A DNA stretch of 62,039 nucleotides, counting the filler, from Sphacelaria rigidula (lineage: Eukaryota), in assembly GCA_964200075.2 (NCBI GenBank). It is 11 parts of 11 records of this genome, joined end to end, with 100 filler letters (N's around TTAATTAATTAA, not from the genome) between each part and the next. Parts side by side here need not be neighbours in the genome. Positions count along the whole stretch, not along the records: positions 28,246 to 33,794 come from CAXNAA020026421.1; 10 more parts are not named here. One strand, 5' to 3'. The stretch's first letter is position 1. Every line of letters starts with the position of its first letter. Made by a program: the position numbers and the translations under genes. This document shows, piece after piece, positions 1 to 62,039 of the stretch. The notes under the pieces were generated by a model. That model did no database searches. It was not told where the DNA came from and saw only the letters and a program-made list of their open reading frames with translations.

Positions 1-599
1 AATGTGTCGGTATCGTCCTCGCGTGGTGCCAAGTAAATGGATACGTTTGGAAGCATCATCCCCACACGGGACAAAAGGACGTCCTGTTTGCGCCAGTTTC
101 TAATTTGAAGTTGTTGAAATTCGCCCAGCTGTGCTGAAGCGCCCGATTTATCGACTGTAACCTGCCCCATTGACTCTTGCGATCACCCGTACCCTTCGCC
201 GCTGCCCCCGATCAATCATTTTCGCAGGATCATGCAGGAGACGTGCAAGACGCATCTCTTTCAAGTGTCGACGGTCGGCGTGACATCAAATTGCGCAGAG
301 TCAGCGATTCGTGTAGGCCACGTACTGTCCCTCAAGGAGGAGACCACGGATGGGGTAGAGGTGGAGCAGGAGCGGCGGTCTTGGAGTCTACCGAGTCCCA
401 GCGTCCGGTGTTCGTTGTACCGTTGATTGCTGTTCAGCACAGCCTGGTGTTTTTGTTCTGGTTAGCCAGTTCCAAGTGCTCCCGGTGTTTTGTAGCCAAT
501 TTGCTGATGCGGTAGTATTTATTTTCCCGTGTTGATGGGTCATGAGCTATTCTTGATGGGTCCCTCGGCTCATGTTTCGAGTGCATTTTCGGAAATCCG

Positions 600-1121
600 A
601 TGCGGTTGGCGAGAGTCACTGGCAAAATCGATTTGCTGCAGTTCATAGACGGGAGGCGCTCCATTGGCTTCGTGCAAGAGAATTTGTTATGGTCCGCTGC
701 CATCGAGGGTGAGATGATGGAACAGAATCCAGGGTCCCACCACGTTTTGCGACTTTTCCCGGCACGAAAAGGCGGGATATCACCAGTCATATCACACGCG
801 ATGCCTTGCGCTTTCAAAAACAACGACGGAAACTGCGGCGAAATTGTTGAACAGAAAAGTGATTTCAAGATATCCACGAGTCCCAAGTCCACACGACGAA
901 TGGTGGCATCAACCGCATTTTCGAATGAATTCGGGCACAACCTGGCTAAATCGTATCTTTTACTCGAACCGCACGACTCACACTACGTTGGAGACATCTT
1001 GAACGGTGCATTTTTCCACAAATGCGCCCCTGTGGGCCAGCGCACAACATTGTCCAACATTATTCTGCCATTCCATTCAGGCAACGGGTGGCAGGAATGT
1101 TCCAACATGCTACACATGTAA
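600..1121 (+). other. Unidentified ORF, possibly a remnant of a decayed gene or transposon protein
   Basis: 173-aa ORF with protein-like composition. The frame continues past stops on both sides. No motif recognised. Confidence 0.2.
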
Positions 1122-2553
1122 ACTTTTCGTCTCATCATCGGAACCGGCGCAGCGAGACATGTTATGAATGAAACCTCACTCTCAATCGTACTTTCAACGC
1201 TCGATTTCACGGAAACATTGGTAGTTTTGCCGGCAGGATTTTGCATCAATGTGCGAGGTAAGCGTTTTGTCCATTAATGATGCAGACACACCCGGCCGCT
1301 GAAAGCCATGAAGAGCCTGCTCCCAATCGGATCATAGATTCTCAATCTCACGAAAACATTGTTACATTCGCATAATGTATGAACTGACGGTATACAACCC
1401 CACGCAGTCACCCTTTCGTGCCGCCGGGGGTGCTGCGATACTGCCCTGTACAGTACTGGGTGTGTTCACAGGAGTGTGGGGTAGGTTGATTGCAGACTCA
1501 CGTCATGCACAACATCGCGCTCAAGCAGGTTCCGACAGCACCATCCTGCCTTTTGAAAAATGGATGAAGGCGACGCAGACGCCATGTGCCCTGCAGTTAT
1601 GCACCGTCACTGCGGTGTAGAGTCTGCCAAGTGCCGTCGCCCCAGGGGTGATACCTTTCTGCTTCGTGTCATGTCTGTAATATATTTTGAAAATATCTCT
1701 GTAAAGCGCGGGGCATGCACAGAACTGCGCTCTGCCAAGTACGTGCCGACAATATCATACTTCGGGCGGACTATTACACAACGGCGTAGCGAAAGGCACA
1801 GTTGCCCCACCACATCTATACCACGGGTTGATCGTTCCCGACCGTTGCATAGACTTCATGCTGCATGAGATTCATGACGCCGGCTACTGCTATCGTCTCG
1901 TGCCGTCTACTCTCGTGGCCGAGTTGTCACGACATGCCCGTATTTATCTTGCACGGAGTGTAGCCGCAAGTCAACACTGTAACCTACTGTATTTATTGAC
2001 TGTAGTGTTTTTCATCTGGCCGGATTACGGTAGACGGTGTCCGTCGGCTCCCCCCCGTGTACATGTATATCGCCTGTTCGGACGCCTACGATTACACCCG
2101 CCATGTACCGCACGCACAATCCACTGTGCCTTCCACATGTGGTGACAGGATTTCGCTGGGCTCAGTCATACTGTGCTGTATGTACGGTGTGGCTTGGCAA
2201 ACTCGCCACCCGATGCTGCAGCCCGTCAAAGCGGTGCTTATTCCCTTATGTACAAATGATAATAAAGAAACGAGCCAGGTTGGACCCTGGAGCCCATTGC
2301 TATTTTTTGAATGGAATGTTTCATCGTGGTTTTGCTAATTATTGTCGATGGATAGAATTGGACACACTTCATCCGTTGCGTGGTATGGTTGGACAAACCT
2401 CACCCAAATTCTCCAGGGAGGATATTCTTCTTCGGGCTTCCATTTTAAAAATGGTTGCCGTTGGCCTATTCTGTTTCCATGTTTTCCTCTTCGTCAGGGC
2501 TTCTCATAATAAGGCGTTTGGCCAGAGGACAGGAGGGGAGGGCTCCAAAAGGG

Positions 2554-5398
2554 TTAACAAGTGAGTATGACGTCATCAAATACAATGCGGAGCGTGATCC
2601 AGATCTCAGTATTCAGAGCATCGGAACAACAATGCGAAATATGTATGCTAATCGCATGGCGCGGAGATTTACCTCAGGGAAATCGCATGGCCGCGATTCA
2701 TCACTGCTGGTGATATCACTGTCGAAATCTTTGAATCAACCCCAGAAATTCCGCGGAAATTGCTACACCTGCGGTAAACCAGGACATCAGGCCAGAGACT
2801 GTCGCTCCTAACTGCAGTAAAAAAATGGGAACAGGCCTGTAAAGTGGTGCATTTCCATCACACTGACAAGCATGATGATACCGAGTGTAGATCTCAACAG
2901 AACCGCGGGAATACAGCCGACAAACGCTGGAAACAACAACAACAACCACCATCGTCGCAGAAATCCCCGCCATCGAAATAACAACCGTGACAGCAGCAGC
3001 AACAACAACAGTAGGAGCAACCACGACAGCAACATCGGCAGCAACAACTCCAACGGACATCAACGCCAAGCCAACACAGCCGTCGCCGATCCAGCTTCTA
3101 CAACAGTACCATCGAGCTACAACGGCCTGGAAACTTCTTCATCAAGAGTTGCGACAGTGATGGATACATCCTCACCACCAAACGGTATGGGATTTTCTCT
3201 TCTTTCTGGTTCACATGTCACTGATACATCCGATCAAATTTCGTTTCAGTTGACAGTGAATAGCGGCAGCACTGGACATTTTTGGATGATCAGTTGCTAC
3301 CTGATATCGAACGTGAAATGGTCGAGCTGGTCAAACTCGATCCACCGATGACTACTTGAACAGCGGGACGCCATCTACTGCACGGTACAGCAAAAGGAGT
3401 TCTGAACACCGTGGTCATTGACTCTTAGGGGTACCAACGTCCCGTACGGCTCCCAGCCGTAATTGTCCCAGGTTTGGGGAAACATCTGTTCTCCCCTGTG
3501 CAAGCTCTTGCGAAGGGCGCTTCGACTATATTTTCTCACGAGTTCCATATAGACCTCGGAAAGTTTAAAGTGCAGATCAACAGTGACAGCAACGGGGCGT
3601 TACAGTACATAAGCGTGAGAGTTTCTCGGAAACCGGGTATATTAACAACAGCTCAGCATTAACAGCTACAATTATATCAGGAGAGTCTATGGGCATAGGG
3701 TCAGCCATTGTTGCAGAAGCCATTCACCACGACATGCCGGGAATTTCAGCAGCCATGTCTGCCACAGCGGGAGCAGAACCGACAGCTTTGACTACCACGA
3801 CAGGAGCAGACATTTGGCATAGGCGACTTGAACATCCCACGGAGCAGGTCATGCGCCGTCTACTGAATATTCCTGAATCAGGTGTGAACTTTTAGGGGTC
3901 ACTGTCACCTTGTGTAACGTGCAAGCTTAATAAGAGTGTACAGCAGGACCACCCAAAGACCGTAGACTCACGAACATTTCGGAACGACTGAAATTGGTCA
4001 GCACTGACCTAACAGGGCCGATTACGCCTATGGCGCAGGGCGGCTACCGCTACATGGCAAAATTTACGGATCACTTCTCGCGCTTGAAGGTAGTCTACTT
4101 CATCAAAACGAAGGATGAGACCCAAACTACGCTCTGCAGATTCATCCAAGATTTGGCTATTCCTTTAGGACTCCGTGTACACCGTCTGTGGTCAGACCGT
4201 GGGGGTGAATACATCGCAGACTATTTTAAGAAGTACTGCAAGACTACGGGCATCCGCCAAGAGTTCACTACTCCATACACTCCTCAGCAGAATGGCATCA
4301 GTGAAAGAGACGGGCGGAGCATCTTGAACGTTACTCTTTGTCTCCTAAATGAATCGAATTTGCCGAAATTTCTTGGGGGAGAAATTGCTGCAACTGCGGT
4401 CTTTTTAATCAATCTCCTACCGCACACGAGCATCGGCGGCGATACACCATATTTTCGAATGTTTCCCAAGCAACCGAAGCTATCATCCTTGCGGACAATC
4501 GGCTCGAGGGCAATTGTGCACAGGGAGCGTTATCACAGTAAGTTAGAAGAAAGGGCTTGGGAAGGAGTGCTAGTAGGGTATGATTCCGATAGTCCATCAT
4601 ACCGCATTTACAACCGCTACTCGGGGAAAATATCCAGCTCTAGAAACGTTACTTTCATCGAACAAGTAACAGGAGCTCCTTGCAATGATGAAGATTCTTC
4701 GACTTTGGATATCCAGGAACCTGACGTATCTGCAGTTGATCAGGAACAATACGACGACATCAACAACTTCAACATAAATATTTGTATATATGTATAGCTC
4801 AGCTAGAGGACAGCACCACGGAGGACAACTCACCGACTACAGGGCCGCCTATCGCCCAAAGGAGGTTGCGTTCAGCCGGTGGTCCCAATCATCATCCTTC
4901 TGAATCGGTTGACAAACGGCAAGCCAGTGAGCTAAAACGACTAGCTTACATGTCTTCTGCGGGTCAGCATGCTGCAGCAACACTGGAAATGGTATGTCAG
5001 TGTATAGGTACTGTTGGAGTTGAACAGGTTGCAACACCCGCGTCAGTTTCAGTACCTACCAGCTATCGACAGGCATCGAGTTCACCACACTCGACGAAAT
5101 GGAAAGCAGCCATGCTGGACGAACTTCAAAGTATCAAGAATCATGATGTAGCCGATATCGTCCAGGCCAGCTCTATTCCCAGCAACAACAACATCATCGG
5201 TACAAGGTGGGTCTTTAAGGTCAAAGCCGACGGGCGTTTTAAAGCCCGATTGGCGGTACAAGGTTGGTCTCAGAGGCATGGACTCGACTGCGGGAGTACT
5301 TTCGCTCCAGTTTGCAGGTTAGAAAGTCAGCGATTGTTACTGGCAATTGCTACTGCGAAAAATTGGCCTATTTTAGCCCTCGACGTACAAACTGCTGA
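2554..5398 (+). mobile_element. Degenerate Ty1/copia LTR-retrotransposon gag-pol (no LTRs in this scaffold)
   Basis: Copia domain order: gag, zinc knuckle CYTCGKPGHQARDC (2761-2802), protease-like TVNSGSTGHF, pre-integrase IWHRRLEHP, integrase (STDLTGP..SDRGGEY..TPQQNGISER), RT start (WVFKVKADGRFKARLAVQG..LDVQTA). Multiple stops and frameshifts. Confidence 0.95.
3994..4797 (+). pseudogene. Copia integrase core (rve) ORF
   Basis: D..D..E motifs: STD, SDRGGEY, QQNGISER. Downstream SH3-like GVLVGYDSDSPSYRIYN. Confidence 0.9.
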
Positions 5399-5549
5399 GT
5401 GATGCTACGGTAGGGGTGCACAAATAATTTCTGAGGTTAGAATTGTTAGGAGCTCCTTATTTCATCCAAAACACGACTTAACAACAAATTGTGAGAATTG
5501 AGGTTTAACTTCGAGATGAGGCTCAAGCCTAAAACAGTGCTTTCCCCAC

Positions 5550-5649
5550 NNNNNNNNNNNNNNNNNNNNNNNNNNNNNNNNNNNNNNNNNNNNTTAATTA
5601 ATTAANNNNNNNNNNNNNNNNNNNNNNNNNNNNNNNNNNNNNNNNNNNN
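5550..5649. other. Artificial scaffold spacer, first of 10. The others are 11199-11298, 16848-16947, 22497-22596, 28146-28245, 33795-33894, 39444-39543, 45093-45192, 50742-50841 and 56391-56490
   Basis: 100-bp N run with a central TTAATTAATTAA (stop codon in all six frames). Every intervening segment is 5549 bp (11x5549 + 10x100 = 62039). Confidence 0.98.
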
Positions 5650-5750
5650 CGAAAACCCGGCGGGCTCCGTCCCGGCACTGTAGGGATGCGAGGTCAATTG
5701 CCTTATGACTATGGCATGCATGATCATGAGTACACCCCTTCCCCCCCCCG
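5650..5750 (+). mobile_element. LINE family B 3' end followed by a C-tract
   Basis: Near-identical to 18700-18802, 22670-22775, 11470-11525(-) and 23251-23290. Ends GAGTAC+C-run. Confidence 0.7.
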
Positions 5751-7133
5751 CATCCGCGGCACGAGTCGTGGTCTCAAGGGATCAGTCCATCTCTCCCCAG
5801 ATGTATGCCTACACATCGTTATCGCAGTTTCAGTTTTCCTTTTGTTGGGTATGTCCATCATGTGACCACGGCTGGACCCCTCCGGGGTCACTTCAAGTGG
5901 ATTCCGAGCCCAGAAGCTGTCCACATATCTCAACCGTGGATGCGGATACGGGTGTCAAGTTGACCTGAAGATTCAAGCGCTGACCGCGAACAAAAATGGG
6001 GAAACCTTAAAATTCCTCGTCTTGAGAAAACTCCGCCAATATTTGCCACGTTCCATCATTTGGAGGTGGATGTACTCGGGGTGTGCTGTGAAATCTGAAA
6101 ACCGGAGGCAGGCGCCCATGCCGTTCGCAGTTCTCCGCGGCACACGTACACGGGCGGGAGTTCTTATCGTAGCATCAGCCCTTCTGTTCAGACCCGCGGT
6201 CGAATCATTGAAGATTCTGGGCAACCGCACATGAAGATGTCACTCTTCCGGTAGGAGGTGTGTCATCGCGGAGACGAGTTACGGATGGTACTCTGCCGCA
6301 CTAAGCGATACGAACCATCGGTACGATTAGTATATCGGATGGATAAAACGTCGAGCAACATCACACCAGTAACGTAACAAGGGATCGGATATATATATAT
6401 ATATATATATGTGCACAAATATTTCCGATTACTGCCTGAATGCATCATCCACAATCGCAGAGGCACCAAAAAAGAGGAAAGGACAGCCGTGAAAGAACGG
6501 CAGTCATATCGCAGGGAAGGGGCGGCATGGAAATGCCGGGCGGGGGGTTAGGGAAGGGTGGGGGCTGCACGAATGAGGAGGGTGCATATGGTTACTTCCG
6601 TACGAACCGAAGGGGCAAACAAACAGCTGAAGTCTGTCTAAACACGTACGGTCGTTCGTTTGTGGTACGGAGTAGCGGTTTTCGCTGAAGAGTAGCGTTC
6701 GTCTTGGTCTGAGCATCACGTGGGTGCCCTCAAAGCTTTCTTACATCTCGGCAGCCATTGAAATAAGTTGTTGTGACTGGTTACTGTGTTTATCGGTGGA
6801 ACGAGCCTGCATTGGATATTGATTCTTTACTTTCCAAAAATGAAAAATACACAACTACTGTGCCTAAACGTACTTTCTTGCGTTGAGCTTGACAAAAACG
6901 GAAATCTAGGTTTCCTTTCCACCTACCGTACCGCTACCCTCACATTGGACGTTTTGCAGACACGTGGTCGAAGGATAGAAGGTTCTCCCCCCCCTGACCA
7001 GAAAGCCAAGAAACAAAATTTGGAGCAACGATACATTGCCAACAACACCTTCCTTCCAGGGTTGTACACGATAAATGGCACAATAAGCGTTACAACAATA
7101 CTAATATATCAATAGTCACTAGCAAGGCCTCAC

Positions 7134-7306
7134 CTCGTGCGTGAAAAGATTTACCCTCCGCTTCGTCGGATGGAGCAGCGTTTTAAGCAGGATTATCCCG
7201 GCTGCGAACGTGTCGGCAGCCGGTGTTGCCACGCAAGTCTTTCCGAGTGTTTCAGGCGCGAGGTATGCGTTCGTGCCGACGAGAGGCCCACGGAAGCCGT
7301 GCGATC
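7134..7306 (-). CDS. Protein kinase exon (activation loop to subdomain IX)
   Basis: SHGFRGPLVGTNAYLAPETLGK..AADTFAAGIILL. AG acceptor and GT donor. Phase-1 join with the upstream exon gives KIADMGMVT-R-SHGF. Confidence 0.85.
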
Positions 7307-8749
7307 CTGAGAAAGGGACACGGGTGTGCGTGCGGTGTGGAAGGGGGGGGAGGCGGTGTGAACACGACTGCGTGTGCATGAACACGGTATCCCTCTGAGG
7401 CGTACATAGAGACCTGGATGAAGTGATTATCGCGAGAGTAACCTGGTATTTGATGTCGTGGTGGGGTTTTCTGGATAGTTTCGAAACCCCGTGGTTTGTC
7501 GTGTTCAGCATAATCATTCGTGCGGGGTCTGCTTGATGTAGTCAACAAGAAGGTTTCCTCACGAGCCTTGTTCCTCGCTCAAACCCAGCTGATGGTGTAA
7601 TAACCTCATAGCCACCTCGAGAACGCAAGAAGGATTGGTTTCCTGAGGGTGTAGGTTGCCGTGATACTGACACTGGAACGACTCGCACTGTGGTTCGGCA
7701 AAACACACCAAATATCTCTCCTCATCCATACTGAGATTTTCACGGTAAGAAAGGGGATATGATCACGCGTCCTTTACAGGAATATGCGGTTTTCTAGCAT
7801 CAACACACGCACACAGTGCGTTCATCTTGTTTTACACAACAGCGCGAGACTTGCTGACGAGATACGTCGATATTATGCACGACAAGAGTACCCACCATGC
7901 TCGCTACCCAAGACTTTCGTATTGGAGTGCAGATGGAGCAACGCATGCGCACTAGGTGTTGCCTGATCATTCCTCGATGGACAAGAGGGTTCTATCCACA
8001 GGTAGTACCGTACTCGTGGAAGTGACTTGCCCTACGATCGCTCCTGGGTCATAAGCAAAGGCAGGTACAACTCGGCAGATGCAAAGATGTGCCGCTACTC
8101 TTCCCGAAAACAGCTGTTTGGACCCCAAGACGCCAGCCTTTGAGGACACCAAAAACAATGATGACGAAGCAACATACCGTCTGCACATGTCAACTGTAAG
8201 ATAAAACGACGTTTCCGTACACTCTGTCGGCATTGTAGTGACCGCGCCCGCATGACACCCAACACACGCGATAGCCTTCATCGGCACCAGCCGCAGGCAT
8301 AATCACCACGCACGTATTGTACCCACACGACATCAGAGTACGCGCCTGGTCAATTGGTAGAACTAGCCTCACGAGTTAGCGTGCGGTACTGCGCGAGGCA
8401 GACAGGCTGGCGAGTACTTCTCGCGGTATGCTCTCATGACAATTTTCATGCGGCACTGCTCAGTTGAAGTGCGATGATCAATCAAATCAAACAAAACTGC
8501 CCCCAGGGTAGGTATTGGAACAGGGGGGACGAGGGGGGCAAGACCCGAACGGAAAATATCATCAGCACATGGAGTACACCCGTGTTGTGTTACCGTGGGA
8601 CGTGTGAGGCATGAAAAATACGTATTAATCGAGTCGCATACTCCTTGTACTTCCGAATCTGAGATTTCGACCCGACTCAAGGGAGAACGAGGCAACATGT
8701 CTCAGGTACAATACCACCTACACCCACAGGTCAGAAAAAACAGGCATCG

Positions 8750-9470
8750 GAGGGGCGGAGCATGCTCAGTTGTCGCTTGCCATAGCCGTTTGATCTTCTG
8801 AGACAGAGTACTTTTCCTACTCCTGATAAAGACCCCTCCAAAATTCGAGCGCTCATTGCACTTATTTCCATACATTTCACAGCAACATTTTACACATCTT
8901 ACCCCCATCCTCTTTCACCGTCTGTGGCCACCATCTATCTCCTAGTGTAACGGTCATTTTCTCACCACCATCTAATGCATTCAACGATTTCATGACACCT
9001 TCGTTCACTTCCCACGTTTTCCCCTCGAACACGTCCCATTCCTTCCTTTATGGTTCACATTCTCCCACTACATGAGCTCTACGCTCTGTTGATTTGCCAC
9101 CAGGTCAATCGTGTTCATCTACGTCCTCCTTCACCCACCTGTTGATACCCGTATTTCTCGTTTCTGGTTGGTCCAGATCCTGCCCCTAACCCCGACCGCC
9201 TATCCCTGAGCGAAAAAGTGCCCTTGACCGGGCGGGGCCCTTAACCTGCCACAGATCCCCCTCTCAAAGCCGCGCTTTCAAGTTTCTCGCGGAGTCCATT
9301 GGGCTATGCAGATGTGTTTTCATCCCTATTCCCTCTGTCAACCTCCTGTATATCTTCAGGTGCTCTTCGTCGTCTACTTTCCGGCATAGCGCTTGTTTCT
9401 CCCTTAGTTGTGCCACGTCTCTTTACTTTCGCCTTGAACACCCGACATTTTCCCACGGACAATATCTCGT
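8750..9470 (-). mobile_element. LINE family A 3' fragment inside the kinase intron
   Basis: Collinear with 30890-31520. Has the same 3' terminal motif and C-rich end. Confidence 0.8.
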
Positions 9471-10656
9471 CTTGGTTCGCAAAGGAGTGAAAGAGCGGGA
9501 GGGGATGCTGGACACGCTAGTGTCTAAATTTCACCATGTTGTAGTTGTACTAACTTGCTGTCCGATGAATCTATATTCATATGCATATGCATGTGTCTGA
9601 GCTGTGATATATCCTTGTTTCGCTCGGTAGCAATGGTGAGAACTCCGTTCTTTGCTCAGATGCACACACAGCCAGACACATTCCTCCGTCGCGCCTCGGT
9701 GGTATAACGGTACAACTGACACAGTTAGGTTGGGACGAACGTGGGTTTGATTCCCAACAGATCGACACGGTTCGAGACCCGCAACAACATTACCGGGAGA
9801 TGGTACTCGGTGTTGGCGGTGATATTCCACGCACCCCTCCGCAGTACCGGAGAAACTGTCATGCTGCCGTACAGTAGATAGCCGGAAAAGCATCACCGAA
9901 GGGCGATATATCCAGGGAGGTAATGTACACTACACCACCATTACGGTACTTCAAGTAGAGATGACACATACAAGATACCAAGAACAGCCGAAAACTAGCA
10001 TCACCCGGGGGATGTTATACTACGTACAAGCGATAGTTATCATCAACGGAGCAGCACAGGTGGAAACCTTCTGAGCCTATCGGTTTGGCTAGCAACCGCT
10101 TCACGAGCTCAAATGACCTCCAGCCACACGCTTCGTGGAACATAAATCACCGAGGGGCGACGACGCGCGATAAAAGTTAAACAACTTGTCATCTTCCAAA
10201 ATTAGCAGAGACACAGCACATCTCCCTCCCCATCGTCGACAACACCTTCGGCGGTAAAGAGTAGACAACGTACGTTCGCAGCCGTGTCGAAGAATGCAGT
10301 ATTAAATAGCACCTTGAGATTGATGCTGGACATCTTCACTGGATGCAAGCGAGTTTCGTTCACCATCATAACTTATCGCAAATGGGACGTGTCGCGCCAT
10401 TGCTTTTGATCCTTTGTTGTTGTATCGCCATACGTGTTTGTGGCTTCCCAGGGGTGCATGTCCGTGTATTCCGGATCAGTAGTAACTCAATCAGAATCGA
10501 TTGGCACCCTGTAGGGTTACCGTCTTCTTTCCATTACTTGAAACGGGCACATATCCTCCTGAATCGAAATGGCGAGCATACTGGGGAGGTACTTTGTTCA
10601 TGTGCATATTACCACATCTGCCTGTCTCGAAAATGTGTTGTTCGGTCTGCACTCAC

Positions 10657-10802
10657 TGGTCACCATGCCCATGTCGGCGATCTTCGTAGTGAAGGACCCG
10701 TCTCCGTTGGTATGGATGAGCAGGTTCGCCGGCTTGAGATCGTTGTGAATGAAACCCTTGCCGTGCAGATATTCCAGTCCCTTGAGGAACTGGATTGCCA
10801 GC
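10657..10802 (-). CDS. Protein kinase exon (catalytic loop, subdomains VIa-VII)
   Basis: LAIQFLKGLEYLHGKGFIHNDLKPANLLIH..KIADMG. TTTCAG acceptor, GTGAGT donor. Confidence 0.9.
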
Positions 10803-11530
10803 CTGAAAGTATGCCAGGTCATGGTGCAGGTGTGATAAGTGGCGTTCGTGTCTTGCGAAAATGTCTCGGCGCAATTTGACATGATTCGGTACGTCTACGT
10901 TCGTTCCTCTTCGAACACCGCACCTTCGAAGCATACGACGACGATGAACATCACCACAAACTACAGTAACAACAGCAGCGACAGCGACAGTAAGAATACG
11001 ACATACGAATCAACACGCCTCCCCACACCCAAAGGGCTAAGGATGTGCCACAATACTTACTGATGGGCGAGACGGTACAACTGATCGAAGGGAGTATTCA
11101 ACAAGTTCAAGCAACAGAGGAATTGACTATATTTTGCAAGTGTTACACTTTGCCAACCACGCGTTAGTGTGACGCTTGGAGGGGGGAGAGTGGGGGGGNN
11201 NNNNNNNNNNNNNNNNNNNNNNNNNNNNNNNNNNNNNNNNNNTTAATTAATTAANNNNNNNNNNNNNNNNNNNNNNNNNNNNNNNNNNNNNNNNNNNNCC
11301 ATTCTGCGGAGTTGAGATTCTCCCACGCCGCACAACATGATCTAGCTCGACAACCATCACGGTTACCGCAAAAAAAAAAAACGCAAGCGCGCAGGAAAAA
11401 AGCGGCAACCTGCTTGCCTAGCTCACGTAGTGAGTGGCGTGTTTCATAGCGTCATCGCCAACCGACGCCAACTCCGCCCCTACAAAGCCGGGACGGAGCA
11501 CGCCGGGTTCTCGCCGGACCAGGCTGAAAA

Positions 11531-11650
11531 GGGGGGGGGGGGAGGGGACGTCTTCACTCGTTGCTTGCCTTAGTCGTTTGACTATTGACCACGCACGCAT
11601 CCCTTTCGAGGCGGAACACCGTTCCTAAACGTAATAGAGACACTTCCAAC
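11531..11650 (-). mobile_element. LINE family A 3' end with C-tract, abutting a family B fragment (11470-11525)
   Basis: GTTGCTTGCCTTAGTCGTTTGAC..GCATCCCTTTCGAG motif next to a G-run on the + strand. Confidence 0.8.
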
Positions 11651-11749
11651 ATTGTGGGGCGTCGTATAAGCGCGGCAAGGGCATGCGAATACCAGGCTGC
11701 GACTCAGCTACTTGGGGGTAGCACTATATAATAGGGCAGAAGCCGTCAA

Positions 11750-14700
11750 CCGTAAACTGTGCATGCAGAACACGAACACTCGAACAGCAGACGGAAACAC
11801 AAGGGAACATGCTGAAGGAATAACCAACGAAAAAATAGAGGAAGATATAGAGAGCAAGAAAATTATCAAATATAAACATGAATAGAGAGCGGAATTAGAA
11901 AACAGAGCGGACGCTACAAGCCAAGGAATGGAGGCAAGAGCCGACAGACACCGGTGTCGATTTCCTTGTATGCTCTCTCTCCTCATCCCTAGTCAGGAAC
12001 ATCGCGGGCCGCTCTACGGGCCATTTTCTTGTTTTCATGTGGAACTCGTCGCCGTGTCTTCCTTCCGTTGCTGTGCAAAAGGTGACCGCTCCCTTTTCGG
12101 GGCTCTCAAGGCAGCACCCTCTTACTTGAGATGTACGAAGTAGGTCGGATTGGCGAGAGCCCTCGAGTTGCCATGCCTCCTCGAACTGTTTCTGCCGCTT
12201 CTCGATCCCCGGGTATCCTTTGCCGGCTTTCTTTGAGGTAGTCACCCCCACTCTTGCACGTGTTTGACTTCAGCATCGTAAAGGAGCCACTGCCTCTCTT
12301 CTCCCTTGCGCTGAGCAGCCCCCCGGTGTTTCGGTGGTCGGCCAGTCCCCGTACGTCCTTGTGTAGGCAATCGCCCGAACATAATGCACTTCGGGAGAGG
12401 TTTTCGTCGTCCCAGACGAGGACCCCCGCGAACCGGAGTCGACCGTTGCGAAATGTCGTTTCAAGACGGTCGCATTTGGGCACGTTACGCACGGCTCTGC
12501 ACGAAGGACTCTTGTGTCTGATGGGATTCTTCCGGCGACAGCCAATCACATCGAGTACGAGCTTATGGCGGGCAGCACGCAGACTCGCAAAGTCCCTTAG
12601 ACGCACTCTTCGACGTAGCACATCGGTTTAGACAGTCTCTGCTGCCCCCGCTTTAAGCTGCCGGATCTTAAGCGGTAGCTGAGTCTTGTGTCGAGCGTCG
12701 AGTTGGGAACTATACTTCTTGAGGTGCGACCGCGCAGCCACCTTCTCGCATGTTCGTACAATATCCACCTGGGTTACGGAAATCCATCTAGGATGCCAAT
12801 CTGGGGTATCGATACCCATCTGAGATGTCCATTTCCACCTGAGATGTTCATGTGGGATCTCGCATCCATGTGCGCCATCCATCGGTGATATTAGATCCAC
12901 ATAGGATAGGACATCGATCTGGGATCTTGTGCCTTAGAGTTAGGGGTAGGACTAACATCAGGGTTAGGGTTAGCATCAGGCTTAGGTTTAGCGTTAACTT
13001 TAGTGTTGACGTTAGCCTTGGGGTTACGGTAAGCGTCAGGTGTCCCAGATGGATATGTTTAGTCCGGGTGTGAGTCCATCTAGCATATCCGAAGTTTAGA
13101 TTGACGTTTGAGATGGCTTGAATGCCCCAGATGGGCATCCCAGGTGGACATCCTAGAAGAATACCCGCATCCCACATGAATGTCCTCGATGGATATCCAC
13201 ATCATGGATTGATATCTCAGATGGACTTGGCATCCTAGATGGGCATTCGAGAGGGATATCCCAGATGGATATTCCAGAAAGATACCCCAGACGAGTATCC
13301 TAGAAAGATATCCTAGGCGGATCTTCCCGGTAGACATCGCACACGGATGCTTCAAGTGGGGATGATTATCCATGTGCTAGATGGATATCCATATCCCAGA
13401 TGGGCATACCAGGTGGACGTTCTATACGAATATTCTGGATGGATATCCATACTCCAGATGGATATCCATACCCTCGATGGACTCCGCATATAGATATCCA
13501 TATCCTAGATGGATAGCCCTGATGGATGTGAAATTGCGGATGGATATCGGAAACAAATACCCGTATCTCAGATAAACATCTCAGATGGATATGGCATCCC
13601 AGATGGATAGCCTGATATATGTGACATCCCAGATGGAGGCTGCACGATAATTGAGTTATCCCCATGCACATCTGATACGACGCGAGGGTTCTATGGGAAA
13701 ATTCGAGTGTTCGCTAATAGGACGCCCAAGGTAAGCACACGCGGTCGTCCGTGTGTGCCGTTTGTTCGTGTGTACCGTTGGTCTACCGTCTCAGTGCGCA
13801 GTGCTGTCCGTGGGAAGCTGAATGCAGAACACAGATGGATGTCCGATATCGCTCGTCAGACCTCCTGGATTGAGTCTGATTGATTTAATTGTCGCACTTT
13901 AATTGACCCCCCTGAGATCCAGCCGTGGTCACACGGTGGACAAAGGTACACACAGAGGGAACAGCACCAGGACTTACCACGTGTTCCCCCCGCCATCGCA
14001 GCACTAGCCTGGCCCGACGCCGCTTCACTTTACTGAGCGGACGGGATGTGGTGCTATCGACGTGGTATGGCCGTTTCTTTGTTCTCTCCTCTAAAGTTAT
14101 CATCCCCAGTCTTCGGCGCGTTATGTAGTCGCACCAAGTCTAAAACGATGTTGCAAAATCTCCGCAAAACAACCTTAACCTTCACTGCGGAGGAGGTGTT
14201 GAATAGCAGCGGAGAGGGAACGCATCCCTGTTTGAGACCCTGATAGGCTGGTCAATCACCCTGATGAGAGTCAGTCATCAATCAGCTGTGTACACGAGCT
14301 CACGTGACATCGTGGAACATACGAATCATCATCTTGGTGGAACTCCGAAGCCGGCACGCAAATCCACAGGAGCGTGCGGTCGACGGGTGGTACGCCTGCC
14401 CCAGATCAACGAAGCACATATGTTGCTCTCCCGCCCCAACTCCTACAGCCGGTGTTTGACGAAAACCGTATCGGTAGTCGGTACTCCGTCCTTGGCGCCG
14501 GAATGCGCAGTGTTCTCCCCGGAGGTCACGATGTCATGGAACGCATTTATCAGCATGTGCCACAAGGCAGAAGCCCCTACAGTCGCCGATGGTTACCAGG
14601 TTCGGTCGTAGTAATTTCTTTGTGTAGTACTTTGGGAATGGCGTCCTTCTACGCCTTCGGCCCCTTGCCACACGTCGGTACAACGTCTATCATGTTGTGG

Positions 14701-16500
14701 AGGTGACGCACGATGTTCGGAGGTTCCCCGGTCAATCCAGGTTCGACGAAGTTCGGCATGTATCCCATCTAACCCTGTCGCTTTGCCGTCAGAAATAGCG
14801 CCGTGGCTTTCAGTGCCTTTTGCGGATCATCGAGGATTGGCGAGCTCCACGCTATCCACCTTTAAGCAAGGGTGCGATCCTCTCGATGACAGCCGGGTCG
14901 AGAGTGACTGATGTTGTATTCAGCAAAAGCGAAGAAGCTCTGCTTGGAACTCTCATGGATCTGGTCCATCTACCGTAACGGTATTTTCTTCTCGTCCTCA
15001 ATGTGCTGCCCGCGCTTTCTTGTTCTTTCCTCTAACCCCATCCTTGTTTCAGACGCCCTCATCGGCCTCCTACGTATCCATTCATAATTCACCCCCCAAG
15101 TTTGTTTTCCTCGTACTTTATATACCCTCCACTGCCTCTCAGAACCAACTCGCATCACCCACTCGAGTCTTCTGCATGGTTCGCGCAATGCCCTCCTGGC
15201 AGGGCCTTGCTCGTTATCTCTCCTTCATTCTAACACCTTCTCGAACTTGGTTCGGGCCGCAGAATCCTGGGACCAGTCTCGCACAGGAAACGCCCGGGTC
15301 GGGCAGGAATCACCTGTTGCCCGCGGGCCTCAAGAGCGTATCGACAAGGTCGGTGGCCAAATAACCTATGAGATGTCCTGGTTCGCCCAGCGCGAGGGCG
15401 ATGACGATCGGCTACATTGCCCACTTCTGTCGGCGTCGGACACCATTACTCGCCGATCTATGCATGGGTACCCCATCGACAAGAGCTCGACGTCGTCTCT
15501 CGCGTGTGCACTTGCCAAGGACTCGTACCGTAAAGCACAAGACACTATGGTCTGAGTCCCGCGAGTTGGGTGGTTTCAGGTGGGCAGTGACATTTTCGAA
15601 CAAGACGGGGGTGGGCTTGCCTTGTGGAGGTTCAGCCAAGGCATTCCTTGTCCGCGTGACTGCTCGCAATACTGTTGAATTTGTGCAACGTGACTCCCGC
15701 GGGGGAGGAAAAAGTCATATTGACCAAGGCAAGCCAATTGTCACCTGCAAGTGGGGACAATGTAATGGCATTGCGGTTGTTGTCTCGAGAGTCCCTTCCG
15801 TACGTTCCTTCTGTTCGACGATCCTCCTCTTGTTCTTGCGCCGCAGTCCTAGCGTCAGCTTGTATCAAAACAAAAGGTGGTCATTGTTGGGTAGTCGGCT
15901 TACAGTGCCGTCAAACTCAGGCCAGTTCACTCCCCTTCCTTGCCCTGGCTTGGACACGTCTGCGAGAGCGTAAGCAACTACAAATGTGAAAACGCTTGAC
16001 TCGCCTGGCAAAATGAGAGTCATCAGCATGAAACGCTCGCTGATTGATGATCGAATCCTCGACCGCCGACCTAACCCCATGTCATCCCGCCCTTCCTTTG
16101 GCACCTTCCACCCAGAAGCAAAAGACATGATATCCCGCAGCAATGAGCGCAGTCACTACTGGTCTGCGCGTCTCCTTCAATCCGATAAGGTCACAATCAA
16201 TCACTTTGCACTTTGCAAAACCATCTCAACATGGCCAGCCCCGTTCTCTCCCGTGAGGGGCAACGCACGAAAACTAGCTCCAGCCATATGGTTAACTCGT
16301 TGTTTTATCCTCTTCTCGGATCGCCCCCCTCTTCTAACCTTCTGGCGCTTGTCATTTCGCTCCGGTTTTCCCTCGGACTGCCCACCATTGCACATATCTT
16401 CCAGTTCGTCTCACGGAAAGGGCACAGTTGTCCCAATCCGCGTCGGCCGATGTTCGCAGTCCGCTGAATTTTGTGTTTGCTAAATCGTGTCTCATTCCCA
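11750..16500 (-). mobile_element. Near full-length degenerate RTE-like LINE (APE endonuclease + RT), interrupted at ~12757-13665
   Basis: Endonuclease remnants (DARTAA..YGRD..LALVNMTF; SDHSVL at ~15550), RT motif QGLKQGCVPSPLLFN (~14200-14242), YLGRPISE..RRIRCAW (~13670-13730), C-terminal LRAARHKLVLDVIG..RLRFAGVLV. Many stops and frameshifts. Ends approximate. Confidence 0.8.
12757..13665. repeat. Degenerate minisatellite element (GATGGATATCCATATCCCA-type units) with an internal TTAGGG-like block at ~12935-13040
   Basis: Many short, partly palindromic GATATC/GATGG units flanking degenerate GGGTTA hexamers. Confidence 0.8.
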
Positions 16501-16761
16501 TCGATGCGTCTTCCGCAACGCCAGCAGTATTTCAACTCTGGTTCGAACGCCGCAGCTGTGTGGTCGAACTTGGATCTTATTACCGAGTAGAATCCTGCAG
16601 CTGCAGGATCAGAGGGGGTGATGGTGTCCCGGACGGTGTGGGTAATCAAGGCCTCGGTGTAGGCCGTATGGCGGTGTTAAGACGAAGGTGGGCGATAGCA
16701 TGTCGAGATTGGAGTAACATCATGTACCCTAGGGAGGCGCAACTTGGCGGGGAAGGGGGAA

Positions 16762-16847
16762 TAGGGGGTGGGGGGGGGGGGGGAGCCATTTGTTGCTTGT
16801 CTTTGTTGTTTGACCATTGCCCCCGCATCCCTTCGGAGGCGGAGAAA
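16762..16847 (-). mobile_element. LINE family A 3' end with C-tract
   Basis: Shared terminal motif next to a long G-run. Confidence 0.75.
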
Positions 16848-16947
16848 NNNNNNNNNNNNNNNNNNNNNNNNNNNNNNNNNNNNNNNNNNNNTTAATTAAT
16901 TAANNNNNNNNNNNNNNNNNNNNNNNNNNNNNNNNNNNNNNNNNNNN

Positions 16948-17150
16948 AAACCTTTTACATATCTTATCCCCGTCTTGTTTCGCCGTCGGTGGCCACCATC
17001 CATCTCCTAGTATAGCCATCGTTTTCTCGCTACTGTCTAGTGCAACAGACGATTTCATGCCACCTTCGTTCACGTCCTGCATTTCCCCCTCTACGACGTC
17101 CCGTTCCTCACTTCACCTTCTGCCACTATATGACTTCTACAGTCTGTTGC
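16948..17150 (-). mobile_element. LINE family A fragment
   Basis: Matches 31045-31240 (MAILGDGWWPPTAKQDGDKICKRF). Confidence 0.8.
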
Positions 17151-18162
17151 GGCCGGGAGGGGGAAAGAATACGTGAACAGCGTACTATATATTATTACAG
17201 TGTGCTCAGAATTCATGACAATTCGCACCCTGGAAAATGTCAATGGATTACATTGCCAACACGTGCACTTCGTGAAGTATAGAAACCATTGTCTATTGCA
17301 ATGGACGCAACAGTCGATACTGTGCGCAGTACGCTTCTTGATAATGTAATCTACTGCTCAGGGAGTAAAACAATTTCATGCCTTCGAGTGACTGACTGCA
17401 AAAAAAAACATTCATCTCTCTATATTTTTACATCAATAAAGGGGATAAAAGGGTGAAAGAGACCATTTCACCTGCCACACTTTCAGGTAGCCTTCGACGT
17501 CAAGGTACAGTACAGCCCAGGGAGAAGAAATAGACAATTTTGGGTGTACCTGCTGGGTTCGCGGATCAGGTATACCATGACGTCTCGGCCGACCAGTTGG
17601 CCGTATTTGCGGGAGTGTATGTTCCTACTGAACCTGTATCTAAAACTGTCGCAGGAGTGCTCGAATATACCTGAATGAGACAATTTCCTCCTTCGTTTAG
17701 AATCTTTCGACCACGACTGTGAAGATCTGGGAAATCTTCGCTGCAAGGACAACCGTCATACTTCACTGCCGCGCCCCGGTGCTATACATCATCCACCAGT
17801 TCGGGCATAGAGTGGTACTATGGTAGGGATGTATAGTTGTTCGCTGAGGCTCGACACTTTGGGAACCCTTCAATGACAACTATCTGGGCCTTAGTGTGCA
17901 GCCGGAGAAAACATGTGGACTAGAAAGTGAATCCCTACCGTGGTTGAAAGCAACAACGTTTGTTCGAACGTGTTTGTTTCAAAGAAAACACTCATTCCCA
18001 CGACACGACACCGTTTGCACCCAAGAACACATGCACCGCGAGTAGTCGGGTCGTCTGACACACCTTCGTGCCCCCGTTTTTCGTGTACTCAACCCCCCGT
18101 CCCCTCCCTCCCGTCCTATCGCAGCATCACTCACAGTACGCCTAGCTCATAATTTTCATCAC

Positions 18163-18267
18163 CTCGAAGTCCAGACTGGCCAAAACCGGGTTTTCCCCCA
18201 GCTTCCTCATGCCTCGCACCTCCAGTCGGACGTGCTCCGAGAAATCGATGTCGTCAAACACCACAGA
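18163..18267 (-). CDS. C2-domain protein exon (second half of C2)
   Basis: SVVFDDIDFSEHVRLEVRGMRKLGENPVLASLDFE. Phase-0 join to NPVWDQ. TGCAG acceptor. Donor position uncertain. Confidence 0.7.
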
Positions 18268-18550
18268 CTGCATTCCGAACCCCGACACAAACAAGGACAG
18301 GGCGCCACACGTACCGCAAACGAACGGACGCGACAAATGAGCAACAATGAAGGTAGAGATGCATCCCTATCCTTAGACCTGTCGGGGTCAACAGAAACTT
18401 ACCCATGTGCACGTCAACGGGTCAATATTCGTAGTTCCATGCCGTCTCGGTCGGGCTCGTTTGCGCATATTTCTACTTGTTTTTAGTGCAGCGTCTTCAC
18501 CCGGTAGATTGCAGGTCACGTAAAATAAGGGGTTAAACCACTGTCCTTAG

Positions 18551-18829
18551 CCCTTTCGGGGCCGGATTGCCACTAACTAGGGGAGAGGACCTGGTCTACA
18601 CGCAGGGTTCATTTTATGATTCAACATCATTTCCAATCGTTTCCCAGTGAAATGATGCCAATCCACAACGGGACCCTCCCCACCCCCCCCTCCCGACTGC
18701 GAGCCTTTCCAGCGAAAACTCGGCGTGCTCCGTCCTGGCTTTGCAGGGATGCGAGGTCAATGGTCATATGACTACGGCATGCAAGATTACGAGTACCCCC
18801 CCAGTGAGTTCACTAAGGTCCCAAGAGGG
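18551..18829. mobile_element. piggyBac-type MITE interrupted by a LINE family B 3' fragment (~18691-18802)
   Basis: CCCTTT..GAGGG ends with TTAG/TTGA flanks. Collinear with the uninterrupted copy at 60279-60438. Confidence 0.7.
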
Positions 18830-19281
18830 TTGAGCAACCAGTATCTCCTTGTTCCTATGCAAACACAGGGGGTATCAACGTGTTTTTTGGCTGACGGGCT
18901 TTCATGGGAAAGCGCCGCGCCCCGCGCCCCGGTGTAATTCAAAATGATAGAAATGGAATCGAGGCGGGTTTGTCCCAGTTCGGCGCCAAAATATCAATGG
19001 TTGGCACATTTTTTGAAACTCGTTAAAAAGCATCCCTGACCCTTACTTACCCCCGAACCCGAGGCATTCCAATTTTGGTACTGTACACTACCCATATTCT
19101 CACGATTTCAACACCGGAAACAACATCCTTCTGTTCTTCAGAAAAATAAAAACTTTTGATATGCACCTTCAAGGGTTTCGATCTCACATTTCCACCCCAC
19201 CTAACGGCTTCGGTTGAACCACTGAGCGTGGCGGCGACCGTATGCCGGTCACCTACGCGCTCAAAAATGCCTCCTCCGTAC

Positions 19282-19464
19282 CTGATCCCACACTGGATTT
19301 CGCGATTTTCGAGCTCTGATGGTGTCCTGCCGCTGGCCGTCAGGATCATTCGGCAGATACACAGAGGCAATCGTGTCCCATGCTCCAGCTGCATCTCCCT
19401 GCGCCTCTCGACCCTGGGCCAGGCCTAGGTGTGCTTCGTAGATGTGGATCTTCAGCCGAAATGT
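19282..19464 (-). CDS. C2-domain protein exon (first half of C2)
   Basis: TFRLKIHIYEAHLGL..SVYLPNDPDGQRQDTIRARKSRNPVWDQ with the C2-type NPxW motif. GCAG acceptor, GTACGG donor, 183 bp. Confidence 0.75.
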
Positions 19465-19729
19465 CTGCGCGCGGCATCGAACGCGCGGGGTCGTAATGAG
19501 AGTCACAGTTAGGTTTCCGCATGCCATCGAAAAATGCGGTTATCATGCCACCTGAATCGGAAAATAAAGGAACAGGGAAGACCTCTCAATCAACCCATAC
19601 TTGGTGAGCATAAGCTCGGGCCGAGCCGCAGCCACTACGGCGCAGCTGAGCGAGCGGTATAGTAGTAGTACAAGCACTACAGAGTACAGTCCGCGGTACA
19701 ACACAGTATAATACTGCCAATTCATGAAC

Positions 19730-19957
19730 CTCGAGGGCGCGAAGAAGCATTTCAGAATAATATTTCCGGCTGCCGTTGAATGCCGATAATCCCGACGCTG
19801 TGTGGTGGTTGAGCAGCTCCTCTCTGTTTACGAGGGCTAACTCTTTTTCCCGAGGACCGCCCCCCAAGGACAAGTTCCCATGTCATACCGCGTTGTGGAT
19901 AGATGAGAATCAAGCAACTGGCTTTCGTATATCCCCGGCGTTCCGCCTAGGACCAAT
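19730..19957 (-). pseudogene. Probable upstream exon of the C2 gene, with two in-frame TGA codons
   Basis: Phase-0 donor GAG|GTTCAT gives MLLRALE-TFRLK. The frame from the CAG acceptor near 19958 contains two TGAs. Confidence 0.35.
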
Positions 19958-20029
19958 CTGCGGCATTACAAGCACAAGGTATAACCGCCGTTGCTCTGCT
20001 GTTTAGTATCATTTATTTTTCCATTACAC

Positions 20030-20330
20030 TGGTAACCCCTACCCTTCCTCGAGACGAATCCGAGGTTTCAAGGAACCGACCCATGTTTCACCAGGTACAC
20101 GCCCTGCATTTCGGTATCAACGCGGATTGGATCATGACTATCAGCACTCCCGCACCGCGTCGACTTCGATCAAACAAACTCGTATGTGCTGCTCGCGCCC
20201 TCACAACGTCAACGATGGAAATCATACGACGTATACTCCTCGGAAAAAAAAAAAATGCACTTGCCCGAGAAATGAACCCAAGATCTTTCGATCTATTTGG
20301 TTCCCAAGTCATTTTAATTTAACGGCTGGG
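20030..20330 (-). mobile_element. tRNA-derived SINE copy
   Basis: Body homologous to 29672-29995 and 37245-37545 (CGCGGATTGGATCATG core). Confidence 0.6.
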
Positions 20331-20499
20331 GCGCAGCGGCATGCTGCCAACGTGTCCAGCAATTATTATTATTATTATTATCATATTCGTCACATTAGCT
20401 CGATCACTCGAACCCATGGTCACCGAGTGCGTATCCAGCTATGGCCACCGATAACTAACCTTAGATTAGCAGCGAGAACAGCACAACAACGTGGATATT

Positions 20500-21105
20500 T
20501 CGACCGAAATCAACCGCCGCATCAGCGCTGCGTGACCACTCCTGCGAACGTACACCTCCCTACTACACGGTCGACACAACGAACATGTACCTCTGAAAAT
20601 CTGGCCGCCCAAAGCGGAGGACGTGGAAGCTATGCTGTACGCATGTTCTACATGGACGCTGCGTCTCGAGGACTTCGAGAGTCAACGCGCGGCCCCTCCC
20701 CAGCTTTTGCCACGAGTGGTTGGATTTCGCACGGGAAAGCGAATTGACAAAATATTCTCTGGTGCAGAGATGTGCTGGAGATGACCAGCTGCGAAGGTAT
20801 CGAAACGGTCCGCAAGCATCAACTCTGGTCCGTCGGGGACCTTGCCAGACAGGGCAAAACGTCTTTCGCATGGAATCACGTTGGGACGGTTAACCGCACA
20901 AGGGCCCAAGGAGGCTGGCTGGCTGGCCCCACAAGCACTGGGGGGACCGCCTCCAGGAGAACCTGAGTGCACTACGGGACCTTCCACGCAAGGGAGCACG
21001 GAGGAGATGGTTCGCGTGCGGTGTGAAGGTCAAAGACGCACACGAGTAGGTCATTGCGGCGAAGGACATGGGCAAATGGCATCTTGAAGTCGAGAAAGGA
21101 GCGGA
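20500..21105 (+). mobile_element. RTE-like LINE 3' fragment
   Basis: Frameshifted LKIWPPKAEDVEAMLYACSTWTLR..LEMTSCEGIETVRKHQLW, similar to the C-terminal parts at 12100-12700 and 50100-50690. Confidence 0.7.
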
Positions 21106-21111
21106 AGATTT

Positions 21112-22346
21112 CAAGGGCAGGTCGAGTAGAGTATGTACTTTTGAGCACGCGAGTAAAATACCCGAGTATTTACTCTACTCAAATTTCAAGTAGGTCGAGC
21201 ACGGCCTCAAATACTCGACTCAGATTTTGAGTTTATTGAGTACGACCTCCACTAATCTACTCAAATATTGAGTAAGCACTCTCAGTAATACTCGAGTATA
21301 GATTATCACTTGGGTATGGCCTCAACACTCTTCTCAAATTTTGAGTAGGTCGAGTACGGCCTTCAATACTCTAATCAGATACCGAGTAAGCACTCTCAGT
21401 AACACTAGAGTACAGAGTATCGCTTGGGTATGATGAGCAACCGTAACCGTCGGTGATTTCGTGACGTCACTTCATAGACTATGTCGAATACATGGGCGAA
21501 CGATGGCCATCAGTTATATGAGTAGCGGTACGTCACGGGCTACAAAGAGTATGAGCGAAAGATGGCCATCAAAAACAAAAAAGCGCGCAGACGAACGAAC
21601 CTGCCTGCCCCAGCTCATCTGCTCCCACCCATGGCAGTACATACTTGATACCTTTCAAGCCCTTCGATATCACTTTCAGTACAGAGCGCTACTCATCATC
21701 ATTGAGTAATCGACTAGACTGGTTGTCGGGCAGGTATTTTGAAAATGAGCGACTCTACTGGCCGCGCATGTGACTCCTCCATGGGAAAGTCAGCGGCGGT
21801 ACATCGGGTCCAGCCTTCGATACTCTACCCAACTTTCGGCTAGATTGGGTATGACCTCAAACACTCTACTCAAACTTTGGGTAGACTGAGTATGACCTAA
21901 ACTACTCTGCTCAAACTTTGAGTAGATTGAATATGACCTCAAACACTCTGCTCAATTTTTGAGTAGATTGAACATGACATCGAATACTCGACTCAATTTT
22001 TGAGCAGGTCAAGTACGGCCTCAAATACTCTACTCACATTTTGAGTAGGTCGAGTACGGCCTCAAATACTCTACCCAAAAATTGAGTCGATTGAGTACGA
22101 CCTCCAATACTCCACTAAAATATTGAGTATGCACTCTCAGTAATACTTGAGAAAAAGAGTATCACTTGGGTATAACCTCAACACTCTACTCAATATTTGA
22201 GTAGGTCGAGTACGGCCTCAAATGCTCTACTCGAAATTTGAGTAGGTTGAGTACGGCCTCCAATACTCTTCACAAAAATTGAGTACTAAAAGTATGACTC
22301 TTCGAAAATACTGACTGTCGAGTATACTCTACTCGATCTGCTCTTA
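21112..22346. mobile_element. Non-autonomous TIR element with 41-bp tandem-repeat arms
   Basis: 23-bp TIR CAAGGGCAGGTCGAGTAGAGTAT / TAAGAGCAGATCGAGTAGAGTAT. Arrays at ~21120-21430 and ~21820-22340 surround a unique core. No clear TSD. Confidence 0.8.
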
Positions 22347-22596
22347 GGCTGCTTCTTATAGACTGAAAAAAAATCTGTCTGAAAACCGCCCTTTTGAACC
22401 TTTTATCACGGATTATTGGCGGAATACGGGCCTTGGCGGATTTGGCCTCCTCGGAAAGATTTGCTCAATTTTTTACGAGGATTCCAGCAGGCTTGTNNNN
22501 NNNNNNNNNNNNNNNNNNNNNNNNNNNNNNNNNNNNNNNNTTAATTAATTAANNNNNNNNNNNNNNNNNNNNNNNNNNNNNNNNNNNNNNNNNNNN

Positions 22597-22775
22597 AACT
22601 CACCCTTCGTGCGACTCGCCGGACACACCACGGCGCTTCGCGCTTGGTGATTGAGTACGAGTCTGGTCCGGCGAAAACCCGGCGTGCTCCGTCCCGACTT
22701 AGTAGGGATGCGAGGTCAATGGTCTTATGACTGTATGGCATGCATGGTCATGAGTACACCCCTCCCCTTCCCCTT
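22597..22775 (+). mobile_element. LINE family B 3' end with C-tract
   Basis: Same terminal motif ..GCATGGTCATGAGTAC + C-rich run. Confidence 0.7.
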
Positions 22776-22808
22776 CCATATGTTATGTGGCGCATGGAAG
22801 AAACTTAA

Positions 22809-22908
22809 CCCTTGGACCGCGATGCGGGTAGTCCATCTGAATCACGCGTACTTTTTCAAGTGAAATTGATGGCTACTCCGCAAGTGACCTACCCTCGCGG
22901 TCAAAGAG
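22809..22908. mobile_element. piggyBac-type MITE, 100-bp family
   Basis: TTAA-CCCTTGGACCGCG..CGCGGTCAAAGAG-TTAA. Homologous to 43046-43145 and 45448-45545. Confidence 0.8.
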
Positions 22909-22912
22909 TTAA

Positions 22913-23033
22913 CCCTTTTGGAACCCATTGACGGTTTTTGCTCTTGTGAATCGGCATCATTTTCAGTCATTTTCAAGTCAATATGATGATGCCGATTCAC
23001 GAAAACAGAAATCGTCAATGGGTTCCAAAAGGG
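22913..23033. mobile_element. piggyBac-type MITE, 121-bp near-palindrome
   Basis: TTAA-CCCTTTTGGAACCCATTGACG..CGTCAATGGGTTCCAAAAGGG-TTAT. Confidence 0.8.
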
Positions 23034-23037
23034 TTAT

Positions 23038-23680
23038 TGAGCGTCCACATGTTGGAGGTGTCTGTCTCTATAGGAGCAGGAACAGTGCTCCGTCTCGAAA
23101 GGGATGCGTGGTCAATTGTCAAGTGACTAAGGCAAGCGACAAGTTATTACGTACCCCCCTCGCGCTCCCACCCCCCCCCCCCNNNNNNNNNNGGGCAAAA
23201 GCAACGCACCAAGTTTTCCCCCCCCCCCCCCCCCCCCCCCCCCGCCCCCCTACGGCATGCAAGGCCATGAGTAACCCCCCCCCACCGCACCCACGGTGCT
23301 CCGTCGAGAGGGACGCGTGGTCAATGGTCAAACGACGAAGGCAAGAATCAAATGAATGAGTACGCCACTGGGTAGTAACTTGCCACTGAGGCGCTTGATA
23401 TCCCTGAGTAGGATATCCACGTGAAGCTGCAAGCACACGGGAATGATGAAGGCAAAGAAATACACACAGAGAACGTAAGATTGGCTAAGTTAAAGCGAAT
23501 GATCAAAGCCGCTCTCAATCCGCGCTCTACTCTCAATCTCACGAAAATATTGTTAGCTGTCTCCGTTAGGGGTAAGAACGGTGCTCCGTCTCGAATAAAT
23601 GCGTGGTCAATGGTCGAACGACTAAGTCAAGCGACAAATGAGCACGCCGCCCCCCGCTTCCCCCCCCCCCCTCCCTGATA
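23038..23680 (+). mobile_element. Cluster of LINE family A/B 3' ends separated by C-tracts
   Basis: Copies at ~23038-23182, 23251-23290, 23293-23365 and 23565-23675. Confidence 0.75.
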
Positions 23681-23833
23681 CCTCCCTTCCCATCGTCTGC
23701 CTCGGGACGAGCTCGCAGAGGTAGTAGTCTTAGGTGGAAAATCAACGTGACCGACTTATATTTCCCGCTCTTGTCTGTTTGTGTCTGCTCTGCATCAACG
23801 GCAATTCGTTTGTCCTTTGACGCTTCCATGTAG

Positions 23834-23970
23834 GTTCAACACAGATAACAATCGCGTCACGCCGCTGATGTTTGCGGTTCAGTACTGTGGCGTCGTACGA
23901 CTGAGGAAGGAAGAGCCATGGGCAAAATTTGGAGCAACCATTCAGGAGCTGCTACGGGGAGGGGCTTCCG
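23834..23970 (+). CDS. Ankyrin-repeat protein exon
   Basis: FNTDNNRVTPLMFAVQY..TIQELLRGGAS. TAG acceptor, GTGAGA donor, phase 1. Confidence 0.75.
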
Positions 23971-24868
23971 GTGAGAATAAGAGTCTCCCCCGGTCACCTC
24001 CGTTTTTTTTTTCTTCACCTTTTTATCGTTTTTTTTTTTCAATATTTTTATCTTGAAAATATTTTCTTTATAATATTTTTCTCGCTATCATTCTTATTTT
24101 CATTTTTTTTCTTTACTATCCTCTCTGTTTTAGTTTATTTTTCTCATTATTATTCCATTTTTTCCCCTTGTTCTTCTCTTATTTTTGTCTCTTCTTTTCT
24201 CTTCCTTTTCCTCATTTCGTCTTCTCTCCCTCTTTTCCCCCTGCACTTGTTTGCTAATTTCCTAGTAGTGGAATTAGGAAGCCCACCTGTAGGACCCCAA
24301 TTCACTGATCCCAACTGACACTACAAAAGCATTTTTTAATGTCAATAGTAGAAGCCGTCGCGATACATATTTTTGCTTATATACATATATATATATTATC
24401 CTGTTTTTTATTTCACTTGTATTCTTCATTGACACCAATGCATGAGGGTCCGAGATGATGAGCTGAGTAATACCTGAATACGATAAATGAAATAGTTAAC
24501 CGGTGCGCAAATTTGCCTTGCCCTGTCCCGACTTGTTCCGCATGCCGACCCATGTAGGTCCTCTATTTTGGCCTTTTTGGCCTCTTATGGCCCGCGTACC
24601 ATCTAGCCGTTTCTTTTTCTTACTTTCAGTTTGTTTCTTCGAGCCGTACGTATTTTTCTGATTATTATTATTTTCCACCGACGTGTATAGTGTGTCGAAC
24701 ACTGCTCTTCGCGGCGCCGTGTTTTCTTGTTCGTGTGCGTTTTTTTTCCCCCCCGTGTATCTTGTCCTTTTGTGCCATGGCTTTTGACTGCGGGTGATTG
24801 GTGTCTGGAAAAAGGGCTCATGTGATGAACAACAACAATAACAAGAATGTATGTTTGCACAAGGACTA

Positions 24869-24980
24869 TTTCGCTTTGCTTCGCTTTGCTTCGCTTTGCT
24901 TCGCTTTGCTTTGCTTTGCTTTGCTTCTGCGTCGGTCGTGTTATTCTTACTCACCCGTCTGTTTGTTGTTGTTGTTGTTT
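24869..24980. repeat. (CTTTG/CTTCG)n and (GTT)n microsatellites in an intron
   Basis: Direct inspection. Confidence 0.9.
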
Positions 24981-25002
24981 CTGTTTGGCCGTTGCGGTGC
25001 AG

Positions 25003-25100
25003 TGGACATCCGAGACGATAAGGGGCGAACGGCATTGACTTTTGCGGCGGAACTAGGCCACCCGGAAGTGACGTCATGGTTGATCGATGCCAAATCGGAC
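25003..25100 (+). CDS. Ankyrin-repeat protein exon
   Basis: VDIRDDKGRTALTFAAELGHPEVTSWLIDAKSD, a canonical ankyrin repeat. Phase-compatible with the previous exon. Alternative donor at 25124. Confidence 0.85.
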
Positions 25101-25248
25101 GTGAGAATGATATCACCGTGGTTCGTAAGCTGTTGGGATACCACGTTACACTGACGAGGTGTAAGCTTATAACATGCAGTAGTCAGAGAGAAAACTTTCA
25201 ATTCCAGCAATATATGTATAACGTATCTATGTATTATGTATGCAGGTA

Positions 25249-27252
25249 CACAGGCACCGTAGGTAGGGTAGGTACCCGGTACCAGTATTTGGGACGTCTC
25301 ATACCCTACCGATACCGGTCCAATCGGGTATTTTGAAATGTCATACCTACGATACCCACGATACGACAGTATCTCGAGATTTCAATACCTACCGTACCCG
25401 CTCGATCGGGTATTTTCAAAACTCATACCTACGATACCTTCGATACCACGGTATTTTGAGATACCAATACCCACCGTACCCGCCCAATCAGATATTTTCA
25501 AAACCCGTACCTACGATACCTACGACACCACGGTATTTCGAAATTTCAATACTTATCGTACCCGCTCAATCAGATATTTTCAAGATTCATACCTACGATA
25601 CCTACGATACCTACAATACTTACGATACCACGGTATTTTGCGATTTCAATACCTACCGGACCCGCTCAATCGGTTATTCTCAAAACTCATACCTACGATA
25701 CCCAGGTAAATACCGGGTAAACCCTCGGCATTTACCGGACGCGATGCACTCCCCACGGTGCAGTAGCTGGCTCAACTGATGATGAAAAGGCCAGAAGTTG
25801 TCGCAGCAGGTACGTCTTGTTTTCACAAGTAATATATACCCAGATTCCCCCTGATTTTCGTGTTCGGATCAATTCGAATGAACTTATTATTATTATGCAG
25901 TCTGACGTGCGGTCGATTTGTTTTTTCTCGATTTGATTGGTCCACCGCATTTCTGTTCTTTGAAGGCTTCAACTCAAATTTGTAATTAGTGGCGACTGGG
26001 GAAAAACTGCAAAACAATAAAGCTCAGCCTTTTCGATCGAAAACACAAGGTCGAAAGGCACGAAGCGGCACTTGACTCCTATCTCACAGACCACCACGCC
26101 AGATACCACCCGTTCACAGTACCATACCAACTCCATCCAACTCATTCTCAGCTTCCATCGCAACCCTGTAGCATCGAGTACGAGTTGAGCACAGGGATGG
26201 ATACGCTGCAGTAATTGGGTATGCTTTGTTTATTTTTTGTCTGCGAAAACATGAGCGTCTTCTGTCAGGGTTGGGATCAGCGACGGAACTGGGTGTTACG
26301 GTGGGCAACCGAGTTGCGTACACGCTCACGAGCAGTGGAGGGCAGTACAAAGCTGCACGTTGTTGAAGTCCTTTTCACGTCGCATTGTAAGCAGAGAGAA
26401 GTGATAGTCCTGGGCTGTCTGCACTGCACGCTGCCCGCTTCTCTTGAAAATCCTGCTGTACGAAACACGCACACACGCACACTCGAGACACGCTGCTTGC
26501 AAGCAGTGCAGACAAAACAGACTCTCTGTACCGTACACGAGTGACCATGTATCGTTTTACGAATTTCATCGTCTTTTTTTCGATCGAAAGTTGGAAAATT
26601 CGCTTGGACCCAACTCGACAAAAATTAGCGATTTTCGCTCAAATCAATTCCACCGCCACATTTTTTCGATCGAAAACAAATGTGCTGAAGACACGCCCTG
26701 AAACGCTTCTCCGCACTGCCGGGTGACAGTTTTGAAGTCGATTTAGAGGGTAAAGCAGGTACCCGGTACTGGTATTTGGGACATCTCATACCCTACTGAT
26801 ACCGACCCAACCTGTTATTTTCAAATGTCATACCTACGATACCCATGATACCACGGTATTTCGAGATACCGGTACCTACCGTACCTCCCCAATCGGGTAT
26901 TTTCAAAACCCGTACCTACGATACCTACGACACCACGGTATTTCGAGATTTCAATACCCACCGTACCCGCTCAATCAGGTATTTTCAAAACTCATACCTA
27001 CGATACCTACGATACCACGGTATTTCGAGATTTCAATACCCACCGTACCCGCTCAATCAGGTATTTTCAAAACTCATACCTACGATACCTACGATACCAC
27101 GGTATTTCGAGATTTCAATACCCACCGTACCCGCTCAATCGGGTATTTTCAAAACTCATACCTGCGATACCCACGCATACCACGGTGGTACGGGATACCC
27201 CGGTAAATACCGGGGGTACGCTCGGTACGGTACCTTACCTACTCTTCTCGTG
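25249..27252. mobile_element. Non-autonomous hAT-like element with 82-bp tandem-repeat arms
   Basis: CAC..GTG ends with an imperfect TIR (CAC-N8-TAGGTARGGTA). 8-bp TSD TGCAGGTA/TACAGGTA. Arrays at ~25270-25740 and ~26755-27235. Confidence 0.8.
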
Positions 27253-29671
27253 TACAGGTACATATCTTTAGTCGTTGCTCTAAGATGACGCTACCTGGAA
27301 AAGTTTATTTTCGGAAGGTCAATGCACATACAACTAATAACAATTTACCGAAAATACTGTATAGTCATTATCCAAGCGATAACGATGCTGATCCAGCAAA
27401 TGCGCACCCCCCACCCCTGGGCGGTCATCGGGGTCCTACAGTCATTTTTCAAGTGGAAGCGATGCAGGTGCAATAGATGGGCACCCGTGGGTACTCATCT
27501 CGGTCCTACAGTCATTTTCCGAGTGAAGACAAACCGAGCCGGCTTGAAGCAATTTTTGGCGATTGAACAGCTTCGCACGGCCCGTTTGGAAGAGCTAGAA
27601 ACTGATATTTTGACACGAGGTTGATATCAAGACACAAAAACTCATTGCCTTATCCGAAAAAACAAAACCCCTCTCCCCTCCCCCAGCAAATAAAGTCAGT
27701 CCAAGATTCTGATGAAACTTGAGATGCCACAACTCAACACACACATATATATAAGGGTCCTCGCCGGCATCCGGCCGGCTTCGGTCCCTTTATTAGCGAG
27801 ACACGTATGTATACATATATATATATATATATGTATATATACTTCCTCTGTCACATAAGTCTGTATCGTTATGGACGTTCAATCGTGTGGGTATTTCAAT
27901 GCTCACGATCATGCTACAGTTGGGCTCGTTAGAGAGATAACGTGCAGACGAAACTGACTGAGAAAAAAAAGAAAAAAACTTGTTTTCAATACTACAATCA
28001 TATCAAAATATCCCCCATTTTGGCCCTTTTGGGCCCACGTATACCCCGATGTTGACCGATTTTGGACGTTTTGACGTCGAGCACCCGCGATTACATGCTG
28101 AAAAGTTGTCAGATGGGGGTGTGTAAATTAACGTCACGGATATATNNNNNNNNNNNNNNNNNNNNNNNNNNNNNNNNNNNNNNNNNNNNTTAATTAATTA
28201 ANNNNNNNNNNNNNNNNNNNNNNNNNNNNNNNNNNNNNNNNNNNNGTGCAAGACAGATATACCACTTCAGCCCCATATTTTGTATGAACCCCAAAATATA
28301 AAATCGGCTGTTGGTTGTTGCCCGCACCATACCCCGCTGTTCAAGTTTAAGCTTCCACCAACGAGACATACATCATGCTCAACTATTACACTATGTATCT
28401 ATATCCCTGTGCTCAACTCGTGCTCTTTGCTGCAGGGTTATTGTGGTGGTATTATAGCTGGGAATAAGTTTTGTCGGGTTTGCAATTCAATCTGTGAACG
28501 GCGGGTGATATATATATATATATATATTCTGGCGTGATAGTCCCAAAGGTCCCCTGGAAGCATTTAGGACTCAAGTGCACTGGTGTAAATGTACACTCTG
28601 GAGGATACTGCACGGCCATGTCTTTCGGAGTCGCAACACATGCCTTAGAGGCCAAAATCGGTCCGTCCGCCAGAGGAATGATGCTCATATTTCCCTCTGC
28701 CGTTCATATTTCCCTCTGAGGGACGTTCACGAAACGACGTGCTCCAGAGCACCAAATTTTTCGTATTCTGGAGGGATTCAGACCTCAGAAGTCACTGAAG
28801 CATCAGGTGCCCTCCAGAGGATTCGTTTCATGGCCGGAACCGAGTATGACATACCCTCTAGAGGGTATTTTTATCCTCCCGAGGGTCACTTTACCCTCGA
28901 GAGGATGAAAATCGCGACAGAGGATATTAAGGGGGTAGCCGAATGGCCGCGTGTGCGCCTAGTCCGAAACTACTCGCTTTTATTGCAGCCTTCAATTACT
29001 TCAAAACAAGCCAAATTCGTCGAAATTCGGCAGGAAATGTACATGTTGGACGGGATTTGTTCGAAATTTAGCCACGTTCAACCAAACGCTTCTAAGGTTG
29101 TAGGTCAATTATTTTATTTTTGACTTTTCCAGTGGCCATCTCCACAACTATGTATTTTCAACGAACCTGACCATAACATCGTGAGCACTTCCGTTGGCGA
29201 TGCACGGCCTATATCCCCCATAACGGACTTTACCTATGGGACGCAGGAAACATTATTGGAGCACCACGGGTGGCCGCTGGTACATTGTCACGGTATCCTC
29301 ATATTTGAGCATCTCCGGGTTATCTGAACGTGGAACAGCTTGCGAAGCACATGTCCCAGGATGTACGCGGGTTCACATCGGTTAGCAGGTGACGCGACAG
29401 TGTGTCCGATCACAACCCGATCCATGCTGTGCGCACGGCTTTGAAGTTATCCAAAATGTACCGTGACGCATAGACGCTCTAAAATGCTGCCAACGTGTAC
29501 AAGCGGGCTCCCGTGTAGCCGAGGCGGGGTGAAGAAGAGGAAAATTGTGGCGAACGGGAGGTGGATCAGGGAGGAGAGAGGAACCGGGGAGGGAAGGGAA
29601 GGCGGGAGGGGGGCGGGCGGCAGCCATGACGAGACGCCTTGATAGGCTCCGGTTCAAGCCGCGTAGGCCTT

Positions 29672-29995
29672 GCCGCGCCACAGTGGTGTAATGGTCCGAC
29701 TGTCGCCATTGAGGTGGAGAGAACGAGAGTTCGGTTCCCGATGTGTTGGGGTTTTTCTTCGTAGTAGAGCTATGTGATTTCCACCGTGGAAAGCGTGAGA
29801 ACGTGAGTGAACAAAGTAGTCGACTGAATGTTCTTGACGTGAGTTGACGCGGTGGGGGAGTGCTGGCCATGATCCAATCCGCGAGACCAAAATGCAAGGC
29901 GTGTACCGGGGGGAGAGATGGGCTGATCCCTTGAGACCACGGACTCGTCCCCCGAGGAAGGCCAAGGGTTCAAAGTGCGACAAATATATGAGAAA
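29672..29995 (+). mobile_element. tRNA-derived SINE
   Basis: Head GCCGCGCCACAGTGGTGTAATGG (A-box-like) and GAGTTCGGTTCCC (B-box-like). Body repeated at 37245-37545, 20030-20330(-) and 5750-5830(-). Confidence 0.65.
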
Positions 29996-30889
29996 AAAAA
30001 TAAGGCCAGCCGCAGAAGTCGAAGAGGCAGTGATCGGAAGGTCGATGAATTATGATTACGGATTTGCTCCAAGTTCTTGTGGGCTGTCTAGCTCGCTTGT
30101 ACGTGTATGAAAATAGGGTACTCGGTACTTCATTCAAGCTCTACTGAATAAACACGTTGACAAAACCAGTTGGAGTATCCTCGATGAAGGCAATCGGGGA
30201 TATTGCGTCCCTCGAGGTGTCGAATTCCTCTCCAGTGTACTCTTGGGGATCAGCCAGTTGACTTAGTTGAGACCAAGGGCTTGCACAGGACAACAGAGAC
30301 GAGGAACAGGAGATCCTGAGAATGGGAAAGAATCGTATTTATGGGAACGGCAACAACTTTTTTTGGGGCTCGAAGTTGTGCGGAATCCCCCCCCCCCCTC
30401 CTCTCCTCCCCCTTACGCCCGGCTTCTCTCCCCCTACCTACCCTTCATGGTGCTCGGGGTTGGACAAAATCCTACCCAGCACCACACTTACATGACCCGC
30501 GTTTCTGGGGCTTTTGTACTGGTTTCCTCGTGCCTTTGAAGGTACTTTTAAGTAGGAAAGTGGACGTACTTCGAAAGAAAGGGTGTAGTGTACCTCACAT
30601 GAAACGATAACCTCATTGTGGTGGATTTTGCGGAGAACGGTACACCACTGAGGCACCTTTGAGTAGCCTCGCAACCTCCTGGTATGGCTCTCGACCATTA
30701 TGAGGTTAGTGTTTTATATAAGGTGCCTTGTTCTCAGCCTTCGGCACGGTTCAACTCTCTTGGGAAGAACTTTCGAAGGCAGACATTGCAGAAACCCCCA
30801 CAAAGAAGGTCATGCCATGTATGTGCTGTAGAAGGGTAGTATTGCCCACAATCGTGAGCACAATAACGGATACTATAGGGAGAAAGAGA

Positions 30890-33780
30890 CCGGGGGGGGC
30901 ACGGGGGGTACTCATTGGTTGCTTGCCTTAGTCGTTTGACCATTGACCACGCATCCCTTTCGAGACACAGCACCGTTCCTACTCCTAATAGAGACACCTC
31001 CAACACTCCGGCGCTCATTACGTTTCTTCCATAAATTCGACAAAAACCTGTTACATATCTTATCCTCGTCCTGTTTCGCCGTCTGTGGCCACCATCTATC
31101 TTCTAGTGTAGCCATCGTTTTTTCCGTGCTGTCTATGCATCAAACGATTTTGTGCCATCTTCGTTCACGTCTCGCATTTCCCCCTCCAGCACGCCCGTTC
31201 CTCCAAGTATACTTCACATTCTGCCACCATATGAGTTCTGCTCTTGATTGTTTTGTCACAGGGGCAATTCTGTGCATCTACTTCCTCCTCTCGACTGCTG
31301 GTATATATCTCTTTCTTCTTTCTGGCAGGTCCAGGTCCTCAACCCGAGATTACACTTTCAACTTTTTCGCCGCGTCCATGGGGTCATGCAGACATGTTGT
31401 CATTCCGATCCCCTCTCTCAACCACCCGTATATCTTCAGGTATTCTTCTTCGTCTACTTTGCGTCTGAGTCCTCCTTTTCCCCTTATATCTATCATATCT
31501 CTTACTTTTTGTCTTGTGCCCCGCGCCTTCATCTATGGGCACTATTTCGTTTTGTTTTCCTCCTATCTCCTTCCATATTTTCTCGACTTCTTCATCCCAC
31601 CTAATAGCATACCCTCTCGTACTTTTCTTCCATACAGTCCTATCAATTATAGCTGGCAATCGCTTTCTCTACATGCTCTTCACGCTATACTGTCATCGCA
31701 ATTTCCTCATGTCTCTGATCGGTATAAGTGAGTACATTCCCAACCCTACTATCAATGTTGTATTACTTGTCGTTTTCGAGCACCCAAGTATTTTCTTAGC
31801 TGCTGCCATCTATACCGTTTCCAACTTCTCCATTAACTTCACGTTCTCCTCCCATGCTTCTCCTGCATATTCCAGCTTCGGTACGATCACGTTCATCAGG
31901 ATACATCTCTTAACCCTAGTATCTAGGCGCGAGTCTCTGGGGATCACGTCCATCCTGCCTATCTATGCCTTACCCTTTTCTATTACTTTATTCATGTGTG
32001 CACCCCAAGAACAATTTTTTGAGATTTCTACACCGAGGTATGTATACTGGTCTACGGTCGGCAGTGCCTCTTCGCCCCACTTCCATTCGAACTCTACCGG
32101 ATTTTGTTCATCTTCGTTGCAGACGACCACCGCGCATTTGTTGACGTTCGCTGTAACTCTCCATTCCCCAGTGTTTTTTAGCGCCTTGACTATCTGTGTC
32201 TACAATCCTGTAGCTGTCACTGAAACCCCCCCAAAATTATCCACGAACATCAATCCTGATACTATGTCATCACCCACCTTGACTCCTTGCTTTGCTGCTT
32301 CTATTATTGCTGTTATCAGGTCATTAATAAACACCTTGGATAAAGTGGGTGATAAGGTACATCCTTGTGCAACTCCTTATGAAGTATCAAACCTTTTTCG
32401 ATATTCTTTCCCCGTCTAACATCATGGCACTTTTGGCACATGCTGTCATCTTCTTCACCAGTCCCAACATCCAGTTTTCCATCATGATTTCCACAATCCA
32501 ATTAAACATACTGTGTCATAAGTTATACGCCTTTTGCACGTTCAGAAAAAAACAGTACGTTGTCTGCCCGGTGTCTTCCCTACCCTGAGTAATCTTACCA
32601 AATGTGTACGCATGGTCTACGCAACTACCGTTTGGTCTAAAGCCTGCTTGCCCCTCGCTGATTTTCTCTTCCTTATCTAGCATCGTTCCTACTCTATCGT
32701 TCAGAATCTTACATAATATTTCCCCTACCGTGCTCATCAGCGTTATCCCCCAAAACTTTCCTGGGTCAGCCTTGTCTCCTTTTTTGAAAAGGTTGAAGAC
32801 TACTCCTTTTCTCCACCTCTAGAGCATGTACTCATTTTCCCAGATTCAGTTATACAGCATAACCATCATGGTGATCATTCCCTCTCCCCCGTGCTTTAGA
32901 AACTCACCCACCATTTCGTCTGCCCCTGCTGTCTTTCCGTTCTTGAATTTAGCTACGCATTCCTTTACCTCATCTCTGGAAAATTCTCTCTGCAACTATC
33001 TCGAGCCACCATCCTTCCGTTTTGACGTCTCTACATCTGTCTCTGCCCACGCGTTGACTTCTTTATCGAATTCCGTGTCGAACTTCGTGCTCGGTTTCGG
33101 TGTCTCTAGTTTACGGTTGTGCTCTATTAGCACTTGTGTCTTTCCCTTTGAACTACCTACCATCTTACCACTCTATGCCCGGAGTGTGGCTATCCTCTTG
33201 TCTATCTTCCCTGCCTGGATTCCCATTATCCTCATTATCCCTACCCACATTTTTTTATGCCGCCATCGAAATCTCCATTTTTTCTATCCACTACATCTTC
33301 CCATGCTTCCTTCGTTTTCTTCTGTATCATCTTTTTCGCTTCCTTTCGAGCTTTAGTATACTTCTCCCATCCTCCCGTAGTTTTACTCGATATGCATCTC
33401 GCGCGGGCCTCTCTCCTGACTCTGATAGCCTTTTTTACTTCCTCATCCCACCATTTTACTGTTCTGTTGCATACAATCAGTTTCCTCCCTACGACTTTAC
33501 TAGCTGTATTCTCGACCAACCGCTGCCATCCTTCTACAATCTTCGCTCCTGCCTGATTTCTTTCCATTCCGGTATCAACTGTACCTACACGTTCCAACAG
33601 CTTGAAAAAGAATATTACATTTTTGGCCATCTCTTCTTGAAACTTTCGATGCTTTTTTCCCATATCTCCTTTATCGATTCTCCATTTGTACAACTTCCTA
33701 CCCCGCCTATTTCTTTTACTCGTAGCTGTAGCCAAAATACACCAAGGCGTAGTAGATGTAGCATGCAGGATCCTGGATGA
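30890..33780 (-). mobile_element. LINE family A, RT-encoding, 5' end cut by the scaffold end, degenerate
   Basis: DKADPG..GIT.MSTVG..ISEGQAGFRPN.SCVDH..FFLNVQKAY; GVAQGCTLSP; QYTYLGVEIS. ORF ends ..VNGQTTKASNQ* then GTAC+C-tract. Confidence 0.92.
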
Positions 33781-34627
33781 TGACCAGGGGACAANNNNNN
33801 NNNNNNNNNNNNNNNNNNNNNNNNNNNNNNNNNNNNNNTTAATTAATTAANNNNNNNNNNNNNNNNNNNNNNNNNNNNNNNNNNNNNNNNNNNNCAGAGC
33901 CCGATGCGTGGTTTTCGGTCGGAGTACCCACTCGCGACCAAAATATCGCAATTGCCATGTCACAACCATTGACGGGTGTCATTTTGACTGTCCATGTTGT
34001 TGGATACACCACCTCATGGGCTCAAGTTCTGCAGCAAGAAAGTCCGCCATGTCTACATATCAACCACCCGTGTACATGTACCGCACAGAAGAGCACCTGG
34101 GTCAATAAGCAAGCAGCCAGAGAGCAGCATCTGGAGGGGACCGATGCAAGGCTGAACACCAATGCCGAGCTTCAGCGCACTGCAAATAGATGAGGGGTCT
34201 TGGCAAGTTGACCAGCAAGCATCACTTGCAATCCAAACTGGGATTTCGGTAAAACTTGCTATTTCCGCCTTTTAATTAATTAGAACCCGCTGCTTTTGGT
34301 GAGCTGGCCGCAGCACACATACAAAAACGTGAGATTGACTCAAAGCAAAGCACTGCAAGGGTACGCTTCACATTATTCACGCAAGAAGCGGAGCACAAGA
34401 CAAAGAAGCAACAACAAAACTAGGGGAAAATCGCTTCAGAGACGTTGCCCTGCACGCGGTGCGAAGCAACCGACTTCCCCCTCCCCTCCGCCGGCCCTCA
34501 CCAGGCGCAAAAGGTGTACGGAAAGGAGAGCAGCCCGCAAGGGTCGAAGCGTCTTACATTGCCGTCACGAGGAGCAAGGCAAGCCAGCACAACACACACA
34601 CACACACACACACACACCACGACTCAC

Positions 34628-34738
34628 GTTGAGGAGGTCCCACATAGTTTGCTTTTCCGTGTGATCCGGCTGCGAGGGGTATCCCGGCGCAGGGCGAATA
34701 CCTTGGTACTTGAGCTTGAAAAGATCCTCACCCGCCAC
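34628..34738 (-). CDS. METH: Cobalamin-dependent methionine synthase exon (activation domain)
   Basis: [37 protein letters not shown] with the [10 protein letters not shown]-binding motif. AG/GT boundaries. Confidence 0.95.
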
Positions 34739-35184
34739 CTATTGATATCAGCAGCAGCAATGAAGCAGTGAACGAACGACACGACCGGAGTCCAAGCGGT
34801 AGAGTTGCGTCTTATTGAGCGCACAAAAAAAAAGTAAATAGCACTGTACTGAACTTCGCCAATCGAAACCCTCGCATCGGGCATTTCATCCAAGTTTTGC
34901 GTATTGCTTTGTACGGAAATTGGGCCGTCCCACCGCACTCCACAATATCTCCATCTATTGCAAACTAATAAGCGACAGCCGTAAGCAGCGACAGCCGTAA
35001 GCAGCAAAGCAAAGCCAACAATTCCACCACAGTGCTGCACGTGCCGTCATGTAGTCAATCAGTTCACCGGTGATAACATTCAGCATAGCCAGCAATACAA
35101 GCAAATTATTCCCTTCAATCAGGGATGTAAACACAAGACCTACTGCGGTCACGATTCAACGTCAAAAATGTAACGTTTTCGCAC

Positions 35185-35274
35185 CGTCTCCTCCGGCGCA
35201 TAACCCCAAATATCCTTGCGAATGTCGGCGTGCAGTCGCTCGGCGAACGCTTCCACGAAGCGATCCGCCAGGGC
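35185..35274 (-). CDS. METH: Methionine synthase exon
   Basis: ALADRFVEAFAERLHADIRKDIWGYAPEET. Phase 0/0. Confidence 0.95.
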
Positions 35275-35464
35275 CTGGCATGAAATAACAAGACACAAAC
35301 GGGTGCGAGGAGGTGGCGAAAACATTACACGACACAAAAATTGGGCGGGAATATCAACGTAGAGTACTGTTGCACAAGCGACTCACATACCTGGTTCCCA
35401 CTTGCTTCAGGAAGTTTCGAGTGTTGAGTGATTCCGCGATATTCTCCCTCCCCCCAAACCAGCC

Positions 35465-35520
35465 TGGGATACGTGGTCAATGGTCGAACGACCAAGGGAA
35501 GCAATGAATCCGTACCCCAG
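35465..35520 (+). mobile_element. Very short LINE family A 3' insertion with target-site duplication, in a METH intron
   Basis: GGGATACGTGGTCAATGGTCGAACGAC.. flanked by CCCAAACCAGCC at 35453-35464 and 35521-35532. Confidence 0.75.
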
Positions 35521-36081
35521 CCCAAACCAGCCCCAAAACTGTCACTAAGAAACTGGCCGTACAGCGCATGATCGCTGGTTTCAGACTAAATGAAGCGCCT
35601 CATATGGGCGACATTGACGAAACTGATCCAAAGCCACTTTTCTGGAGAGGGGGGCGGCGTTATCGCGGCATCAGTCTAGCTATCGTAGCAGCATTTGAAA
35701 AAGAGAAACTCGAGACGCCTCGGAGCTATCGAAAACGCTACGCAGACCCACCGCGCAACGCGTTCAAAGCTTGTTGCTTGCAGTCAGCCCTCTTACAAAA
35801 TCAGCACAACGAACCCCACGACAGTACAGTGCAGTACAGTGCAGTGCGGTACATTCATTCATGTGCGTGCGCTGGAGAGCAAGCAACAATTATAGAATCG
35901 AAAATTTGAGCGGCAGCTTCCAGTCCCACGGCTGGATAAAAACCTCAATCTCCAGCTCACGAAGCCAACTGAAGTGATGGTCTGGCAACGCATCGCACTA
36001 CAGAGGGACCATCACTGGATGACGAGATGAATCATGTGATGTATCGAAAAACACGATTACTGTATTGATTATTAACGGCAC

Positions 36082-36195
36082 CTGGACCATGATCTTGGAG
36101 TAGTCGTCGTGCAGGTCTTCGTACTTCTTGGCCATCTCGTCACACCCCATACATGCCACGGCGAACATGCCCAAGTAATCAGCCACACCGCTCTC
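36082..36195 (-). CDS. METH: Methionine synthase exon
   Basis: [38 protein letters not shown]. Phase 0/0. Confidence 0.95.
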
Positions 36196-36677
36196 CTATC
36201 GTCACATCAGCCGCGGCCACAGTTAAACGAAGGCACAAAAGCCAGCAGACCACGGATCAGCGGAGCAGTCAGTAGTTAGCGCACGGAGCTAGCCAGCTAA
36301 ACGGGTGCTCGCAACAGAGAAGTAAATTTTTCTAGCCAGCCAGCAGAAGCGTGTGCAACCCATCGGCATCACTATCGATCACCGGAAAGAGAAAGCAGAA
36401 GCGTGTTCCAACCATCGTACAGCAGCGCTAGCCACGAAAATCAAACACACACACACACACACACACACAGAGAAAAAAACTCCAGACTCGGGAGACTCGT
36501 GTTTTTGAAGGGCGATCAAGTCTTCCCTCCACCCCAGACCATGACTGCTAGAACTGCATACCTGCCCCATATGTTCCATTCTTGAGTCATGAAAAAAAAA
36601 TAGCAACAGCAGTGAAAGAAAAAACAAAGAGGCGCTTCAAAACGCGCTCCGTACCGTTGGTGACCAGAACATACTAC

Positions 36678-36774
36678 CTTGGGAGCGATGAAATCTGCTT
36701 GACTGAGGTACGGGTCGTCGGACTCCTTCTCCGCCTGCTGCCGGAGCATACAGAATCGCGCCAGAGGCTCCTCC
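36678..36774 (-). CDS. METH: Methionine synthase exon
   Basis: EEPLARFCMLRQQAEKESDDPYLSQADFIAPK (LRQQ..ADFIAP). Phase 2/0. Confidence 0.93.
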
Positions 36775-37244
36775 CTATATTGTCAACCCACAACGGAAAT
36801 CGACGGGGAAGAAAACAGAGACTAAGTTAGAGTCAGTTAAGAGTGCGTTACACCGAGAATACAGGCTAGTGAATCGGTTTCGAGCTGCCAAAGTACACCA
36901 TGCGCTATGGCACAAACACACCCACACCCACACACACACATGTGCGGGCACACACACGCATACCTGGTGGAACAGTTGCAAAGCATGGATACCGTCATTT
37001 CTGTGTCAAAACATGCGCTTACAAACGCCGCCTTTTGAGGAATTAGGAAAGGAACGAACAACCGTTCTTGTAGACACCCCCGCGCATCTCGGAATGACAT
37101 CGGCCTTGCAGAAGCACAGCACAGCATAGCACAGCACATCGAACGGGAACAAGGTCGCTCTGAAAAGTAACGGGTAGGCGAACAACACGACTAAAAAATA
37201 ATGTTGCGGAGACTAGTTCGATCACACATCATTTTGCGTACCAT

Positions 37245-37545
37245 GCCTCACTCCGGTGGACTAAACTAAAATCCTCCACCAACAGACAGCTAGGGCGAAA
37301 GGTCGCGTACTCGATTCCCGACAAATATTGGATCTTTGAGCAGAATCTGCCTTCCGTCCTTGCGTACTGAAGAGGAGAGTACGTGAGTGGCGAAAAAAAT
37401 TGGGTGCAGGGTCTACGCAGTGCGGGAATGCTGATAGTCATGATCCAATCCGCGACACCAAAATATGACACGCGTGGACAACGTTGAGAGAGAGATGGGT
37501 TTGATCTCGCGAGGCAATGGACTCGTCCCGGGTGAGGGATACGGG
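37245..37545 (+). mobile_element. tRNA-derived SINE copy in a METH intron
   Basis: Homologous to 29672-29995. Confidence 0.6.
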
Positions 37546-37705
37546 TTGATGAATAAAACTACTGTAGTACGACGCTACACAAAAATGAACTATAGTGGGG
37601 CCTCCCTTCGATTTTACTAAGCGAATCAAACCGAAACAACAGCGGGAACACCTAACGAAAAGATAAAAAAAGAAGAAGCAAGAAGTAGAATGTGGGGGTC
37701 CTCGC

Positions 37706-37920
37706 CTGCTGTCATCAGCGTAAACCTCTACATCCTCTCCCACCCTCGCCGCAGGGTACATCCCCACGATACCCGTCAGTTGCAGCGTCTTCTCCGCGAC
37801 GATCTGCTGCAGCATCTTCTGCGCATCGTCGAACAACTTCCTCGCCTCCTCCCCCACAGTCTCATCTTTGAAGATTTTTGGGTAGCCTCGGTTAGGGTAT
37901 CGTCCGCGAAGTTCCCATGT
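37706..37920 (-). CDS. METH: Methionine synthase exon
   Basis: TWELRGRYPNRGYPKIFKDETVGEEARKLFDDAQKML..GMYPAARVGEDVEVYADDSR. GC donor. Confidence 0.95.
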
Positions 37921-38895
37921 CTGCCGGGGCGGTCGGGGTCGAGGGGGGGGAGGGAACAGTGGGAAGTATGAGGGCATGGTCGACATCTTGACAGGCAGTT
38001 GTTCGATAAGACAAATACAAACAATAAGCTTTCGTCATGTAGCTTCCAACAATGATCGGTTCATTGGTTGTCCGACATGTGACATCATGACCCGAACCGA
38101 CCCGAACCGAACCGGTGCGAAGCAATATATAGACGCACAGTACTTAATACAAAATGTGAAAAAATATACGAGAAATAGTTAGTACAGTATACCAGTTAAC
38201 ATGCGACGATCAATAAAACCGCATCAACCGTCTCAATCAAACTCACTTCACCAAAGGAAACTCGAGTGGAAAAAAGGTCAAGAAAAACGGATGAAAAAAA
38301 GAAGGAGCGAAAACTCCGTCATCAGCAATGTTTTATTTTTTAATCAACTCCATTCTTGCTAGTGAGCAGAGCAACAGCAGAATCAGCGCTCGGCGAAATT
38401 TGGACTCGCCCGTGGCAGCTGGACACTATACATTTTGTACAAGATCCATCAACGTTTTCGTGCCAACAAAGTGACCTTACAGAGAGCGTCACTAGGGTGT
38501 AGCGGAGTTTACGGTGTTCCACCGTTCCAACACAAAGACTTTTAGTACGGCGAGTAAGAAACAGAGTCTACGGCAATGCACTTTCAGTGGGATTAAAGGG
38601 TTCCTTCCGTGTGAACATATCAGCTCAGCTTTCTACATCGTCCGCATATAAGTTAACAACAAAAATAATCCGTGGTGAAACATGAGCGCGTACACAAACT
38701 GGAACACGACAAAATGTGCATGGAAAATACAAATCACGGACACTAGCACATATTGGAACATGACATAATCGGAGCACGACGAAACATATCACGTCGTTGG
38801 GAAACACATCCACAACAAACAAACGAATCCTGATCAAAACATGGACGCCTTCACAAATTAGAACGCTTAGTATGATATGAAAAAACATACGACAC

Positions 38896-39117
38896 CTGGA
38901 AAAAGGGATTCCAGTCAATGTAATCCAACACGTCGTCGAGCTCGTACTTCCCGGTGGTAACAGTCACGCCGAGCTTATGTGGTGCCGGAACGGGGGGTCG
39001 TTGGACGAAGTCAATCTTCAAGCCCTTGCTCTGAGCCTTCTCGAAAGAAAGGTAGTTGCGTTCCTCTTGCCCCGCGTAGTGCTCCTCGCGCAGTTCCTCG
39101 TATTCTTCCATCAGTTC
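38896..39117 (-). CDS. METH: Methionine synthase exon (end of the B12-binding region and linker)
   Basis: ELMEEYEELREEHYAGQEERNYLSFEKAQ..LDYIDWNPFFQ. Phase 0/0. Confidence 0.95.
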
Positions 39118-39370
39118 CTAGGGTGTGCGAAGAAATGCATGCGGTGGCAAATTCCCGAAGCGACATAATGATGATTCCTTCATCAACCGAACTATCTCAC
39201 CATGACAAGTTGCTCTGCCAAGAAGATGATTGAGGTGACGCTACGGGCAACATACCGTACAATACCAAGACATGACATCTCCGAACATGAGCATGAGCAA
39301 AACAAAATGGTATTGTTTCACATTACCACGTGCATGTTTACATGTTACTTAATATCATTTCATTTTATTT

Positions 39371-39443
39371 GGGGTGGGGGGCGTACTCATGTGTTGCTTG
39401 CCTTAGTCGTTTGACCATTGACCACGCATCCCTTTCGAGACGG
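39371..39443 (-). mobile_element. LINE family A 3' end with C-tract
   Basis: Shared terminal motif. Confidence 0.8.
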
Positions 39444-39859
39444 NNNNNNNNNNNNNNNNNNNNNNNNNNNNNNNNNNNNNNNNNNNNTTAATTAATTAAN
39501 NNNNNNNNNNNNNNNNNNNNNNNNNNNNNNNNNNNNNNNNNNNTGCTTTATTCTGTGGTATCGCCACTTCCGGAGACAGCCGCGGCTTTACACTGCCTCA
39601 TGTAGGTTTTTTCATCAACACAAATATTATCCGTGATATATTATATATATATATTTGATGTGCTATATATCAAATACCACATCAACATGATGCTAAGTTG
39701 ATATATATCAAATCACCATGATATATCATATCAAGTACAAATCGGTGATAAAGTTGATATTTCGCGCAACAAATGAGGCGTTTCCGCCGTGTAACGGCAT
39801 TAATTTGCCTGCGGCGCAATGCGGCGCAACCATAATTTTGTCGCGCATCGCGCACTGTC

Positions 39860-40154
39860 TAAGAGGGACCAGATCCTCATTGAATGGGGGCTCTACAAAG
39901 ACGAAGATGTTTCGGACGCTGATGTGGCTGAAGCGGGCGGCACACTGGCATGGTGGGCGAAGGCCGAGCGCGTGTACCCCCACATCGCTAGGCTAGCTCG
40001 CAAGTACCTTGCGGTTCAAGCTTCCTCTGCTGCGTCCGAGCGTGTATTCTCTGTAGGCGGACTCGTGGTCACGAAGCACCCGAACCGCCTGAGTGGGGAG
40101 CGGGTAGCAAACATCGTGTTCCTCCACGAAAGTATGAAACATGACATCTGGTAG
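39860..40154 (+). mobile_element. hAT transposase C-terminal dimerisation domain remnant
   Basis: LAWWAKAERVYPHIARLARKYLAVQASSAASERVFSVGG..NRLSGE, the hAT dimerisation signature. Confidence 0.92.
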
Positions 40155-40615
40155 AGTGTCTGCTGCTGTATTCATTATCATGTGCTGTATGTAGCCTGTG
40201 TAGGGTGCCAAGTGCCGTACCGCTTGCAGGGGATCGGAGGCAGCAAATTACGCTACATGCTACACTGTAGAGTATACGGTACCAAAGGTTCATCGGTTAC
40301 ACGTTGCGAGTTGGTGCCGTTTGCGTGGTACCGTGGTACGACTCGTGCCGTACAGAGAAGTTTCGTACGCCGCATCCATTGACGTAGACCACATTGACAA
40401 GACGACATAAAACGTCTACTAACTGTCTAACAGACTAGAGGACGCGTATGGAACAACAACCCGTGTTTGGGTGCGTTGTTTTTGGGTACCCGGTATTTGA
40501 GTTGATATACAACCCTAGTGGGCATATCAGATTCGGTCTCGCAACGGCCAGTTCGATTCGACCGCATGTTTTCGAGTCGGAAAAAAAATGAGAAGACACG
40601 GCCTCTGACAAAGAA

Positions 40616-40860
40616 AAGTAATAAAAAGTCAACACAAGCAAAGCACAGGAAGAAATGGCCGACCTAAAGCAAGAAACCTGCAAGTATTGTACACCGACAA
40701 TGTACAGGGGGGCAGTACGAGACCGTTCGCTATGGTAAAAGTAATAAAAAGTCAACACAAGCAAAGCACAGGAAGAAATGGCCGACCTGAAGCAAGAAAC
40801 CTGCAAGTATTGTGCACCGACAATGTACAGGGGGACAGTACGAGACCGTTCGTTATGGTG
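40616..40860. repeat. 123-bp tandem duplication (2 copies)
   Basis: Units start at 40618 and 40741 and are nearly identical. Confidence 0.9.
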
Positions 40861-43045
40861 ATACATGCGGCGGTGCAGTGCAGCATTTTACCACTGCCGC
40901 AGGTCAAGGCTTCAACACATTTAATCCGCTTGCCATAGCCCGTGCGCGCTACCTGTGCTACGAAGCTGCTCCAGCGGCTGGCGCGAGCAGGCACGCGGCC
41001 GGTGCTGTCACGAGACTGTCTGCTGCTAGCTATTCAACCCAAGAACAGTGTTTCCCCTGACCTGAAGTTATGACAAATGACTTTCATGACAACATATCGA
41101 CGACTTCAAATGCCCTCGATCTCCCTGAAACAGCTTTCCGAGATCTTTCAGAGGTTTCCGTCTTGCGTTCCCTCAAAGGGTGTGAACGGAAGTACCCTCT
41201 ATTGCCTCGATTTCGGGGTGAAAAAAAAAACGTTTTTCAGCCCGAAAATTGTCCTTTCGCGCATCCTTCGCGGAAAAGGAAGACGGGAAACCTCAAAGAA
41301 TAGTTTTAGGGAGGTCAGGGAGCATGAGGTTAGCGTTGTGTCAGGGAGAGCACTGCACTGTCTTCAAGTTGAAGCTCTTCAATGTTACTGTACTGTACTG
41401 TACTGTACAGTAGATCAAGCTCATTTTCGATAATAAACTGTTGCGTGATGACGTACCCTTACAGATTACTGGGGGTGGGTTCAACTTTCTCCCGATTTGT
41501 ATTACCTGTACAGTAGTACGCACAAGAGTTGTTCTACGGTAGGAGGACACATTTTTTTGCAGGGGCTTTGCATTTCACGAGTCTCTCGATAGCGAACACC
41601 TGGACCTTTGTGTGCAGCCTCAGAAGAAAATGGTCCAAAAAGTGTACGCACCTTCACCGTACAAAATCACTCAGTAGCGCAGATGGAGGAAAGCCGTGCG
41701 GAAATCGAAAAATCCGCCCGGGCTGAGCTCCCTTGATCTGGGCCATACTATTATTGGAGTCCATGATGATGGGCAAATCTCGAATCTGAGCTCCCTCGAT
41801 CTGCGGACAGATCGAGATATATATCATAACTTCGATAAATAAATGAAGGTTTTACCCATCTCTCCATGTCTCTGACTGGTGGCATTTTCGGACAACATAC
41901 ACGGAGCCGCGTTTCGGTTGGGCGCGTTGTACCCGTTACAAGAAGAAATGTAAACAGCGGATCCTGAAAAATGAGGTCCATCTCAAAAATGAGGTTGAAG
42001 TGGCATATACTGTAGTAGCCGTTGCATGATAACCACCATTGGGCGTGGTGGTGAAGAAGCGGTATCGTAAAAATATCCACTACTTGCGACCAGGGTTCTC
42101 ATTCGCTGCTCCTAATGTTGTGAACGATTAACTCCGGATTTCGATATTCTTCTTTGATCTTTCTTTTCTTTCAAAAACAACGCTCACTCCCTTCCTCCTG
42201 GCAGACCAGGTCCGTACCCACAGAAACAGTGTTAGTAAGGCGGTCACGAGGGTGGCACGAACGCGGGCAACGACGCGTTCAACGGTTTGCTGGTTCGCTT
42301 GCTCGTTTATTCTCACAATGTCAATAAGCAAGCCGAGTGAGGGCAAGGCTGGGGTTGCACAGCTGCACAACGCCAGGGAGGGTGAAAAAAACACCATGGC
42401 GACGAGTGGATCGGCAGCAACATCGGCTTTGTGCGAGTCATGGGCGCAAACGGGTAACCCCAGTATTGCACGCGAAAGCACCAGACGGGCGTTAACCCAA
42501 AGTAGAACGGAGCAGCAAAGCACCTCTTACTGACCTCTCTCGCGCGCAAGGGCTCCTCTAGTGCGCGTCGGCACGGTAAACATCTCTACCACATATTCAT
42601 TGCATTTTCGGTCACGTATGTATGCGCCCTCTCCATCGTCAATAATAGCGTCGTACGGTACGTAGTGGGTACTCAATGGGGCAGATCATATACGCTGTCG
42701 ACCTTCTCATGGATTCGACAGTAGCCGCCCCAGGGAATGCCGGCGTATATTTGTCCAGCGCGGAAAGTGTAGCGCCATTGCGCCCACACGTTTCCTCGTT
42801 CTACGTACACTCTGTCATGGAATCGACTGCTGTTACTTCCAGCAGTTCGCAGCGAGCGGTGAACTAGGACTTCTGTCCGGCCTAACAAGTATCGACTTAT
42901 TAGTATTATGCGGTAGAGCTTAGTTGGGTAGAGGCCTCAATGCAAGAGGAGCACAGTAGAGCAACGATGAAGAGTTTTGCTGTGTTTGACAGAAAGAAAA
43001 AAAACTTCCAAAATGTTATACTGCACGCCTCTGACGAAACCTTAA

Positions 43046-43145
43046 CCCTTAGACCGCGAGGTTAGTCTTCTGTTGAATCGGCATCAATTTCAAGTGAAAA
43101 AAAGTATGCATGATCCAGAAAGACTATAATCTCGCGGTCTAAGGG
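43046..43145. mobile_element. piggyBac-type MITE, 100-bp family
   Basis: TTAA-CCCTTAGACCGCGAG..CTCGCGGTCTAAGGG-TTAA, a perfect 15-bp TIR. Confidence 0.9.
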
Positions 43146-43206
43146 TTAAGGCAGAGCACCCCGTTGTATGCAGGTCTCATCATGCAGACAGAGAAAGGCG
43201 TACAGC

Positions 43207-43411
43207 TGTAATGCATGAGAGGACCGCGTGCTTAGAGGACCGCATCGGAGTTTGAACATCCCTATGGTTATGGTTAGGGTTAGTGTTGGGGTTAGGGTCA
43301 GGGGCGTGGTACCTGCAGGGACTGACCCGATTGGTTTCGAAAAACGTCGATCCTGGGGTGTTTCAGACTACGGCACGGTCCTCTAAGCACGCGGTTCTCT
43401 CACGCATTACA
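43207..43411. mobile_element. MITE with ~36-bp TIRs and internal telomere-like hexamers
   Basis: TGTAATGCATGAGAGGACCGCGTGCTTAGAGGACCG / CGGTCCTCTAAGCACGCGGTTCTCTCACGCATTACA. Internal GGTTAGGGTTAG. Confidence 0.8.
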
Positions 43412-43940
43412 CGCCCAACTAAATGGCGGTCAAAGATGAATGGTCTCCATGAGTCAAGCCATTGTCTCTTCACTTTCGACCCGATTCGACACAACAGGAT
43501 GGGCCCTTTGCTGGATCGACATCATGTAAACATTCTCCTGCTGAAAACTGGACAGCATAGTACCCCGATCGCCCACCCTGGCGGTCAGAGGATTGGAAGC
43601 TGCGGCTCGACCTATGGCTTGAGACAGTGCGCTTCATAATGAGTAAAAATTACTCTCATTTGGTTGCGCCGTTTGAATCGTTCAACGGTAGTGGTATGGC
43701 GGATCTTCGAGGGTAGCCGAATGGCCGCGTGAGTAGGGGTTCGCAATTTGTTCTGCGGTTTTGCACTTTTCGAGCCTCTCGGCGACGAACATCTGGGTCT
43801 TAGTCTGCAGCCTCCGAATCTTCGTGGACTAAAAGGTGCACCCCTACCGTAGAATCGAATTTTTAGTGGTCACATCTCTGCATCCTTCGCCTCCCGGTCC
43901 GTGCGTTGTATTCGTCTACGAGCACAAAATGCTTGAAAAA

Positions 43941-44362
43941 CACGGGATCTTACAAATTGGGGATGAGGAACCCGGAGAATTAAAATCTTCGTATCCACAC
44001 CAAATCTTCGGAACATGGTTCCATTTCTTCACCTGCTGATAGCAATTGACAACTGCTACAAGCCATGTAAATTTGGGTTTCGATAACCGAAACGTTGGGG
44101 TCCTACGATAAAAACTAGTTTTGGGGAATTCCGGGTGTCCGAACGGACGCCAAAATGGTTCCGAAATTGGTTTTTGACCTAGGACCCCAACATTTCGGTG
44201 GTCGAAATCCAAATCTCTATGGCGTGTAGCAGTTGTCAATAGCCATCACTAGGTGAAGAAATGGAACCATTTTTCGAAGATTTGGTGTGGATACAAAGAT
44301 TTTAATTCTCCGGGTTTCTCATCCCCAATAAAAGATCAATTCCCAATTTGTAAGGTCCCGTG
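43941..44362. mobile_element. Foldback element (~420-bp imperfect palindrome)
   Basis: ~190-bp inverted arms with CACGGG..CCCGTG ends. Flanks TTGAAAAA/TTGAAAGT. Confidence 0.88.
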
Positions 44363-45447
44363 TTGAAAGTAGAAAACAAAGGCTAAAGTCGTGAAACACT
44401 TTTGAAACGCAGCACACGCACGCACATATGTTCGAAAGTATAAGTAAAGTGCATTTGTGAGGATGAGCAACCCTCTTTCTGAGTTATGTGGACGATTTTT
44501 TTAGTTCCTCCGGCCAAACTCGAAGGCTAAGTCTGACCCAAAAGCCCAACCGAAGAAAGACCGAGAACGCTCACCCACGGCCTAACGGCTCTCCTGAAGG
44601 TCGCATGCTAATTCCTCTTTTTATAACGCTTATCATCTTTAGAACTCAAGCCCTGACCCGCTGTCCCCACCATGTTTGTTGTTATGACATCTGCACACTT
44701 CTTAGAGGAAAGCTAGGGGTCTGTACCTTGTACTCCTCAGCCTCCTTCCGCATTCTTTTCGGTGCAGACAAATGTCGCCTGGAATACGCCTAATGAGTAT
44801 AATAAGGAGATGGATCCACTGCGCGGTGCATTTACATCATCATCATCACATAAGTGTATGTACACATTGAATTCACCGGTGTGAACAGCACAGACGCTTA
44901 TTATTATGTAGTACACACAGTGTGGGGTGATTTCATCTCCACCAGGGCGTGGTAATGTAACAGTGAGAAAATCATCACGCGGTCGATGTTGGGATTGCTG
45001 AGAATCCCAAGCCTCCGTACTATTGTATGCCCCCCCCCTCGTCCACGCAGCCCACCCCCCCCCGGCGCTCCCCCCCCGAGAAGTGGCATCCCNNNNNNNN
45101 NNNNNNNNNNNNNNNNNNNNNNNNNNNNNNNNNNNNTTAATTAATTAANNNNNNNNNNNNNNNNNNNNNNNNNNNNNNNNNNNNNNNNNNNNGTCTGTGC
45201 GTGTTTTTTCGGTGCTAGGTGTGTAGGTGTTGTGTTGCCTCGTTGTGTCTTGTCTGCTGTATTACCAGACCTTGGGCCCGCTTGGACTAACGACCACTTC
45301 CCGACCCGCCGCATTTCTTAACCTGCGTGCAGCTCTGGGTTCCAACCTGTACAAAACTGCTTGTGGATAGGACTCGGGACTGGTAGTTATGGGGCCAATC
45401 CTCTGTCAAAAGGGGATTGTGAAAAAGGGGATAATCTCCTTCGTTTA

Positions 45448-45545
45448 CCATTAGACCGCGAGGGTAGTCTATCTGAATCATGCATACTTTCTTCAAGTGA
45501 AACTGATGCCGATTCAACAGATTACCTACTCTCGCTGTCTAAGGG
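45448..45545. mobile_element. piggyBac-type MITE, 100-bp family
   Basis: CCATTAGACCGCGAG..GTCTAAGGG-TTAA. Inverted relative to 43046-43145. Confidence 0.8.
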
Positions 45546-46254
45546 TTAAGAAGGGCCCTGAGCAGTAGACCCAGCTCGTCCAGAACGTATTTTGGTCCAA
45601 AATAGTACCAACCATTGTCTACGTACATTTCTTCGGGTCCCCTCTCTTTTTAACTCGTTTTCAAGTGAAAATGATGCCGACTCACAAAGCGCCCTTAACA
45701 CCGGTTAGTCCGCTCCAGTCCCAAAAGGGTGAAGAAGCCACAATTAATTTGTCAGGTGACGCATTGCAGTGTATAGATAACATTGCAAAATTCGGACTTG
45801 AGTGGGGGGCGCATAGTAACGCAGGAGACGAGAGAATAGCCGTCCCCGGGGGCTGCTTTGTGTCGGAGAAATAGGTGCGGTATCCGCCGTTGTGGCCTAT
45901 GCTGTGCAAATGGCAATACATCTGAACGATTACATGTTGGGGTTTTGGGGATTTTAGTGTTTAACCCCATTTTTGATAATCGGTTGTTATGTGCTGTTCG
46001 ATGTTCCGTCCAGACGATGGGATGGAGAAACGATATCCCAGTATTTCACGGGATTTACTCGACATGCGCCTGGTCAACGGGGGGGAAATGACCGCGCTTT
46101 TGGTGGATTGACATCTGCCCCTCGAGTAGACGATTGATAAAATGTAAGGATCGTACCAAGATCATGCCCTAATTGGTTTGTGTCGATCAGGTATGACTGT
46201 GAGAGTTTGAATCCGTTTTGAGGCTAGAGCGGGTTTTAGGGCTTTCATTATCGA

Positions 46255-48690
46255 AGATAGATTGCTCTGCTTCGCATCGCACATCCAACTTTCCTATATT
46301 CTTTCTTACATTGGAATGAAATGGGAAAGGGACAGAAGAGACAGACGCCCTCGATGAAGAAAAGCAAGAACGGCATACAAGCAGAAGAAGGGACGGAAAG
46401 AAAGTATGGGCCATAGATGACGATGACAATTCTTTCGCGCATCGCACCACGCAAATTCCAGAGACTATCGTTCTAGTCCGAGCGACGTCCTTCCACGTGC
46501 GCAAGGGCGCGACAATGAAGACGGTATACTACTGTACTGTATTGCCAAAGCACAGCTACCTACTACTGTGCTCGCGAGTACAGCACGCCGTACTTGCAAC
46601 CAATACAAGACAGCATAATGATCCACCTCACCTTTTATGATGACCGATCTCGCGTCGTATTTTTTTATTCGAGAGCCCACGTTTTTAAATCTGCGGCCCG
46701 TTACGGATGTTCACAAACAAAGTGAAGCCTTCACGTAGTCAGTAGTGATATCCTCTGCATCTGCACGCTTTACTGCCATGTACGTGCATCTGCATGTGGC
46801 CTTGAACCCTACAGTGAAGAAGCTGGATTGGCAAAGCACAGTTACCTACTATGCTCGCGAGTACAGCGCGTGCATGTAATGTGGTGCTATTATATTGTCT
46901 ATGCTTGCAGAGTACGGCCCGTGCTTGTAACGTGGCACTACTAAAATCTGCGGGCCGTGAAGGATGTTCACAAAGTAAAGCCTTCACGTAGTCAGTAGTG
47001 ATACCCTCTGCATCTGCACCCACCACTGCCATGTACGTGCATCTGCATGTGGCCTCGAACCCTGCAGTGAAGACGGTATAGCACTGTACTGGATTGGTAA
47101 AGCACAGCTACCTACTGCGCTCGCGAGTACAGACCGTGCTTGTAACCTGGCGCTACTGTATTGTCTGTGCTTGCAGAGTACGGCCCGTGCTTGTAACGTG
47201 GCACTACTATATTATCTGTGCTTACAGAGTAGAGCCTTTACTCGGACATGCAGTAGAACAAGGTCACAAGTACAGGCTACAGCTGTGCCGTGTTTGTGAA
47301 GCATAGCCTATACTTGTAATATCGTACTGTTCGCAGAATCCACGGCCTGTACTTGTGAAAACTGTTCTCTGCTGCAACACCCTGGCACTGCATGGTACTA
47401 CTGTTATACCGTAAAGTCTACATCGTTCAGTATGTATTGTGACCATCATTACCAGAAAAAAAATCTCATCCACGGCACCACCAGATGATGAAAAAAAAGC
47501 ACGGCGTGTACTTGTGAGAACTGTTCCCTGCTGCAACACCCTGGCACTGCATTGTACTACTGATATACCGTAAACTCTACATCGTACAGTATGTATTGTG
47601 CCCATCATCTCGAGAATAAAAATCTCATCCACGGCACCACCGGATGATGAAAGATCGAAGTGGGTATTTTCCGTCGTGCTCAACATTTACTCGTGCTGGC
47701 TGGACTTCGACACTCCGTTGGTCCTCTTTGTGTAGTCGCTGCTGCATACACTCATTTTTTTCGTTTCGTCTTCTACGTGCTATTACCGTTTCCCTTGAAT
47801 TGTGCGATCCCGCGTCGTTTTTTTCACTTCGAGAGCCCAAGTTTATAAACCTTCGACCCGTTACGGATGTTCGCAAACGAAGTGAAGCCTTTACGTAGTC
47901 AGTAGTGATACCCTCTGCATCTGCACCCACCACTGCCATGTACGTGCATCTGCATGTGGCCTCGAACCCTACGGTGAAGGCGGTGTAGTACTGTACTGGA
48001 TTGGTAAAGCACAGCTACCTACTATGCTCGCGAGTACAGCGCGTGCATGTAACCTGGCGCTACTGTATTGTTTGTTCTTGGAGAATACAGCCCGTGCTTG
48101 TAATGTGGCGCTACTGTATTGTCTGTGCTTGCTTTCATCCAAAAACCAACACGAAAATTGCGTGTGAGCACGCCACGGTTGGCAAAAAAAATGCGGTGAA
48201 AGGGGTAAGTGTGTACAAACAGAACCAGTCAGCACATCTTTCACGTTCTTACCGTTTTCCTTGAACAGTGCGGATATACTGCACCGCCAGGGTTCCGCTT
48301 GCACCCGCCAGCATGACGGGTGCTGCCGTTGGTATCGGCGCCAGCGCTGGCGGCCACGGCAAGACTATTTTTGCAACAAGAGAAGCTGGTGCATACTCGT
48401 ACTGTATACAGTCCGTCTTCAGGTTCTAAAGCTAAAAAATACTGCAGAACTGCCGTGTTGTCTTGTGTTCAGTGTAGTATTCTGCACTCCATATACCACT
48501 GCAGATTTGTCTTGTGCTCAGTGTACTACACTGTACTCCAGGTAATGGGGTCATGTTTGAGCAGTTCTTGAAAAGGTCTCCTTGCTTTTTCAAAACTTCT
48601 CGAAAAGTTCTGCTTGTTTCTCTGTCACAGAAATCCAATGCCAAATCTGGAATAGCCTGAGACAACAACCTATTTGAAAATTGGAATATG
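46255..48690. repeat. Complex repeat, copy 1 (nested internal tandem units)
   Basis: Collinear with 56820-58760. Recurring unit GCCTTCACGTAGTCAGT..GAACCCTACAGTGAAG at ~46727, 46980 and 47886, plus ~50-bp subrepeats. Confidence 0.9.
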
Positions 48691-49949
48691 TTTTTCTAGA
48701 TAAGTTATCAAATTTAGGAGAGCTCCCAACGGCCTATTATTATCAAGATCTGCTTTTACTGTTTGATATCTCATTACAGCCATGGTGCTGATCTCGTCAT
48801 TTGCTTGCCTTCGCCCGCAAAATAAAGGACAGGATGATGCCGCCTGCCCGTGAAAGGCGTTCAAAACTGCGGTAAACATCTGTCTCGTAACCTCCTTGTG
48901 AAACGGGGGAGCAGTCGGAAAGGCGAGGGCGTGATCGACCGGTCCGCCCGGAATGTAGCAGCAGCACACACAAAAAAGAATACCGATTGTAGAAAACTCC
49001 GTGCAAAGAGTGCAGCATGCTTGCTTTCCGTCAGTTGTATGCGTAGATATACCCACTACAACACCAGCTATAGAATTCACAGATAGTACGGTAACGTACA
49101 TACGTAGCAGCACAGCAGGTAAGCAGGTAGCTACTGGATTGTTTCTTCTTCACTTCGAAAGTATGTATGCCCGCAAACGACGGCCACCGTGCTTGACCCC
49201 AACAGCGCCACCATCGTTGCCGACGCACGCACCATCTAAAAAGATGGACACCGCCAATCCACGGTGCGTTTTACTCTACGACATGGTCTGAAGGTTTCTG
49301 ATGACTCTCACGCGATTGCGAGCGCTTCGCCGTGCGCACAGAGCAGCGCTCCGAAGTGTTGCGCTGTAGTCCGAAGTGTTCAGACTTCTCCTAACGTGGA
49401 GCTTCGTAGAAAAAATCAAGCCGCTTCATTTTCGGAGAACGCTAAGTGCCGGGTCTGAAAACGCCTAAAATTTCAGGGATCTACGAAAAAAAAATTGTTG
49501 TTGTTGCTGTCTTCACATGAAAAGCCATTCCGTTATCTGCGCGGTGCATCCATACTTGGCATCTGATGCGGACGTCTTCCGTGGTGACTGGCTAGCTACC
49601 TGTATATGATAAGGTATGAGGAAATCAAACAAAAAAACAAAAGCAGACCCAGAAGAATACACCACAGACGCGATACAAGCGAAACAGGAATAAATAATAA
49701 AGAAGTGAATAAGTATGGCTAACTTTAAAAGATCCGGTGCCGCAGGTGGCCATTCGGAGTTCAGGGGGCGGCGCCCGACTGTCCACCTCGACGCGCGGGG
49801 CCAAGTAGAAATGGACATAGGGTCAGACTACGGGCCAAACTCACAGCCCGAAGACCACAAACCAAAGAACTAAGAATTACAAGGTTCGATCCTTCAACCT
49901 CCCGAGGAACAGTCGTACGTACAAGCATACCAGATATATCATGATAAGC

Positions 49950-50685
49950 ACCGCATGACATAACGACACCCCTCATCGGGGGAGTTCACCCCGCACCCCC
50001 CGTTCTCTTGATCGTCGTTATTGCTGTGTAGGCTTCGTTGGTATCCCGCCCAATCGCACGCAGCCGGCTGGCCTCCTCCTCGTTTCTGTGTCATGCGGTC
50101 ATGAACCTCTCCGCTCCCTGCAGCACTCCCGCGTGCCACGGCATCCCCCCTCCTTATTCGCTGCTGAGGACCAGAGGACGCGGTCAATCCCGAACGTCTG
50201 ACGGTTGCCGTCCATAGAGCCATCTGTGGCTCCAAAAGCTTGGAGATCGTCCATCAGGCACTTCAGCCAGTTTTGTTCCGGGCACCCTGGTCCTGGATCC
50301 TCCCCCCCCAACTAGTGTTCCAGGAGTATATCCCCACTAGTGTTCCGAATGCTATTCGCTTCGGTAGTCATCAGTCCGGTTGTCTAGCCAGGGCTTCCGC
50401 GGACAGCAGCGCCGTTGCCGGACGATGGCTTCGGTACTTTGGCATCCGATCTTCTTGAGGGCCTGTGCATGCCAAAGTTGTCGGTATGTGCCGTACACTC
50501 GGCGGTACCCGATGACTCGCAGAGGGCTTCGGTAGTGTACCTTTCGAAGCAAGCCGTAGTGTTCGCGGCGCGGGGTCCACGTCATGCACCCGTATAGTAG
50601 GGCCTTCTTCGCCTCCGCTTTCAGCAGTCGAACGTTGAGTTTCCAGAGTGCTTTCGGTCGGTCAAAGAGCTCCCGAGCAATGCTA
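49950..50685 (-). mobile_element. RTE-like LINE 3' fragment
   Basis: LNVRLLKAEAKKALLYGCMTWTPR..LRVIGYRR..EAIVRQRR; NWLKCLMDDLQAFG. Confidence 0.85.
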
Positions 50686-50841
50686 CGGTAGGGGTGCACT
50701 TTTTTCGCGAAATTTTTTCTGGTTCAGAGGCTCCTCACGATNNNNNNNNNNNNNNNNNNNNNNNNNNNNNNNNNNNNNNNNNNNNTTAATTAATTAANNN
50801 NNNNNNNNNNNNNNNNNNNNNNNNNNNNNNNNNNNNNNNNN

Positions 50842-50906
50842 GGGGGGCGTGGGCAATGGTCAAACGACTAAGGCAAGCAACAAATGAGTACCCCCCCCCA
50901 CCCCCC
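50842..50906 (+). mobile_element. LINE family A 3' end with C-tract
   Basis: CAATGGTCAAACGACTAAGGCAAGCAACAAATGAGTAC+C-run. Confidence 0.8.
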
Positions 50907-52169
50907 GCGCGTCGTCCCGCCTCCGTTGTTAGTCTCGGTGAAGATATATACTGCATGTATGTAATACCACTCGAGCATGGCGTCCGGATGAAACACCAGC
51001 CTAACGAATGTGCACTTCTGCCGTACAAATGTGCGACTATCCTGTTGTAAACTGGCTGGAGATTTCCGCGCATGTACATACCGCATCACCCTTGATTGTC
51101 GCAATCCCAAAACTCATTGTGGAAACTGGTCAATTCTCTCCACACGCAAGAGTCTGCCGATTCTGTCTGTTCTGTCGGAGGAGCAGATCATGTATCGACC
51201 GGTCACGACGGGATGTTGCCGATGATACAGCTACATATCGGTGTCATGAGCACCATCGCTGTCGAGAACACGGAGTCCGAGAAGGGATATGTCTCAAGGG
51301 GTGTGATCACACCGAAGCATTCTTGGATATCCCATATTCACGCAGGCTCAGCGTTTTCGGCAACAATGAAATTTCGTTCAGCACAAGCGGCATGCGTCTA
51401 CACTGATGAACAGGCGTCCCCGGGCGGAACGACGCCTGTCACACGTATGTATTAATGTACACTTTCGGACTGTACACGGCAATACACGCACTGGAAACAA
51501 GCAGAACGGAGGATAGCAACAACAGCCCGGCGAAAGCCGTAGCGAATAAATCACATTGCACGCGATTTGAGATGCGGGAGAACTGCTGCGTGCGTGACCC
51601 CATCCATGCCTGTGAAGGCGAGCAAATGTGACAACAAACTCAACGAAGTGATGGCATTTCAAGCCAAGGCGGTACATGCGCACGGGCAACAACAACGCAC
51701 ACACAAGATCCCATATGCGGTGGTACTAGCTTTCCGTCAAAACATCTAGTTTGCACCACATAGCGCTGGCCGGAGACAACAAGCGCCCGGGAAGCACCCA
51801 GCTCCGCAACCGACACAGAGGACCAACACAACGCCAAATTACCATTTTGTCCTCACCTGACCAGTGCTCTCGCCAGAACAAACACAACGGACGCACTGAA
51901 TGAAAAGGAGCAATTAAGAGTCACACCAAGAAAGTAGATAACGCACTTTGCACTCGACCATCACTGCACTCAAACGCCGACCCACGACAATCCCCAACAC
52001 GATAAATATATACTGTATAACGTGACACGTCAATAGCTGATACCCCGAAACTGAAGCGGACCTTGGAGGATTCGACGCTGAGAGCAACTTATATTCCTGA
52101 GAGAGCGCACAGACAAAAACATATATTGCGGCTTGCAGGCGCGGAGGACGTGGGAAAACATAATATTGC

Positions 52170-53000
52170 CTAATATGGATAAAAAGCCAACAGACTAAAG
52201 CTCAAAGAAATAGGCGGGGTAGAAAGTTGTACAATGGAGAATCGATAATATGGATATGGAAGAAAAACAGCAAGAGTTTCAAGGGGAGATGGCCAAAAAT
52301 GCAGTGAAATTTTCCGAGCTGTTGGAGCGCGTAGGTACAGTGACAACACTAGAGGTCCTGATGGAAGTCGATAGAGCGCTGGCAAGGGGAGTCGCCCTCC
52401 TCGGAGTNNNNNNNNNNGGGGGGAGAGTGACGGGGATGGAACCCCCACGACTAACTTTTGTGACGGTTTGAGAGACAACCAACTAGACTACTGACCAGCC
52501 ACGAGCCACCAATATTTCCAACAAAGTGAAGGAGTGGATAGCTAAACTCGAGAACAAAAAGACAGCAGGGGCAGACGGAATGGTGAATGAATTCCTGTAG
52601 TATGAATTCCTGGAGTGCGGGGGAGAGGAAATGGTTACCATGATAAAAAAAGGAGACAGGGCTGTCCCAGGAAATTATAGAGGGATAACGCTACTGAGCA
52701 CGGTAGGGGAAAAATTATTTAAGACTCTGAACGATAGAGTAGGAACGATGCTAGAGGCGGAATAGATCAGCGAGAGGCAAGCAGGATTGGGACCAAACTA
52801 AAATTGCGTAGACCATGCGTACACACCAGATAAGATTATTCAGGGTAGGAAAGACACCGGGCGGACAACGTACTGTTTCTTTCTAGACGTGCAAAAGGCT
52901 CATGACAGTGTGGACCTAGTTGGCTGTGGAAAAAGTTGTGGGAAGCTGGGATAAGAGGAAAGATGTGCAGAATGGGGAAGAAAATGACAGAATGTGCCGA
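52170..53000 (+). mobile_element. LINE family A internal fragment (pre-RT and RT N-terminus)
   Basis: Homologous to 32430-33740. PGNYRGITLLSTVG..SERQAG..FFLDVQKAHD with stops. Confidence 0.85.
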
Positions 53001-55825
53001 AAAGAGAGACTATGAGGTCGAAATTTATGCCGAGCTTTCACTGGAAGAGCCCTGGGGCGCTGACGGGGTAGCATTGCAAAGTGAATGCTAGGAGGGCTCG
53101 AAATATTCGGACCAACGTTGCGCAGGAAGAAGAATCGCAATTTGTAATATATCCATACCTATATCTGAACAGGGCAGGTGACACCAGTCAATACTCGGGC
53201 TGAATGGCCTCACTCAAAATTTCTGCGATGGAGTTAGGGGCTCAACTTCTTGCGAGATATTTTTTGTCATTTTTCCAATTTCACGAAGTGAATTTGGCTT
53301 CTGTTCACGAGGTGAATTTGATTTATGCTCCGGGTAAAAATTCGACTGACCGTTTTTTGCGACTCGATTTTTGCGACATGTTATTTGCGACTCGATTTCT
53401 GATACTTATTTTTGCTCGATTTTTCCACTCTAAAAAGCCAATTGATTTCGGTTTTTGGGGAAAAACTTTGTCAAACAGAAAACAAACGCATATTGCTCCA
53501 AGGGGCACCTGGATACACAACAGTCGTTGCTGCCTACATAGTATCATCCTCCAGATCGAAGTCTTGAGTGAGAACGCCCAGCGTGCAGCTGCTTGACGCG
53601 ACCACTGCGTTCTGCCACGGACCCTTCCCCACGTACCCAAAAAGAGGGCAACATCCCTGTACAGACAGTAGCAATGCTAGCGGATCTTACGTTCTGACAG
53701 TCTGGCAGGCAGCCGGCAAGGTGGTGCTGGTAGTGTCCTTCTAGTGATATCGACTTACAGTGTACTGGAGCGGAGTTTGCAGGTGAATATTTCGGCGATT
53801 GCCTCACCTGCAGTTCGCCCAGATGTTGCGGATTTTTTCACGATCTTACTGAGTAACATCCATACATTTTCGTGTGGAAATGTACCAGGCGGTGGACAAA
53901 GATTTCTACAGTCAGTACAAACACGATGTTAAAAGTGTACTGCGCACAATGTGTTGTGTGTGCTATCGTCCCATCTCTATTGGGCGCCGGTCTCCACCTT
54001 TTGGTATATGTGGGCGCACCAGCCGCTGCTGTGTTACCGTACAGGTTTGCCCAAGATACATACAGCGGCGGAGGCGGCCTTTCTCTCCCCCGTGCGCCAC
54101 CTGGGGTAAACGCACGCTGTAGCTGCAACACGGACAGCTTTACAGATTGTGGTGTAGCGATATCCCGCGTACACGTTGGCCGCAGATACAAGCGGCTGCG
54201 TTCATGATGTGGCGGACTGCAGAATACAGCACGAAATCAATGCAGGACAGGGATAGGCTAAGGATGTCACGTCCTGTGATGTGCTTTGTCACTCCGCACC
54301 CTGCCGCTGTGCAGTGAGCAGGTAGTACCACCGAATGCGTCACGCTGCGGTTGGTACGCAGTGTCGAACACAGCAGTAAGGAGCGTATTTTAAATACATG
54401 GATGTGTGCTTTAAGACCGATGCGCACGCACACACACAGCAACTACTCTCGCCATCATCCATCGATCAAGGTGGTACCCCCCCTCTCAAATAGGGTACCT
54501 GCCCCCCCCCCCCCCACTCCCCTCCTCCGGCCCCAGAATGACGTTTGGGTGACCTGGGGGATGGTGGTGCCGCCATTTCCCGATATGGGGCCCCTCGGCC
54601 CAGCGTGCAGCTGCCTGACGCTTGACGCTGTCTCCTGTCTGCCCGAGAAACAGCAGTTTGCAACTTATAGCCCATGGCATACCGGGAAGCAAGTCCCGTA
54701 CGTGTACTTGAAAACAGGCGTGGTAGTGGCTGGGACTAGTAGTGCGGGACGACCTAGCGGGAATTTGCCGGGAAACAGCTCGCGTCTCAGGGCCGGCTTG
54801 CTGCGGATCCTTGCGAATGAAAGGCGACGTCGATAACACAAACACAATTTATGCTTCGATACAACTTCACGCTTGCGTGCAACGACAAATCACCATGCCC
54901 CGGGTGCGTGCGGCAGACCTTCATTCTAGATCCACTTCTAGCAAGGGCCCAGCCGAGACCACTCCGGTTTTACCGCCGCGATCCAAGACCGCAACGTCAC
55001 CAACACCGAATTTTTTTTTTGGAAGCGCCCTGGACACAGGGCAATCTATTTCAATGAATAAAAAAGTATTTACATTTTTCGTTACTTGCCTCTACGAGCA
55101 GGGGAGTACCGTTCGAGTCAGAGTCGGACCTTCGACAGCAAGGGGCCTACAAGACGCCTGACATGCTTCTGCAGGTTCCCATGGCTGTGAGGGGACCCAA
55201 AAACGAGGTATATCTGTTTGCAGGACGGCTATGTAGACACAACCTTTCAAAGGCACGTCGGGCAGTGTGTACCCGATATTTTGATGTTGTGAAAAGTGGA
55301 GACCCGACCTATGCCTACAGCATTAACCAGCCCAGTGCTGTTGTTTCCCTTTTCAAAGCCCACACAAGTCATTGTAACTGATTGCAGCCGGGCGCTGTGC
55401 GACTTTCCAAAATACCACAATATCGGATACACCCCCACCCGACACACACCCTTGCAATCTTTCGACAAAATGGGAAAGAAGTGTAAAGAGCAAGTAAAGC
55501 AAGTACAACGCGACTTGAAGAACCAAAACCCTAAAGAAAAAGAAAAAATGCGTGAAGTTGTTGAAGCCTTCCTTTCGTGTGTGTGCTACGTCGACCCTCG
55601 CAAACCCCCTAATTTTTTCTCGTGCTTGTTCACGTTTTTAACGGCGTATATACCGGGTTATCAGGGGGGAACGACGCATCCGCTGGGATACGAAGCCTAA
55701 ACACTTCCGCGCTGCCCCGGCGTAGGATGTACTGTAACCAGTTACCATAGCTTTTTCGTGTTGCTCTTCTCCAGTTATTGCCGCGGCCCAAATTGCCGCG
55801 GTGTTTACAGTTTCCATGTGTCCGT

Positions 55826-56097
55826 CGTGACACTTTCTACGATAGCCCCCCCCCAAAACCAGCTAAAAGTGTCACGAAAAAGATAGCCATACAGCGCCTN
55901 NNNNNNNNCCTGATGTCCGGGTTCAGGCTGCATGAAGCGCCTCATATTGGCGACATTGGCTAGAACGACCCCAAGCGTGGGAATTCCCAGCTTCTCGTTG
56001 TGCTCGGCTTTTCCCATTTCGATTTTTTTTTACGTGAAGATTTCGCCTCCCAAAACCATGGACTTTTGGGGGGGGGGCTAACATAGAAAGTGTCTCG
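55826..56097. mobile_element. MITE-like element; related copy at ~35440-35665
   Basis: Inverted ends CGTGACACTTTCTA..TAGCCCCCC / GGGGGGCTA..TAGAAAGTGTCTCG. Internal GAAGCGCCTCATAT..GCGACATTG is shared with 35590-35617. Confidence 0.6.
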
Positions 56098-56202
56098 TGT
56101 CGCCGTAGTGTGCCGGTCGGTAAAAGTAGTACATCTGTACTGTGATCTGCGCAGTCTCACGTACTTTCAAAACACGAACCTATAAGAAATGGTGTGAGCA
56201 GT

Positions 56203-56310
56203 CGCCGCCGCGCCCCGGTGGTCTGAAATAAAATGGTCCAACTGACACCGTTAGGGTGGAGAGAACCCGGCTTAGATTCCCGCTACATGCGTTTTTTTTT
56301 TTTTTTTTTT
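56203..56310 (+). mobile_element. SINE tRNA-like head; similar head at 9688-9775
   Basis: GCCGCGCCCCGGTGG..AATGGTCCAACTGACAC..GGTGGAGAGAAC..GATTCCCG, matching 29672-29745. Confidence 0.5.
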
Positions 56311-56819
56311 ATAAGGTTTGTGGTTTATGTTCTCCTTTGGAAGTGTGGGTATAAGTGTTGGCGGTGTGTGTGGTTTTACTGAGTTTGGTTNNNNNNNNNN
56401 NNNNNNNNNNNNNNNNNNNNNNNNNNNNNNNNNNTTAATTAATTAANNNNNNNNNNNNNNNNNNNNNNNNNNNNNNNNNNNNNNNNNNNNCGAAGTTTTT
56501 CCGACTGTGTTTCATCCTCAACAAAAAGTACTATCCTCAACATAGATGATTCCCTGTTAGATGGGCACCCTCCCCTTGATTAGACGATTAATACGGTATG
56601 TGGATCACGGCCCAACTCGTCTGTGTCGAAGATATATTGCTTTTAGAGCTTAATTCCGTTTTTAGGCTGGCCCAGCTCGCAAAGTCTTCTGATTTTGTTC
56701 TTCACCGCTTATCGGGGATCCCAGGGTCCTAGGAAGTGTTTTAATTTTTTTCTTCCAGGTTTTATTATATTATTCAACGTTCAAGATCTCGTGGATGTTT
56801 GCGATGATATTCTGTTATT

Positions 56820-58760
56820 AATAGATTGCTCTGCTTCGCATCGCACTTCCAATTTTCCTATATCCTTTCTTATATTGGAATGGAATGGAAAAGGGACAGA
56901 AGAGACAGACGCCCTCAGTGAAGAAAAGCAAGAACGGCATACAAGCAGAAGAAGGAACGGAAAGAAAGTAAGGGCCATAGATTGACGATGACAGTTCTTT
57001 CGCGCATCACACCACGAAAATTTCAGACACTATCGTTCTAGTCCGAGTGACGTCCTTCCACGTGTACAAGGGCGCGGCACTGAAGACCGTATACCACTGT
57101 ACTGTATTGGCAAAGCACAGCTACCTACTGTGCTCGCGAGTACAGCCCGCCGTGCTTGTAACCTTAACAAGACAAAATAACGATCCACCTTCACCTTAAT
57201 GATGACCGATCCCGCGTCGTATGTATGTTTTAATTCGAGAGCCCACGTTTTTAAATCTGCGGCACGATACGGAAGTTCGCAAACAAAATATAGCCTTCAC
57301 GTAGTCAGTGGTGATACCCTCTGCATCTGCATCCACCACTGTCATGTACGTGCATCTACATGTGGCCTCGAACCCTACAGTGAGGACGGTGTAGCACTGT
57401 ACTGTATTGGCAAAGCACAGCTACCTACTGTGCTCGCGAGTACAGCCTGTGCTTGTAACCTGGCGCTGCTGTATTGTTTGTGCTTGCAGAGTACAGCCCG
57501 TGATTGCAACGTGGCACTACTGTAATGTCTGTGCTTGCAGAGTAGAGCCTGTACTCGGACATGCAGTAGTACAAGGTCACGAGTACAGACTACAGCTGTG
57601 CCGTGTTTGCGAAGCACAGCCTATACTTGTAATATCGTACTGTTCGCAGAGTCCACGGCCTGTTCTGGTGAAAACTCTTTTCTGCTGCAACACCCTGGCA
57701 CTGCATGGTACTACTGTTGTTGTACCAGAAAGTATACATCGTACAGTATGTATTGTGCCCATCATTACCAGAAAAAAAATTCATCCACGGCACCGACGGA
57801 TGATGAAAAAAAATCCACGACCTGTACTTGTGAAAACTCTTCCCTGCTGCAATACCCTGGCACTGTATCGTACTACTGTGCGATCCCGCGTCGTTTTTTT
57901 TCAATTCGAGAGCCCACGTTTTTAAATCTGCGGCACGATACGGAAGTTCGCAAACAAAATATAGCCTTCACGTAGTCAGTGGTGATACCCTCTGCATCTG
58001 CACCCACCACTGCCATGTACGTGCGTCTACATGTGGCCTCGAACCCTACAGTGAGGACGGTGTAGCACTGTACTGTATTGGCAAAGCACAGCTACCGACT
58101 GTGCTCGCGAGTACAGCCCGTGCTTGTAACCTGGCGCTACTGTATTGGTTGTTTTGCAGAGTACAGCCCGTGATTGCAACGTGCCACTACTGTATCGTCC
58201 GTGCTTGCTTTTATCCTAAAACCAACTCGAAAATTTCCTGTGAGCACGCCACGATTGGCAAAAAAACGCGGTGAAAGGGGTAAGTGTGTTCAAACAGAAT
58301 CGGTCAGCACATCTTCCACGTTCTTACCGTTTCCCTTGAATAGTGCGGATATACTGCACCGCCAGGGTACTGCTTGCACCCGTCAGCATGACGGCTGCTG
58401 CCGTTGGCATCGGCGCCAGCGCTCGCGGCCACGGCAAGATTAGTTTTGCAACAAGAGAAGCTGATGCATACTGTTGTATACAGTCCGTCTTTAGGTTCTA
58501 AAACTTAAAAACACTGCAGAACTGCCGTGTTGTCTGGTGTTCAGCGTAGTACTCTGCGCTTCATATACCACTGCAGAGTTGTCTTGCGCTGAGTGTACTA
58601 CTCTGTACTCCAGATAATGGGGTCATCTTTTGAGCGGTTCTTGAAAAGTTCTGTTTGTTTTTTTAAAAGTTCTCGAAAAGGTTTGCTCGTTTTTCCGTCA
58701 AAGAAATTCAATACCGGATCTGGAATAGCCTGAGAGGACAACCGATTTGAAAATTGGAAT
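56820..58760. repeat. Complex repeat, copy 2
   Basis: Same unit at ~57292 and 57963. Same flanking exon-like blocks. Confidence 0.9.
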
Positions 58761-60278
58761 AAGTAGGGTGAAAATCGTCCTTTTTTTCACTATACTTACG
58801 AAGTAGATATTTGGCGTTAAAAAAAAGGTTATATTTCCATGTAAGGGTTTTGATAAAAAAACGGAGGTGTGAGCCATCTTAATAAAGTAGTGACTGCATT
58901 TTTGGGACCATGAATAACTAGCGAAAATAAATCGAGATGACCTACTCATTAAAAAAAATATCACTGTCATGGAATTTGCGTGCCAGCTTTTCAAAGTCTA
59001 TCCCCTTGAATCAGCGTTAACGATCAGTGAATTCTAGGTGATGGGCGCGAACCAGCTCGTACAGGAGGTATGTTTAGTACGCGAAGTGGTCGGCAATTAC
59101 TTAGTTTCCATGCTCGAACATGCTTTTTTGTGGTCGAAATCTCACGCCAACCACGAGCGCAGCACCAATCCAACGAATATCGAGAACCCTGGGGGTGGAT
59201 ATACAGTGTGTCAAAGTGTACGTTGTTGGCAGAGCTCAACTCGGCGCTGAATAATGCATGGGTAACGTTTCAGTTCCGAGCATGCCGACCAGTATAGCGC
59301 CCAGATATGGAACTTGAGTCTGGTGGAAAATAAATTTTCAACTGAAATTGAAAAAAAAAAAAGACGCCGATTCGAAATATAAAAAGGCGCATCCGCATTG
59401 TCAAAGAGAGCCAACATTTTGGCCGCCCAGGTGTGTCCATCTTGCCTTGACCCGGCATCATTTTCACCTGAGACATGACTGCGTCAGACTCCGGTATCCG
59501 TCTGCCGTCGCTTAAAATGCTGACGCCCCCGGTGGCTGGCGTTCCAAGGACGAAAACACTCATACTCAGTGTATAATGATACAAGTGCTTGACCGTGGTG
59601 CACAGAGGGCCGACCCTTCGAGCACTGGCCCTTCGAGCGCCCGCAGACTACCTGGGTCTTCCAGTTTCTTTCAAGTGAACATAACCCTTCACCGCCCATT
59701 AGAGCCAGCAGGACGCATTCTTTAAAACCTTCCCTCCGCGGAGGGTTCAGGATCATTTTCCGCCATCTGTTACAGGTGGCCATGCATGTCCGAAGGTGTG
59801 CAATAAGCACGTACACACTGCAGAATCATGCACGAACACGACTGAACACGTGAAATGCTTACTCCTCATATCGTGACAAAAAGGCAAAAATGCCATCTTT
59901 TCCAAACACTACTGCCAAGCGCACAGTCATATTAGCATTCATTTACGCCTACGAACGAACAACCGCCCTCCGAAAACCTCGCGGGACTGTGATGACAACA
60001 AAGATTCGGAACAGAAATCATGAGCGTTCACGGGGCCCGTCAATAAGACACGGGTTCCAAACGGGTCGATCTCCATGTGTGATATTAGCACACCCTGGAT
60101 GAGGACTGAAGATTACATTATCAACAAGTGTACTGTCTGCGTGCAGTACCGACTACCGCATATCTTGCAATAGTGGACTTTGGAGTCCATACTGTACACA
60201 GTACCCTTCTTGACAATTCCATCTACTCTTTTCATCCAGGGCGTGGATTTTAGTGGATTCATCTCCATCTCACCTTAA

Positions 60279-60438
60279 CTCTTTCGAGACCGGACTCCCA
60301 CTCAACAGGGATGAGGACCTGGTCTGCACGCGACGTCGGTTTGTGAATCGGCATCATTTTCAGTCGTTTTCAAGTGAAAATGATGCCGATTCACAACGGG
60401 CCCTAACCCCCGGTTAGTCCACTTCGGTCCCAAAAAGG
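60279..60438. mobile_element. piggyBac-type MITE, 160-bp family; partial copy at 45651-45729
   Basis: TTAA on both sides, CTCTTT..AAAAGG ends, shared palindromic core. Confidence 0.78.
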
Positions 60439-62039
60439 TTAACCACGCTTCATGTTCTTACTTTTCCTCTTTGGCACGGTCAGGTACAGCGGTACGCGAC
60501 ACTTGGCTACACGAACGAATGAAGGATGACGCAACTCCAGGCATTCACCCATATATGGGTGCACCCAACTTTTACTACACACGAACCACCGAGGAACACG
60601 TTACACAGCTGATCATCAAACACATCCGAGCCTCTATGCAAAATATATCAAACACGCCAATGTGCACCGAGCACATCTCGAAACACCCGCACGTACCGTG
60701 TAATTCGAGCAGAATCTCAAACCCCGGGGGCAAACCACCCGTTCTGTGTTTTGAGACGTGTTCGGAGATTCCGGCCCCCCATTTCCCAGCGTCCTTACAA
60801 GATGAACATTTCTCAAAGAGTTCTTCAATACCGCGATAATATACGCGGCTGGATCCTACACTGACATGCCCACAAGAAATTCATCAAATGAACACAGCTT
60901 TCAAGTGACACTAACTGGAGTGCAAAGAGTTTTTAACCGCAGGTTTTGAATACGGAGACGAGAAAAACGCAGGGTAAGAAAACGAAGATAAAACATTTCG
61001 TCATGACCTTATCAAATACCCATGGAACGCGCACGTGTCGGTCGAGCGATACCGGATTTGTAACCACATGTACTCCTCCCCCCCTACCCCCCTTCTCCCC
61101 GCTCCCGCTCACGCCGGCAAGCGTTGGCTATCGAAACGATTTCGAAGTCAGACTATTTCACATTTTTATACACACGAAAACTACACCATTTATCGCTGCT
61201 GCTGCACTGTACACGGAAGAACAATCTTGAAAAAGACATCGCAGATGCACAGAAGAGTGGCAGTGCAGCACGCACAACACAGCAGTTTCCCCTCTAGATG
61301 CACCGAATCAGCCAAAGCACCCAATTCACTGGCACGCAAACTACCAGCGTATATACCGCGTATCCACTCATTCACCACTCAAAAGCCTAAAATAAAACGA
61401 CTTCCAAAATTCAAGTAAAATGAAAACCGATGAAGAAGCTGACCAACACCCGGCGTCCCGGCGCCTGTTACCCCAAAAGAGAAATTGAGCTCAGCCTTTT
61501 TAATCTAAAAAGAGAGGTCTCACCTGAAAAATGGAATCTTCCTACGCTGCACGTCAATGACGAGCAAAACACGCGCCAAATGCACGCGACAACTGGGGGG
61601 GGCAACATACGTGCTGCTAGTCCAACGAGCAGCATTGAAACGATTGCCTCGCGACGGGTATGTTCACCTTTCCAAACAGCCCATGCGAATAGCCCCCAAA
61701 AACACGCCATATCAAGTACCAACGCCACCCGTCATCGCCTTCGCCCCCCGGCGGTGACATGTGCTCCCTTTCTCCCTCTTCTCGTCTCTCAACATTGTGG
61801 CATCCCCTGCAGGGTTGCGAAGAGGCTCGTGGCATTTCACGCAACAGTACAGCTTGGAACATCAAACTCTCAAGCGCCGATATTGTTGCATGAGCAGTTC
61901 AGAGTACCAACACCAAAAACAGGTGCCAGCGGGAGGAGTATAGACACCGGCGAACATGAAAAAATCGGGAAAACTTGTCGCGGTCAATACTGCCCCCCCC
62001 CCCCCCACCCCCCCCCCCCCCCCCCCCCCCCCCCACCCC

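Follow-up and report, generated by a model that had tools for sequence, protein, structure and literature searches.

LINEs end, as a rule, in poly(A), in short A-rich repeats or in microsatellite repeats. The mammalian L1 carries a poly(A) tail; its endonuclease nicks the T-rich bottom strand of the target, and the exposed T-run primes reverse transcription on the poly(A) of the transcript. Target-specific LINEs, such as R1 and SART1/TRAS, anneal to the nicked target by means of read-through 3' sequence, and LINEs specific for microsatellites were reportedly described by Kojima and Fujiwara in 2004. LINEs combining repeat tails other than poly(A) with a stringently recognized 3' end are already known, and what appears new in the family analyzed here is a tail made of a C homopolymer together with a preference for C-runs. 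Sections of one article describe stringent 3' recognition in the I element, whose tail consists of TAA repeats, and in eel UnaL2, whose tail consists of TGTAA repeats for which slippage has been proposed (PMC3747384). In kelp and Ectocarpus genomes, RepeatClassifier assigned LINEs to the Jockey, RTE, L1, and CRE classes; 3' tails are not mentioned in the accessible parts of the main text of that report, the supplements of which may hold consensus sequences (PMC4421812).

The window analyzed in this study is a stretch of 62,039 nucleotides from the brown alga Sphacelaria rigidula (GCA_964200075.2), composed of 11 excerpts of exactly 5549 nt each and joined by spacers of the form N44-TTAATTAATTAA-N44. 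Ends of two LINE families, A and B, occur in the window, and we compared them with external copies and with described LINEs.

Architecture of the element and its conserved 3' end

The family A copy at 30908..33794 (minus strand) is degenerate and 5'-cut and comprises the RT and the C-terminal region; it contains numerous stops and frameshifts, and the excerpt boundary cuts it at 33794, before the endonuclease region. The original prediction had this LINE ending in ..VNGQTTKASNQ-TGA-GTAC with a C-run directly after it, and the minus-strand frame confirms this: it reads GTC AAT GGT CAA ACG ACT AAG GCA AGC AAC CAA TGA, with the TGA stop at 30914-30912, followed by GTAC (30911-30908) and then by CCCCC GTG CCCCCCCC GG (30907-30890). 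The 3'-terminal conserved block, ..GGAACGGTGCT..GGGATGCGTGGTCAATGGTCAAACGACTAAGGCAAGCAACCAATGAGTAC (30908..30980, minus strand), contains the last codons, the TGA, and a 4-nt 3' UTR, GTAC, which is directly adjoined by the C-rich tail C5-GTG-C8 (30892..30907, minus strand). The junction between LINE and C-run at 30908 is bridged by Logan contigs from four runs (three samples, two studies), and the bridging contigs of X1, X2, and X3 differ from the window sequence in 0-2 letters. RVT_1 matches on two ORF pieces of this copy are weak and under the Pfam cut-off (E 1.1e-4 and 3.4e-3); a 100-aa piece of its RT shows 77-79% identity to the full-length LINE proteins P0001/P0002, and the copy is 74.8% identical across 2852 nt to the intact external element L006.

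L006 carries a stop-free 1360-aa ORF followed by GTACG-C13, in which Exo_endo_phos, Exo_endo_phos_2, and RVT_1 score above Pfam cut-offs (RVT_1 E 6.7e-32); in P0002, the RVT_1 match reaches E 9.8e-31, and Exo_endo_phos and Exo_endo_phos_2 are also above the cut-off. The RT of the element is homologous to L1 ORF2p (E 6.6e-21) and also to the RTs of R2. Judged from these sequences, the intact element consists of a single ORF of ~1360 aa, in which an N-terminal region, an APE endonuclease, and an RT are accompanied by a C-terminus rich in Cys/His, and it probably represents an APE-type non-LTR retrotransposon (LINE) family of very high abundance. Among named proteins, those of Ectocarpus sp. are the nearest relatives (47-54% identity across most of the ORF), in agreement with an ochrophyte or brown-algal host rather than an animal one. 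The predicted architecture (APE, Exo_endo_phos_2, RT, no RNase H, Cys/His C-terminus) is consistent with a Jockey/CR1-like clade, and the combination of APE and RT, with Exo_endo_phos_2 present and RNase H absent, fits, in a comparison by architecture alone, the 'Jockey'-type label in the accessible parts of PMC4421812.

The ORF reaches to 4-5 nt from the end of the element, and nucleotide-level conservation extends over the last 70-100 nt, which always end in ..ATGAGTAC(G). When the window copy is aligned with L006, the last 100 alignment columns show 94% identity, compared with 64-87% in the other 28 bins. Copies share one 3' end and have variable 5' ends, and the terminal block is common to families A and B. 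Family B is a ~100-nt unit that has only this block in common with family A and is probably a short, non-autonomous partner, if it is not the terminal part of a sister LINE. Hairpins suspected by eye at the 3' end are unsupported (folding z-scores from -0.93 to +0.21, no covariation), with compensatory changes in 0 of the 12 pairs predicted by RNAalifold. An Rfam search returned 5S rRNA only, with no match to the LINE end, and a scan of viral contigs gave 0 matches to the 3' block.

Sequence past the family A and family B termini

All 14 window ends named in the original prediction, 10 of family A and four of family B, were recovered with BLAST and by eye. In addition to the copy described above, the minus strand carries an older family A copy (8749..9429; terminus 8762, GAGCAT) whose C-rich tail (8749-8761) is degenerate, a 3' fragment at 11531..11651 (terminus 11550) whose tail, GTCCCCT-C12 (11531-11549), is followed by the 5' portion of another family B unit (11478-11518), a 3' fragment at 16764..16847 (terminus 16784; tail C14-A-C5), and a further one at 39371..39443 (terminus 39383; tail GC6AC4) that is cut by the excerpt end. 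On the plus strand, family A is represented by 3' fragments at 23056..23182 (terminus 23154), with a C-rich tail running into an N10 assembly gap (23183-23192), at 23545..23675 (terminus 23645, GAGCAC; tail GCCGC6GCTT-C12-TCCC), and at 50842..50906 (truncated at the excerpt start; terminus 50891; tail C8-A-C6), as well as by a 50-nt end (35466-35515) that has direct repeats (35453..35532) and a short tail, CCCAG. On the plus strand, family B units are found at 5650..5749 (cut by the excerpt start; terminus 5733; tail ACCCCTT-C9), at 18697..18802 (terminus 18796; tail C6), within a C-run of repeat D and with a C-rich stretch upstream (18676-18696), and at 22661..22777 (terminus 22757; tail ACCCCTCCCCTTCCCCTTCC), where another ..GAGTACG terminus precedes. 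A head-to-tail cluster (23218..23363, plus strand) is made up of C26-G-C6, a family B end of 25 nt (23250-23274), C9ACCGCACCC, and a family A unit of 71 nt (23293-23363), after which only GCC follows.

In the 20 nt past the terminus of 19 ends (14 in the window and five external), C accounts for 259 of 380 bases (68%), compared with a background of 25.7% (binomial P 4e-67). At least 10 C within these 20 nt are present at 17 of the 19 ends; for GTAC sites across the window, taken as controls with the LINE ends left among them, the figure is 22 of 718. The remaining two ends are 23363, where nothing but GCC follows (5/20), and 18796, where C6 follows the C in GTAC (8/20). The earlier observation that nearly all ends are followed by C-runs, and none by poly(A), is thereby upheld, since an A-run at the terminus occurs in 0 of the 19 ends; the highest A count is 8 in 20 nt, at 39383, where it lies downstream of the C-run. 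Homology continuing past the C-run was also looked for, and the BLAST alignments of all copies end at or inside the run, so that nothing homologous follows it.

Past the fixed terminus, the tails are variable and interrupted and span 3 to ~30 nt in the 14 window ends and seven external copies, although homopolymer lengths are unreliable in short-read assemblies. Five external family A ends continue with C8, C11, C10, C9-T-C9, and C13, and the tails of two further, more diverged external copies are C-rich too. In X1, 177 + 118 = 295 contigs have loose ends with a poly-G consensus on the plus strand, equivalent to poly-C past the LINE end, and X2-X4 contain similar numbers of contigs with poly-C at this position. 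The window holds 32 C-runs of at least 7 in 61 kb, 22 of which are away from any recognized family A or B end, so C-runs are not all explained by these families; GTAC occurs just 5' of 4 of these 22 runs against 6.6% expected, an excess too weak to indicate hidden members.

Target sites and proposed origin of the C-tail

The ends described above are probably best read as those of a LINE with a conserved 3' end and an oligo(C) tail, which primes on G-runs in the way that L1 poly(A) is used with T-runs. The element would be transcribed through its own C-run, and its protein would recognize the conserved terminal block in a 'stringent' manner. The endonuclease would nick the bottom strand within a G-run or next to one, corresponding to a C-run on the element sense strand, and the resulting G-ended 3'-OH could prime reverse transcription after pairing with oligo(C) in the RNA. 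We infer this G-tract priming from the geometry of target-primed reverse transcription (TPRT); read-through transcription, slippage, and the origin of the tail are likewise deduced. Slippage on the homopolymer would make the tail length differ among copies, and every insertion would leave a new C-run that is itself a preferred target. The latter would explain why very short tail-only units are clustered head to tail and why C/G homopolymers are in excess.

Among the eight visible 5' junctions in the window, the boundaries of which were set by eye from alignments, five have a run of at least five C no more than 20 nt upstream (background 1.76%, P 9e-8) and three have no upstream C-run. In X1, 252 contigs contain poly-C just upstream of a unit start at TGCTCC, and an external unit in L016 begins right after C5. 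A 12-nt direct repeat, CCCAAACCAGCC (35453-35464 and 35521-35532), the longest shared string, brackets the family A end at 35466-35515, and the start of this target site duplication (TSD) lies within a C6 run (35450-35455). Other TSD candidates comprise one 8-nt and one 9-nt repeat, both near chance level; in full-length L006, whose 5' boundary is not set (a single 5' UTR copy), the TSD search gave only a chance-level 8-mer. A paralogous empty site of the family B unit at 18697..18802 is located at 60403-60420 and contains a C5 run, compared with flanking C-stretches of 17 nt and 6 nt at the filled site. Both halves of the earlier reading are supported, 'C-tailed' by the variable C-runs past a fixed terminus and 'C-tract-targeting' by the five 5' junctions, the TSD in a C6 run, and the C5 of the empty site.

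The same observations could come from pure target specificity, in which an element without its own C-tail inserts only into pre-existing (C)n microsatellites and all flanking C is target DNA. C-runs on both sides of short units (the five of eight junctions and the 252 X1 contigs), the C5 of the empty site, and the 22 of 32 C-runs lying away from recognized ends agree with such a model. We nevertheless regard it as unlikely, since the three 5' junctions lacking a C-run have long C-runs on their 3' sides, CCCAG sits between the terminus and the TSD in the copy at 35466-35515, the flanking C-stretches of the filled site far exceed the C5 of the empty site, and C-runs are far more regular at 3' ends (17/19) than at 5' ends.

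Another way to obtain the tails is non-templated addition, either by an RT that extends the nicked DNA primer with G and only then engages an RNA ending in GTAC(G), or by a host nucleotidyl transferase that tails the RNA with oligo(C). Other LINE RTs are known to show non-templated addition at initiation and template jumping; template jumping is also compatible with head-to-tail arrays of tail-only units, young copies differ in tail length (C8 to C13), and tailing by the RT would not need a cellular poly(C) signal. However, the intact source copy has C13 in its DNA, so a template is available, and the model requires neither the interspersed non-C bases nor the preference for C-run targets. To our knowledge, no poly(C)-adding enzyme has been described, and we consider this explanation rather improbable. 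If it were true, every retrotransposition would involve de novo synthesis of a non-poly(A) homopolymer tail by a natural, base-specific tailing activity linked to TPRT, and this activity would seed genomic G/C homopolymers, approximately one per 2 kb in the window.

Finally, although one tail adjoins the N10 gap at 23183-23192 and homopolymer lengths are error-prone, it is very hard to believe that the C-runs are an artefact (dark-cycle poly-G/poly-C, homopolymer errors) or are internal to a longer element with an A-rich tail, because they are contig-internal with unrelated unique sequence beyond, all 19 ends have C on the sense strand of the LINE, the runs also occur in five other assemblies and in contigs of four runs, and inter-copy homology ends at the C-run.

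Comparison with described LINEs and significance

A LINE with an oligo(C) tail that is primed on G-runs would resemble the I element and UnaL2 in its conserved 3'-terminal block, in a non-A tandem-repeat tail of variable length, in heavy 5' truncation, and in a possible short partner (family B) that shares the tail region only. It differs from them in that the repeat unit is a single C, a homopolymer not found among the examples in the accessible sections of PMC3747384, and in that the 3' UTR is just 4-5 nt long, which places the conserved block within the coding region. Moreover, the predicted stem-loop lacks covariation support here, and retrotransposition and slippage are putative.

With mammalian L1, the element shares complementarity between tail and target, an APE endonuclease combined with an RT, and homology of the RT itself. 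In both, insertions would favor the base of the tail, so that new copies would arise in or beside older tails. In contrast to L1, C takes the place of A, so that the tail cannot come from polyadenylation; conservation marks the 3' end (recognition in L1 is 'relaxed'), there is a single ORF, and the C-terminal region is different. As in R1 and SART1/TRAS, a transcript with a copy of the 3' flank could anneal to the target through it, and as in microsatellite-specific LINEs, many copies have a simple repeat on either side. Unlike in either group, the target is a short C-run present at countless sites and is absent at three of the eight 5' junctions.

No description of C-tailed LINEs was found by full-text searching of the literature, in which the spelling 'poly(C)' may have escaped the search, and a Repbase/Dfam entry is possible. 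The accessible parts of the Phaeoexplorer preprint, the supplements of which may contain consensus sequences, and those of PMC12592211 yielded no text on LINEs. Two reports that mention poly-C concern unrelated sequences, namely internal tracts of the L1 3' UTR (PMC5381506) and the TIR of a DNA transposon (PMC9942856).

A very abundant family that is C-tailed and favors C-runs would offer a natural test of the idea that pairing between tail and primer, rather than polyadenylation, sets the start of reverse transcription. Insertion of C-tailed copies would also explain abundant C/G homopolymers in the genome, such as the 32 runs in the window. Such homopolymers break short-read assemblies, could form G-quadruplexes or i-motifs, and may be hot spots for new insertions. 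For genome annotation, retroposon finders based on poly(A) will miss C-tailed elements and their tail-only derivatives. As a separate observation, contigs with C-tailed LINEs get binned into bacterial MAGs.

The LINE terminus and its C-run

By its domain content the element is classed as a LINE. The window copy (33794, an excerpt edge, to 30908, minus strand) is decayed, with frames interrupted by many stops; RVT_1 gives weak matches on two pieces, below the Pfam cut-off, and a 100-aa piece of the reverse transcriptase (RT) shows 77-79% identity to the full-length LINE proteins P0001 and P0002. Its end reads as originally described: ..VNGQTTKASNQ, the stop TGA at 30914-30912, GTAC, and then CCCCCGTGCCCCCCCCGG. 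A BLAST search of the window with this copy, combined with inspection, also recovered all 10 claimed ends of family A (the LINE itself) and all four of family B (a unit of about 100 nt with the LINE's terminal block).

The intact family A element on the external contig L006 comprises a complete 1360-aa ORF without stops (88% identity to P0002), with Exo_endo_phos (171-393), Exo_endo_phos_2, and RVT_1 (741-990) above the Pfam cut-offs; none of the Pfam matches reported for this ORF was to an RNase H family. A Cys/His-rich motif, read by eye, is located near the C-terminus of the LINE protein. Ectocarpus sp. provides the closest named relatives of this protein, at 47-54% identity across most of the ORF, and its RT shows homology to human L1 ORF2p and R2. 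The L006 ORF ends ..VVNGQMTKASNK, and GTACG alone separates the stop from a C13 run. In the alignment with the window copy, the last 100 columns are 94% identical compared with 64-87% in the other 28 bins; therefore, the terminal block is under more constraint than the RT core. Hairpins suspected by eye at the 3' end were unsupported (compensatory change in 0 of 12 predicted pairs; z-scores of -0.93 to +0.21). An inverted, diverged LINE 3' block lies upstream of the intact ORF at a distance of about 550 nt (L006 4730-4790, minus-strand view); its reverse complement reads ..GGTGCTCCGTCTC..GGTCGGTCAATGGCAAGGCA..CATGAGTTC, and no C-run follows it directly.

Base composition was determined over the 20 nt past the terminus (the last base of the LINE end) for 19 ends, 14 from the window and 5 from other assemblies. 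As originally noted, this sequence is C-rich (259 of 380 bases, 68%, against a background of 25.7%), and an A-run follows none of the 19 ends. At least 10 C were found within 20 nt at 17 of the 19 ends, compared with 22 of 718 window GTAC sites, LINE ends being counted among these controls; a C-run of at least 6 occurs within 30 nt at 15 ends. The two low-C exceptions are the copy with its end at 23363, after which there is only GCC, and the one with its end at 18796 (C6). Tails measure 3 to about 30 nt, exact homopolymer lengths being uncertain, and one adjoins an N10 gap. Homology does not continue past the C-run: alignments between copies end at or within it, and the sequence farther on is unrelated. 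This LINE is not of the poly(A)-tailed kind. Family A fits the stringent repeat-tailed LINEs but differs from them in having a single C as the repeat unit and a 3' UTR of 4-5 nt.

Occurrence outside the window

A search for exact matches to the 28-nt core of the terminal block identified three metagenome contigs and two that are binned with bacterial MAGs; each of these five contigs runs on as ..ATGAGTAC(G) or ..ATGACTACG and then into C-runs (C8, C11, C10, C9-T-C9, and C13). Two further diverged copies in one of the same bins likewise have C-rich tails. The junction region is present in four public sequencing runs (3 samples, 2 studies), one labelled 'algae metagenome', whose contigs span unique flank, C-run, and LINE end with 0-2 differing letters. 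LINE-terminus contigs have hundreds of loose ends per run (177 + 118 contigs in run X1), and their consensus is poly-G on the plus strand, that is, poly-C in the LINE sense. The LINE part is matched by 22,118 to 50,468 contigs per run, the summed depth of which is no copy number. Since the C-runs recur in run contigs and in external assemblies, a sequencing or assembly artefact is very unlikely to be their source.

L004 (JBDWQI010000325.1) and L005/L006 (CBRFFM010000043.1) are eukaryotic LINE contigs filed in bacterial MAG bins, one of which is titled Sulfitobacter sp.; in the same bin (G002), other contigs account for 8 further LINE-like protein matches. These contigs are probably host-alga contamination. 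Three results indicate an ochrophyte host, most likely a brown alga or a near relative of one, rather than an animal: the 'algae metagenome' label of one run, the Ectocarpus relatives of the LINE protein, and a methionine-synthase exon (37705-37917), which served for broad placement only.

The C-run as a probable tail and target

The evidence points to the C-run serving as both tail and target. In favor of a tail, the 3' C-run is nearly universal, variable in length, and present behind the intact copy; moreover, three of the eight copies whose 5' junction is visible lack an upstream C-run, though the downstream one is present, and in copy 35466-35515 a short CCCAG stretch separates the terminus from the target-site duplication (TSD). 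These observations speak against pure target specificity, with the C-run being target DNA, which is a possible alternative and draws on the evidence for targeting. The proposed C-tract targeting is supported by a run of at least five C within 20 nt upstream at five of the eight junctions, compared with 1.76% of window positions (P 9e-8, with junction boundaries set manually from alignments). Poly-C also lies directly upstream of a unit starting TGCTCC in 252 contigs of X1 and 212-241 of the other runs; tail-only units preferentially begin at this start, about 66 nt before the terminus, and 'Goes back 64' joints in run contigs indicate head-to-tail arrays of such units. In addition, the 12-nt duplication CCCAAACCAGCC starts inside a C6 run. 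A family B unit lies inside repeat D (a separate repeat) where another D copy reads ..TAACCCCCGG.. (alignment A3), with C-stretches now on both sides; this comparison is suggestive only, because it concerns a single paralogous pair with 77% identity. The C-rich stretch upstream of that unit (18676-18696) exceeds the length expected from a C5 target.

In target-primed reverse transcription, the bottom-strand nick lies at the left edge of the TSD, and a TSD starting with C would therefore leave a primer ending in G, able to pair with oligo(C) at the RNA 3' end. Non-templated addition of the C-run is possible; however, we know of no cellular process that adds poly(C), and the source copy has a C-run in its DNA, which makes read-through the simplest model. 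Transcription would read through into the DNA-encoded C-run, the conserved terminal block would be recognised, and initiation would take place on the C-run, with slippage; in an L1-like twist, tail and target would be complementary homopolymers. We infer this mechanism as a whole. Apart from the L1-like twist, the same scheme is proposed, in passages of PMC3747384, for the TGTAA repeats of UnaL2 and the TAA repeats of the I element.

Passages of the kelp genome paper (PMC4421812) list LINEs of the Jockey, RTE, L1, and CRE classes for brown algae, and no mention of their tails was found in those passages. No description of C-tailed LINEs was found in the full-text literature, the spelling 'poly(C)', supplements, Repbase, and Dfam being outside the scope of this search. 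Such a LINE matters chiefly to transposon biology and modestly outside that field.

Among 32 C/G runs of at least 7 in 61 kb of the window, 10 are located at family A or B ends and 22 are not. Long C-runs away from recognised LINE ends are found on the plus strand at 61993-62039 (C14-A-C27, at the window's end), 54477-54515 (C7 and C14), 45030-45077 (C9, C9, and C8), and 30387-30398 (C12). An inverted pair at 55820-55860 (plus) and 56068-56110 (minus), about 220 nt apart and flanking an N9 gap, reads ..GACACTTTCTAYGWTAG, then C9 or C10, then AAAA, and may have arisen by inverted duplication or belong to a further C-tailed family.

Family B, repeat D, and neighboring features

Family B units are located at 5650-5733, 11478-11518 (minus), 18697-18796, and 22661-22757, with a fixed 5' end (..AGYCTGGTCCGGCGAAAACCCGGCGTGCTCC..), the three visible 5' ends falling within about 6 nt of one another. 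The terminal block common to family B and the LINE shows 77-88% identity over 38-58 nt, and the reading frame is not kept. Family B may be a discrete, non-autonomous, tail-sharing unit roughly 100 nt long; alternatively, it could form the end of a sister LINE. Repeat D, which is about 150 nt long and has an internal hairpin (GAATCGGCATCATTTTC..GAAAATGATGCCGATTC), is present in three copies, at 18590-18696 with 18803-18870, 60310-60470, and 22940-23055. LINE tails have inserted in two of them, a family B unit at 18697 in one and a family A end at about 23056 in the other; repeat D is a candidate MITE or SINE.

The 11 excerpts that make up the 62,039-nt window, each exactly 5,549 nt, are separated by spacers of the form N44-TTAATTAATTAA-N44 (5550-5649, 11199-11298, then every 5649 nt). 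One family A copy apparently runs on across the spacer 16848-16947: the minus-strand segments 16784-16847 and 16948-17140 align with positions 5089-5163 and 4816-5015, respectively, of the L006 sense strand. Adjacent excerpts may therefore be non-independent. The window also holds a 5S rRNA gene at 13956-14078 (minus; Rfam RF00001, 63.7 bits) and a Ty1/copia-type retrotransposon pol at 3934-5402 (plus), with the rve integrase core and SH3_retrovirus in 3934-4797 and the start of RVT_2 in 4740-5402, where the excerpt end cuts it off. An exon of B12-dependent methionine synthase (Met_synt_B12) at 37705-37917 (minus) shows 86% identity to a Discosporangium protein, its best named relative, and 74-75% to Ectocarpus proteins.
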